64,000 bases of DNA from Lepidodermella squamata (Eukaryota > Animalia > Gastrotricha): positions 2,790,001 through 2,854,000 of the forward strand of contig JBLDXI010000033.1 in assembly GCA_047495785.1 (NCBI GenBank), read 5' to 3'. The notes under the pieces were generated by a model. That model did no database searches and was not told the DNA's origin. It worked only from the letters and a program-made list of their open reading frames with translations. Within the stretch, counting starts at the first letter, position 1, and every line of letters begins with the position of its first letter. The position numbers and the translations under genes are program-made. Of this stretch, positions 1 through 64,000 are shown one piece after another.

Positions 1-180
1 GAAATAGCCATGCGGCCAAGTTACCTCACTTCAACCTCCACAGAACGACCGGGTTTTGACCAATCGATCGAGAACTGAACGGGGATTTATTTTGGTATAA
101 AGTTCAAAGCGAAACAAGTTACCGTAGATATAAGAGGTACAAAAACCATATTTCCGGCCAAGTTACCCCACACCACGGTA
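1..180. mobile_element. Right end of a probable Tc1/mariner-pogo type non-autonomous element (truncated by window edge)
   Basis: CGGCCAAGTTACC occurs twice (about 13-25 and 155-167). The segment ends ...GTTACCCCACACCACGG followed by TA, a pogo/Tigger-like terminus. The other end is not in the window. Confidence 0.35.
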
Positions 181-628
181 TAATAAAGTTGGCTGAAAAT
201 AATGAGGACAAAGAAGTCGATATTTAAACAAAATTAATGTTTTGAAACGGCTAACATCCCTCACTTGATTCCGATTTTTTCGACCATTCGCCACGGCCTT
301 TAATTCCAGTCTTGCCTGATATTTCGCGGTCGTCTAATAATCTGGTGAATACGGTAATTTCTGAATCATTCTGAAAAATATGATGCCTTTTGAAGAAAGA
401 GCAATCAAGTCGATTCGAGGAGTTACTTTCGTTCATGACCATTTGGTGATACTTCGGATAATGCATTGGGTGAAGCGAAAATTCGGTATCTAACTAGCAT
501 TCATACAATGAATTTTTTTCGGTAATGAATTGAATGGTTTTAATGCTGAAATAAGCATTTAGATAATGAATGCAGTGAAATTCATTAGCCCAAATTCCAT
601 TCTCAACTTTAAAATAGCGATTCTTAAC

Positions 629-3600
629 ATGAGTGATGATGAAGACTTCTCAATCAAACGAACCAGCAAAAAGCGAGTTCTTACCGTTGTGAACGACGAA
701 TCGGACGCCGAGGAATTTCCATCCGGCGGCGATAGCGAAGAGGTCAGTCTCATCGAGTATATGTGGCCACTTGTACATTATTATATTTTAAAAGGAATCG
801 GAAGTGAAACCTGCGAAGCGGAAATCAGTACCAAAGAAACCAGCGACCAAGGCAGTCGTTCAAACAGGGCCGCGAATAAATGCTATAAACAGCACGAACA
901 CTGGTCCACCTCGAAAATTTATCTTCGGCAACCGAGCTCCACGTCCAGTTCTGTTGAACAAACCTTTTACATGCAGTTCAGCGCCTACGGAGAACAAGGC
1001 TGCCGCACCGGCGTCTTCAACAGGCGATGGCTCCGAATCGAGCGCAACCGCTTCTTCAGGACATGTAAGAGGAAGGTAGCTCATTGAATATCGTCAACTG
1101 ATTCTTGCTTTGTTCTAGGAAAGTCTTATCAAAAAGGTTTTGAACAAACCGTTCAAAATCCCAACGATGAACGGTTCGTCTGTGTCTTCATCAAGTACCT
1201 CCTCGCTGCACCTTGGAATGCGCAGGCCCGGCCAGAAGCGCTCTCTTCACGACCCGTTTGAAGAAGACGCCCTGGTCTTGTATACACCGCCTGAAGTTTC
1301 TGCTGACGAGAAGATGAAATTGGCGCCCGATAAGATTGAAGTTCACGTTGTTGTAGACCCTGTCTTGTCGAAAATTCTCCGGCCTCATCAGCGCGAAGGT
1401 GTTCGTTTCATGTACGAATGTGTAACTGGCGTGAGGATACCTGGTTCTTTCGGTTGCATTTTGGCTGATGAAATGTAACACTGCCTTCTAATCTAAGACT
1501 GTAATATAAATAATCGTGAAATTTCAGGGGTCTTGGTAAAACGTTGCAAGTTGTTACTTTGCTTTGGACTCTTCTTCGACAATCACCCACCGGAGGCGCG
1601 ACAGTTGAACGTGCCTGTGTAGTTTGCCCAACAGCCCTTGTCAAAAACTGGGCAAACGAGTTCGATAAATGGCTCGGCGTGGGAAGGTGTGGAGCTTTAG
1701 TACTCGACGGTACTCTGTCTTCCGAAGACATCGATAAGCGAATAGTTTCATTTGGAGCGTATGTTTTAAAGCTGTTCTGCTTTGATTGACAGTCTTCACA
1801 TGTTTTTCCAGTCAAATGGGCTGCCGTCGTCCGACTCCGGTGCTCATCATATCTTACGATACATTCCGGCTTCACATGAATGTGATAAAAAATTCAGCTC
1901 GTCTCGGTATTATTGTGTGCGACGAAGGTCATCGTCTGAAAAACGCCGACAGTCAGACTTATCAAGCGTTGCTAGCCGTGGGTGTGCAACGGCGAGTTCT
2001 GCTTTCGGGAACTCCGATACAAAATGATTTGACCGAATACTTTAGCCTCGTGCATTTCGTCAACGAAGGCATGCTTGGCACGGCGGCCGAGTTTCGCAAA
2101 AAGTTCGAATTGCCGATTCTGCGCAGTCGAGAACGCGATGCAACGGACAATGATCGCAAAACTGGCGAGGAAAAGCTGACCGAGTTGCTGCAGACGGTCA
2201 ACAAGTGTCTGCTTCGACGAACACAAGCTCTTTTGACGCGATATCTGCCCGTGAAATACGAACTGGTAAGAGATTTGTTTGTAATTTTGAGCGTGTAAAT
2301 ATGGGAATAATGAATCACAGCTCGTATGCTGCCGCATGACCGATCTTCAAAAGGAGACCTATGTCAAGCTGGCAAATGAAGTCCGCCGGTCTATCGCCTC
2401 GACCATGTCTGTAGATGAGAATGTTCCGAAAGGCTGTGCGTTCGCGGCGATAACTTCCCTGAAAAAAGTCACTTGTCACCCGTTTCTCGCCGGAATCGAT
2501 AACGAATCGGAAGATGAAGGGGTTGGCGAAGACGATGAAAACGGCAAGAAGAAGAAAGCAGCTGCTAAAAAGAAACCAGCGAGTTCGTCCTCGGCTAAAC
2601 CCGACCTCGACGTAAAAACGATGAAAGTAGACCTGAGTGGAAAGCTTGCTGTTCTGGATCTGTTTCTTGCCATGGTGAAATCTCAAACAACTGACAAGGT
2701 CGTTCTTGTATCGAATTATACTCAAGTAATGGACATTCTCGAATCTCTTTGCAAAGTGCGTGGTTATGGTAAGTAAAAGCAACATTCCATTCGACAATTC
2801 ATACATTTTTCATGCTACAAGTTTACATTCGACTCGATGGCACGATGACAGCGAAAGCTAGGGGCAACGCTGTGGCCAAATTCAATGACGTTCCTGTGGC
2901 AAAAGCGAGACCTGGTGCTTCGGCTTCAGCAGCCGCTCAATCTGCGTTCATATTCATTTTGTCCAGCAAAGCCGGTGGTTGTGGTTTGAACCTGATTGGC
3001 GCCAACCGGCTCGTCATGTTTGATCCTGATTGGAACCCCGCGAACGACGACCAGGCCATGGCCCGAGTTTGGCGTGATGGTCAAAAAGTTTGACTTACCA
3101 GCTTTATTAACAGCTTATCAACTCAATTAAATAATATTGTAGAAAGAGTGCTTCGTCTATCGTTTTGTGGCGACTGGTTCTATCGAAGAAAAAATCGTTC
3201 AACGTCAAGCGCATAAACGCGCCCTCAAAACAGCTGTCGTCGATGCCGAAGCTTCTGAGCGACATTTTAGCGTAAGCCCATGCCTCGAGCGTATTATCCA
3301 TTATTTATTGAATTCATTTTCAGACGTCTGAACTTCGCGATTTGTTCGCATATGATGACAAAACTGTTTCGGATACGCATGACAAAATTCGCTGTAAACG
3401 CTGCGTAAATGGAAGCCAAGTAAGTTTCGACAATTGCGATCGCAAAACCTTTTCTCATTCTCAAACTACCATCAGGCTTTCCCGCCGAAATCTGACGCAG
3501 AAACTGACTTCGCAGCAGCTATGGGTGACCTCGCTTGCTGGCACCACGAACACCCGCCGCTACCTGGAGTTGACGTTAAGCTAGCCGGGCGGGGTTTGCC

Positions 3601-3697
3601 CGATCCGATTTTGCGACAAACATGGGCTAATCTGCCTGGTACCATCTCATTCGTGTTCCATCGCAAATCGCATGAGAAGCAGATAATTGTCAATTGA
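629..3697 (+). CDS. RAD54: DNA repair and recombination protein RAD54 (SNF2-family ATPase), multi-exon
   Basis: Spliced translation gives [96 protein letters not shown] and the C-terminal HDKIRCKRC. Introns are short GT-AG. ATG at 629, TGA at 3695-3697. Confidence 0.96.
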
Positions 3698-4904
3698 CAT
3701 ACCCCAGAAAATATGTGAATCGAACATAGTTTCGGAATATATTTGTTGGCGCTGATTTCTATTATAGATCATCTTCGATTTCGTGATACACATGTAACTT
3801 TCTTTATCCAGATTACTCGCTAGTGGTGCCAAGAAGAATGACCAAATAGCAAAAAATAAACACATGTTTCTAATCATATCTTTCAACGCCGTCTTTATTC
3901 CCTTCCTTTGCAGTTGCGATGTTTAATAGCCGATTATTAGTCATTTTTTATGATTTATCCTGCGCAACTACAACATCAAATGTTAGCCACGCAAGACACA
4001 TGCACAGATTAAAGATGAATTCCGATCAGATAGATGCGAAATTGCTGATCGATTATCGTAGTAAGAAAATCCAGATGTTTGCAGGACGTGACCACAAAGA
4101 GAAAGGAGTAGCAGATGACGCCAGCTAATATGCTTTTCTCAGCGCACATTCGAAGGTAGAAAAATAAAAAAGAACGAACGAAAAACAGCAACCGATGACA
4201 ATTATATTGGCCACGCATTCTTTAGTTTGCGGATAGATAGTAGATATTACGAATAAGAATAACGAAAAGAAGACAAATTTACGCACATTAGTTTGATGGA
4301 GATGGACTTTCCGATTATCTCGAACCATCAGCATTGGTTTCAGAAGAATCATTTATTATTATGACTACCATCGGTGAATAAGAGGAGAGCTTAAAAGCCC
4401 TATGCTTTTTCGTTTCCTTTAGCAAGATCGGCCTTAGTTTAGCGTTAAAACAGTCAACTAATAGTCAGATGTCGCCAGGCGAAATCATTACAATCAACTC
4501 AAAAATAAGACGTATCAATATAATTTTATTCGACTGAATAATATTATCAATCATCGCTCTTTATCAAAATGGCTTCGATTTCAAAAGTTACAATAGCATT
4601 AAGACTTCATCTCATGAATAAAATACCTCATCTGCTTATCCTGGTTGTATATATCAACTGTACAATTGGTATGACATATTGCATATGAGTGCGATTGGAA
4701 TACCTTGATCGAATAGCAAGACAAGCTCATCAACGCGCTTGGAAACACTTACACACAAAATTCACATAATGAAGAGAGGTGCTAACAGCGCTCTAGCTCT
4801 TGTGTTCCAAACGCACTTTACCCGGCGAGTGTTAATTACATTTAACAACAACAACCATGACACTAAGCAACGATCCATAAGCCTGGCTAATATCACGACC
4901 TTCA

Positions 4905-6707
4905 TTAACTGCCGTCGGCCGATATCGGAGCCGGTTGGTTGACAGGCGCCTCGTCATGATTGCCGTTGTTCAAAGATGGCGACGCCTGTTGGCCCTTCAA
5001 ACCCCCAGTAGCGATCTGTTGCTCACCGTTGTCGTTCTCATTTATTCGGATTTCCTGGTCTTTCGACAAGCAAGGCGACATTTCTGTAGCATCCATCGCC
5101 GAAGCATCAGCGCCATTAATCGCCCTTCTATCTGAGGTTTCCTCGCTGTGGCCATTTCCGGTAGATTCGCTAGGTCTGAGCAAACAGTTCGACTCAACAG
5201 GGGGAGGAGACGAATGTGTTTCTGACGCATCCTTCATCTCAACAACAACTTCGGCAGACGATGATGATGAGGCCGGCACAGAGCAGCCATTGACCACCGA
5301 TCCACTCCGAGCAGCCAGCACTTCTAGCAAAGGTCGCAGAGGAATCTGTCTTGACGGAATATCAGAATCGTCCACCACTCTGTCGTTTCCATTCGAATGA
5401 AAAATGTTAGCAGGTACATGGAGCTGAGTTGAAGATTCTAAATTAGAGATCGCTATCTGCGATGCTGTTTCTGCAGCTTCAGGAATCGGCTGAACTTCTT
5501 CCATTTTGCCATTATATCCTACAAATACAAGCTAAGAAGTTAGTAAAAAAATCAGGAATGGAAACATACCATTAGCATGAGAATCTAGGTTGTACATCTC
5601 CGTGGCTGCGGCGAGTTGCGGTGGATTTTGGTGGTCGGTAGAGGTCACATTGGAAGAGAATGACGATGAAGGTTGATTTAGCTGTTGATGCACATTCGCC
5701 TGATAATGATTTGAGACACTTGGCGATGTTCTAATATCGTTGATTTCATTTGCTATCAGAGGAGACGAGGCAGAAATTTTTTGTTCACAACCAGAAACGC
5801 TGCTTGTCATTGGATTGCTGACAGAACTTGGAGATATTGATGGGGCTGCTTCAAACGATCCAACACTGCTTAATGAGGGCCCAGCATTGAGGGCTCCTCC
5901 TCTAGAGCCCCGGGATGCTCGAGAACCTCGCGGCCGCCGCACTCCTAACAATGAGATTTAAATGAACTATCAAGTCGTAAGTTGTATCCGTCTCAACAAA
6001 CCTGTACCACGCTTGGCGATTTTGGGACTAGACGAGAAATCAGCTTCTTGCATCGAGGTACCGCCAGCTGGCAACGCGCGGCGCATTCCGGCTAATGGCT
6101 TCAGTTCGGCAGAGTCCGATCTCGAATTCCCCAGAAGGAAGGAGAATTGAGGATCATTAGCTGATACGCCAGCATTGACGCTAGGATATGATGAAGAAGG
6201 ACCAGCTTGGTCGTGCCCACCAGCAGCAGGAATAGGAGTCGGTACATCTACGATGGTAAACGATTCATTGCTTGCATCGAATTGTAAGGAGAGTATTCCA
6301 AGCTCCGCTAAAAGTTGGCTACGCTGCTGGGCAAGTTCACGCAAACGCAGACTGGCATCATGAGAAAGCCGAAGTTTAATTCTGATGCTATTCCATGGCA
6401 TCACATCATCAACAACAATCCTACCACCTAAAACACAATGTGTAAATACAGAAAATAATGACTGAGGATATCACAATACCAGAGTTTAGAATGAGTTGCA
6501 AAGTTCGCTTGAATTTGATAACCTTCAATTTCAGTAAAGGGTCATCGTAGTCGCCTTTACATGTCGCGGTTACAGGTACGATGCCTTTCAGAATCCGCGA
6601 ATACATTAAGCAATCTAGAAATACGGAAACGACAAAACCGTTAGTTACATAATATAAAGCTGACCAATCGCTTCTGAAGGGCGAATATAGATATATCCAT
6701 TAGGCAT
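4905..6707 (-). CDS. NCOA6: Short NCOA6-like protein (NCOA6 N-terminal domain plus low-complexity tail with LxxLL)
   Basis: Five exons from ATG 6707. The spliced sequence KGDYDDP...VMPWNSIRIKLRLSHDASLRLRELAQQRSQLLAELGILSLQFD matches the NCOA6 N-terminal signature (PWNSVRV...RLRILAQ...LRDLGILSVQ). LRPLL occurs in the last exon. Confidence 0.8.
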
Positions 6708-8253
6708 TATTGAGCAACTACAACTCCAAGGCAGCAAATGTGGTAAATATTCAAAGCTCCAATTTCAAGCTATCACACGCATAACGCGAGATTCGCGAAT
6801 TCAGTGAAATGAGTAAAAAGCGCCGATTATTTCCCCCGTTTTCCCCCTTCTTCCTTTCATCACGTATCGCGTTAAAGTTGCAAGGAAGAAAAATCGATGT
6901 AAATCTCATCGAGCGCAAGTGATCGAACTGCTGATAGGCTACAAAAAAATAACATCTCCCCAACAGTTTAATCGCAACACACTAGACAGGAATTATTCAC
7001 ATTATGATTTCACAAAAAAATCTAAATTTCAATTAAGGGGTGATGGGTAATTTTACCTACTATAAATGAAAGTTATAACAAAATGTTAGCACGCAGCATA
7101 TCATATGCTACGCAAATCTCGGCGAAGAAGAATGACTTGTTTAACGTTTACCCACTTGCTGTTAAGAGCGTTTAACGCCAAGATATGTGAGTTGTGAGTT
7201 GGTGGTTCGTACCAATACATATCCTATATCTGAAGGCCTTAAATATAACGAAACACGGGGGAAGCCGTTCACAGTTTATCATAAAACACAGAACAGTTGA
7301 GGAGAGAATCCACTCGATTAGCAGCAATTTTTATAGAAAGATCTCCTTTGAAATCAAAAATAAATAAACTAATTTTGCAAATTGCAACACTCTGAAGCTC
7401 TTCATTCACCACAGATTAGTCTCCTTAATCCACTTTTTGGAATATAAGATATAACCCGGAGCTGCGGTCGAAATCCAGAGCTAAAAATTGGTAAAGTCCT
7501 GAAAATACCCCTAGTAATACCAAAATTTCGGACAAAAAACTGTCCGGAAACTGAGTGAAAACTAAGCGAATACTGGCCGTTTTTTAGTGGGAAACTAACA
7601 GAACACTATCAGATCATCTGTTAGTAAACAATCAGTAAACTGTCTGAAAAAACAACGAAATCTGTCCGAAAACTGACAGATTAAAAAAATTCGGGACAAA
7701 AAAAATAATTAATGCGCCACGCCAGCAGCTGTTGCAAACAATGCAAAAGCTGCGTGGAAGTGGCGCATGATGATTCAATTTATCGTTTCATTTTTTTATG
7801 GTAAAATCTAAAAAAAAAACCGCAAGAATTAGTATAATTGTACATTCATATAAAAATAGTAAAAATGAAAGCAAAACAGATGAGAACGTCGGATGGCCAT
7901 TCGAAAGGGACATTTCAACGAAAGACAGCTAGTTAACAAATGTCATTTTTTACAAAATAGATGTTTTCTTTTTAAAATAATATTGATACATATAAATTGA
8001 GCGAGCAAAGGTATTTGTGAAGTTAATGCATCACTATTAATAAAAAATCCTAGCATTATTAGCCGAGTTTTCATCACGAGCATCACTTGAACATGATTTG
8101 GTAGATGAATGATATACAAGAAAGGCTTAGATGGCATGACTTTTCCGCTTATTATCACCGGTAAAAAAAGGTTATGAGAGAAGGCTAAAAGAAAAAGAAG
8201 AAGAACAAAGATGTACAAATGGCCACTAGTTAGTTCATGCTCAGGCTCGAGTT

Positions 8254-9857
8254 TCATTCACTTTCGAGCTGTTCGCCCTGCAGCTGTTCGCCCTGCGGCT
8301 GTTCGCCCTGCGGCTGCTCGCCCTGCGGTTGGCCCTGTGGCGCTGGATCTTGCTGCTGTTGCATCACATTCTTCAACTGATTTAAGGCGTTCACAGTATC
8401 GTCGTCAAGCGGCGGCATCAGCGGTAGCTTGGCAACAATTGCCGCCATCTCCGGATCGTCTAATGCGGGACGAAACTCCATAAAATCCGGGACATTATAC
8501 TCAGTATAATAGGCGTGTTGATAAGGGAATGGCGCCGGGCCGTGGAGTCTGGCATCATCAGGATTTGAGCGGCGAATCTTTCGTCGAATATCGTCGCCGT
8601 GGTCCGCTAAGACTTTGCGCAGCCTTTTCCACAAATCAGTCATCTGACCAGAGGTCAGATGACGAAACAACAACATTAAGAAAACTGAAAAGACAGAGAT
8701 ATACTAACTACTGACTGAATGTTGTGCTAACTTACGTTTCACGCCGTTGACGAGAGTTTGATCGGCGACTATTTTTGAAGCCGCTCGCCACCTTTTTGGC
8801 TCAACTAGATAAAGCGCGAGATAATCATCCTGTTGAACAAAAGCATTTCTGTTTTCAGTGATCATAAACAGGTAACAGATACACTAACAGGTAAGAATAT
8901 ATCTGCAACAAATTTTCCCACCTCAATGGGGTCATTTGATGTGCCAAATTTTGATTCTATACGAGCAGTCCAGTTTATGTTGTTTATGTACTTGAAAGAA
9001 AATCCAATTTTTAATCGATAATAGCATGAGATATATAAACATACAACATGCGGCTTTTCTGCACAAATTACAAAAGGTTCCGATATCTCAGCTTCCTTGA
9101 CGCCGTGCTTTTTCAAGTACATCAAAAACTGGAAAATTCACCATGTAATGAGTAATAAGCTAACTAATTTCGGCCGAATTACTCACCTTTTTCTGATTGC
9201 CAAAACCCTGGTCAAGTTGGACTTTGATTTGCTACAGAAAAAATATAACGCATTTCCAATCTCATATTCCAAATCTAAATTCACCTTAAGTGTCACTTGA
9301 CCAGACTCAGCACTAGACTGAGAAGAGGACGGGGCATCGGACTGAGAAGTGGACGGGGCATCGGACTGAGAAGTGGACGGGGCATCGAGCTGAGAAGTGG
9401 ACTGGGCGCCGGACAGGGCACGAGACGTAGTGCCACGCTGAAAGCTTGCTTGAGAGCCGGATGGAGCGGCGGACTGAGCGGCGGACTGAGCGGCGGACTG
9501 AGTAGTCTGTCGGACTGACTGTTGGCCGAAGCCCACAGCATTGCGCTGATTTGGTTTTTGCGAGTTTGGTTGGGACGTTGGTTGGGTTACGAAGCCAGAA
9601 GCGGCGGCCTGACTAACCGCTGCGGGCGGCTGTTCGGAATAACAGCTGTTTCCACCTCGGCCGGTCTGATTTGACGATCGCTGTGGGTTAGCACCCTGCA
9701 TATTGAGATGGGCCGAAGGTTGCCCATACGCCGCCAAAATAGCTTGGGCATTGGCTCCTTGAGCTCTCGCTTTTGAGGTTAAAGCAACTATCAAATTCGG
9801 GCACGCGCTCCGAATAACCAGGTTGGGATTTTGTTGACGAACAGGATTATTACTCAT
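8254..9857 (-). CDS. Transposon ORF3: multi-exon protein with S/Q-rich repeats and a BEN-domain-like C-terminal region
   Basis: ATG 9857, then short GT-AG introns. The spliced C-terminal part reads EVGKFVADIFLPDDYLALYLVEPKRWRAASKIVADQTLVNGVKLFLMLLFRHLTSGQMTDLWKRLRKVLADHGDDIRRK, a BEN-like pattern. Tandem repeats STSQSDAP, QSAA and QGEQP are present. Confidence 0.65.
8266..8335. repeat. 15-bp coding tandem repeat (GCTGTTCGCCCTGCG-like, about 5 copies; QGEQP)
   Basis: Directly visible tandem units within transposon ORF3. Confidence 0.85.
9315..9502. repeat. 24-bp (STSQSDAP) and 12-bp (QSAA) coding tandem repeats
   Basis: GACTGAGAAGTGGACGGGGCATCG occurs about 3-4 times and GAGCGGCGGACT 3 times. 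Confidence 0.85.
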
Positions 9858-9921
9858 TTAAAAATCTATAAAATATCATGTGATAATTAACAAGGCAGTA
9901 AAAACTTTCGTAGTAAAAAAT

Positions 9922-12697
9922 TTAATAAAGGTCAGCCCCAATTCCCCAAGGAATGGCGTCGCATATATAGTTGTCATTGCAGGGGCGACGTTGGATAACA
10001 ACTAGTTTTGATGAGATTTTTTCCAAATCAATCAAACAATAACCGGCATTATCTCTCAAATTAGAAATAGTGTAGGAGCGGAAGATGTTCCTAGCGAAAT
10101 CATCCGATAAAACGTTGCCGATGGCATTCGCAAGATGCGTCTTGGCTTCAGTTGCCAGCTCGGTAGAACCACACAGAGAGGAAAGTCGCTGCAAAATGAC
10201 ACCAGCATCAGGAAGACAGACATAGCGTCGAATTAATGCCTTATCAACAACCATGGGAGTCGCTGCATTTCTCACGAAACCGAGAATTTCTCCACACGCT
10301 GAAGTACCGTCATCCAGTTTGAACTCAACGGCGAACGACCGAGGTAACCGTCGCTTTGTGCCGAATTTCAACCATAGCCCATCAAAACGCTGAGATTTGT
10401 AGTAGGCAGTAGTAAAAATAGTATAACCGCCATTGACACAGACAGAGTTCAGGATAGCTTGCTGCTCCGAATCCGGGCGAGTCGCGTTGGAGAGCACAAC
10501 AGTAAGGCGCTTGCTGTAGTCCCTGTCACCTTTCAACTGACGTCGATGAAGGGCCACCAACATACGATGTATCTGGTGTTGCGTTCCTACGTACACGTGC
10601 TTCAACCATCCAATCAACCCTTCGTGAGGAAAAGCCGAAAAGCTGTCGATTCGCCCGAAACGCTCGGCTTGAGCCGGTAAATGTCCCACTGTATGCAAAT
10701 TGTAGGTCTCCGTTTTCACGCCACCGTACAGTATTGGGAAGAAACGGCGATATTCGTTCAGAAGAGACCGAGATTGTTGTATCGCCTTGAGTTTTTTGTC
10801 AGCATCTTCCTCATCGAATTCGATCAACAGGCGAAAAGCAAGAGACAGGCAAACGGTGAGTAGAAAGTATGTATCTGGCATGAATCGCGCAAGGACGGGG
10901 ACCCGGACGTAGCCAACCCAAAACTTCATATGTTTCCCTTTGAACTGGCTCGCCGCGGTCTCGCCAAATACTTTCAGCCTAACCGACTGCATCTGCCTGG
11001 GAACTTGTATTTCTCGAAGTATTCGGGCGATGTAATTACGAATTCGAATCGGTAAAATGTCGTCGTACTGAATAGAACTGCGCAACTCCTGCTTAGCTAC
11101 GCCTTCACAGATGCAATGGAGGTGGTCGACCGGTGCATCTCGAGGAAGCAACATGCGGCGTTTACAGAGCACACAGGAGCCTTTCATACCATGCACTACG
11201 ACTCCAGTTCTATCGATTTCAGGGCCGACTTTGTTTATTTCATCGGGTGGACGCAAATCAAACTCGGAATCCTCGACGAATCGATATCGACGGCTGCCAA
11301 AAAGATGATCTCCTTTGAGGAAGCAGAAAGGACAGCCATACTCGGCGTGAAAGCTGCGTATATTGAGACAGTCGCATTTTGCAGGCGCATCGGCAATGAG
11401 CGAGAAGAGCCATACAGTAAAGTCTACCTCTGCCCCCTTTTTCGTAACCAGTCTCTTCTTGACCTCAAAATTTGCGACTGTGTTCGAGAGACAAAGATCG
11501 AGGAATTGTTGGTACTTGGGACTGGTAGGTCCCTGCCAAATCCCCAGGAGGAGCATATTCTCCGGCTTGTACCTGAAACATAATTAACACACTAATCACC
11601 GTTTTCTTCTTCTATGTTTTTAAATACCTTGCATATTCAGGCAGATTCTTGATGGTTGCCAGCAAAGGCCACACGTTTGTTCCAGTTCCCGCTCGCTTTG
11701 ACAAGGTAGTACCATCAAAATTTATTTGTAGCTGAAGATCGAGATTGTGAACATCAGTGAGAGGTACAACGCCAGCGTCGATGAAGTCACTCAATATTAC
11801 CAATAGTTGCCAGGCTAACGAGGGCACGATGATCTCCCCCATACTAGCCGTTGATAATGTTGTTCCACATTGCCCGCATTTCTTTGCAGCATCAACTTGC
11901 ACAAAACATGACGGGCATAAACTTTGCAAAATTTGAGGAAGAACCACGTCACCCATGCCAGTCAGCATTTTTCTGTAAGATTTCAACGAGGACGGAATCG
12001 AGGCCAGCTTCGCAGCATCACCTTTGGCAAGCTCCCGAAAGCCCTTCGTTACAAGATCCAAGCCTGCCTGCGCAAGGCCATGATCAATTTCAAGCGCACG
12101 AAGAACCGACATGGGCGAATAGCTGTTGATCTTCGGGTCTGGATTGGGCTGTTTTACTATTTCAGCATGAACAAAACGATCCGCCGTGTCAGTGATGTTT
12201 GTTTTCGCGCCGGCTGGAACTGAAGTTCGTGGGGCTTCGTCGGCCTCATCGGCCTCGTCCATTTCGAAATCAGACTGGTTTACCTCCCAATCACTTGGGA
12301 ATGAGTCGCAAGATGACTGTGAAAGCACTTCGTACTCATCGTCCATCCCTGATTGACCAGGCAGGTCGATTTCATCTGATTCTTCCTCACTGATGGGCCA
12401 TTGTTCACCATGCGCCGTATAGGATGCTTCAGCAAACTCAGGAGCAGGCTCATACGACTCGGATGAGGTAGACGGCCTATCAGCAATTACCGAATGCGTG
12501 GTTTGAACGTTTGTTGGCCTCTCACCACATTCCAACGACCTAATTAACGTAGCTGAAGCTATTCTTCGTTGAGTAGCCGACAACCCAACGTCCGATTCGG
12601 ATTCTTCTTCTTCTTCTTCTTCTTCTTCTTCTTCTTCAGCTCCGCCGAGCTGTTGGAGTAACAAATCGATCTCTTTTCGAGCCTCTTTTGGCGGCAT
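9922..12697 (-). CDS. Transposon ORF2: EnSpm/CACTA-type DDE transposase (intron 11573-11627)
   Basis: Motifs LQINFDG, WPLLATI, LLLGIWQG, IADAPAK...GCPFC, DHLHCICEGV and YNLHTVGHL...FG....SAFPHE are the CMC transposase signature. No stop or frameshift is seen. The ATG at 12697 is inferred; the frame is open from the acceptor at 12741. Confidence 0.9.
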
Positions 12698-12805
12698 AAG
12701 CAAACGCACAGGGTACAGTTGAACAATGAAAAGTAATTTCCTAAAACATATTAAGTAATCAATAAGACAAATGGTTCAATGTATCGTTCGTGGCAAGAAA
12801 TCATA

Positions 12806-13223
12806 TCAATCCTTTATATGTCCCTTTGCGGATTTTTTGGATTTTTCCTTAGGTTTCTTAGGTTTTGGCGGGAATGCTAGCGGATGTCGCTTAGTTTCAT
12901 GCTTCTCAAGCTCATACTTGGACTTGAAACTCATATCGCATACAGGGCACACAAAACTACTATTATGTTCTTTTCGCTCATGTGCCTGCACCGTCAACCA
13001 TTCGTCGGAGTAAAAATCGCATGACTGACATGAGAAACAGTCTGCGGGTATCAACCGCCCCTTAGCCGGAACTTTGCTAGAATAAACGTAAGACTACTCT
13101 CAATCTTATAGACATTTGAAAATAGTTTGCTAACCGTTTTTTAATGGGTGGCTGAGGAGCCTCGGAGCTTGAACTGCTTGAGGTCACATCTTCAGCGTCA
13201 GAGTCAGACGACTTTGAGCTCAT
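12806..13223 (-). CDS. Transposon ORF1: about 120-aa protein with two C2H2 zinc fingers and basic NLS-like stretches
   Basis: Exons 13223-13135 and 13076-12806 (58-nt GT-AG intron) give PIKKRKVP...CQSC...HERKEH...CPVC...HETKRH...PKPKKPKEKSKK. Confidence 0.75.
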
Positions 13224-14895
13224 GAAGATTTTAACAAAATAGATGGTAAATGAGACGCGCCTTTGAAAAAGCTGCACTTAAAGGCATAAAGCATGCAATA
13301 TGGGTAGATGAACATATGGACATAGGTACAGAGCAATCATAAACACTAGGCGTGAACGATCATAATAACTAGAAACTAATTTTTTCAACTTAAAACATGA
13401 AGCAACCTGCATGTAATCAACTAAGTTAGCAGTGAAAGGTTAAGGCGGCTGTCAGCAGTTCATATGCATCGCGGACTTAGCAGATTTTCAAACAAAGCAC
13501 ATCCCCAAAAGCTGCGAAATTAATTATTTATTAAATTATTTATCATAATCTTCAAAATATAATCAAAATAGCTCGTACAACAATTTTACCAAGTCGGCCG
13601 AAAAGCAGGCGTGAGAATTTTCGGTAAGCGGAGGTTTGGTCAATTTTTGTAATTTTTTCAACCAAACTAACCGGAAACTGTCTGTTTCAGGCGTTCAAAC
13701 GGACAGGAGACTGCATGTTTCCGAACAGTTGATCTAACAGTGCACAGTGCGGAAACTGAACGAAAACTGTCCGTTTGAACGCCGGACGGGTTTGCTAGGG
13801 ACTCAGTCGCCAAAAACAAAAACTTGAAAAATAAACCGACGCAAACCCATAAAAAATTGACAGATTTAATAATTTTTTCCAAATATTTAAGTTTCAGTAA
13901 TTTTGAAATGATTATTGACAAATTAATTTTTTTAATTTAAATTTTTGCGCGCGCGCTTTCCGACGCGGGATGCGGAGGGCAGGGTTCGTTATCTATCCAG
14001 GCATCGATCTTTGATCTTGGTTGGATCTTGGCTAATTTGAAGACACCCAGCTCCCAACGACGATCGGGCTATCAGCATTTTCAAAGGCGTGCCGAAAAGC
14101 CATTCCGTAATTCGTGCCGTAAAGGCCAAATATGACATCATTAACAAGTTAGGGCGATGGATTTCCACTCAGAGCTCCGAGGGTTTCGCCGCGTCCACAA
14201 CAGAGGCATAGATTCTTTCGTGTTACTTGCCAGGGCTCTCAAATGTACGAGCTCTGTATGATAAATTGTGATAAATCTACGGCTGCCGCGTCATGTAGTC
14301 GTTGTCGTTTTGGCCTCCTCCAATTTCGTTGGTAGAAGTGCCCTCTCAGAGGGCACCCCACTCCCAACCTAACCCCAACCTAACGTTAACGTTAACCTTG
14401 ACCCTCTGATAGCGAGCCATAAGCATAAGCACGTGGTGGCCAGAATCTTAGGCTGACTTCCGTTTCAGCCCGAAGCAGTTGTTTGCTTTCATTGCTGGAT
14501 TGTCCGCCGCCGAAAGACGATTTGCCGCGGCGATAATGACAACCTTGTTTGACTAAATGTGATATAGCTGGGATATAGGTACTATCGTCTCCCTCGAGTT
14601 ACTCCCCTAGGTTTTGCATGATGGCATAGGTGGACAAAAAGGTGAGCCCATGGCCACGCCATCGACCTGTTCGCAGCGTAATCGGCTTTTGCGCCATTTG
14701 CCATATTCAAAATTAAGTTATGAAAATAGATACTAAATGGATCATATGGTGAAGTAATCTGATCGATTTAGGAAGTCGGTTTTGCATTTAGTTTAATTTT
14801 ATAACTGTTTTTCCCTTGCATAAAACTAAGTCTTCAAGTTCAGGCCGTTTTTAGCTCAATTGCGTTTCCTCCTAGATTTTTAGCATTAATTGAAA

Positions 14896-16311
14896 ATGCG
14901 AGACGTTCCGAACGGTAAAATTCGTTGCGGCGTTGTGGCAGAAGCTGAAGGAGATGAGATGACGCGAATTATCTGGGACCTTATTAAGGAGAAGCTGATT
15001 CTGCCATATTTGGATATAGAACTTCAAACATTCGACCTTTCTATTCAAAATCGCGACTTAACGGACGATAAAGTTACTATGGAGTACGTCGAGGCTGTCA
15101 GGAAATGCGGTGTTGGTGTCAAATGTGCTACCATCACCCCTGGTAAGTGTTTCTTTGCCGGTGGTGGCCAATGATAACTGTGCATCTATTGCAATTTTCC
15201 AGACGAAGCTCGGGTAAAGGAGTTTGGCTTGAAATCAATGTATAAATCTCCGAACGGAACCATCCGTAACCAACTCGGCGGAACGCTTTTCCGTGAGCCG
15301 ATTATCTGCTCCAACATTCCGCGTGTCGTTAGCCACTGGAAGCACCCGATTATTGTAGGTCGCCACGCTTTCGCCGACCAATATGCCGCATTGGAAGCGC
15401 TCTTGCCACACGGTGAAAGCGGCACTTTGTCGATTCAGTGGAAACCCGATGGATCGAACGTATCGAAGGAACTCCGATCAATTCATTTCCCGTTGCCCGG
15501 AACGGATAACACCGGGGGCGTTGCTTTGCTGATGTACAACTTGGATGCCTCGATTACTGATTTCGCCAAGTCATGTTGCAGTCTCGCCGTCGAACGCAAC
15601 ATGCCACTGTACTTCACGACGAAAAACACCATCTTAAAGAGCTATGATGGACGTTTCCGTTCAATTTTTGATGCCGTTGCCAAAGACTGGCCCGGTCTCA
15701 CATACGAGCACCGCTTGATCGACGACATGGTTGCGTATGTCCTGAAAAGCGAGGGTTCCTTCGTCTGGGCCTGTAAAAACTACGACGGGGATGTTCAATC
15801 TGACATGGTTGCCCAGGTAAGATTCAGGCCAATTCTGCTACTGATTTGCTATAATATAAACTCGACAGGGCTTTGGTTCATTGGGTCTCATGTCTTCGGT
15901 TTTGATCTGCCCTGATGGTCGCACACGAGTTGCCGAAGCAGGTAGGCTATGCGTATTAATTTAGCTCTTTCATTAATCGTGACAAGTGTAGCCCATGGCA
16001 CAATTACTCGTCATTACCGCTTGCATCAACAAGGAAAGGAGACTTCGTCGAACCCTATCGCATCCGTTGTTGCATGGGCTCGTGCTCTGTCGCATCGCGC
16101 TGCTTTGGATAACAACGCTGATTTGGCGCAATTCGCCAAGCAGCTGGAGGCTTCATGCGTACTTACTGTCGAGAATGGAAAAATGACCAAGGACTTGGCC
16201 TTGTGCAAAAATCCTGGTTCTACTGCCGTCGATCGACGCGAATATCTCAACACCCAGGAATTCATGGACGCTCTTGCCGAAACACTCAACGGTCAACTTG
16301 CTAAGCTGTGA
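14896..16311 (+). CDS. IDH1: NADP-dependent isocitrate dehydrogenase, cytosolic/peroxisomal type
   Basis: [43 protein letters not shown] and AHGTITRHY are present. No mitochondrial presequence; the C-terminus is AKL (PTS1). Three short introns. Confidence 0.95.
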
Positions 16312-16548
16312 AACGGCTTGAGCTCGAGATAATGAGACCTATTACAAACTGAGACATTCTTATTTATCATCTTATTATGCCTTTCAGGCTAAAAAAAAAT
16401 CTCCGCCTAATTGCGGCATCTTCATTTATTTTTTCTGAACTATGAGCTTCCATCATTTATCAGCTATCGGTGCAATTCAATTTTGTATTACGGAGTTGAA
16501 TTAAATCTGCAATGCTTATTTTCTCGCTAATTTAGAATAATTTTTGAA

Positions 16549-17903
16549 ATGGCTGCAAAAGTCAAGCCAAATGAAGGTGACTGGATTTGCCAAGGTAAAA
16601 CGTAAGTCGCTGCTAAATGTTTTCTTCCAATTTTTTCAAAGTTTCCATCGTTTAGAGCGAATGGTCGCTGCGGCAATGTAAACTTCAGCAGCCGTTCGAA
16701 ATGTAACAAATGCGGAACAGAGCTTCAGAAAGATTGGGTATTCAAGAAAACCGGAATTGAAATTGGCAAACAACAAGCTGAGAAATCAGGCGGTTTATTC
16801 AATCCTGATGACTGGATTTGCAAAAGGTTCTTCTCATCATTTTCAATGCGCTTCTTAATTATCGATTCCTCCATGTAGTTGTGGTAACGTCAACTGGGCT
16901 CGACGCTTCAAGTGCAACGTTTGCAATACGCCCAAGTTGGCGAAAGCCGAAAATCGGACTGGGCTCGGTGGCGGCTATAAAGACCGCGATGACGTTGTCG
17001 AGTACAAGGAACGCAACGAATCTGACGACGAATATGACGAAGTAAATAATACCAATTAACCCTTAAATCCAATTTCATAATTAATATTTTCATCTAGTTT
17101 GGGCTAATCAAGAAGAAATTTCGCGGCGGAGCTGCAAGCGGTGACAACGACAGCTCTCAAAATGGCAACGATCACGAGAGTAGTAACGACAAACCTCAAG
17201 TAAATAACCCTATATCAAAGATCAACCATGTCTTATTGTTTTAATTGAAGCTTACTGCGGGTCCTGTAGCCGATAAGAAGGACGCCGAGCATGATGACGA
17301 AGAGGAAAATGAAGAGGAGGACGACGATGATGATGATGATGGTGACGACGCCGATCTGGACAAGTACAACTTGTTGGATGAAGACGACGTGGCCGATCTG
17401 GTGGATGCCAAGACGAAGTCTTCACGGGAGCGGTGCGAATACATTGCCTGCTTGTGACCGTAGAGATTGTAGAGATTGCGCAAATCAAACAAAATCCATC
17501 GTCCAATCTGTGCCTTTCATTTTGAAAATTCGGTCTTTCATCATTTTTACGTTTTTGTCTTTTGTCTTTTGCATGATCTGGATGATGCGCATCGCAGGAA
17601 TGACTCCGGCTCGTCCGCTTCTTCTAACTCGGGTTCGTCTGACGACTCGGACTCGAGCTCGTCGGGCTCATCTGCGTCCGGCTCATCCTCAGGCTCTGGC
17701 AGCTCGTCTTCTTCATCGGCTTCGTCGCGTGGCTCGGCAGATCGCCGTCGCCGACAACGGGACCGGTCGCCCGATCAGCGAAATCGATCGCGCTCACGGT
17801 CACCGATCGATAAAAATGATCACCACAAGTGAGACCAGCTAATGCTTTTTCACCCATTTGTTTCAATTTTTGTATTGCCATTTTCAGATCATCGAGACGG
17901 TAA
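16549..17903 (+). CDS. ZRANB2: Zinc finger Ran-binding domain protein 2 (two RanBP2 fingers, acidic region, S/RS tail)
   Basis: Spliced translation: GDWIC...CGNVNF...CNKC, GIEIGKQQAEKSGGLFNPDDWIC..CGNVNWARRFKCNVCNTPK, RTGLGGGY, DDEYDEFG, DADLDKYNL and an RS-like end. TAA at 17901-17903. Confidence 0.93.
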
Positions 17904-20900
17904 CGACTGCAGATAACTACTATTGTACTCAAATCCAGTCGTTGAATCTTTGAACGCTTTGCTTTGAGTTTTCTTTTCCAAAAAATGATAATCGTGAGCT
18001 CTGTAATTGTATCAGTGGCAGTGACAGTAATGCCACCATCATTTCAATCATCAGCTAGAGGTGAACAATAAACGTGCGAGTTTCCGAACCCTTGTGATTT
18101 CGATTATAAATTCCTGCTTTTCGTTGATATAATCTAAGTTCCCGGTGTGAAGAGAGATGATCAGTGAAGGCTGGTTTTGACTGCTGCTAATGTTGGTTTC
18201 AATAACAGAAACGTCGTCCGTATCATCAGTCGCATTCGCCGATGGCTAGTAGAGGGGTCGATATGACAGCGCTGATTTTCCTTTAAGTCCGGGCGAGTCC
18301 GCCGAAGCCGGCGATCCGAGGGTTTTATATTGTTAATTTTGATTTTTCATTTCTTTCAAGCTACGTTTGACGGATTGTTACCGCATTTTTGTCATTATCT
18401 GCTTTTCTGTTTTTGTTTTTCTTATTACATCCCGCCTTTTGAGAATCGTCGTGCTGTGCGCGTGGACAGCAAAAAGCAACGGCAGTCGAATTTCGCCTTG
18501 TAATACCTGAGTGCACGCATTCAGTCTTCGAGAAGAATAAAAATGTTAAAAAAAATCGCGCCTTTTAACCATTTTTAAATTGAAATTTGTCGAAAGGTGA
18601 TTGGCTCGCGCCAGTGACTCAAAACCTTGGAGGAATAGACATACATTTATTGTATCCAAGCTCAAGCAATTATCCAAGCTCAAAACACCCGAAATTTTCT
18701 ACCTATAAAAGGGAAGAAATGAAGATTAGAAAGGAAGAAAGGAAGAATAGGAAGAATAGAAAGGTAAGAGGAGGAATATTATGCGAAATCGAATTAACCA
18801 TGTCAGGCGGGTGGCACATTGTGCTGAGAGAATCCAAGAGCGCGCATTATTTTGCGAGCTGCAAATAACAATAAGCTGATCGGTACGGCAGTTGGAATCG
18901 TAGATGAAGCGGCGACGAGGATCGCAAATATTGAGAGGTATTGCCCGGCGACCAAGCTGCTTTGTTCTCATCTTTTTGTTCGCAGGCCGTCTGTTCTTCC
19001 TTCAACAAATAATTCTCTCCACAGTAATTTAAGCAATAATAGATCGAGTTGCGAATGCACCGTAGCATTCTGCTGCTGGTGGTGGTTCTTTTTCCCGTCA
19101 CCTTTTATACACATTACCACAAACACACGTCATCAAGTATGCACGTCGGGAGCGCCGCGCTATCGATTGGAGCGCTGCCGGTTTGCTCACGGTTCGGTCT
19201 TTGGGCGCCGCCGCGGATTACAATACCTAAGAAAAAGACAAAAAGAAAAGCAAAATAAAAGAAAACACGCGCCGCGAGATCGACGACACAGCCAAAGCAG
19301 CAGCAGCAGACTCCCGACTAGCAAATACTGCGCCTGTACACTGAGCACTGAGGATCTAATTTATTATTTAACGCAAGAAAAGGTAAAGAAAGACCGTCGT
19401 AGAACTGCGACCGCGCCAATTTTCGGCGATGACGGCAATAACAACACGAAAACCAGCCTTCGGCAGCGCGTGAGGCAATAAATTCCGTCGGCATGAATAA
19501 CAACGAGATTTTCCTTTGTTTTCTTCGACAAAACAACTAATATCCGATGATCGGCATAATACAGTCTGCGATCGCCATCAACTCCATCTTTACTTACGGC
19601 ACACGTAAATAACAAACAAAACAGTTGCGGCAATTTTTTCGGCTCGAACGGGCGAATTTCCGAGATGCCGCCGATGTTATTACCGAGAAATAATGATCGC
19701 GATCGTTCCCTTCCCTTGTGTCCAGGTCACGTTTATTACACCTGTCGGTAGCTTGTGAGTTCGCGATAGGCTGAAGCGACCTATATTTGTAACGGCTTTG
19801 AAGTGTCTTTATTGGTGCGCACCGGCACTTGTCTAAGCCGCGCGTTCACCAAAAGCCGCCAAAGGGAGTGCCTTATGGTCATCAGGTACTTGTTTCAAAT
19901 CCACCCAGCGGAGGGCGATCATCATCATCACCTGTCAGCTCTTATATATTCCAGGTTTCAATAATCGTATAGCAGCGCGATATTACTTTATTTCTTTACT
20001 GTGTCACTTCGACGATTCGCATTTTGTGCCATTCATGCAGTGGCTGCAGTAATTTTTCATACACTTTCTATTAATTTCTTCCACATGCATCGCTCTAAAT
20101 TTGCGCTCCCTGACGAAGAACTTGTGTAGTTTGATCAGGCGTCTTTGCGTTTTCGACGACCCTCCCGCGCTGATCATGTTGGGTTTGAGCATGTTGGTTT
20201 TTTCAGTAATATGGGGCTCATTTGTGTTTATACACAATGCAGAAGAAGATGATGATGATGATGCTAGTGAGTATTAGTTATCGCCGTCATTAACCACTAC
20301 TTACTGGTGATAAAAAATAATACGTCGCCGGAGATGACGTTGAACGTTCTGTTCTATTCTTCATTCTGCGCTCATCAGCACACGTGGGGACTAGTAGACT
20401 TGAATTTGCTGCTCGTGCTATCTATCGTATGCTGCATGGCTTTGGCAAAGACCGACGACGGCTTATTGTGTGTAGGCATGATGTGTAGTTTGTTGGAGGC
20501 GGCCGTGTCAACCTCTGCCTCTGCCGTCGTCGCCGCCGCCGCCGCTGAGGAGCAGTGTTGTTGATGAACAAGTCCGCACGAGACTATCAACGATGAAGCG
20601 CCTGTGTCATGAAGGTGCCAGCTCATGGTACCTCCTGATAGTTTTTTGCACACTCTGGCTTCATTTACTCCCTCCATCTCTAATGGCATCGTCCAATTTG
20701 CATCATCATTATCCGTATCTCGAAGTCTCGCAACAAACAACACGCACTCACTAAAGCTTGATCCGCAGACAGCTATTAGATAACTTTGATGATGGTGTGG
20801 AGATTAGGCAACAGACCTCGAGCTATTTTTTCTCTCGGTTTTTTTTCTATTACCTTTTTATCAAACTTTCTTGTGCTACATTCTGAATCCATCCTCAAAC

Positions 20901-22755
20901 GTTATGTCATAATACCGATACGTAAATGTGTGAACGTGGTTGGCATTGTCTATAAAATCCTGCACCGGTGCAGTCTTTCTTAAGTGAGTCTCCCTTTTTT
21001 TATTTCTCTGCTGCATCGGCATCTGGGCGTCTATCTCATTACCGTAATTCCGGTTATCTCGTCAACTAGAAAACCAAGTAGTAATTTGTGGCTCCTGCGA
21101 GTTTTTTTACATCCGCACTCGCCTCGGTGCATTCTCCTACCATTTTCCGTCCCTATCTATCTGTTTGGCTTCTTAATCTCGACTGCATGTGTTTTCCCGT
21201 GGTTTTTTTTTAATAGTCTCCTGATTACGACTTGAATGCACTCGAGGCTATTGAGTTGCATTATCTTCCATCTGCGGCTTAGCTTGCTCATCGTGGCTCG
21301 TCGCCGACGGTGAGGCGGCCATCATCCTCATCGTCAGCGCCTTCTCGAGCACGTCAAGCACCGGGCGTGGAGCGGATCGCGCAGCGGGCGACGGTTTTGC
21401 GCGCGCGCGCTCGCACAGTTGAATGTGTCAGCGCTGAATGGCGGGCGCGCCGATGAATGGACGGGGACATCACCGGCGCAATGTCATCGGTAGAGAAAGA
21501 TTTGAGGAGATTTGAAACGCTCGTTGGGTTCGCTCGCAACCCTGGGCGCTCCTTGGGTTGCCGCGCGCTCATCTCTCCGCTGCAACTTAAGCTGCTTTGT
21601 CTCCTTGGCTATTTCAGCGGCGCAACACCGTCGACTCGTCTTCATTGTCTCGTGCGTCATTATTACCGCACTTGCGTTGTCTTCGTCCTTCTTGTCTTTC
21701 GCTATGGGCAGCGCCGTCATGTTTCTTGCCACTTGCCACTGCTGCTATCTTTGAATCGCTCGCGCGCGCGCTCTCATGATCCCACACTAGACATGGCGTC
21801 TTGTGTAGCTGCGGGCTGTTGGCGCGTTGAGGTCGCCGTCTCTGCTGCCGACCAAAAGTTTCCACTCGCAATGAGCTGCTATCGCATCGAGTATCATCGC
21901 GAGTGAGTTCAGTTCACATGTTCCATTTGTCGCAGAGATTATTTATTATGTTCGCGATGATCATTTTCCGGTCTGCTAACACCTGCTATTCCCGCATTTA
22001 TTATCTTCGGTGGTGAGGAAGCGCTTGGCCGTTCCTGCTTCCTACTTGTTCGTCGTCGCATAGCTGAGCTGTTTATGACTTTCGCTTCGATGGTCGCCGC
22101 CGCCATTGCGCTCTTCGACGTGCGCGCTGTTGACGCGGGCTGTCAACGACAAAAAAACGAGTAATTGCGCGTGATAACCGGCGCAACCGACGTCTCGCTA
22201 TCATCGCCTGTTTTTCCAGTTTTTGTCGGGCGTCGCAGAGAAAGAAACAGAGGTCATGCTGCATGTTGGCACTGTGTTGTGTTGTCACTGTTATTTTTGT
22301 TCGCCGCGTTGCTGCCGACGCTTTTTTGTGTTGTGCGCCTTTCCCTACTGTCTGTTTGCCCATTCTTCTTTTCGCGCGTCAACAGTCAACAGTCTTGACT
22401 CTTTTCGCTGGTGACCGCCTCGCGCTCGCTCGCAGCTCACATCGCAGAAGGTCACGTTTTCGCCCACAAACAATTGACTTTGACGACAGCGCGCTGATTT
22501 CCGCCGTCAAACGCCTCAAAGCTAATCCGCCGAATTTCTTCCACGCTGCCTGTCTGTCTGTCTGCCTATGTTCTTATTCTCTAAGAACCCGCAGTAGTGG
22601 GCTGAATTTTGCTTTAATAAGCAGATTGAATCTTTTGTATATTTTCCGAATAGCTAGACCGGAGGACGGACTTTCTCAACCATTATTTAGCATTGTTAAT
22701 TCATTTTTTGTTAACTCGATAGAACTTCATTTGAATTGATTTTGAGACAAGTTTG

Positions 22756-25700
22756 ATGACAACTACCGCCACCGAGTCGATTCGTACGCTGTTCGGCTCC
22801 AGCGGTCGGCGCCGCCTCACCTGCAGCCGATGCAAGGAGTTTTCGACAACGAACCAAGCGACTTACGCGGCTCATCTGCGCGACTGCAACGGCGGTTCGA
22901 CGCCGACGCCAACCGCTCCTAGTCTATCATCGGCAGCCAACGGCCTACCGCTACTGCTACCGAATGCATCTAATAACGCCCAGCAAGTCAATGCGGCGGC
23001 TTCTTGGCTTGTCGATCCCCTGAGTTGGCAGCAGTTAGTTTTACAATCTGCCAAGCAATTGCAGCAACAGCAGCAACAGCCGACCGCACAAAGTCTGTTG
23101 ACCCTTGCCTCCGCTGTCGACGCAGTAGCCGCATTCTCAAACGCGGCGAATCTAATAAAATCTACTGCTGCAGCTCAACAGCAACAACAGCACCAGCAGC
23201 AGCTGCAACAGCAACAAGCTCCAGCGCCAAGCAAACCCAGTAATAACAAGGCTAATTTAGGCTCGCAAAACCAATCACCCAACGTCGTGAGCAATGTGCA
23301 ACCCATGTCATTGTTCGGCGAAGAAACTGGTTCGGGCGAGCGTTACGGCTTCCGAGAAGTCTTCAAGCACATGTTCACGGCAACTGTCAACGGCGCAATG
23401 GCGTACTGTTGCCGCCTTTGCCCTTACCAGGTAATGTTTCATTGACACATTACATGATTTTGAGTTTCTAAACAAAATTGTGTTTCTTTTCTAGCATGCG
23501 GTCAGAAGTAGAGTCACTAAACACATCAGGTTGCAGCATTTTTCGAAACAGCAACTCAGCATGTTCACATGTGAACTTTGCTCATTTACTGTAAGTTTTT
23601 TTAAATCATTTTTTCTTAATGCGTTTCCAACAACTTTCTTACGTTTCTTAGACTCAACATGCGACGGAGCTGGAACATCATCGACGCCGCCACGCCGTTA
23701 ATACAAAGGTTTACAAGTGCACGGAGTGCGAATATTCGACGCCGATGCAGAACAATTTCAAGCGGCACTTGCGCCGGCACACGTCGTCCGACGCTTTCGT
23801 GTGTTCCAACTGCTCGTTTTCGTCGCCGCACGAAGCCACCGTCAAGCGCCACGCCTTTTTGTACCACCGCGGCATCGGCAACAACGCGCCTCCGCCAGCA
23901 ACCGGCAGTCAGGCCGACAATGATGAGTTCGAGCCCGAGTTGATGGCCGCCGTCGACGACAACATGAGTGACGCAGCTTCGTCGTCGTCGAAGTGCCACG
24001 TCAAGAAGCCAGAGTCAGTTTCGCCCGGCTTCGAGAACACCGACATGATGGAATGCTGCGAGAAGGCGAGCTGCGATTCAGGCTCCGGTTCCAACAGCGG
24101 CGCCTACGTGTGCGACGTGTGTTCGTTGGCATTTCAGACCATCGGCAGTTTCAGTCAACACCGTGCGCAACACGACTCGGTGGTCGACACACCGCCGCAG
24201 CGCAGCGGCCCGCTTGACTTGCGCCGCATGTCGTTTTCGTCGCAAATACAACAGCAAAACTCGCCGATCAGCGTCGAAGCCGGCGGAATCCTGAATTTGT
24301 CTACGAAACCCGCAGATGACAATTGCCAAGTTAATCGCGCAGCTGCCCGGAAGCAATCAGCCGTTAAGCGCCATTTACCTCAACAAACCGCCGATCATTT
24401 GTTGCATACCGCCGTCAAGGTGCAAAAGGTCGAAGCGCCGTCGCCACCGATGGCGCCCGATTCGGAGGAAGTAGACCGCCGCTACGGCTGTCCGGTTTGC
24501 GCGTTTGAAGCTGACGACAAGACTGTTGTGCGCAAGCACCTGACCGAAACGCATCCGAACCAGCCGACAACCCGAAAACCGACTGGCTCAGGCAATCGTA
24601 ATCAATCAATGGCCCCTGCAATACTCCCGATCCGCTGTGTGACCGTACCTCGCCAGAAAGAAGCGGCCTCTTCGCTGCTGATGAAATGCGAGTCTTCGTC
24701 GCCTGGTGCCGATTTGAAGCTGTTTCGCTGTTCCGCGTCCAGTTGCTCATTCGCATCACGTCGTCGCAATCTAGTCGAGCGGCACCAGCGTCAAACGCAC
24801 TCCGCCATGCACTTGACTGTGCTCGAGGTCGACGGACAGCAGGATGCGTCGAACGAATTCCCGGCTGTTGCTGGCCTGCCGACACCGCCCGCTAGTCACG
24901 GCACGCCATCCACGTCTGTATCGACCAACAGCCATTCGTCGCCGCCGCTTCCAGCCGCCGCCAACGCAGTGCGCATGTTCAAATGCTCCGAATGCGGTCT
25001 GCAATCTGCGTGGAAGAAGTCGGTCAAGAGTCATTTGAAAACGCAGCATCCTAACGTGGAAAATGGTCGCATCCTTATCGCCTACGTTCAGAACCAGCAG
25101 CATGGCGACGAGGCGATAACATCGCCCAGGCAGAAGCAGTCAAACTCGCAGCGAGCCAAGTCGAATTGCCGTCGATACCGTTGCCCGGCTTGTGAATATC
25201 GAGCCAACTTTTACCACGACGTGAAAAAGCACGCGAGAAATCTGCACCAGATCGAAGCTGAAGTCATTGTCCTCGACGAAGAGCTGGCCAAGAGAACACT
25301 CGCCGAATATGTCTTGCGTCATGCCAACTCCCGACGCCATAAAGAAGGCAGTACCGTCAGCCAAACGATGGCGGACAGCCAGAATGGCGTCAGTCAGGGT
25401 AATAGGCGAGTAGCTGGTCGCCGTAGTTTCGCCTGCCGCAGGTGCAGCTTCCACACAACGCGTCGTAATGGATTCATTCGCCACTGCATTGGCCATTTTT
25501 CGAGCAAAAAATCACCGACTGGCGATGTTTGTGACAAATGCGGCTTCATTTCTCGCTCGGTGGATCACGCAGAACAGCATCGGCTGTTGTGGCACGCGAA
25601 ATCGGCCGGCGCCGAGCAGCCGCTAGTGCCGATTCCGACAAGTGTTTTCAAGTGTACCATTTGTGAATTCCAGTCAAACGAGGCAGCGATGCGGGATCAC

Positions 25701-25778
25701 GTGAGCGCGCACGTTCCGCCTGCCTTGCTTGCCCTCGGAGCCGTACGCCTCGACGCCTTGTACATTCCGAAGCCGTGA
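22756..25778 (+). CDS. Large transcription factor with dispersed C2H2 zinc fingers and Q/A-rich N-terminus
   Basis: Three exons (donors near 23431 and 23591). More than ten CxxC...HxxxH/HxxxxH fingers, e.g. YKCTECEYSTPMQNNFKRHLRRH. Orthology not resolved. Confidence 0.85.
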
Positions 25779-26732
25779 AAATGATGATAATAATAATAAT
25801 AATATTTTGTTACAAAATACACTCATGTTATGCCTCGCCGACTTGCGATAATGACATTTCCTAGTTTATCTTCATAATGATATCGCCATCATCTGCTGAA
25901 ACAATCTACCTGTAAAAACTCGCAGGCTCGACTTTTAACATGATATTATAGCTAATTGACCGTGGAGTCGAGGCGCGTTTTTTGGCATAATGTTCTTTTC
26001 TTCTTCCTTTTCTTTCATTTTTGCTGTGTCTGCTGTTGCAAAAGAGATGAAACACTGACTCTCTTGCCTACTTTGTTTCGATGAAGATTCCAACATGATA
26101 TACTGCTAGTTTTGTGATTCAATTGTAAATATACATTCCATAACTGCGCTGCGCTCGTGATGCCTCTCTTATTTGTAGATACTTCTATTTTAGGAAGTGA
26201 TACATTTACGGCTGCTGAGCCTGTTCAGCCCTTGTCTATGCAATAATAGTACTTCTTGTAGAATAATTGCTATCTGCTTCAATCATCATTGTCAAGTTTT
26301 ATTGTTGCTTTTTCGTTCTTAGTATGTTTTCTTATTCGATACTTGCCTACCGAGTTGGATGTGTATTTATCTTATTTCTGGTATCCTAACATTTGTTGAC
26401 AAACTTGCTAATAAGAGTTTTAACTGAAAATGAACAAAGCTTTGAGATATTAAAAACTATATTATACACTGGCAATAGACATTATAATTATAATAAAACG
26501 TGATGATTTGAAATATTTCCCTATGTCTTTTTCCATTTCCGCCACAAACGTGGTTGTCGAATGAACAGGAATTGATTTTGACACGGTCAACTAAGCAGAC
26601 AGGGGTTTTCGTTATTTACCTACTCTCCAATTACCGTAAAGGTTGAGATAGTACCTCGGGCTTGTACAATCCCCTTGCACAGTCCCCGAAGTTGACATAT
26701 AGCTCCAACTAAACAAAATATACACCATACAC

Positions 26733-27017
26733 CTGTGGTTTTTTTTAGCATGTTACACATGTTACAATGTAACAACCAATCGGACCAAATGTAACAACCA
26801 AAATCGAAGTAACGCCTAGGAAAGACTGCTGTAACCTCATTTTTAGGAGGTTTCGGAGCTTTTTATAGTGGAAAATCCTCAAAATGTCCTCCCTTCGCTC
26901 GTATTATTAGTAAAAATTACATGTATTTTTTACCACGGCAGCAAAACAAATTTCATTTTCGGGAGAGGTAACCAAAAAATCGTTTGTAACAACCAATCGT
27001 TAGCTTAAAAAACCCTG
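26733..27017. mobile_element. Degenerate hAT-type MITE (285 bp)
   Basis: Imperfect TIRs CTGTGGTTTTTTTTAGC and GCTTAAAAAACCCTG, flanked by 8-bp near-duplication CCATACAC (26725-26732) and CCATTCAC (27018-27025). Three internal copies of TGTAACAACCAA. Confidence 0.55.
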
Positions 27018-27351
27018 CCATTCACGTACAAAATAATTTATTTCGTGATTCTCGTATAAGAAGTTTTTCCAGTTTTCAATTATTTATTCGGTTAATGAAT
27101 TTATACGGTAAAAAGCATCATAACAAAATATTATTTCTAATTATTATCAACTGCACTCGTTACCGACGCAAAGAAATTTCACCGATCATCAAGTCAGCCA
27201 TCACACGCCCAGTAACAATCATTTCTAGTCGCTTCGCAGATGTACACAGAAATGATAGCTGTTTAAAGACTGCAATAGTAACATACAATGACGCTTGCAA
27301 GTATAGATATTGTTTTCCAACATCATTTCACACATAGGAGCGGCAAAGATT

Positions 27352-28333
27352 TTAGTCCTGGCCTGAAGATGTCTCGTCGTCGACATATGGCCCAATGGCG
27401 CGGTTGTCGCTGATGGTGCTCAAATGATGAGTAATCAGATTTTTAACGTCTTCAGCATCTCGAACAAGCTTGTTTACATTGTCATTTTCAACATCGCAAC
27501 CAGCCGATCTGTGCTCTTGCACATTTCTAAGTGTTTGAGAGGTAGTTTGCTCCAAAAGCTTGAGCGCCTCGACAAGCCCAGCCTAACGTAAGGTAATTTT
27601 TAGAATAAACTAGCAAATTACCATCAAAGACCGTTTTACCTTTGTTTGCTCCAAAGCTTGCACATCCCTTGTGAGCTCATCAATTTTTTTGATCTTTTTC
27701 TCGCGACATCTCTGAGCAGCTTCGCGATTGCGGGCTCTTTTGCGATCGACCTTCATACGCTCTTGTTCATTTGGATCAAGAGGAGCCATTGGTAGCGTTG
27801 TGTTGGAAACAACAACATGACTCGAATGTGCTGACTGGCCTATCCTGGGATGATTTGTTTGAGGTGCCAATCTGTTGGCATTGCCGGATGGAACCGTTAG
27901 AATTACAATTGGAGTCTGGTATTGCGAAGGACGAGGTTGGAACTGCGTCGACTCGGCAGGGAGATTACTCGGAACATTGATAGGTGCATTTTGTGCCACA
28001 GCCACAGATTGAGTAGTCTTTATAAAAGAAATCGTACGAGTTGGCTGACAATATAGAAAATGGATTACCTCAGACGGCTGCGCAACAGGTTCAGTCTTGG
28101 GAGCATACATATCCAGAACTTTTTTGTTCAAAACTGGAGTGGGCAATGCCATCTCGCATGCTTTATCAAGATCGGGTGTATTGAGTCCCAATCCTCCGGC
28201 CGCACCTGTCAAATCTTGGTTCAAATCGAGGCGCAGGCCCTCACGTTTCTCTTGGCCACTATTAGAGAAACAAAAAATCGAATAAGTAAATAAAAACAAG
28301 ATTATTAATAGTGAATTACCTTTTAGAAGCCAT
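27352..28333 (-). CDS. JUN: AP-1 bZIP transcription factor, Jun family
   Basis: Delta-like LRLDL, LNTPDLDK, LPTP, the basic region PLDPNEQERMKVDRKRARNREAAQRCREKK, a leucine zipper and HRSAGC (cf. Jun HVNSGC). Three short introns. Confidence 0.85.
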
Positions 28334-29611
28334 GGTGCTGTATAACAAATTCACTATGTTTCAAACCTAAGCGGTAAAAGTTGCAATTTAAAAGAAGTCA
28401 AGAGTCAAGCTTGACATTCAAAGGTCTATATAAGATGGGTAACACTACTGGTATCAAGCCACTCGTCAACCAAATTCCCTTTTTTGAATCTGACAAGCAA
28501 GAAGGTATATTTAATACCAATCCGATAAGAAAACCGATGAAAGATATTGCCGTCTCGGATCAGCTTTCAGTGCATGAAAACTTCGATAGCAAAAAGCGAG
28601 CGAATAAGTATCAGCAGGATTCTGAAAATAAAGAATTCCTCTAGAGTGAATCACGGGTATTTGGCACTGTTCGAGATTTTCATAGGACCTTACAACCGAT
28701 GAGAAAACGCCTTTTGCGCGGGCGGAATGATTCATAGTTTTGACGTGTAATTATTAATATTTTGCGACAATCCTTTTTTGCGCAAGAGTAATTTATTTAA
28801 AAAAATTGTATTTTGTTACGAAGACGACGCGTTCTAATCTGCTTGACCAAAAGTCGCCTTGTTTTCATCGTTTTCACCGCTTTTCAACGTTCGCGTTTTG
28901 AAACAGCCTTCATGGAAGCATGGATCTCATCTATCAGGAGTGCTTACCTCATGCCGTTAATTTGTTATTTTCAGCGATGAAACAGGGTCAAGTTTGTTCT
29001 AGTTGTTGATCCTTGAGATGATATGTGGTATAAGGCATCCGATTGTCTCAAGCCTAAAGCTATCGAATTTAAGAATTCACTGACCCGATTTCTATTCTAT
29101 TTCTATCGATGTTTAGCAAGAAACTTCCGAGCTTCTTGATTTCAAGACGACTGGTTGAGATATACCAATACCTAAGTCTAGAATAACTATAAGTACGCAT
29201 TATAGCGTTTTATTCAGCGTTCCACTGCCTACGTTACCGAGTATATCACAGCAATTTCTGTAATGCTCCAGCTCCCGTGGAAATGCATTTGTTTGCTCCT
29301 TTTCAAATGAAGATACGCGATCATTTTCTCGTGTTTATTTTCATAGTTCAGCTTGTTGTCATATCGGCTAGACAAAGGATGTTTAATCGGGATTTAATGA
29401 GCCTTCAGTTGGCTAATGAGAGCTAATTATTGAATAATGTAGACAGATAGGATTCTAGGCTCTGTTCCAAGACACTCCAATATTCTCCAATATTCAATAT
29501 TCAGAACACCCTTTCCCGTGTAGGCGAAATGCGCTTTTTAAAATAGCGAGTTGCCCGAAAAATGAAATCCCGCACACGAGGCGCTAAATTTCGATAGCTG
29601 AAAAATTTCCG

Positions 29612-32600
29612 ATGGACAAATATCACATCACCAAACAACTTGGCGATGGCACGTTCGGAAGCGTGTTATTGGCCACACTCAAAGAAACAGGCGAAAAAGT
29701 GGCCATTAAAAAGTAAGTCATAATTATATTTGTTTTAGTTGACGACTAATACCATATTCCTTAGGATGAAGAAGAAGTATTACAGCTGGGACGAATGCCT
29801 CAATTTACGTGAGGTCAAGGTATGACAATCGGTTTTTAAATTGAATTGCCTTTCAATTATGTGGTTTGTTTAGTCGTTGAGGAAACTCAGTCACCCAAAT
29901 ATAGTGAAACTGCGCGAAGTCATTAGAGAGAATGACCAGGTTTGTTATATCGCATTTTTTCTTCCCAATGGCTGGTTGAAAAATACGTTACTTTTTTTAC
30001 AGCTGTATTTCATCTTTGAATATATGAATGAAAATCTCTACGATTTGATGAAAAGAAGAGACAAACTTTTCCCCGAATCAACAGTGCGAAATGTCATTTT
30101 TCAAGTTTTACAAGGCCTGGCCTTTATGCATAAGCACGGTTTGTTAAAAGCGCATGACATCAAATTTAGCCTATATTATGTGCATATTCTCAGGGTTTTT
30201 CCATCGCGATCTGAAGCCTGAAAACTTACTTTGCAATGGGAGCGAGCTCGTAAAAATTGCCGACTTCGGTTTGGCACGTGAGACTCGCAGTCGACCTCCT
30301 TACACCGATTATGTCTCGACCCGGTGGTATCGTGGACCTGAGGTCCTACTCCGCTCAACTTCTTACAGTTCTCCCATTGATGTTTGGGCAATGGGTAAAT
30401 TTCGCGCATACTTTAATTAGATTGCATACAATTTTGTTTTCATTTTTAAGGTTGCATCACGGCTGAGGTGTACACATTGAAGCCCCTCTTCCCAGGTAGC
30501 TCCGAAATCGATCAGATCTACAAAATTTGCGCTGTCCTCGGTACTCCTCCTAAAGTAACCTTATATTTTCAATCGTAATATAATCAAATTCATCAATACT
30601 TATTAGGATGATTGGTCTGAAGGCTATCAGCTGGCTGCTGCAATGAACTTTAAATTTCCGCAATGTCCACCCGGTTCTCTGAAAGCTTTGATTCCGAACG
30701 CGTCTCCTGACGGTATCCAGCTGATACATGACGTGAGGCTAATCATATTAACAATTATGCATGACGATAATTGACGTCTTCGTTTTCAGATGTTACTGTA
30801 CAACCCGTCTCGGCGGCCAACCGCGGCCCAAGCACTAAGGTATCAGTTCTTCCAAGTTGGCCAAGCGTTAACAGCCCAAATAGCTGTTGACGTCGGATTT
30901 GACAAGCCTCAACAGAAAGGGTATTCTTTCGAACCTTCCAATAACGCATTTGATGATGAGTATGTTATCACCTTATGTAATTTTGATGATATGTTTAATT
31001 GTGTCGTTATAGCACCTCTCCGTTGACTCTTAGAGACGAATACGCAGCCCAAGATAGTCAGAGGAATCGCAACAATGGTGGCATGGTGGATAGCTGGGGT
31101 GGTGATGCATCAATAGACGCGGCGCTTTTCACCAGTGAACCTCATCGTCAGAAACATAATAACGACAACGGAATGCTGCCACCAGTAAAAATGTTATTTC
31201 CACCTGGCAGCAAACCTCAACATCAGCCGAACTCGGAGCAAACGAATAGCGGCAAGCGGAGAGCTGCGAAGAAAGTGAACGAACATGACAACTCGATGCA
31301 TGGTACGGCTGGTCAGAATCAAGGCGGCTTTGGAGCGGGTGCTCGCCGACGGTGGGGCGGTGCGGGAGCGGGTGCGGGGATTGGAACAGCCGCTGGTCGG
31401 AAGAATAGCACAGTTGAAGATAGCATAGATAAATTGCTACGCGATGATACCAGTCTGCTGCTGTTTGAGGGCGCCACTAACAACGTTGGTGGCGGCGGCG
31501 GTGGTAATGTCTCCGAGAGAAGCGACGCGGGCAACAAGACCAATTGGCTTGGCGATACCAGCGGAGTAGACAACAGCGTGGGAGAGAAAGGCAGAGTGAA
31601 GTCTAGGGCTGGCGGTGGCTTAGCCTCTGTGGTCGCACCCGTTGGAGCTGTTTCGAGCCGCCGGCCAAGCGTGAAACCAGTTGTACCTGGGCGAGGCAAG
31701 AACACGATAGCCGCATTGATGGACGACTCATCTGACGAGGACGGCGGGAATAGCACTTTCCGAGGCCAGGCGGCTCAGAAGGGCATTGCTGAAAAAGATG
31801 ACGACTGGCTGTTTGGTACGGGTGGAGGTGTCGGCTCGAACAAGCAGCCCCCGGGATTTCCACTTACCAAGCCAAGCGCAGGACGGCGCGCTGTCTTGCC
31901 CAACGTTGGCTTTGGCCCTAGCGGAACGAGTGAAAATACGGGACCTTCGGGACCAAGCCGAGGCAATCCACCTTCAGCAAAGCAGTTCTACATGAACACA
32001 TCCAGGTAAGTCGGGGCGTAGCAATTTCGCAAGTTCAAATAACACCTGTGGTTTTAACTTGTTTTATTTAGGTATGCCCCTGGGGTTAAAATTCCAGCTC
32101 GAAATCCACAGAAAGCTCTGCCGCCTATCCAAGGTTTGATATGTTTGTTTTCTTATTTTTGTGCGCATGTTGCTATAACAGGACGAGCCAAAAGTAACTA
32201 TAAAAACTAACCAGCAAAGTTGAACATATCTATAGATTGAAGCATTATTCTGTTGAAGCAAAAATGTGCATAGCAAACCTGTTATTTTATTTGGCAATGT
32301 CAGCCTGCACATTCCGATTGTTATAACTCGATATATTAACATCAATTCGAAACTGCAGCACACACTATCTCACTAGCATGTGCTTGTTTTGAATTGCCGA
32401 TACCCGTGAATTTTTATCGTTTCTACATTTGTTTGTATCCCGCTGACGTCTGCAGGCGCTGGTGACGGACTATTTGGTGACAACGACAGTATATTTGGCA
32501 AAAATGAAACCCCGCCGTTGATTTTCGGCGGTGGCGGAACCAGCCGACAGGTTCCGGTCTCTTTCCGTCAACAGGCACAGCAGGTCGGCGGAGGCGGCGG

Positions 32601-32873
32601 CGGCGGCGCTTTTTACGGCGGTGGCGGCGGAGGTGGCGGGTTGTTTGACGCGAATAGTCCTGGACCGGCACTTCGCCAAAACCAGGCGTTGGGTTCTCGT
32701 CTACCTGTTGCTCAGCTATCGCCTATTCCCCGGAACAACCGACTTCCAGCGGGTCCTGCACCCGCAGCAGTTGCCGGTGGCCGCACCGACTGGGGAGCCA
32801 AGTAATAATGCTTTAATAAGCACCGATATATAAAAAATCATATCATTTCCGCTTTTCCAGATATCTTCGGTAG
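29612..32873 (+). CDS. MAK: MAK/ICK (RCK family) ciliary Ser/Thr kinase
   Basis: [51 protein letters not shown] (TDY activation motif), and the conserved C-terminal GRTDWGAKY. Many short introns. Confidence 0.93.
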
Positions 32874-34833
32874 CAATGCGGCTTTTCACGGATAAAACTG
32901 CTGCTACGTAGCCACCAATATGACACTCGCTGTCCGTAAAACGAGGCCTGTGCTTCTGCTTTTTTTACTTGCGTTTGTCGTCTAGAGGATATCGCCAATG
33001 TCTAGTAATGAGCTATAATTAACAGGCGATTTCGCTTTCTTTTACTACATCGCCACCTGGTGCTGCTTTACTATCTTACGATCTCATGATTCGGATCTCT
33101 TGGATGAAACCACGACCGGCCTGATCATGTCCTCGACTTGTGGTTTTCCGTTGTAGAATACGTCGTAGCATTCCATTTCTAAAACTGTTCATGTTGCGTC
33201 ATTTTGCCTGCCGATTTCTTTTGTTTCTTCTTCGCTTTTCCTCTCCTTATTCGTCTTCGTTGCGGCTGCCTTTGGATTGACGATTGATGAAATATGGTAG
33301 TTATCATTTACTGGCTACTTGTTGTGAACTGTTTGCCGTAAATTATTGGCCTTTGTTTGACGGCCGTTTTTTTATTATTGTTATTGTAATCTTGAGCTGG
33401 GACAAATTGCTTTATGTATCTGCAAATCTAAAAAACAAGCTTCTATGCATTTCGGAGCCTCTACACGCCCAATCGGGCTCGTCCGCGCAGTTGCGCTGTG
33501 GTTTTTCTTCAATTTTTCTTCTCATCGTTTTTCATCGTCACTGTTCTTGCCGTTGACATGCACTTGACTGAATTACTTCGCTTACTTCGCCCTATCTCTC
33601 ATGCCCATTTGTAATGTTTGGGAAGCAGAGGGGTGAGGGAGGATTGAACGAACGCATGGTCCTGCGGCAAGCAAACACTATGCATGCACCTTCAACGCAA
33701 ACAAACTATGACACTTTATACTCCTTTTCCTGCTTTTTGGCTGCTGTCTCAATTCGAAGCCGGGTCGCTATGAAAAGACGGTCAATCAATAGCCCGTGCG
33801 AGTTGGCTAATAACGACTTCAATACATGATTCCTATACTAACGATAAATAATATTGACTCTCATCACTCAAGTGGATTTACATCGATCTCCGGTAAGAAT
33901 ACCTACAAAACCATACTAGATTTGAAGTAATCACTCGCGTCTTATAGCAATATCACCTCAGCTTCTCGTGAGCCAAACTTGTGACGACTCCTGATGGTCA
34001 TTTAAGCCTCATGACTTATAGATGTACCTTGAAATTGCAAACAAACAAACTTGTTTTGGTGCGCGAATAAATTAGGTAAACTACTAGAGGATGGGCAGTA
34101 CTATTTACGCACGACAACACTCTAGAAAAACATCTACATTATGAGAAAGATGTCCATATATCGCAGAAGATGATTACAAGTACAAATTGAATTAAGAATA
34201 TCTTCAAAGATTTTTATTCCGCCAACATCTCTCATTTGATAATAATAATTTGTAGCTAATTATTCGGCAACGTTCAATACGCTTTTCAGTTACTGCTAGA
34301 TTCTTGCGTGCGAAGTTGAACGTCCGATTTGTTGAAAGTGAAACGAAACACATATTAAAAGCCGTTGTACCATGCAGCTGCTCTAAATGTCATTTTGCGC
34401 TTGATGAATATTATGATCTTTTCATTATTATTTGTTGCTGTCAGTTGTTGTTGTGTTATAATATATTATTATATTACTATATATATCAATTGTTATCATT
34501 TAAGTGATACGATGAGTTAATATCAATATTTGGTACATCTGAAGTATGAATAAAGATGATGGCTGATAGCTGGCAAGTTCTTGAATAATACTCGAGAAAC
34601 AGTAGATCACCAGATTCGGATAAATAATCTTAACAAAGCTACCGATTGTTAAAGCTGATATTAAAAGAGCTTTGAAAAGCTCATCTCTGAGCAAGAGCGC
34701 ACATTGCAAGGGCCATCATTTCACATTTTCAGGCACTGAAGTATGTTGGAAGCGACTAAGTTGTGACAATTTTCTTCCGGCGCTGTCTGGTGGCAGATTG
34801 TTCGCTATCGGCATTTGCTTTCCTTTTGACAGT

Positions 34834-37800
34834 CTATCGAAGCTCCAGCTTGGAAGTCGGCACGACTTTGCAACTAGGGCATCTGCAGCAGGTGAAACGG
34901 AAATAAGTTGAACTCAACATGAACATTTGCGTTTTACTCACTTGGCTAAGGTGTCAGCACATGGTTGGCAGTAGCAATGGCCACACGGAATGAAAGCAAT
35001 TCTTTTGTGCCTCGACTTGCATTGGGGACATAGAGACTGAAAATATAAAAGTTCAACGTAAAAAATACAGAGCAGACCATCATTTAAAAATCCATAGCTC
35101 TAATCTGGCGAATTTGTAGAGTGAATATTTCGACCACGGCGCCAAGCTATTCCTGGCGTAAGTGAACTTTTTTCATGACCCGTCTCCGTGGAACATAAAT
35201 TACTCCACATCTAGCTTTTTTCGTATACATTTCTTTGTACTATACAGTTTTTAGCCGATTTAAATAGCCGACTAGCAATAAAATCGTCCTATCAATTGAA
35301 TCGAAAGTCGTAGTTGACCCAAATGGTGAATATATTCGCTAACTCATTGCATAACCAAGTTTGAAAATATGATTTTTTTCATGAGCTAGAATGTAGAAAG
35401 CGGATAAATAGCACTAACGTCTTCCTGCGACTCCAGCAGCTTCTGATGTGCTCGATCTCGTTCTTCGATTATGCTGGCGACGGCGATAGACGACTGGTCA
35501 GAGCCATTTCGCTGGTGGCCTTGTCGCATCGAAGTAACGCTTTCCTTCCGCTTATTCGCCGTCAATTCACTGCGATTGGCGAAAAAAATTGCCGGCGACA
35601 TTGGTGGCCTATCAATGAATGGGCTTGAAGGCGTGGGCGGCGGGAGCATCATAGTGTTAGCTTCTGGATTTTGCACCAAGTCACAAATTGACCTAACCAA
35701 AGATGTGTTACAACGACCAATTGAATCCTAATAAAAATTATATTACAAGCGAGGCAAGCCATGAGTTGACGAGTAGTAGCCCGGCGTCGGAGGCGGCACG
35801 TTGTCACTCTGCTTGAACAAGCGGGATGGATCGCCGATCGTCAACGTTGACGCTTGAGACACAGCGGAATTGCGCCTGTTTAGTTCCGCGTGGCTGCTAC
35901 TGGCAGTAGATGGGCGACTCGGTCGCCGGTCAATAGCGGAGCTAACTGACAGTTTTGACTCGCGAGTTGGCGTTGCTGCTGGAGGAGACGGCACGGGCGG
36001 CGGCGTTATCGGCGCCTGATGGCTCACAGACGTTTTACGGACTGAGTGGCGCCGCTTTCCCTCAGTGCCGGCCTCGACGGCTGTCGACGGCGTTCGTGAT
36101 AGAGTTCTATCACTGCTAGTATCAGCAGATTCTGCGTTGGTAACGGACCTGTACAAAGAGAGAGTCAGACCCGAAAGCTGTAAATTAAAGAAAAGCTAGC
36201 GAACTGTCTCTTGGGAACATCGCGGCCTTGCCCGCTGGTAGAAAGTGGGCGCGAAGAGGAACCGTGCCGCTGAGCACTAGAAAAATAAATTAAAGTCAAT
36301 AATGAAGTTTTCGTTTATAGCCTGCAAGGTAACATTCCCAGTAGATTTTGGTAAACAGGCAACTAACCTGCGGCTCTGCCGGGCTCTCTGCTGCAGGATT
36401 TCGGTAAATGTCGGGTCTAGGCAGTAGTCAAGCGGCGTCTTGCCGCGCCTGTCTCGAAGCGATAGAGTCGCTCCGGCTTCTACTAGCCAAAGAGCAATGT
36501 AAGCGCAATCACGCAATGCACCTTGGGCAGCTTTTTCGACAGCGCGTGCTGCACTCTCATCCTCGGTTTCGATGTGTTCGCTGGTACTGCGCGATGCTTC
36601 GTTGCGGATCGAGCCGCGTCGGGTCTTGTGCGCCTCGGTATAAGCTGCCAAAACCTTGTGAAGCACTGTGCTTCCTCCTGCGTCGGCCAAATCCGGAACG
36701 ATGCAGCGAGACGGATCCGTTGGACAGTTTTTCAGAAACACCTATACATTTCAAACCATCAGCAAAGGTTGTTTTATGCTGAGAACAATGTTAGGTAACT
36801 GATATACCATGGCAACTTTGAATTTTCGTTCCTCAACGGCCAGCATTAGCGGCGTAGAAGCTGTCTGCGCCGTCTGCACGTTAATTTTTGCACCAGCCTT
36901 CAGCAACATTTCGGCAATGTCGTCATGACCATTTGCCATCCTTTTTAAGAAATTGTTTTGACTTCTTTTTTTCAATCAAATCAAAATTTACGCCAAGTGC
37001 AAAGCGGTGAAGCCATCTTGTTTGGGCTCATCAATCACCCACCGCCGGTTGCCCTGCAGAGTGACCGGTAAATTTGAGGTGGTCGGTGAGCTACTGACAG
37101 GGGCTCCGTTATCGCTAGACACCGAGGTCGAGCCACAAGTTCGCATCACATGGTTCCCGCGTAGAAGATGCGTCAGCAGCAACTCAACACCCCTGTTCAT
37201 ACACGATAGCTTATTAAATGAGAAATTTACATAATTTTGGAACAAAAAACACTTGAGGAAAATTCAGTTTACTTCCAGCGCGACCTACTTTTGCTCCCAA
37301 CAACTTCCGTACGGTATTATATCTCCTTCTGTGATTCCTTCTATACGGTTTATTTTTTGGCTCAAGCATCCTTAGCAATTAAATGGCCGGCTATCGCGTC
37401 GAGAACGCAACGAAAGACAAAGCAGTCATTGTAACGCGATCCGTCTTCGTAGCAAACGGCGATCGGCGGCGCGCGCGTCCCATTAAGCCCGCAACGGCAG
37501 CAGTGGCGGCAGCTGCCCGATCCGTCACGGCCAGCTAGCTCTAGCAGAGGCACAGGCATATCCAGGGCGTGTCCATCCATTATCACTGCACGCGAGTGAA
37601 GCTTCGTAATTAGGCGCCGTCTTAGTGACGGCCAGGTACGCTGCTAAACAAGCCCGAACAAAGACACGAGTGTTTGCGCTCGGCGGCGCTGGCATTCGGC
37701 GCACGTCAGCAGCGTTGTTTGCCGCACGCCGGCCAATAGGCGCGCCGATGACTTTCCGCCCCGAAAAACCAGCGCGACGCTCTCGAGGCCAGGCGGTCGG

Positions 37801-40800
37801 CGACGGCGCAGCCAGGTAAAATAACGCCACAATGCGGCGCACAGCTCATGTTTTTATGCGCCGGCCTCAAGCACCGCCGCGCTGTCATCCCTCGTGTTTT
37901 TGGCCCGGAAGCTCCGCCATTATCTCTTATTCTAGCTGCGCTGCACTGTCATTCGAGACAGGGTCTTGCGCTCTTCATAGCTCAGCAACGTAGCACCGCC
38001 CGTCGACTCGTCTGATATCAGTTTTCGCCGGCTATGGCCTTTTAATCGAGGCGGATCGGAGCTTCACCGCGCATTCGACGTACGTTTCTTTTCGGTAGAT
38101 GAGCTGCTACGCTGCACTTCTCGCGCGAATTATGCGCTCGATCAGCCGCCCGATAGTTACTTTTCGATCGGCAGCTGAGATGCACAACCGAGAGTTATTT
38201 CTCATCACCTAGTCAGGCTAATGGCTGTAAACGCCAGTGGGTTAGCGAGGTTTGCACGGCGAACTCCCAATATTATCGCCATTATTTATATATACAAGTA
38301 AGACTCCTGGTCGACGGTAACATTAGCCGTGATTCGACTGCAGTCGAAGAATAACAATAAATTACCGGCACCTCGTCGTAAATGAACGCCAATCTCATCA
38401 TCGCCGGGCTGCTCTCGGCTGGCGAAATCCAGTCGGCTGCTGGGGCTTTCGCGCTTATCTCCTGGTTTGAACTGGTAGCTCAATGGGCAAACTTATTTTT
38501 ATCATTCGGCGCTGCAGTTGTGGCCGGCGCAGATCTCTGCGCGCTCGCAGCCTGCGCTGGGGCCACGGCAAGATTATATTACCGGCGCTTTCGACGGCGT
38601 AGCCATCAACGGCACAGCTGCAGCCAGGCGGCAGCGGCGATGAGCGCGATACGCGGGCGCGCACACAGATGATGAACAGGCGTGGTTGGGAGGGTAGAGC
38701 GCGTATCGCTGATTGATGATCGGCAGTAGCGCGCACACGGTAGTGTTTACGCGGAAGGATAATTCCAAACATACCTCCGGCGCATCAACACTCGCGATTA
38801 CCGAGCAAGCGCATCGGCCGATCGCGCACGCTCTCTCATCGACAGACGCCATCGCTGCGCAATAAATAACATGCGAGGCCGCTAGCAGGCCCCGAATTCA
38901 CCCAGCCCATCATTCGGCCGTTTTCCTGCCTGATAGCAACTGCCATTTTCTGTTGTAGCTAGAGTAACATCTTCGACTTAGTCGCCCGAAATGCGGGAGG
39001 CAACGCAAGCGCGTCTGGTAATAGCCAGTCTTCTGTCTAAAGCGACACCGCAGAAATTTTGTTCGCAAAATTAGGCGGCTCGACGTGAAAGGTGAGTGTC
39101 CGGCCTGGCTGAAAACGCGCATGCAGCTAATTAAGCAATTGTAGCTCGCGAAGGCTTGAGAGCGAATCGACTCGCGAGCCACAGCGAAGATTGCGCACAT
39201 GCCACGCGCGCTGCAAGCGCGTCTCGGCGACGAAGGGCGCCGCGCTGAGGCGCAGTGTCGCGCGCTGTCGCTACTGAAATTACTAAAATTGCATTGCTTC
39301 GTCGATGGCCTTCGTCGATGGTAATGACGTGTGTCGGCTGCGCGCACGGCCGAATCCGCCGCGCCACTAATGAAGCGGCGGCGTCAAATCATCTCGTGGC
39401 CATCGAGCCTGTCTTGTTTTGCGCGCGCCGTCGAGCGCCGCTGCGCCTGCACCGCCATATGGCCGCCGACAACTACGCTGTCGTCTAGTGGCTCGATGCT
39501 AATAATACAAATATCATCATGAAATCGCAACTAAGTAACTAAAATGATAACGCAAGTACAAGACGTCGCATCTCGCATCGGCTAGTCGGCAAGCGGATAG
39601 CCGCGATCGCCCAAGCGATCACGATAACGCAATAACCCAGCGACACCGCTGGCGCCGGCTGCCGATCGCCGATCGCTGCGTAATTGACGCATTTACACGC
39701 GCGCACGGTCACCCGCAAGCGAGCGCCCAATCCAGGTCCAGTCGACACCCCGAGCATTCTAGTCGCCTCGTTTTCGTTCGGCTACCGATGGTAAGCGCGG
39801 CCGAACTTCTGGTCATGTAGTCCCTGCCGCTTCTGCGCACCTGGCCAGGCGTACGGCGAAACTAATTACGCTGCTAGCTTTTGTGTCCCGATGCGACGCC
39901 GGCATCAACACAACATAATAACGGCAGCAATACATCCTGCTGCCTGTTTTGCGGTCACGGGCAGGCCTTGCACGCCGCAGCCTTTATGAGCGCGTTAACG
40001 AACGCTTAGGCACTTCCTTCCGGCTACTTGATAAAAATAATTACGGCTACAATAAGCGCCGAGATGCGACACTCTGCCCAGCAACAAGATTCGGAAGTCA
40101 AACTAATAGGAAAGTTGCGCTCGCGCCTTTCGAAGCCTGCCGACTTGGTGCTGAACCGCGGCGGAAGCGCGCACTCGCCGCGCCGGCCCACCGCCAGCCA
40201 CTTGTTTTTCGCCGGCGAAGAGGGCCGCGGCATGGTACCGCCAATTTGTTGTTGTTTTCTCGTCTCAATTTACGCACAATAACGAAATTAAAGCAGCCTT
40301 TCTTACGTGTACAACATTCAACCAACATTTTCCCAATTAAGCCTCACGCATGTCCGATCCGCTTTACAATCCGTCCGGGACTTGCTGCGACTGCTGTTTA
40401 CGAGGCCATATATCAACGAATTGCGGCATTTGCCGATTTAGGCCTCAGGTAAGTCCAAATTACTTTCAACACATTCGCCTTTTTGCCGACTTTAAAGCTA
40501 GCACCGATTCATGGAAGCAAAGATGTGGCCGTCGAATCCTCCATACTTCTTTATTGGCCGTGCTTAAGTTAAACATCGCGGCTCGTCGCTCTCGTGGCGG
40601 GGCCCGATTAACCCGCATGGAATGTAAAGAAGTATGTAGCTTTTCGGCCACAATGTCAGCAACAAACATCTTTCCAGGCGCCAGCCATCACATTTTTTTA
40701 TCACTACATTTTCTATTCGCGCAAAAAGTTCATGACAGCATGCTAAAGCTTATTTGTCGCATGTTTAAACTGCCAAGTTTCTTTCTAATTAGCAGCCGCG

Positions 40801-43669
40801 GCTACTGTTGTGAGACAAGTTTTACTAAATAAAGTCCAATTAGCGTGGAATAAGAAGTTGTTCATAAAGCATAAAGTGGATCCAGATGTTGACTACGTGT
40901 AAAAGCCATCCGCTTTCTGCGGTACTTTGACCAAGTTCTAGCTGTTAATCGTACAGATGGCCTCGCTGGTGGCTCAGTAAAATTATTGATAAATTATATG
41001 TGTGTACACCGAAAGTCGCCGGGCGAAGCGCCAAAGTGGCGCCGGGCGGCCGAACAGCGCAGTAACGACAACGCGGGCGCGAAGTGTCGCATCGTCGTGT
41101 GGCTTGCAGTACCAGAGATGCGACGTGCGCGCTGCGCCTCGAGAGCAACAATTAGGCGGCGAGTGGCGCCGGGCCTAACGACGCCCAGAGCACTCGTTAC
41201 GATTGCATTATCTGTGCCATTACAGAGCCGCCGCCTGCCGACTGCGACAAATTCCATCAGGCTCATGAGTCGTCATCATGGCTCATCGAACGAAGGGCAT
41301 GGCCGTAATAAAATGTAGAATACGCGCGCCTACAAGTTTGCGACGGCGACACAGGCGCACGATGTTCTTAGTTTATCATCGGCTATTTCCGCGCTGGCAT
41401 GTCCATCTGGCGCATCGCCATGCTATGGTGACTGGCTTATGAAATTATGCATGGCCGCTGCCTGAAATTATACGTAGCCAGTTGTAATAACAGCGTGTAT
41501 CCTCTTTCGCCGTCGCCGTCAAATTGCGAACTGCGACTTGCCAGTGCGCGCCAGCCACTGGCTTAATAGTCGCGCTAAGCTAAGCCTAATAACACACGCG
41601 GCCGAGTTGCTGCCCATCGACTACTGAATTATCGCCAGTCTCCCGACAATAAAACGAAGATGGCGACGAATAGAACACAACTGTACTGCTGCTGCTGCTG
41701 ATGATGATGAGCCAGTCAGCCAGGCGCCGGCTTTATTGCCGGCCATTTCCAGCGAGCAATCAGCGGCGTCATTTTCGACTTGTCACTGCGATGTTTTTGT
41801 TTGCTATTTTTGTCATCCATGTTCAGCGCAGCGCGAGCGAGCGCCTTGAACCGCCCGCCGTTCGCCGCAGTCCACCATGCCGATTCCAAGCTACCATCAA
41901 CACACCAATAAGTATGCTGGCTGCCTTCGCGATTGTTGTCGTAGCGTGCGCAGTGCAGCGGCGCGTACAGCGCTTGAAAGTTGATTATTCGAATCGCGGC
42001 TGATTGGCATTATCGCATTTGCTGATAGCTGAGTAATTTCGTTACTGGACATCATTATCGTTGTCGACAGCTATCGAGATAAGGCGATAAAATTATGCCG
42101 CCGAGTGGCTCATCATCGTCGTCGTCCAACTTGGCGAGCACTCATCAGCGTCATTGTCACTCCTTCAATTACTCCTCTATTTATTTTTATAGCTCTTATT
42201 TCATCTTATTTCCAGCCTTCGGCGCGTCACTGGCCGCCAGCAAAACAACACCCAGTAACGTATAAGAAGCTGCGCCCGATCGCCGCCAGTCGCCAGTCGC
42301 CGATTCTTGCGCGCCTAAATATTATCGCGTTCATGTTTTCATTCGAGCAAGTCGGAGCCGAGGCGCGCTTTAGCAAGCTATTCGCAACGATCGAAAGGCT
42401 AGGAACCAGCCAAGATGCAGCAGGTAACGCGTCTTTGCGAATAATGTGAATGTATGTTTCATCGCGTGGCAGTTGCCGGCTTTCGTTGGTTCAGGCGGAC
42501 CAAAACGGAGGGAAGGCGATCGCCGCCAGAGGCAGCGCCATAACGCATTTGGTCCCCTTCAACCGACTATAGCCACCTGCGAATCGACTTGGTGTCGTTC
42601 GTGTTTCATGTACGTATTTGTGTCGTCCATTAATTTTAAATGACTGAATTTCGTATTCTAATCTATCGATATTCCTATTATGCTTTCCCACTTCACAGTG
42701 CTAATTAGGAAGCGTTGAATTATAGCCTAGAACTCACGTTGCGTAGCCGTATTTCGAAGCGTAATGTAGGGCGTTGAATCCGTTATTGTTGACGATAGTC
42801 ACGCTGTATATTGTTTTGCAAATAGTCAATCAATGATACTTGTCCGAATCAGTTATACTTACCTACTATCGCCATTTTCCAAAAGCGCGCTAGTGATGAA
42901 GTCAGATTTTTTCATTATTGCCAAATGAAGCGGCGTGTTTCCTTCGCGATCCTATGAGCCAAATTAACCTTGAAATTATCAGGACATCGGGTAATTTTTA
43001 AACCTGGTAGCAAGTCATCGCGCCGCGTTTCAGCAAAAACTCAACAGTTTCTTTACAGCCCTCGGCAACGGCAATATGCAACGGCGTTTGCATGTTGCGG
43101 TTTCTCGAATTTATCTTCGCACCACCCGCCAGCAAAATCGGTACCAATCGATGCCAGTTTCCTTTGCAAGCCAGCTGTCATGGTAACAAATAAACAAATC
43201 TAAATCGTTCAAGGTCAGTTTCCAAATGCAATGACTCACATGTAAAGGCTCGTTGCCATCGTTGTTTTGAACTTCACAACTTGCTCCTATGTTTTGGTTG
43301 AAAAATAAAATTTGTTGGGATATCTCATAACCTGGATTTTGGTGTACCTTTATGAATCAGAAGCTCAGCGCACTGAACGTTTCCCCGCAAGATAGCCGCG
43401 TGTAAAGCAGTGATGCCAGTCGAAGATTGTGCGTTGATCTGAAGTTGTGACACCGATGCGTTGAAATATCGTTAAAAAACCGCGGAGTTGCAACTTACGT
43501 CAATGATGAATCGGCTACTTGACATCATGTCAACAATTTTATCGATAAGACCGAGAGCTGCGGCTTTGACGAATTGATCCTGATCGGATAGTTTAACTGG
43601 ATCAAAGCCAAAACCAAAAACTCTGTTATTTTCGCTATCGCTCTCCGAAGCAACGGTTTCGGATGTCAT
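34834..43669 (-). CDS. MIB1: Mind bomb-like E3 ubiquitin ligase: ankyrin repeats, coiled coil and one C-terminal RING; N-terminal MZM/REP domains not found
   Basis: Spliced exons give QTPLHIAV, DREGNTPLHLAI, VTIVNNNGFNALHYA, WVIDEPKQDGFTALHLA and CPQCKSRHKRIAFIPCGHCYCQPCADTLAKCPSC...LELR*, collinear with MIB1. There is a 5545-nt intron at 37193-42737. The start codon is inferred. Confidence 0.85.
40524..40652 (+). ncRNA. mir-1: microRNA miR-1 hairpin (mature 3p at 40618-40639)
   Basis: TGGAATGTAAAGAAGTATGTAG is the conserved miR-1 mature sequence. The complementary 5p arm CATACTTCTTTAT starts at 40542. Basal stem TGTGGCCG/CGGCCACA. Confidence 0.96.
42469..42580 (+). ncRNA. mir-133: microRNA miR-133 hairpin (mature 3p at about 42548-42569)
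   Basis: TTTGGTCCCCTTCAACC(GACTA) matches miR-133 over 17 nt. The 5p arm GTTGGTTCAGGCGGACCAAA (42485-42504) pairs with it. Basal GGCT/AGCC and GCAG/CTGC stems. It lies 1.9 kb downstream of miR-1 on the same strand. Confidence 0.94.
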
Positions 43670-44342
43670 CGTTAATTTAGTTATCGAACTACTTTCAGAT
43701 AATATATATGCTATTCAAATGAGAACTATTTGATGGCGCGTGGTGAATTATTTCAATCGAGACAATTGAGATTCCAACTCCTAGTTTGAATTTCATCGAC
43801 AAGAAGATGTTTTGGTGCAAATATTTATATGCGGCGCGTAGGGATGCGCCCTATAGCAGATAAAAAGAATTAGCTTTAGGCTGCAAGGAACGAAAAGCCG
43901 AAAGCATGTTATAGTGGCTTGGTGACTAGAATGTCGGAATCGGCGTGAGAAACTATATTTTCAAAACAAACAATGCAGTTCAGGTGAGTTGATAATTGCC
44001 GAAACTAGCTTGGTGTTTTTGGGCAACAATAGAGAAAGCAAAAAGCAACAACGAGGCGTAATCGTGAAATAATATCTATAAAGAATAAGTTCACGTTTAT
44101 ACCTAGTAACGGCATGATTAATTTTTAATTTTAATACACCCGCACACCTACTCAGGAGTATAGTTTAATTTCTAAAGCAGTAAAGATATCGTTGCCAGGA
44201 ATAAAGTTCGAGTGTATTGGACCTCTAGGTAAAACCCTGAAAACATTACGCTTAATAATACTAGTATATGTACAAGCAATCGTGGTAATGTTGAGAATGT
44301 GTTAACAATTTACGGTTATGTGTTTTCCAAGCCTTCACACGA

Positions 44343-44999
44343 TTACATCTCTTGGTCTGCTAAACTACCAACTTGTTTTTTGCCAAAAGTATTCACAACA
44401 ACGTAGCGCTCACCTGTTCTGGCTGACACTGACGACAGTGTACAATAGTCACGACGTGTGCGCAGTAGCACGTTGTTCGTAAAATGGCCGTTAGCAAAAG
44501 CTGCATTCGCCACGGCGAAAGTACTACGACGTCGCTCGCCTTCGTCACTGCTTGACGAGCCGGAGCCAGGGATCGACGGTAAAAGTGCATCGACATTGGG
44601 CGGCGTGATGATGGCGTGACTCGGGGGTTCATCCTGGCCAAAGTTAAAAAATAGATACATCTATAAGATACGCAGTGCGGGAGGCCTCGGAATTTGAGCA
44701 TAATGAAATAATTTGCATTCTAGCCGAAGGTAAAACGTTGAAGCAGCGCTTCTCCTAAGCAAATTTCCAATCAATGTAAATAAGTTCTTCTTTACCTTTG
44801 CGAAAACATCGTCGTCATCGTCGTCCTCGCCAGATGATAAGTCGAACAAAGGCTCATCATTAGCCGATGACAGGAGTTTTTCGGCTCGAGTCATCTCAGC
44901 TGGCAAGAACTGGCTTTCGCCGCCATCAGTTTCGATGCACTGCCCGGAAAATGTAGGAAAGGATTTTGCGTCATTCGGAAATATGAAAGACCGAGGCAT
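44343..44999 (-). CDS. Hypothetical 146-aa acidic/Ser-rich protein, three exons
   Basis: Exons 44999-44796, 44633-44414 and 44359-44343 join in frame through GT-AG introns. An in-frame stop lies upstream of the ATG. No recognised domain. Confidence 0.5.
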
Positions 45000-45736
45000 C
45001 TCACGGCTGAGACGTTATGGATTCTAAAAAAAGTAATGTCTGTTCAAAAGCTGCAATTTTCAGATACTCCAGCTCTGCAATGTGTTATCAGCTATGATTT
45101 ATGTGAAGTGCACAAAATTGAAATAACTATCACTATCGATAGAAATTGTGAGACGAATGAAGTACCTTGGTACTTATGGATTTGGAGCACATCCGGGTCT
45201 GGAAAATATGTTTTGGTTACTTTACTCACACTGCACATAGCAATACAATGAAAAAGCAAAAATGCTGCAACGCTTCCCGTGTTATAAAAGAAAAACATAT
45301 TTTCCTCTGCATTGTCTGCTATTTAAAATTTAACGACCGCTCTTTTGCCATGTTACAGGAAACTGGAGAGCAAATTTGCTGGCGGGATAATAAGTGTTGC
45401 TTGAAATACCTGAATGATATTTAATATATTCCCTGGATTCTGGACAAAAAGTCGACTCGAATAGCATTTTCGTATCAACGGCTCACTGTTTGATTCCTGT
45501 CTCTGAGACCAAATTATTCAAAGGTTCTCATTCGCTTCTGAACGAAGAAAAATAAGACATAAAATGTGCCCTTTTCGATCATATCGTCATCGACCCTCAT
45601 CGATCGCAGTGATCGAAGTGATTGCAAATGCGATTTTGCACCCAAGACGTGAATAAATAGTACTAGCAATAATAGGTTAACTCGTTCCATCTAAACGCAA
45701 CAATTTATTAATAAAAGAGTGCACAATTTTGAACAA

Positions 45737-48700
45737 TTATTCATCGCCGTTTGGCGAGACGCTCATTCGTTCGTCTTCATCGTCATTTTCATCATCTTCG
45801 TCGCCATTCGTTTGCTGCTTGGTTGATGCCGACGTGGTAGATTCGAGAAATTTTATCGAATAATTGATGTGATCACACCTGTAAAATGCATTCAGTCTTA
45901 AGGTCACTCATTTAACGAAATTTGAACTCACAATTGTCCGAGAGCTCGAACACGGTTAGAAATCGCTCGTTGAAGGAGAGTCAGAGCAGGTGCGATTTTG
46001 TCAAGTGTGGTGTTCTGAGCGGCCGTTGAGAAGAACCTCGATGCATTGACCAGAAGAATTGAGTCAGCGAACTTGAGGTAGAGCTCGATATGAGCCGAAG
46101 CGTTTTCGCTGTTGTCGATTCTTGAAGCAATAAAGACAACAAAATCGGCAACGAGATTCGATGGCAGTCGGGAAATCAGGAGTGGGATATCAGAAGGCAC
46201 CACGCTTTCAACGGCACGAGACAGCAGCTGCTGGTTTTTCAGCTTTAGACCAATGACAATAGCTCGAGCCAAATCGCCTTCGGACATCATCGACTCAGCC
46301 TTGTCGACAGTCATGTCCACATCGAGGTCGATGGGGTCGAAGGTCATGTCGGCGTTCAACGAGTAAACAAGAAGGCCTTCGCTTGTGGCCGCAACGAAAT
46401 TGTCTCCACCTGGGTTGAAGTCCAAGCTCCAAACTCGAATCTAAAAATAACGAATTGTTCAAATTCATGAGAATCATCATTTTATCGCTCAGCATGGAAA
46501 TCAATTCTAGAGTGAATTTTTATCTCAATTATCAAAATAAGGTTGCTTACGGCGTGCTTTTGCTTCCGAAGGGACAAATCGTGTTTTACGGCACCAGGCA
46601 GTCTAATCTTTTCCTCGTCGTCTTCGTAGTCATCGCGTGGGTCGATGTAGCCGAAATCAGTCATATTTTTCCTGCTAAGCAGCTCTTGATTGGCATCAAG
46701 CGACAAATTCATGCTGATCTGCATGCGTCGAAGCAGCACTTCTTCGCCCGGCACTTTCACGCTGTAGATGCAGAGAAAACGCGACAAGCCTGCCGCTAAC
46801 AAGTAGTCGCCGTCAGGGCTGTACCGCAGCGTTGAGAAGTACTGGCCACCAGCTTGAGCGCGATGCTTCGCTGTGATCACGTCTTCGATTTGCCGGCCAC
46901 TGCCCACGTCATGTTTCGCCTCAATTGTACTCATATGCCTGCCGCTTTCCGTCTCCACTATCGCAATTTGACAATCGAGCGTTGCAGCAGCGACGTACAT
47001 GCCGTCAGGCCGAGTGGCCACGGTCAAAACATCTGACGACAGCCTGATAGAATCGCGAGTTCCACCGCCGTCGTCGGAAGCGTTTGCGCCACCTACAGCC
47101 CACATTCGAATGGTTGCATCCCAACTGCTCGAGACCAAGGTACCGGCCCGGGGTGTCGGCAGGAAGACGACGCCGGAAATTGGTGCTTCGTGGCCGGCGA
47201 AAGTGTCAAGCAGCTGACCGGTCGACACTGACCATAAAAACACTTCGAAAGCGTCAGCCGCCCCAGCCGCGACCAATTCGCCACTGTCATCGACTGCGAC
47301 GCAAGTCAACTGAGTCGATTTGGGCGTTGCGAAGGTTCGAAAGTTTCGGTAACGAGTCGTGTCGAAGGCGCGAACAGTTCCGTCGAGGGAAGCTGAGATA
47401 ACGGCCTTCCCAGATTGGGTCCAGGCAAGGCCGACGATGCCTGCTGAATGTTCGCCAAACGTCACGTACGAGTGGCCACTCGCCAAATCCCACAGCTTGA
47501 TTTTGGCATCATTGCCGCCAGATGCTAAATGGCGACCGTCAGGTGAAATTGCGACGGCCGATGTAGCGTGGAAGTGGCCTTGTTGCTTCAGCACAAACAT
47601 TTCAGACCGCCATTCCCAAACGGCAATTTGTCCGAGCTCTTTCGAAGCAATCGCCAACCACTCGCCAGTGGCATTGAAGCGAACGGACGAGATTGGATGG
47701 TCCGTAACATTTAGCGAATGTATGATAGTGAAAGTGGGCATTTCGTGAATGAACAGCGAACCATCCGAAAATCCCGAGCACAAAACCCGGGTTGGCGCGT
47801 GGTAAGCTGACGTTCGCAGTTGAGCGCCGCGATCAACGAATATCCCAGAATCGTCGCGAGATTTCTGCGTAGGTACAGCAGCATCTTCGCCTTCTTTTTT
47901 TATCTCTCGATTAGCCTGGTTGGCATGTAATGCGCTTTTATACGAATAGCGAGCTTTCCGGTTATAGACCAGGGCTTTTATGATATGACCATTTTTCGTC
48001 TCAATTTCCTGAAAATAGAAAGTAATCGTATAAATTCAGCCTGTGAAAATAATATAACCAAGTCCTGTGTGAATAAAATTTAATTTCCATGCAAACTAAC
48101 CCGGTCCTCGGGATCCTTCTCCCAAATGAACACTTGGCTATTTGCAGTGACTACAATAACGTTAAGGTGGCTCTCATCGCCACTCTCGAATTTGCCATTA
48201 CGGTGATCTCGCTCAAAAAACACTGCAACGACAGCGCCTGAAGCGCCTCCGAGTGAACAAGTTCTAACGTTCTTGCGCGACCAGCTTAAATTAGCGAGCC
48301 GGAATTGCGAAGTTTGCTCATCTTCGACTGCTTTGACATCCGAGGAATCTGTCACATCGCAACTGTAAACACGACTAGTGCCGTCGCGACTGCCAGCAAC
48401 GACAGCCTGCGAGTCACAAGACCAGCTTAGGCTCATGATATCATCGTAAGCACCGTGTAAGATGCGAACGGCATGGAAAGGATTGACGTCTTTGACACAA
48501 TTGGGCGAGCAATAAATTATCAATGTCGTTCCCTTTGCCACGGCCACTAGTTTCCCATCCGGGCTCCATTGAATGTCATTGATCGGTGCGTTCAAATGGT
48601 AAGTACGAAGCAGCGATCGCGAAATCATGCTTATCGACAACAAATCATTGTCTAAAATACTTGAATTACTCAAGAAATCAGCGGGTTATCAAGGTATACT

Positions 48701-49043
48701 CACTGTCGTTAGCTGCCATCGCTAAATGGCCATTTGGTGAGAAAGCGATCCTCGTTATATTAAATGAAGTTTGAAAAGGTAACGTCCTCGACGTGTTTCT
48801 GCAAGGAAATATCGGAATTAACGAGTAAATTCACACACAAAATTCGCCGACTGACTTTTTCAACTGAAATACTGTGACGCAGTTTCCGGCCGGGCTGACA
48901 AGCGAATCCCCATCAGGTGTGAAATCAACATTGCCATTGCGATAAGGGCATCCGAGCAAATTCGAAAACTATGATTACAGCAAAATTTCGTTATTACAGC
49001 AATTAAATTTTGGTTGCTTTTTTACCTGATATGAAAATCTCAT
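45737..49043 (-). CDS. PWP2: Periodic tryptophan protein 2 (UTP1), WD40 SSU processome component
   Basis: N-terminus MRFSYQFSNLLG; LGQIAVWEWRSEMFVLKQQGH, SASLDGTVRAFDTTRYRNFRTF, FDPIDLDVD and HIELYLK. TAA at 45737-45739. Confidence 0.96.
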
Positions 49044-49240
49044 CTGCAATTATGTGCTTCCTCAATAAAATAAGTTTGATCGTGTTACCGAAATCTAAAA
49101 CAATCAAAATTACCAAGTTTACCAAGTAACAAAATTCAGTGGTTTGTTTATTAGCAAATAAGGATATTTTGTATTTATATATGATCAACGCCTAAAAACA
49201 AGTTGACTCACAGCCATTGACAAATTTTACAAAGTTACGC

Positions 49241-51329
49241 CTAATCGTCATCTTCCTCTACTGGCTCCTTTTTCGCCTTTTTCTTCTTCTTTTTCTCCGA
49301 GACGGGTACTTCCTGTTGCTCCTCTTCGGCTTCTTCAGCCGGCGGGGGTTTACGTTTCGAGGCGATGGGGGTCATAGCTTCTTCCTTCGGTTCCTTTTTG
49401 GTCTTTTTCGAAGGAGGGAGCGATTGAGGTTGCTGAGGGCCAGTTGCTTCTTCATCCTCGTCGAAACCTTCCGATTCCAACTTATGCTTCTTCGTAGGCT
49501 CAGACTTGGTCAATTTCCAGTCTTGCTTACCCGAGTACTCGCCTTGGCCGGGTGTGCCCTTGGGAGCGAACTTGTCAAATGCGGCGCGCTGTTTGCCAGT
49601 GCCGCTGATTTTTCGAACAGTTCCTGATTCGAGTGACTTGAGACGATTTTCGAGCTTTGCACGATGTTCAATGCCTAGCACGCTGCCGCAGTCTTCACCC
49701 AGTGCATCGACACGAACGGCAAGAGAAGCCTTTGCGGCCAACATACGAGAGATTTTACCTTCAACCATAAAAAAGTGATTCATTGGCTGATGATTTGTAA
49801 GCTACATACCTTTGAGGCGAGGTTGCGACTGACCAACAAGAGACGCATGATAGATAAGACCGTATTTGGGCGTATCATGCTTGGTTTTGAGGGCACGAAA
49901 CAGCGCCTTCTCCGCGCCGAGAATCTGCACTGTAGACGAAGGGTGCTTCGCCAAATTGACCAACGATCCAGCCTTAGCAATAAGGCGGGCACCGACCAGT
50001 TCGCCGACAAGAACAGTCAAGTTTGGAGCGACAGCCATCATTCGATTCTTGATATATTCGTATAACTGTTGACGGCACTCTGTGACATCAATAACCTATA
50101 CGCAGAATATTTAATAATTTTAAATTCTGCTGATTCAATACATACCTGATCACACAAATATCGAATGTTTTCAATATCTTCCTCTGAAACTTCAGTTCCC
50201 ATGGACACTTCAGCAGCGGCCTTGACTTGCTCTTCGACTTCCGTTGGCATGATTTTTGACAAATCCGTAGTATGGGTATTTGTGCGATCACCTGCAAAAT
50301 ATGTCAAATTTAATTAATGAGATCAATACTGAACTTGAAAGCACATTAAGATCTCGCATAAATCAGCGGTAGTGACGAAAGTTATATTATCAGTTAACAT
50401 CAAAAACAACTTATATACATCATATTTCAAATCAAATCAATAAAATTGATGACCAACTAACCAATCAAGTTGACGGCTTTCGCATAGGCCAAATGATCGG
50501 GAACAAGTTTACTCAACTCAGGAAAGTGCCAACCGTACCACTCACGAGCACGCATTATATAGTTATTTAGTTCTTTATCCAAATCGTCCAACAGGCCTAA
50601 TGAAACAATAATTGCAATGACGGACAGGAAACTTTAGAAAATATTACAAATGGCTTGGATTATCATCGTATCAATTTTATCCGGGCTGAATTTGAGCTTG
50701 TAACGAGACAAACTGTGAGCGAGACCGAGAGACATCGCTGCCAACTGACGATCAGAAAACCCGCCTTCTTTTCCAATTTCACCCGCAAGAAGGCTGTTCA
50801 CGTGAGTGCGAATCGAACGCATCAATTCTTGCACCGCGGAGTTGGCAATACAGCTGATGTTGTATTTCTCCTTGATTATGTTGCCCAATTTGACATCAGC
50901 CACCGCGAGTTGCTCATTGCCTTCTTCTCCAATTTTCTTCAAGATTTTTTTCAAGGGCTTACTTAGCTTTCCCTCAACCAAAGCAGTTGTAGCTGAAATT
51001 CAAAGTTAACTGTTATCATGACAAACTAATAAAGAAATTATGTACCAGCTAATGCATCCGTCATGTCATGGAAAGCTTTAAATTCTGTGAGCTGCAATCT
51101 GAAAAATGCCGACATCGCATGTCAAATATTTTCATCAGAAAATAGCAATATACATTTTTGCAGCTTTATCAGGTGAATCCAACTCTTGGCACAGGTTCTC
51201 AACTTGCTCTAGTTTTTTCTCATCCAAGAGCTATGAAAAAACATGGATATTTTCATACAAACGAGGAAAATATATCTAGCTGACCTTGAAGACAGCAAAA
51301 CCTGCTGCAGTCTCAAACAGCACCAGCAT
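49241..51329 (-). CDS. NOP58: Nucleolar protein 58 (box C/D snoRNP core)
   Basis: [81 protein letters not shown] and a K/E-rich tail. Confidence 0.96.
50360..50427 (-). ncRNA. SNORD70: Intronic box C/D snoRNA, SNORD70-type (18S rRNA 2'-O-methylation guide)
   Basis: Lies in the only long (about 170 nt) NOP58 coding intron. Minus strand: box C ATGATGT (50423-50417), guide TTTCGTCACTACC, box D CTGA (50366-50363). The guide is complementary to conserved 18S GGUAGUGACGAAA. Confidence 0.9.
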
Positions 51330-51829
51330 TGTTATAATGACACCTACAACGAAAATAGCAGCGTTGACAATAGTTATGTGGAGATGATAACAAAGACTGA
51401 TGTTTCCAGGAGAAATATCCTTTCGGCAAGCATTGTATTAAGAGTATAGCGAGTTCCCGAGATTTTGCTAAATGCTAAATGGGCCCCGAAATGATACGAT
51501 GAATTTGACGCATCCTTGGAATGGCCAAGATCAAGGACACAGACAATAATTGATTCTCTACAGTGATAGTGTGTAGTAGCGATTTCAAGGATGTTTTTGT
51601 GGAATATTTTCCGATGATCCGCTAAAACAAGGCGACTAGCAAGGCCCAAAGCCATAGCATTGCGGCAAAAAGTAAATTAGCGATTTACAACAATTTTCCG
51701 CCTGGTTTGAAGATATAAGTTCGACGTAAAACGTAATGCTGAAGACAGACCAAAAAGGTCAAAGGATACGTCAAGGCACATAAAACCCACCGCGAGCGTC
51801 GGCACACCTAAAGCAGACGAAGCTATGCG

Positions 51830-51890
51830 ACCACGTGTTACGAGCGAGCAGCGCGACGTGAGAGAGACGAGCTATATTCAAACACGTGGT
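51830..51890. promoter_or_regulatory. Paired E-boxes (AACACGTGGT, inverted) upstream of NOP58
   Basis: ACCACGTGTT at 51830-51839 and AACACGTGGT at 51881-51890 flank a minus-strand pyrimidine stretch, about 500 nt upstream of the NOP58 ATG. Confidence 0.55.
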
Positions 51891-52957
51891 TAAAATCTAA
51901 TGTGAACGCTAATATTATAAAATGTAAAATGTAAAAGAAACAAGAATTTTTTATCTATATTGATTAATTTTTGTTATTTGAATTTACGCGGGAAATTTTT
52001 GTTCATTTATGAACGGAAAAAGACGATTCACTGTAAGAAAAATAATGCATCAGGGGACCCATGAGCGAACGATCAAAAAATAATGCGTTATAACAGGCAT
52101 TTTAATGCATTATTTTTGCTTTCGAACAATGAAATTTTCAACCTTTGACCCCTGGAATATAATTTAAAATAAAAAAACTTTCGCTAATGCGTTATTTTTC
52201 TAAGAGTGTTCTAGTGGGCGCGTTGGTCCCACCTTCATCTGGGCGTTGACCCAAGTACTCTACCCTTGACCCTTGGCCCTTGCCCCTAGGCATAGGAATA
52301 AGAGCGACTCGCCTTTCATCAGGTTGTGTGCAAAACCGCCTTTTACGTCTAGACTGGCAAAAAGCAGTGTCGGAGACAGCCATCCTCCGTACTGATAAGT
52401 TGACGCCTCTTTAGTAAGATTCTTTGTCCTTCGTCTACCTGCCTCGACCCAAGCGCTATTGGCCATGCGCCTATTTACTTTTCAACTACACTATACCGAG
52501 GGTTGGCCACTTAACGTTTTACCCAATGTCATTGTCTAAGAATTTCGAGACGCACACGCTCACGTCATCGCCTTTTACAACCGACAACAGCTCGGCGACG
52601 TTGGCTCACTGATATTGCTGATATCTCAGATTTAGTGATTATCCGTGACTCCGTTAGCGACCGCAACTTATGGTGAGAGTTTATTGCTTGGCATCGAATG
52701 CCTCCCTCACCACGGATGTAAACGCGTTATCATTATTGCAACAGAATTCCTTGTTATCGTATACCGCTCACTGTGACTCAATACAATGTAGATGTTACCT
52801 ATTTCAAGCCGCAAGGGCATGTGTTGGAAATTAGCTATCGAAGTCTATTGCTAAATTAATGTTCTCGATAGTTATTATGCAGTAAGTCTTCTATTATTCG
52901 GCTTAATTTCGAATTATACGATTTAGGAGACATTTCCAGTAATTCTTTAGCTCGCAA

Positions 52958-53464
52958 AAAGCTACCAATCCGCACAGAATAAGGCAATTAGGACTCTACT
53001 TAACAAACCGTACTCGTTCGATGCCACCGCTCTCCTCAAACAGCTAGGTTGGCTACCAATCTATGGGAAACGCCAAATTCACGAAATGACCCTAGTTTGG
53101 AAATGTTTGCACTCGCAAGCACCCGACTTGATCAAAAACTTGATCAACAAACCCTCGCCCGATCACAAAACTAGGCTTAGCAGCTCTGATGGCGTTGAAA
53201 TCCCTCGACAAGCTTACCATCTCAGCTTTCGATTTCGTGCTGCTAGCAAGTGGAATGATTTACCGCCATCGATTAGGTCTTCCGAAAACCCGAAGATCCT
53301 CAGAGACCAACTTCTGAAAGTACTGCTGAAAGCAGAATACGTGGACGATTTCCTTTACACAAAGAAGAGGTAACTCGCCACCTTACCTCAACGCGCCCAT
53401 CTGCGTCCGTTGGATGGAAGACCGCCTTAGTGCGAATTCAACGCTATTATACATACATACATAC
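52958..53464 (+). mobile_element. 5'-truncated L2/CR1-group LINE fragment (ORF2 C-terminus, 3' UTR, short-repeat tail)
   Basis: Reads QNKAIR...LLKQLGWLPI...VWKCLHSQAP...TR...SFRFRAASKWNDLPPSIR, typical of L2/CR1/Crack ORF2 ends. Stop at 53373, then an (ATAC)4 tail at 53449-53464. Confidence 0.8.
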
Positions 53465-53577
53465 CTATTCCTTAGGCGCGTGGCCCGTCACCTAATTTGA
53501 GGTGAAATGCAATCTCAAGATTACTGCTTTGGTCAAATTAATCCATAACCTGCATTGCATAAAACTAATACAGCTTA

Positions 53578-53749
53578 CAGGGTGGCCAAAAAATTCCGCG
53601 GAAGGCGAATTCGATGCGCATCAATTTGATGAGTTTTAAGAAGTTGAAGAATTTCAAGCATTGTGTTGTCAATGGAACTCCTCAATTTCTTGAAACTTTT
53701 CATTAAAATACGCATCGAATTCGCCTTCTGCGGAATTGTTTGGCCACTG
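53578..53749. mobile_element. Palindromic Tc1/mariner-type MITE (172 bp) with TA target duplication
   Basis: TA|CAGGGTGGCCAAAAAATTCCGCGGAAGGCGAATTCGATGCG ... CGCATCGAATTCGCCTTCTGCGGAATTGTTTGGCCACTG|TA; imperfect pairing continues towards the centre. Confidence 0.85.
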
Positions 53750-54120
53750 TAGAGGATAATGATCGAGTTTCAACCATAATCGTTTATTAAACTTAATCTC
53801 GACAGTTTTCCAATAACTAGCCCAAAAGTTAGAACATTCGATGTGAATTTCATTGCTCAATCACCTATTCACAGAGAATATGAACTAAATTGCAGAATGA
53901 TCTATACCTAAATATCATGTTTTCATTCTGAACTTCTCCGTTTCTCAAGTTCTAGGAAGTTCAAGTTTCTAGAATAATGCGGTAGATATCCGAGAATTTC
54001 CCAGTATTCCTTATTCTGAAGACTTTGGAGTAATTTCCACAGCGATTGTTATTTAATCTTTAATCATCTCCGCTTAAAAATTGAGATGTGTTTGTTACAT
54101 GTATTATCTAGAAGTTAATA

Positions 54121-55746
54121 ATGTACGCAGAGGACGATCACGTTGCAGTTGGAGACCACAGCACGGTCACTGCTGGCACCATTGATATTGGCGGGATCAA
54201 GCATCAAACTCGTGTAATCAGGATTGTACCTCATCAAAGTATGCCCTAACCTCTGAGACTTAAATTTAAACCACTTGATGTTTACTATCAAGAATCGGAT
54301 GGAGTTCATGACGTCTCCAACGAAGACTTGCAGGTTACGGAAGATAGCCTCGGAGTTTTGGAAACAACTGTCACCGATACCAGTAATACTTTGAATAACC
54401 AGCAGATGTCTTATTAATTTTGATTATGTCACAGTGGCCACAGGCGGACCCAACACTTCGAATTATTTTGGTGTATCGATGCAAGGCGATCATGTTAGTC
54501 TTTTAAAATAATGAACTTCTGGCTTACTGTAGTTCTCAACAGGCAATTGCCAGCCATTATCAAGATTTTGACGAATTGAACCCCAACTCGCAATGCTTGA
54601 TATGCGGTGATCGCGCATCCGGTGTTCATTACGGCTGTCTGTCTTGCGAAGGTATGGTGTGATGAGCTGCAATTACGTTGGTGTTAACATTGGTAACTTT
54701 CCACTATAACAGGCTGTAAAGGTTTCTTCAAGCGCACAGTACAAAAAAATCTGACCTATAGCTGCAGAGACCAAGGGGCTTGTGTAATAACAAAATACAC
54801 CCGAAATTCTTGTCAGTTTTGTCGTTATCACAAATGTTTGGAGTTCGGTATGCGTCGCGAGGCCATTAGCGAAGAGTTTCACGATGAAGCTGAGCAAGCT
54901 CGACGCAGAAGCAAGTTTCGTTATGACGAGCATTTGCTGCAGCCTCCTGCTATCAACGAACCGGAAGTTGTGGGGGCGCCAGAAGAGCATGGGTTAACTC
55001 TGGAAGACCAAGACGAAATGCTAGAAAACATATTACAATCTGAGGCGGACTCCATGCCTGCCGGCGATCCAAATTTCTCTCTTGCCAAAGTCACTGATCA
55101 GGATATAGCTCAATCGCAGCTTCGCGAATATTGCTTCCAAGACTTACGTCTTGCTATTGATTGGAGTAAGCGACTACACGCTTTTCAGGAGTTGTCATCG
55201 GAGGATCAATTGCAACTAATACAGGCGTCCTTTTTACCACTATGCTGCCTGCGATTAGCATTCAGATCGCTGAAATTGAACCCGTCTACGGCACCGGGTG
55301 GAATTGACCCTGGTACCCCTATTCGTCTGCTGCTTACAAGTAATTGCATCGTGAATCCGGATCAAGTGTTGGAGACTTCAGGTTTCGCCAAGGCTGTCGT
55401 TGACACTGCAGCCTCGTTTGTTCGATACTTTCCGTACGTGCAAATGGCAACTGCAGAGTTCGCTTGCCTTTGTGCTGTTGTTTTGTTCGCATCTGATGCG
55501 AGTAAGCTCGAAGATGTCGAGCAAATTCAGGACAACCAAATTCGAGCGGCGTCGGCATTACGAAAATGCTGCATTCGCCGTCATGGCTCCGACCCGCCCC
55601 GAGCCGGTCGTTTTCTGTTGCGCTTACCTAGCCTTCGCTTGTTGAGTCTAAATGCAGCTGCAGCTAACCCGGAGCTCTCAGATCCGGTGGCTCGCAATCA
55701 ACTCGACCAGTTTATCTCGCAAAATCTCTTCGACACCATTGTTTAA
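54121..55746 (+). CDS. Nuclear receptor, NR2 group, divergent RXR-like
   Basis: [46 protein letters not shown]...[12 protein letters not shown] and T-box [13 protein letters not shown] motifs [17 protein letters not shown] and FLLRLPSLR. Five exons. Confidence 0.88.
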
Positions 55747-55953
55747 CTAGGTTTTCATTACTACGTCCTATCATTGTTCTTTTTCGGCCATATCTTTGGC
55801 AATTTTTAGCTGTAAGTGTCATTAACTCATTTATCATTATTCCGCGTCATTTTCTCGGATTTTTGACGCCGTCATTTTGACTTCAATAAAGCCGCAAGGT
55901 GTTTGTAATTGTGTTCTAATATTCTATTTCTGATTTATTTAGTTTTTGTTTAA

Positions 55954-58108
55954 ATGGCAGTTGCTGCTTCTGCAGATGTACAGAAGCACTCGGTACACAC
56001 ATTGGTGTTTCGATCGCTAAAGCGAACGCATGATTTATTCGTCTCCAACTACGAGCTGCCTCTAGCTCGTGATGATGCTGCAGACCGAGCTTTGCGTCTT
56101 GCGAAGCGCAGCAGCGAATACGCCCTCGTGGCTGGGCTGGAGCCCGAGCGTGAGGACCAAAATCAGAACAAGGCCAATGGCGCAGATGGGGGCAAAAGCC
56201 TTGTTCCGCTTGTTCCACGACCTCTTGGGGCTAAATTGATGCCAATCAATGTCCCAACTTCGTCTGGATCTGGTGCTAAAGGTGCCATGGGAGGTAAGAA
56301 ACTCGTTCGCCTTATACTTCGCCGACCGGAGATTCTTCTTGATAAGTTTTGACCAAGTCATTGATTTTTTCAAGGTTCCAAAGCTCTACTTGCTGCTGGT
56401 AGCGGCAACACGTTCACTGACGGGCGAGGTCGGCAACAGCAGGCGCTAGTACTTCATGCGCCGCAAATGCCGAAGCCTCGCTGGCATCCGCCCTGGAAGC
56501 TCTATCGTGTCATATCTGGCCACACCGGCTGGGTCAGGTGCCTGGCAGTTGAACCAGGAAATCAGTGGTTTGCGTCCGGTGCCGGCGACCGTGTCATTAA
56601 AATCTGGGACTTGGCTTCGGCAACTTTGAAACTGTCTCTAACCGGGCATGTCAGTGTGGTTCGCGGCCTGGCGATATCGCCTCGCCACCCTTACCTGTTT
56701 TCGGCCGGTGAAGACAAGCAGGTCAAGTGCTGGGATCTCGAAGTTAACAAGGTTTGCATTTACGGAGTTATTTTGCGTGAATTATTTTGAAGTTCGAAGA
56801 TTTTTTCCCATCAACCGAAAATGTCTACGCATATGTAACCGACTTCTTGAACTACCTGAATTTATGCAAAAGTTAGACTGGGTCAGAATATACTTAGATT
56901 AGCCCCGATTCCCAGTCCCCTATATACTCTATTTAAATGAAGAACACTTCGCGCAATTAGCATGGATAACGGAAAGCGAACCCAACCATTGTTTGTAGCG
57001 ATTGTTGCCCAGAAAGCGCTGGTTCGCGTCGAGTTCCCTAGCTGCCCTATCTAATCAGGTTCAGATTGAATCAACTTGCACGCAAAAAGCTATCTGCTGG
57101 GGTTGAGCCTGCTTTCATCACGTATTTTAAATCGTGTTAGGTTGACCCATTTTTATGGTTTACTGATGACATTTTCTCTCGTGTTGTATGGGAGAAGTCT
57201 CACCGTTCAAACTGAATTGTTGCCCACGTCTTCAATTTTTCTTTTTATTGATCTATCTCGAGAATCTATCTAGAGAAAAATTCAGACATATCGGATGTCT
57301 GTTATTGCTTGACCCGCAATTTGCTCTCTATCCGAAAACTAGAGAAACCTTGGCCGGTTCATCTATACTCCTCATGATCCATCATTGTTATTTTATTCAG
57401 GTTGTGCGCCACTATCACGGTCATCTCAGTGCAGTACATACTATTGATATCCATCCGACTGTGGACGTGCTGGTGACTGGTGGGCGTGATTCTACAGCCA
57501 GGTTGTGGGACATGCGTACCAAGGCACAGATCCACGCCCTAACCGGCCACTCGAACACCGTGGCTTCGGTGAAATGCCAAGCCACCGAACCGCAGATCAT
57601 GACCGGAAGCCACGACTCGACCATCCGATTGTGGGACATAGTCGCTGGGCGCACTCGTGTAACGCTCACCAACCACAAGAAATCAGTTCGAGCACTCGCA
57701 ATCCACCCAACGGTTAACATGTTCGCCTCCGCGTCAGCCGACAACGTGAAAGAGTGGAAGCTGCCAGACGGCGTCTTTATCCAGAATCTATCTGGCCACT
57801 CGGCTATTTTGAACGCGCTGGCGTGCAATGCTGACGACGTTCTGGTGTCGGCTGCAGACAACGGCTCGATGTTCATGTGGGATTGGAAGTCGGGCTACAA
57901 CTTCCAGCGTCTGCAGAGCGCTCCACAGCCCGGCTCAATCGACTCGGAAAACGGCATCTTCGCTCTTACGTTCGACCAATCCGGCTCGCGTCTGTTCACT
58001 GCTGAGGCCGACAAGACCATCAAGGTATATCGCGAGGACAACGAAGCGACCGAAGAGTCACATCCGGTCAACTGGAAGCCCGGAATCGTTAAAAAAGCGA
58101 AATATTAG
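55954..58108 (+). CDS. PLRG1: Pleiotropic regulator 1 (Prp46), WD40 NTC spliceosome component
   Basis: [46 protein letters not shown] repeats and [12 protein letters not shown]...HPVNWKP. Introns at 56294-56373 and 56752-57400. Confidence 0.97.
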
Positions 58109-61100
58109 CTCTTACTAATAGCTCAAAAGTTTTGTTACTTGATGGAGTTTCAATAAAAAATACGTTATGATTTCTGTGTTTTTTCTTCATCTGCTTATCT
58201 ACTCGCTTAGCCTGATATCCATGCCAATTTTCAGGTCGGCCAGTTTAGGTTGGAGGGAGCTGCTGCAGTTAATTTTACGGATTCCGCTGCTTCAACTGTG
58301 TTATATTACTTCTTTTCATGACATTTTTTCGAATTTTTATTTGTTTGCATCACTGTAGAAATTACCAATTTTTAATTTTGGAAGAGTGCCTCCCCTGGCA
58401 AGGGTGGAAATTACTTGGAAGAACGTAGGAGACGGAAGAAGTAGAAATGAATAGAGGAAGGGAAGAACCTGCTGGTGCATATGATCTTATTAGCAATACT
58501 TGGGCCAACTCGATCATCGGTACGCATTACTTCATTTCTCACTTTGTTGACAATGTGATGGCAATTTATAAACTCACATCAAGAAGGTAGTGCAGGGCGG
58601 AACGACCGATCGATCAATAGTTTAATAAGGCCGTGTGTTCATTATTTTTATTACGATTATTATTATATACACATGTAAAATAGTTTGTCTCAGCGTCTCG
58701 CCATCGACGGCTTTTTATCGCTTCGTTCATTTGGGTTCTTGCTGTAGTTCTGAACTAATAATAATAGTAGTAATGACAATAATAATAATAGTAATAATAA
58801 TAATATGGCATGTGCTTGTGCGTGTGTGTGTTTCACATCCGGCCTTGTTCGCCGCTCGTATGCACGAACTACAATCGAAGCCGGTAAAATTGATTTGTGT
58901 AGCAATATTATAATGTTATTAAATGTGCACTGTCAACTGAAAAATAGGAACTTTTCAGTGAAAATTTTTGGGAATAAAATGAGAAATGGAGCGAGCCTCT
59001 GTAAATTTGCGCGCCTGTATTTTCATTTTCCGAATCAGAATGGTATTCCGTCTCTCTCTCTTCTCCATTATTATTTTTATTATTATCATAATTATTTATC
59101 GATTGACAGCGATACAGAGTAAGCCTGATAGTTCCAAAAGATCTGTAGAATATCAGATATGAAAATACAATTCTAAAATCTAGCATCTCCCACATACCAT
59201 TTAACATCCATTGTTAAAGAAACAACACCAGTGTGATCGCGTACCGAATGCAAACACGAAAAACTTGGAAATTTTCACTTTAATCGCCCCTTTTAGTTTG
59301 ACGGCTCTAAAATATGCGAAAATACGAGCGAGCGGCACGCGCGCGTCGCGTTGTCCACCGTCGGCAGTCTTCGTAGCTCACGCTTTTATTATTATCGATA
59401 TTAATACAAGTTCTGCTACGTCTAGTTTTTATGCACGTCGCTCGATGCATGCGAAAACTTACGTTATCGGGAGAATCAAGCTTGAATTTTATATATACGT
59501 GCATGGCGCGATGTCGTTGGTATTAAATGCCAATTTGATATACGCGCATATTTGTGCTATAATAAGAATTACTGTGGCCAATCGTTTATCGGCACATGGG
59601 TAAAATATCGTCTGCTAGAACACTGCCGCAATATTATCATTACCGCCTTTCTTCCATCATCATATTATTATTATTATTATTATCTTTATTACTCTCTCAA
59701 GCGCGCGCGCGCTCTCTCTCTCTCTCCTTCGTGCTGCATTTCATATATACTACGGCAAAATCGGCATTTTAAATTTTTGCATTCGTCATCGGGCAGAGTA
59801 TGACACTTTCGTCGCCGTGATGATCACTATATGATCATCATTACATGCCGAATACAGAGCGAGCAGCAGACGCCGTGTGGGGCGGTGGGCCGCGCTGTCG
59901 GTTCGGCCGACGATCTATGCTAAATGCAAAACTACTACGAAACAAGGATACACAGCAGCCGTGTGTTGTCTATCCGTCTATCTATCCATATCCACATTAT
60001 ATGTACAAGGCGTGTACTATCGATGGAAATCGCGCGCGTAGCGAATGCGGCGAAATAGATACATATATGAGTATGATACAGATGAGTAGGTTGGCGCTTT
60101 TTATTTCGCTCGCTCGGCTCGTGTTTGTGGCGTCGACGCAGCAAAAAAAGCGAGCACACGCTAGACTAGAAATAATGTTATTGCAACATGCAATTTTTAT
60201 AATGATGTGATGTTGTATTATGTTCTCTAGATTTATACGCTGCCAACGGATTGATAGATGTAAATAGAGGCGTATTACCATGTGCGATTGTGTATCTTGT
60301 CTCGTATCGCTCGGCTTTATCAGCTATCGGCTGCTGCTGCTGCTATCGAATGTGCTGCCTGTTTTCTTGTTGAGTAAAGTAAAAAAGTGATACAACATCA
60401 TCATCATCGTCATCAGCGATATTACTCTTTTGCAGCGTTACTCCCCTATTTATGTATATAGATCCGTATACACATCGCCGCCCGTGTTGCAGAACATCAA
60501 AATACTGTTAATCATTTTGTATCACGGCTTGTTGCTAGAATTTTCAGCATTCCGCTTTCAGTTGAAGATGATTATTGCTTAGCGTGACACTCTAGGCTCA
60601 ATTAAATACCAACTTTATGTCTCCATCTCCGCCTGAGCAACTTCTTGATGCGCAAATAGTGCCGCGCAGCACAATCAAATTTACATTTGCCAATTGATGC
60701 TCAATGGCCGCCATGCGGTAAGAGTGAAGCCATGCGCTTTTATGTTGGCAATTATGCGTTTAACTTTGCCATTGTTCGCAAAAATTGACAACTTATTTAT
60801 TTATTGTAAGCGTTGGCAGCTAGATCGAAAGTTGATGCGGAAATCGTTATTGCCTAGCTAATGCAAGTGACAACTAAAAATTAATTAGCCTGATTTTTTA
60901 GCTGCCTAATTAAATTTCGTTTATACGTCGTATCTAGCTGGAAATTCGATATAGCAAGGGTTCGCTACCTTGCTTAAAATTGGCTATAAATAGGTACGTT
61001 AAACTAGTCTAAAGACGTGGCGAATAGATCGGTCGAATATATTTGCGCGTCTCTGGCAGCGCCTTGTGTGACGTCGGTTAAAAAACAACAAAGAACACGT

Positions 61101-61554
61101 CGATAGATTTCCGATACGTGCTACACTGCCAGCTTAGCGAAAGATAGGCAGTGGTCGTTTTCGCCTCGCCTATTTCGCCGAGTTTCACTTAAGCCAAGCG
61201 CCGGCTCCGCGCGCAACATCGGCGACACGCTAGCGGATTAGTTCAGTTTGTTACTGCAGGTTATCAAAAGCGCTGCGCAATTAATAATAGCCAAAGCCGA
61301 CTCACGTTGGCGAAAAGGGGAAAACCCCATCTTTGTTAAATGGCGCCTCATATAATGTGTCCCTTTCTCCCCACTTGAACCTAGCTTTCATTGACAATAT
61401 TTCCCCAAATATTTACCTGTTTTCCCCATGTTTCATCTATTTTGTAGAAATTTAAGAAAATTGGTAGCCAAATAATTTACCACGAGACAAATAAGCCAGC
61501 AGCTGTGAGTGCAGCTGGCGGTGGCTTATTTTTCCTATGGCTTCTTGTTAGTAA

Positions 61555-61754
61555 ATGGTGCTTACACTAGGCGCCAGGACATACGCCGCGCCATCAGTGC
61601 GCCATCAGTGCGTCGCCGGCGAAGAAACGAAAACGGCTTCTGCTGCTGCTGGCCTCAGCATCTCGTCTGCGACTAACAATCTCGACAATAATACTGCTAC
61701 ACAGCCCCCTGTTATGAGTTCAAAAGTCAGCCGCCTACTTATCAACCTCAACTG
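61555..61754 (+). CDS. Possible first coding exon of an unidentified gene continuing downstream
   Basis: A pyrimidine-rich acceptor (TTCTTGTTAG) lies 3 nt before ATG 61555, the frame is open, and a strong donor TG|GTAAGT follows at 61755. No in-phase downstream exon was identified. Confidence 0.3.
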
Positions 61755-64000
61755 GTAAGTTTTTGTCGCCACCTATTGCCTGCGGAGCGGGTATTACGAT
61801 GGCGCACGGGGCACGCAAAGCAAGAAATGTCATTGGAATAACGTGGGAATGAAGGATAAAATGATTTAAAAATTCGATCGAAAAAATACTCGTGGCATAA
61901 TGCGACGCAATCCGTCGGCCTACTGCTTTGCGAGCCGACTCACGTTTTTCAGTTCCATTTATTCAGCCACTGAAGATTTGGCGGCGGCGACGGCAATTAG
62001 TAACTGCTGGGTTCGTTACGACATTCGATAGAATTGCTTGCGCGCTATCGATAGTGTCGTCTTGCTGCGCATAAGCTTTTATCATTGCTGCTTCTGAGAG
62101 GTATCGCCGACATCGGCAAAGAAAACGCAGCAGCAGCAGATAGAAAATGCTCATCCCGGATGTGCGCACACTCGAGTGTGCGCCGAGCAAACAGGTAGCA
62201 CAAAAATGTCTCAACGAAAAATTCAGCAAACACTAAATCGTGGCTTATTCTCTCGGAAGCGCGCCCAAACGACTGTACCGCATCATTTTAATTCGCATCC
62301 GTTAGCTCTACATCACTTCCTCCTGCGTTCGCTCACATAATAAGCTTACCACTCATCGTAGAACACAGCCCCTCTCCAGAAGCTTCGAAGATGGAAAATT
62401 CAACCCAATTTATTCCAATCTGTTTAGCATTTCATCGTAACATTCCATGAATAATTACTATCCTATCGAAGCAAAGATTCAGCCGGTGGTTAATGTCTGT
62501 AATTTTTTTCGCGCCTAATAATTCGATTCAGACATCCTGAACCCCGAAAAAGGAGCGATACTATGGAAGTCTTGAAGGGGGAGTGCACCGCAACCTTCCC
62601 GGGCGAGAAACGAAATCACATTGCCGCATTCCCGTCCCTTTTCCTCGCGGCTTATTACATTTCTTCAAATCCGTTATTTTCTATTTTACTTGAATTTACA
62701 TGGCTGACTTGGCGGCTGTGCTGTTAGATTAGCATCGACACGACGAGCACTCACTGCGCATGCGATGAATATCTTGTGCTTCTCTATCGATTTATTGGCA
62801 ATTTTAGAAATTATATGCTGCATCCTTACTACTGTGAATAGCGCAGTGTGCATTTTTGCAGTTTCCGTTTCGTAGGCTATCTCGCGCCAACATTGTTATG
62901 TGTATTTAAACAGCAATAATATATGTTCGATAGTGCTGCTCTATTTAGCAGAAGCGCATCAGCACTGTTATTTTATGCGACTAATAGCGCCGACGATGAT
63001 AGCAGGCGCGCGAGCGGCATTCAAGTGTGCGCAAAAAAAGCTCACGCAAAGCGCGCTCGCCGCCGCCGCCGACCTGTGCATCACGACGCTGCGCATGTGT
63101 CTGCATGGGCGCATTCGCCGCAGCGCCGGCGCACATCGGCGTGATCATTAGCAGCCATCGGCGCTCGCCAACTGCCGCCGCGCCTGTCTTGTCTTACGCG
63201 CTCACTCGCTCGAGTAAAAAACGATAATAATGCGCGCAATACGCACAAGCTATGCTCACTAGCACTATCGCTCGCCTAGCTAGTAGGCAGCGACGACAAG
63301 GATGACGACGACGACGACGACGGCGATGCGATTTTATTATTAGTAACAAGACTGCTATGTCGCCGAAGCGGGATCGAGCTGTTCAAGTTACCCTGCTCGG
63401 CCTGCGCCGCCCTGCGCGCTCGTTCTCCGTAATGGCTGTCGACGAATTTTGAGCGCGATACGCGGCGCCTAATAGCATTAGGCTGCCTGCATGCCGTCGA
63501 TTTTCTTGCCCGTGCGCCGGGGCCGCGCCGGCGCCATGCCCTCATCTTGTTATACTTGTCATGCGCCGCACCACGCCGTGCTCCCTTGACGCCGAGCGAT
63601 GATTTTTTCGCTGCCTTGGTCAAATTTTTATAACATTTGCAGTATCACTCAATCAGTAACTGTATTTCCCCCTTTAATTCCTGCATTCGCACACGACGTC
63701 ATACATGTATATATATATATTGCTTTGCACCAATCGAAGAATTAAATAATAATTCTCTCTACGTTTTGATTGCCACTTGCACAGCTATTCGTCTGCTAAT
63801 ATTATAGGTCCTGCGGTTGATTTATTTTGCGTTATACCTGAGAGGGAATTTTTCATTGCGAAGAATGAGCCCGTGAAGCAGTCAGATTTGAATGAATCGC
63901 TGAGTGTGGCCGGCCGGCAGCCGCATCATCTTGTTCAGCTCCGTGCGCCACCGTGCCCTCCCTGCTAAACTTCTATTTATCCTTGTTTGAAATTATGTTT

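What the first reader, a model, noticed from the sequence alone, without database searches (positions are those of the whole stretch)
7509..13800. Intact EnSpm-like transposon built as a three-gene, operon-like cassette (C2H2 protein, transposase, BEN-like protein)
Seen: three same-strand genes packed head to tail. ORF1 stops at 12806 and a TTTTAG acceptor follows about 65 nt later (12741), with no usable GT donor in between. ORF2 stops at 9922, an acceptor follows about 55 nt later (9866), and the ORF3 ATG is 8 nt further on, preceded by an in-frame TAA. No promoter space exists between the genes. Known: maize En/Spm makes TnpA and TnpD from one promoter by alternative cis-splicing. Inference: the element either uses the host's SL trans-splicing to resolve a polycistronic RNA, or splices one leader to three acceptors. 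The ORF1 exon-1 donor (13134, phase 2) is in frame with the transposase acceptor, so exon skipping could switch between zinc-finger protein and transposase.
Basis: partly seen in the sequence, partly recalled or inferred. Interest (0 to 1): 0.85.

Follow-up and report, generated by a model that had tools for sequence, protein, structure and literature searches.

The report
Three-gene Mirage-like DNA transposon, transcribed
This is an intact, transcribed cut-and-paste DNA transposon of the CACTA/Mirage/Chapaev group that packs a zinc-finger gene, its transposase and a third orphan gene head to tail. Whether the host's trans-splicing separates them like an operon is plausible but still untested.

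Summary
Window 7509-13800 (minus strand, 6,292 bp) is one mobile element. It has CCCTAG...CTAGGG ends, a 2-bp AC duplication, clustered subterminal repeats and three same-strand genes.

- **ORF1:** 119 aa, two C2H2 fingers.
- **ORF2:** 906 aa, a CMC-type DDE transposase. It keeps D328/D418/E674, C(2)C and H(3)H, its fold resembles RAG1, and its relatives carry Pfam tnp2/DUF1258 (the Mirage group).
- **ORF3:** 442 aa, six exons, no detectable relatives. "BEN-like" is not supported.

Stop-to-ATG spacers are 108 and 64 nt, each with a T-rich AG acceptor 43 or 8 nt before the ATG.

One RNA run confirms the ORF2 intron and all five ORF3 introns. ORF2 and ORF3 appear as separate contigs of similar depth (44 versus 36-49), with a hole over the spacer. 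A DNA run confirms the 13800 boundary and shows internally deleted copies.

The "one leader cis-spliced to three acceptors" model is disfavoured: no such joints were found, and leader depth is 2-10 times lower. SL trans-splicing of a polycistron remains possible (about 0.3-0.45), but no contig reaches the acceptors. Internal promoters are about equally likely.

The element is a new, divergent member of a known kind, with at most 32% identity to any transposase in the library searched.

The parts
7509..13800 (-). Whole element, 6,292 bp
   Evidence: Termini CCCTAG...CTAGGG. DNA run X2 has contigs that leave the sequence at 13800/13801 into two different flanks. No second copy in the window.
13801..13802 (.). 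Target-site duplication AC (right copy)
   Evidence: AC at 13801-13802 equals AC at 7507-7508. One insertion only, 1/16 by chance.
7507..7508 (.). Target-site duplication AC (left copy)
13788..13800 (-). 5' terminal inverted repeat (CCCTAGCAAACCC)
   Evidence: 10/13 match to the reverse complement of the other end
7509..7521 (-). 3' terminal inverted repeat (plus strand CCCTAGTAATACC)
13664..13790 (-). 5' subterminal repeats (GACAGTTTNC-type motif)
   Evidence: Repeat family D2. Of 21 window matches to the motif, 6 lie in the two subterminal zones, all on the minus strand.
7535..7685 (-). 3' subterminal repeats
13135..13223 (-). ORF1 exon 1 (acidic/Ser-rich, ends PPIKKR)
   Evidence: Gene model. 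RNA depth about 11. The intron was not seen in RNA.
12806..13076 (-). ORF1 exon 2: two C2H2 fingers plus a basic tail (ORF1 = 119 aa)
   Evidence: Pfam zf-C2H2 E=1.1e-6. Predicted intron 13134-13077 keeps the frame.
12698..12805 (-). Spacer 1 (108 nt), with a single AG, the acceptor TTTTAG at 12741-12746
   Evidence: No RNA contig covers it.
12813..12818 (-). TATAAA, poly(A)-signal-like, 5 nt before the ORF1 stop
   Evidence: Motif only.
11628..12697 (-). ORF2 (transposase) exon 1: poly-Glu tract, CxxC...CxxC ribbon, first catalytic D328
   Evidence: Atlas hits to Tnp2/DUF1258 clusters at 0.85-0.92.
9922..11572 (-). ORF2 exon 2: D418, C437-x2-C440, H650-x3-H654, E674, then a beta-rich C-terminal domain (ORF2 = 906 aa)
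   Evidence: The 55-nt intron 11627-11573 was seen in an RNA contig. Supported by HMMER hits, Pfam families of relatives, conservation and a RAG1-like fold.
9858..9921 (-). Spacer 2 (64 nt), with acceptor TTTTATAG ending at 9866
   Evidence: It lies inside the RNA hole 9755-9951.
9921..9926 (-). ATTAAA, poly(A)-signal-like, overlapping the ORF2 stop
   Evidence: Motif only.
9285..9857 (-). ORF3 exon 1 (Gln/Ser-rich, 24-nt tandem repeats)
   Evidence: RNA joints, translation, repeat family D1
9187..9231 (-). ORF3 exon 2
   Evidence: RNA joints 9231>9285 and 9128>9187
9045..9128 (-). ORF3 exon 3
8888..8990 (-). ORF3 exon 4
8736..8828 (-). ORF3 exon 5
8254..8684 (-). ORF3 exon 6, coding part, ending in QPQGE repeats (ORF3 = 442 aa)
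   Evidence: repeat family D3
7850..8253 (-). ORF3 3' UTR (RNA contigs continue past 7850)
   Evidence: X1 records 1 and 2. CATAAA/AATGAA/GATAAA at 7800-7784.

Best explanation
[quoted passage not shown] This is shown, at about 0.9 confidence.

**How it moves.** ORF2 is a DDE transposase with a RAG1-like core. It would cut at the CCCTAG termini and reinsert with a 2-bp duplication. The C2H2 protein (ORF1), the orphan ORF3 protein, or both are inferred to be the TnpA-like accessory factors that read the subterminal GACAGTTT-type repeats.

**How it is expressed.**
- Shown: ORF2 and ORF3 exist as separate, abundant, correctly spliced mRNAs of similar depth. Their ends fall inside the 64-nt spacer.
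- Inferred, at about 0.4: transcription runs co-directionally through the cassette, at least ORF2 into ORF3.
- In that model the upstream mRNA is cleaved after the TATAAA or ATTAAA at its stop codon. The downstream cistron is then capped by the host's spliced leader at the unpaired acceptor (12741 or 9866), as in nematode and flatworm operons.
- ORF1 is much less abundant, so the operon may start downstream of it.

The confidence value given is for the whole statement, including the inferred expression mechanism.
For: **Identity**
- HMMER found 2,138 relatives, best 32% identity. Of the 30 top hits, 20 carry PF02992 and 17 carry PF06869. PF06869 is the Mirage group according to PMC3985635.
- D328/D418/E674, C(2)C and H(3)H are 100% conserved in 21 sequences. 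These are the CMC hallmarks in PMC12730594.
- The AF2 model has pLDDT 80 and pTM 0.82, and its 41 best PDB matches are all RAG1/RAG-like.

**Activity**
- The DNA run shows other flanks at 13800 and internally deleted copies: 10063>13718, and 10107>12829 with a 10-nt filler.

**Expression**
- RNA contigs carry all six GT..AG introns. ORF2 depth is 44 and ORF3 depth is 36-49. Depth is zero over 9755-9951.
- Spacers are 108 and 64 nt. Acceptors lie 43 and 8 nt before the ATGs, and PAS-like hexamers sit at both stops.
- The neighbouring host IDH gene has the same TTTTTAG 13 nt before its ATG.
- First-stage notes report operon/SL signatures genome-wide. These are unchecked.
- Operon spacers of about 100 bp are typical of SL hosts (PMC8629364).
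Against: - No RNA contig reaches 12741 or 9866, and no SL-like loose end was seen. The only RNA loose end is at 13705.
- Logan contigs drop rare forms, and only one small RNA run was available.
- The two acceptors are TAG, not the CAG seen in 4 of the 6 confirmed cis introns.
- The ORF1/leader region has 2-10 times lower depth than ORF2/ORF3. That does not fit one transcript starting at the 5' end unless the ORF1 mRNA is unstable.
- That the host trans-splices at all rests on unchecked notes. No SL RNA gene was found in the window.
- The TSD rests on one insertion.
- ORF1 and ORF3 have no detectable homologues, so their role in transposition is inference.
Confidence: 0.4

Rival explanations
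1. Same transposon, but each gene has its own promoter lying inside the upstream coding sequence or spacer. The acceptor-like motifs are unused, or are used only for ordinary 5' SL addition to monocistronic transcripts.
For: - ORF1/leader RNA depth (2-21) is far below ORF2/ORF3 (44-49), so most ORF2/ORF3 RNA need not start at the element's 5' end.
- The RNA contigs are separate, with a hole at the spacer.
- 13% of ATGs in this window have such a motif upstream by chance.
- Both acceptors are the weaker TAG type.
Against: - A 64-nt T-rich spacer leaves little room for a promoter.
- ORF2 and ORF3 depths are nearly equal.
- PAS-like hexamers at the stops, followed by an unpaired acceptor, follow operon grammar.
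Confidence: 0.35
2. En/Spm-style alternative cis-splicing. One 5' leader (donor near 13589 or the ORF1 exon-1 donor at 13134) is joined to acceptors 13261, 12741 or 9866 to make three mRNAs. This includes an in-frame ORF1-exon-1/transposase fusion.
For: - Exon 1 joined to 12740 is in frame and stop-free, and would give the transposase the PPIKKR basic motif.
- En/Spm makes TnpA and TnpD this way (general knowledge).
Against: - None of these joints is in the RNA contigs, although all six internal introns were recovered.
- A shared leader should be at least as deep as ORF2 plus ORF3 (about 90), but depth is 4-21.
- The supposed 13589-13261 intron is covered as well as its flanks.
- Exon 1 joined to 9865 places a stop-terminated uORF across the ORF3 ATG.
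- The in-frame fit has a chance probability of about 0.17.
Confidence: 0.08
3. ORF1 and/or ORF3 are passenger genes, either captured host sequence or lineage-specific additions. They have no role in transposition, and the tight packing is incidental.
For: - No homologues were found for either gene.
- The five related loci (L001-L005) have no ORF1 or ORF3 homologue. L002 and L003 carry unrelated same-strand downstream ORFs.
- A diverged genomic copy carries a Cys-to-Phe change at a zinc ligand of ORF1.
Against: - ORF3 keeps six exons in frame and is expressed as strongly as the transposase.
- The deletion derivative 10107>12829 retains nearly all of ORF1.
- Clustered subterminal repeats imply a sequence-specific binding protein beyond the short TIR.
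Confidence: 0.15

Closest known systems
Mirage elements (Pfam DUF1258, nematodes and other animals) within the CMC supergroup
   Same: - The transposase's nearest relatives carry DUF1258 and/or Transposase_21.
[quoted passage not shown]
- It makes a 2-bp TSD and has short TIRs.
   Different: - The ORF itself is at most 32% identical to any library protein and falls below Pfam thresholds.
- Termini are CCCTAG, not CA-/CAC-.
- It carries two extra orphan genes in the same orientation.
Maize En/Spm (CACTA): TnpA plus TnpD from one promoter
   Same: - The transposase belongs to the same supergroup.
- It has subterminal repeat clusters.
- It makes more than one protein from a co-oriented unit.
   Different: - The TSD is 2 bp rather than 3 bp, and there are no CACTA termini.
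- The genes are sequential, not nested.
- No alternative cis-splicing from a shared leader was seen in RNA.
SL-resolved operons of nematodes and flatworms (e.g. Macrostomum lignano, PMC8629364)
   Same: - Genes lie on the same strand with spacers of about 100 nt or less.
- An unpaired T-rich acceptor sits just upstream of each downstream ATG.
- A PAS-like hexamer sits at the upstream stop.
   Different: - Here the unit lies inside a mobile element.
- SL addition and polycistronic RNA are not shown.
- The acceptors are TAG rather than the [T/C]TNCAG consensus.
RAG1 / Transib transposase core
   Same: The predicted fold of ORF2 exon 2 matches RAG1 core structures (Foldseek probability 1.00, TM about 0.38).
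   Different: - Sequence identity is only 12-15%.
- The TSD differs (Transib makes 5 bp).
- The relationship is at supergroup level only.

Membership tests
CMC (CACTA-Mirage-Chapaev) supergroup | DDE catalytic triad in an RNase H-like core | tested here: met
   D328, D418 and E674 are invariant in a 21-sequence alignment. The model has a RAG1-like fold.
CMC (CACTA-Mirage-Chapaev) supergroup | [quoted passage not shown] | tested here: met
   C437-x2-C440 and H650-x3-H654 are invariant.
CMC (CACTA-Mirage-Chapaev) supergroup | Direct Pfam match to Transposase_21 (PF02992) or DUF1258 (PF06869) | tested here: not met
   Neither exon's translation reaches E<=1. Membership rests on homologues: 20/30 carry PF02992 and 17/30 carry PF06869, with phmmer E down to 2e-28.
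CMC (CACTA-Mirage-Chapaev) supergroup | 2-5 bp TSD | tested here: met
   AC/AC flanks. This is a single insertion, so the evidence is weak.
CMC (CACTA-Mirage-Chapaev) supergroup | Termini 5'-CA(C)...(G)TG-3' in most members | tested here: not met
   Termini are CCCTAG...CTAGGG. The 13800 end is confirmed by DNA contigs.
Mirage branch | Transposase clusters with DUF1258 proteins rather than plant CACTA or Chapaev (DUF1280) | tested here: inconclusive
   DUF1258 is frequent among the top hits, and none of the 30 members matched the Chapaev family DUF1280/PF06918. No rooted tree with reference Mirage/CACTA/Chapaev sequences was built.
En/Spm-type expression | Two or more products by alternative cis-splicing from one 5' leader | tested here: not met
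   RNA contigs show no leader-to-ORF2/ORF3 joints. Leader depth is 2-10 times lower than ORF2/ORF3. These are contigs, not raw reads.
SL-resolved operon | Spliced leader joined at the acceptor of downstream cistrons | tested here: inconclusive
   No RNA contig covers 9755-9951 or 12447-12849, and no SL-like loose ends were seen.
SL-resolved operon | Polycistronic precursor spanning the spacers | tested here: inconclusive
   No bridging contig was found. Precursors are rare, and contigs drop rare forms.
BEN-domain protein (ORF3) | Match to the Pfam BEN domain | tested here: inconclusive
   No hit on any exon-wise piece at E<=10. No homologues and no atlas signal. The candidate region spans four exons, and the spliced protein could not be submitted by reference.

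The most novel reading that the evidence does not exclude
The transposon is itself a miniature SL-resolved operon. One terminal promoter drives a polycistronic RNA, and the host's trans-splicing and 3'-end machinery cuts it into zinc-finger, transposase and ORF3 mRNAs. A mobile element would then have adapted its gene grammar to the host's operon system in place of the alternative cis-splicing used by plant En/Spm.
Probability: 0.3. Interest if true: 0.7.

Novelty: new member of a known kind. Interest (0 to 1): 0.45.

Why it matters
- It is a young, apparently autonomous CMC element with two orphan accessory genes, in an animal whose CMC elements are poorly described.
- It shows spliced expression and has deletion derivatives, so it may still be mobile.
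- If the tight cassette is resolved by SL trans-splicing, it would be a clear case of a transposon exploiting host operon processing for multi-gene expression.
- That question is directly testable with ordinary RNA-seq reads. It would also bear on how easily foreign multi-gene units become expressible in trans-splicing hosts.
- If the genes have internal promoters, the element is an ordinary but well-preserved family.

Tried and rejected
- **Word-index homologue searches.** The transposase exon gave only 4 weak hits. The ORF3 last exon and ORF1 exon 2 gave none.
- **Pfam.** No family matched the transposase exons. No BEN or any other family matched ORF3 pieces or the downstream ORFs of related loci (one search was a frame error).
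- **Protein atlas.** Two ORF3 pieces gave nothing above noise.
- **Rfam.** No family in the whole window, so no SL RNA gene here.
- **Second copy or empty site.** None in the window.
- **Contexts of five related transposases (L001-L005).** The contigs are 3.5-5.3 kb. None has an ORF1 or ORF3 homologue, so conserved three-gene order could not be tested.
- **Literature.** No paper was found on trans-spliced or polycistronic DNA-transposon genes.
- **Earlier boundary error.** I first placed the left end at 7508.
- **Host identity.** It was considered (a flatworm or nematode-like SL host) but could not be established. No conclusion depends on it.
- Only 7850-13849 was laid on reads (6,000-letter limit), so the 3' terminus 7509-7849 has no read evidence.


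Full report
**1. What is in the sequence**

Three ORF systems lie head to tail on the minus strand between 13800 and 7509.

- **ORF1.** Programmatic gene models give ATG 13223, exon 13223-13135, a predicted 58-nt GT..AG intron, and exon 13076-12806. The product is 119 aa with two C2H2 fingers (Pfam zf-C2H2, E=1.1e-6).
- **ORF2.** ATG 12697, exon 12697-11628, a 55-nt intron, and exon 11572-9922. The product is 906 aa.
- **ORF3.** ATG 9857.

- The ORF1 stop is at 12808-12806, and the only AG of the 108-nt spacer is the TTTTAG acceptor at 12741.
- The ORF2 stop is at 9924-9922, the acceptor TTTTATAG ends at 9866, and the ORF3 ATG is 8 nt further on behind an in-frame TAA.
- ORF1 exon 1 joined to 12740 reads in frame into the transposase ATG. 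Joined to 9865 it terminates after five codons.

**2. Element boundaries**

- On the plus strand the element begins CCCTAGTAATACC at 7509 and ends GGGTTTGCTAGGG at 13800. The inverted match is 10/13, and the flanks are AC/AC.
- In DNA run X2, two contigs leave the sequence at 13800/13801 into different flanks. This independently fixes that end.
- The same run holds two internally deleted forms: 10063>13718, and 10107>12829 with a 10-nt filler. These are the usual products of abortive gap repair after excision.
- A GACAGTTTNC-type motif clusters in both subterminal zones. Six of 21 window matches lie there, all on the element's strand.
- No other copy or empty site is in the window.
- The 3' end (7509-7849) lay outside the 6,000-letter stretch laid on reads, so it has no read evidence.

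**3. The transposase**

- The word-index search found almost nothing.
- The exhaustive HMMER search found 2,138 relatives, best 32% identity.
- Of 30 aligned top sequences, 20 carry Pfam Transposase_21 (tnp2, CACTA) and 17 carry DUF1258. PMC3985635 equates DUF1258 with the Mirage group and describes it as a close homologue of Transposase_21.
- In an alignment of the full spliced ORF2 with 20 relatives, D328, D418, E674, C437-x2-C440 and H650-x3-H654 are invariant. PMC12730594 gives these as the CMC/Transib hallmarks.
- An AlphaFold model of exon 2 (pLDDT 80, pTM 0.82) has RAG1 or RAG-like chains as its 41 best PDB matches. This fits the CMC-Transib-RAG1 relationship.
- The protein's own exons do not reach Pfam thresholds, the termini are not CAC...GTG, and the TSD is 2 bp. 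It is therefore a divergent CMC element nearest the Mirage type, not a canonical En/Spm.

**4. RNA evidence**

Run X1 is RNA, because its contigs are spliced.
- One contig covers 9952-12446 with the ORF2 intron removed (depth 44).
- Another covers 7912-9357 with five GT..AG introns removed (depth 48.6). Further pieces cover 9358-9754 (depth 34-36).
- With those joints ORF3 is a six-exon, 442-aa ORF ending at 8254.
- Depth is zero over 9755-9951. That interval holds the ORF2 stop, the 64-nt spacer and the first 100 nt of ORF3.
- Depth is also zero over 12447-12849. That interval holds spacer 1, the ORF2 start and a GAA repeat that also breaks the DNA contigs.
- The region upstream of and across ORF1 is covered only weakly: 4 at 13650-13849, about 20 at 13250-13649, 11 at 13050-13249 and 2.4 at 12850-13049.
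- The only RNA loose end is at 13705. It looks like a variant subterminal repeat, not a leader.

**5. What this says about expression**

- *Separate mRNAs.* ORF2 and ORF3 exist as separate mature mRNAs of similar abundance, with ends inside or next to the spacer. An abundant bicistronic mRNA is unlikely.
- *Shared cis-spliced leader.* This model is disfavoured. All six internal introns were recovered, but no joint from 13590 or 13135 to 13260, 12740 or 9865. The proposed leader and the proposed 13589-13261 intron have similar depth. All of it is 2-10 times lower than the ORF2/ORF3 bodies, whereas a shared leader should be the deepest part.
- *SL trans-splicing of a polycistron.* This is neither shown nor excluded, because no contig reaches the acceptors.

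Points in favour of SL trans-splicing:
- The spacers are 108 and 64 nt.
- Acceptors lie 43 and 8 nt before the ATGs. Background for such a motif is 13% of ATGs, and a single AG in spacer 1 has P about 0.06.
- PAS-like TATAAA (12818) and ATTAAA (9926) sit at the two stops.
- The adjacent host IDH gene has the same TTTTTAG 13 nt before its ATG.
- Unchecked first-stage notes report operon/SL signatures across this genome.
- About 100-bp spacers are typical in SL hosts (PMC8629364).

Points against:
- The acceptors are TAG, whereas 4 of 6 confirmed cis acceptors are CAG.
- ORF1 abundance is low, which suggests that much ORF2/ORF3 transcription starts downstream of ORF1.
- Host SL usage was not verified here, and there is no SL RNA gene in the window.

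My estimates: ORF2-ORF3 co-transcription with SL at 9865 about 0.45, all three genes in one operon about 0.3, internal promoters about 0.35, and a cis-spliced shared leader about 0.08.

A conditional remark: if the host SL ends in AUG, as flatworm SLs do, that AUG would be out of frame with ORF2 (43 nt to the ATG). Before ORF3 it would open a four-codon uORF whose stop overlaps the ORF3 ATG.

**6. Accessory genes**

- ORF1 and ORF3 have no detectable relatives.
- ORF3 pieces match no Pfam family, BEN included, and nothing in the atlas. "BEN-like" is therefore unsupported. The candidate region spans four small exons, and the spliced protein could not be submitted, so the test is inconclusive rather than negative.
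- Five distant relatives' contigs (L001-L005) are short and have no ORF1 or ORF3 homologue. L002 and L003 do have unrelated same-strand ORFs downstream of the transposase.
- A diverged genomic copy carries three nonsynonymous changes out of four in ORF1, one at a zinc-ligand Cys.
- A TnpA-like role in binding the subterminal repeats is inference from the En/Spm precedent.

**7. Verdict**

It is an intact, transcribed, probably still mobile CMC/Mirage-like transposon with two orphan co-oriented genes, which makes it a new divergent member of a known kind. The interesting claim, that the host's trans-splicing resolves it like an operon, remains open. Raw RNA-seq reads would test it directly. The alternative cis-splicing version is unlikely.

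Noticed in passing
window 9922-10520 (ORF2 residues ~710-906): The beta-rich C-terminal domain of the transposase model gives weak Foldseek matches to the DNMT1 BAH1 domain (E about 0.02, TM by target 0.40, ranks 42-46). It might be a chromatin-reading module on a transposase.
   Followed up: no
window 10063-13718 and 10107-12829: DNA run X2 holds two internally deleted derivatives, one with a 10-nt filler. DNA contigs also break near 9950, and depth is doubled only over about 9850-10107. This suggests short MITE-like derivatives that keep a small internal segment.
   Followed up: partly
window 13097/13226: One RNA contig (depth 8) joins 13097 to 13226 on opposite strands, a fold-back across ORF1 exon 1 and its intron. 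It could be an assembly artefact or an inverted rearranged copy giving hairpin RNA.
   Followed up: no
window 13705: An RNA contig leaves the element at 13705 into a sequence resembling a variant of the CGTTTGAACGC subterminal unit. A DNA loose end at 13800 has a similar CGTTTAAATG string. This hints at a related family or a nested or tandem copy elsewhere.
   Followed up: no
window 9292-9519, 8253-8342, 12589-12648: There are coding tandem repeats inside the element's genes. A 24-nt unit (STSQSDAP) and a 12-nt unit (QSAA) lie in ORF3 exon 1, a 15-nt unit (QPQGE) lies at the ORF3 C-terminus, and a (GAA)n tract encodes poly-Glu in ORF2.
   Followed up: no
window 14870-14900 (plus strand): The host NADP-isocitrate-dehydrogenase-like gene next to the element has CCTCCTAG and ATTTTTAG acceptors 21 and 13 nt upstream of its ATG, with no upstream exon evident. 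This is the same grammar as in the element's spacers.
   Followed up: no
L002:4264-5079 and L003:3172-4248: Metagenomic Mirage-like transposases (28-31% identical) are also followed by same-strand ORFs of unknown function, unrelated to ORF3.
   Followed up: partly

Follow-up and report, generated by a model that had tools for sequence, protein, structure and literature searches.

miR-1 and miR-133 hairpins lie antisense in the large intron of a shortened Mind bomb-like gene of Lepidodermella squamata

Introduction

The location of miR-1 and miR-133 antisense in intron 12 of MIB1 was described in 2008 for insects and vertebrates (PMC2500172). Among the insects, honey bee and flour beetle carry the pair nested in MIB1 intron 12, and the silkworm locus is rearranged (PMC2500172). 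The mouse pair is likewise found in MIB1 intron 12 (PMC12214129), and for fish the synteny of the pair with MIB1 has been described (PMC4177693). In five flatworms both microRNAs are located near Mind bomb genes, at a distance of more than 10 kb from each other (PMC4405270). Among known microRNA-host microsyntenies, that of miR-1/miR-133 and Mind bomb ranks with the oldest.

Here, we report on a stretch of 64,000 nucleotides from the gastrotrich Lepidodermella squamata (assembly GCA_047495785.1, contig JBLDXI010000033.1, positions 2,790,001 to 2,854,000 of the forward strand), which we refer to as the window and whose positions are used throughout. Hairpins of both families are present, and we consider it likely that they represent the conserved bilaterian miR-1/miR-133 muscle cluster and that they occupy, in antisense, the ancestral "intron 12" of a MIB1-derived gene. 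The microsynteny itself is already published (PMC2500172, PMC4405270), and the window adds another lineage to it. The gain is thus incremental, the basic arrangement being known at textbook level; what is new here is that conservation of the exact intron codon and phase is demonstrated, and that the nest is retained in a compact genome with a shortened host and with long loops in both microRNA families.

Results

Two microRNA hairpins on the plus strand

The search for microRNA families and the folding of the matching regions yielded the following features:

40532-40646, plus strand: pre-mir-1 hairpin, 115 nt, from the RF00103 match and the fold
40539-40560, plus strand: miR-1 5p (star) arm, the partners of the mature strand in the MFE fold
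40618-40639, plus strand: mature miR-1-3p, a single exact match, 18 of 22 bases paired to 40539-40560
42477-42575, plus strand: pre-mir-133 hairpin, 99 nt, from the RF00446 match and the fold
42549-42570, plus strand: mature miR-133-3p, three mismatches to the canonical sequence, no such match expected by chance

Rfam was scanned by E-value over positions 36000-44000, and mir-1 (RF00103) was found with 39.6 bits (E=1.5e-5) and mir-133 (RF00446) with 32.6 bits (E=2.5e-4), both on the plus strand; the minus-strand scores at the same places were lower (27.7 and 23.7 bits, respectively). Each hairpin aligned to its model end to end, with a 43-nt insertion in the terminal loop. The MFE was -47.7 kcal/mol for pre-mir-1 (z=-6.0) and -42.6 kcal/mol for pre-mir-133 (z=-4.0), and for neither of them did any of 200 shuffled sequences fold as well.

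The mature sequences are well preserved in both families. The 22-mer TGGAATGTAAAGAAGTATGTAG is found in a single copy, at 40618-40639, against an expectation of none from 100 shuffles, and this mature miR-1 is identical to the canonical one in 21 of 22 nucleotides; the 3p arm carries the family sequence UGGAAUGUAAAGAAGUAUG... at this position. The 3p arm of mir-133 carries UUGGUCCCCUUCAACC..., as the family does. Nucleotides 1-16 of miR-133-3p are canonical and all three mismatches fall within the last six nucleotides, so that the 3' end reads CGACUAU (canonical CAGCUGU). A literature search with this variant sequence gave no match. In the fold 17 of the 22 mature bases are paired, and the changed CGAC (canonical CAGC) pairs with GUUG of the 5p arm. 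Since this GUUG matches the altered 3' end of miR-133, the stem has been upheld by a compensatory change, which indicates selection on the hairpin.

Both hairpins are genuine muscle-type microRNA hairpins. They form a cluster, with miR-1 upstream and the mature sequences 1.93 kb apart, well within the 10 kb used to define a mir-1/mir-133 cluster. The initial annotation had placed them on the plus strand in the order miR-1 then miR-133 and 1.9 kb apart, and the Rfam and mature-sequence matches agree on all of this.

Scores, loops and the question of decay

For comparison, public metagenome contigs were scanned with a miR-1 19-mer, which returned 120 loci; no close relative of the window was among them. 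Two of the loci, L073 and L003, contain Mind bomb exons.

A default Rfam scan of the window, which applies the gathering threshold, reported neither hairpin, because both score below that threshold (39.6 against 45.6 bits for mir-1, 32.6 against 55.5 bits for mir-133). It might be argued from these scores, from the two 43-nt loop insertions and from the diverged 3' end of miR-133 that processing has ceased and that the hairpins are degenerating remnants or resemble microRNAs by chance. A score below the threshold is, however, not a sign of decay, since the conventional arthropod-type mir-1 of L003 (41.9 bits) and the long-looped mir-1 of L073 (43.8 bits) also fall short of 45.6 bits; the canonical mir-133 of L073 has 30.8 bits, with the gathering score at 55.5. 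In L073 a mir-1 with an equally long loop (60-nt insert) lies beside a canonical mir-133. In addition, the mature sequences and seeds of the window are intact, with no matches expected by chance, the folds are strong, and the change in the mir-133 stem is compensatory. Loss of function or chance resemblance is therefore, in our view, highly improbable.

The length of the loop was assessed as the distance between the 5p motif and the mature strand in the 42 metagenome mir-1 hairpins with a locatable 5p arm. Of these, 38 had a distance of 24-31 nt, compared with 64 nt for the mir-1 of the window and 78 nt for that of L073. The long apical loops of these two hairpins fold as GC-rich stems. A long mir-1 loop is thus not restricted to the source organism, and the 60-nt structured insertion of the L073 pre-mir-1 is the second such case.

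The metagenome loci also showed variation in the layout of the cluster. In a JGI metagenome animal (L073:9922-10194 and L088:5832-6104) a MIB1 intron carries mir-1 and mir-133 antisense, with only 142 nt between the mature sequences. Two tandem mir-1 hairpins, 122 nt apart on one strand, were seen in L038 (538-751) and L079, and in L038 and L011 a mir-133 core is located on the strand opposite mir-1, which points to another cluster layout in some (arthropod-type) genomes.

The host gene and its large intron

The gene on the minus strand was modelled by joining minus-strand exons at GT-AG sites from 43669 to 34834, which gave 720 uninterrupted codons:

34834-43669, minus strand: host gene, 13 exons, 720 aa, spliced model
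42738-42803, minus strand: host exon 6, first helix of the split ankyrin repeat, ending in ...NNNGFNALHYASKYGYA
37193-42737, minus strand: host intron 6, 5,545 nt, GT-AG, phase 2, with both hairpins antisense inside
36992-37192, minus strand: host exon 7, second helix GVELLLTHL, a low-complexity insert, then RRWVIDEPKQDGFTALHLA
34834-35036, minus strand: host exons 12-13, encoding the sole RING finger

The predicted protein consists of ankyrin repeats, an S/T/P-rich linker, a short coiled-coil-like stretch and one C-terminal RING. In the Pfam search, ankyrin repeats and a zf-C3HC4_3 RING, split over the last two exons, were found. All introns of the model are GT-AG. Apart from intron 6 they are short, with 51, 52, 54, 59, 59, 60, 61, 65, 66, 219 and 382 nt. 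A minus-strand gene with 37193-42737 as its only multi-kb intron had been proposed earlier, and the 13-exon GT-AG model reproduces the coordinates and phase 2 of this intron exactly and shows it (5,545 nt) as the only one of that size next to 11 others of 51-382 nt.

Intron 6 enters after ...NNNGFNALHYASKYGYA plus AC, and exon 7 opens with G followed by GVELLLTHL, which places the intron within one ankyrin repeat. After the second helix of ankyrin repeat 6 and before the RRWVIDE motif, exon 7 also encodes an insert of about 35 aa, rich in Ser, Thr and Pro; this low-complexity insert is absent from the L003 MIB1 and from the MIB1 ankyrin domain structure 8v0e.

The two halves of the host could be separate genes, because reading through the exon 6 donor leads to an immediate stop (ACG TGA) and an in-frame ATG lies three codons before the exon 7 acceptor. 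MIB1 would then have been broken at the intron into an ankyrin-only gene (...YGYAT-stop) and an ankyrin-RING gene, the latter starting at MNRGVELLL or at a trans-spliced acceptor, and the microRNA cluster would be intergenic. The size of the intron, a 100-fold outlier, would fit with such a fission. However, the break would run through a single ankyrin repeat and separate its helix 1 (exon 6) from its helix 2 (exon 7). The donor is a consensus GTGAGT and the acceptor a CAG, the phases on both sides match (2/2), and the alignment with MIB1 is gap-free over the exon 6/7 junction. No AATAAA is present within 550 nt after exon 6, although the true 3' end of the gene is also without one. Since the break would lie within an ankyrin repeat, at a junction that is phase-compatible and gap-free relative to MIB1, we regard fission as quite unlikely and treat the 13 exons as one gene.

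The intron position is shared with MIB1

Both metagenome loci with Mind bomb exons allowed a comparison of intron positions. In L073, canonical MIB1 exons lie on the plus strand; the exon ...LRGNP ends CCA AG|GTTTGT in phase 2, within a Ser or Arg codon, and downstream of it the minus strand carries mir-133 (9922-9996) and mir-1 (10066-10194). In L003, the S|AMRVLL exon (phase 2) of a three-RING MIB1 opens at the acceptor TTTTCAG|C GCA ATG CGC, and mir-1 (5794-5872, minus strand) is located antisense, 2.1 kb upstream of it.

The YGYA-T-GVELLL sequence of the window aligns residue for residue with RGNP-S-AMRVLL. The split codons are YGYA + AC|GT...AG|G in the window, RGNP + AG|GT in L073 and AG|C + AMRVLL in L003, all in phase 2. 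Because the residues match in this way, the microRNA-bearing intron is placed in the same codon and the same phase at three loci. The order is given as mir-133 nearest the donor and mir-1 nearest the acceptor for the window, L073 and L003, of which L073 carries both microRNAs antisense and L003 mir-1. The position of the microRNA intron is homologous to that in the MIB1 of L073 and L003.

Two more introns are shared, both in phase 0. The host CYQ|DREGN corresponds to SLQ|DAEGD of L073, and SQED|SLCPQC, two codons before the first RING Cys, corresponds to IKEQ|TMCPVC of L003; this is intron 11 of the host, in the same place as in MIB1 RING3. In total, 3 of the 12 host introns coincide with MIB1 introns of L073 or L003, with about 0.04 coincidences expected by chance (12 introns, about 2,160 sites, about seven comparable positions). 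Since three positions and phases match where about 0.04 are expected, the host is probably MIB1-derived and the intron ancestral. Its presumed identity with human and mouse "intron 12" is taken from the literature (PMC2500172, PMC12214129).

Identity of the host and loss of domains

The ankyrin exons point in the same direction. Compared with all PDB sequences, 8v0e was the top match for exons 7 and 9, and exons 6, 7 and 9 are collinear with residues 180-199, 210-230 and 336-381 of its chain. The host RING is nearest to RING3 of the L003 MIB1 (E=4e-8, compared with 0.01 for RING1 and 0.41 for RING2), and a similar QKL...Q stretch precedes the RING in both.

The host is, on the other hand, far from canonical. 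Three RINGs characterise MIB1 and the host has one. Exons 10-11 are S/T/P-rich (a linker of about 230 aa) and contain only one Cys; RING1 and RING2 are therefore missing. At its N-terminus the model opens with a Met directly ahead of ankyrin repeat 1 (DQFVKAAALG...), and neither the MIB/HERC2-ZZ-MIB/HERC2 module nor the REP repeats are encoded in the 2 kb upstream, up to PWP2; the ORFs in these 2 kb match no Pfam family. Between the Mind bomb-like gene and PWP2, two adjacent ORF segments in the same frame (44346-45014, minus strand) encode an acidic, Ser-rich protein without a Pfam family. The initial annotation had stated that much of the host protein was lost, and this holds at the locus 34834-43669, where the N-terminal half and RING1 and RING2 are gone.

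It might also be possible that the host is MIB2 or another ankyrin-RING ligase and that the nesting is coincidental or secondary. The identity to MIB1 segments is only 27-39%, the MIB/HERC2, ZZ and REP parts and two RINGs are missing, an exhaustive protein search with exon 9 returned generic multi-ankyrin proteins only and no MIB, and a search of the protein atlas returned generic ankyrin clusters only. The PDB also has no MIB2 ankyrin domain to compare with. Nevertheless, MIB1 is the best PDB match for two exons, its RING3 is the closest RING, the three shared introns are hardly explained by chance, and in the literature the microRNA nest is a character of MIB1. A different ligase as host thus seems very unlikely. 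Shared introns, collinear ankyrin exons and the likeness to RING3 together support a host that is MIB1-derived, if non-canonical.

Content and surroundings of the intron

The large intron differs in composition from its surroundings, with a GC content of 0.50-0.61 (per 500 nt) compared with 0.39-0.45 in the flanking exons and neighbouring genes. The CpG observed/expected ratio is above 1 (1.1-1.5) in the intron and in the rest of the region, which suggests a genome without CpG methylation. No repeat is common to the intron and the remainder of the window, and neither a repeat nor a transposon explains the size of the intron. A transposase ORF of the window has no match on record. Further Rfam matches in the intron were not better than E=2.

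A motif scan of the intron detected no CArG box and only one MEF2-like site, with E-boxes at background density; TATA and poly(A) signals did not exceed background either. With CArG boxes missing and neither MEF2 sites nor E-boxes enriched, the scan points to no promoter for the presumed primary transcript.

Contigs of a related animal from ENA metagenomes (L121-L127) are syntenic with positions 46687-58108 of the window in the order PWP2-NOP58-nuclear receptor-PLRG1, and the coding parts share 66-72% of their DNA sequence. In these contigs PLRG1 (469 aa) and PWP2 (812 aa) are each encoded by one intronless ORF, whereas introns interrupt both genes in the window. The contigs contain no MIB gene or microRNA within 10 kb upstream of PWP2, while the window has both there; thus, the local gene order is not fixed in the lineage. 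The PLRG1 ORF of the window shares 84% identity with a protein from an ENA metagenome and 66-75% with those of animals of many phyla. The PWP2 of the related metagenome animal has about 38% identity to all named bilaterians compared.

Discussion

The initial annotation had proposed that an ancient microsynteny survived here despite genome compaction and loss of much of the host. This proposal is supported by the MIB1 loci of the metagenomes, in which the intron occupies the same codon and phase and the microRNAs have the same orientation and order.

The following picture of the locus would be consistent with these results. The cluster would have its own promoter within the intron, from which a plus-strand primary transcript would run through mir-1 and then through mir-133, 1.9 kb downstream, presumably in muscle. 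Drosha would crop both hairpins, and Dicer would remove the long structured apical parts to release miR-1-3p and miR-133-3p with canonical seeds. In the host gene, transcribed from the minus strand, splicing would remove the 5.5-kb intron that interrupts an ankyrin repeat midway.

The intron is about 100 times as long as its typical neighbours. The simplest cause of this would be the room needed for an independent transcription unit and its control DNA, and it is reasonable to infer that the microRNAs account for the size of the intron. The two hairpins also add two examples to the conserved microRNAs that tolerate very long structured apical loops, which bears on the substrate rules of Drosha and Dicer.

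A further possibility, which we consider unlikely, is that selection acts on the antisense nesting itself, for instance by way of transcriptional interference or of chromatin shared by the muscle microRNA unit and Mind bomb. Under such selection, the host remnant (ankyrin repeats and last RING) and the exact splice junction would have been kept after the half that binds the Notch ligand was lost; the microRNA cluster would then preserve the host gene, and not the reverse. Preserved to the exact codon and phase, in a strongly compacted genome and in a host that has lost most of its canonical domains, the nest offers a natural test case for constraints that a nested non-coding gene may place on the size of an intron and on the retention of its host gene.

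Compared with the vertebrate MIR1-2/MIR133A1 cluster of mouse, human and fish, the locus agrees in the antisense orientation, in the order miR-1 then miR-133, in the spacing of a few kb and in the location in an intron of the MIB1 ankyrin region (PMC12214129, PMC4177693, PMC2500172). It differs from it in several respects: the host is without the N-terminal half that binds the Notch ligand and without RING1 and RING2, the loops exceed those of the Rfam models by about 43 nt, the intron is an extreme outlier in a compact genome, and MEF2/SRF sites are not recognisable.

The nesting in MIB1 intron 12 of insects is the same, and in the arthropod-type locus L003 mir-1 lies antisense upstream of the S|AMRVLL acceptor, again in phase 2. 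In contrast to the window, L003 has a canonical MIB1 with three RINGs and a mir-1 hairpin of normal size.

Flatworms show that the two microRNAs are linked to Mind bomb genes in a spiralian lineage (PMC4405270). However, their microRNAs are separated by other genes and by more than 10 kb, and each neighbours a different Mind bomb paralogue, whereas in the window they are 1.9 kb apart in one intron.

The JGI metagenome animal (L073/L088) shares with the window the corresponding exon (RGNP + AG|GT), the location of mir-133 and mir-1 antisense downstream of it, and the long structured loop of mir-1. It differs in that the mature sequences are separated by only 142 nt and that both mir-133 and the MIB1 sequence are canonical.
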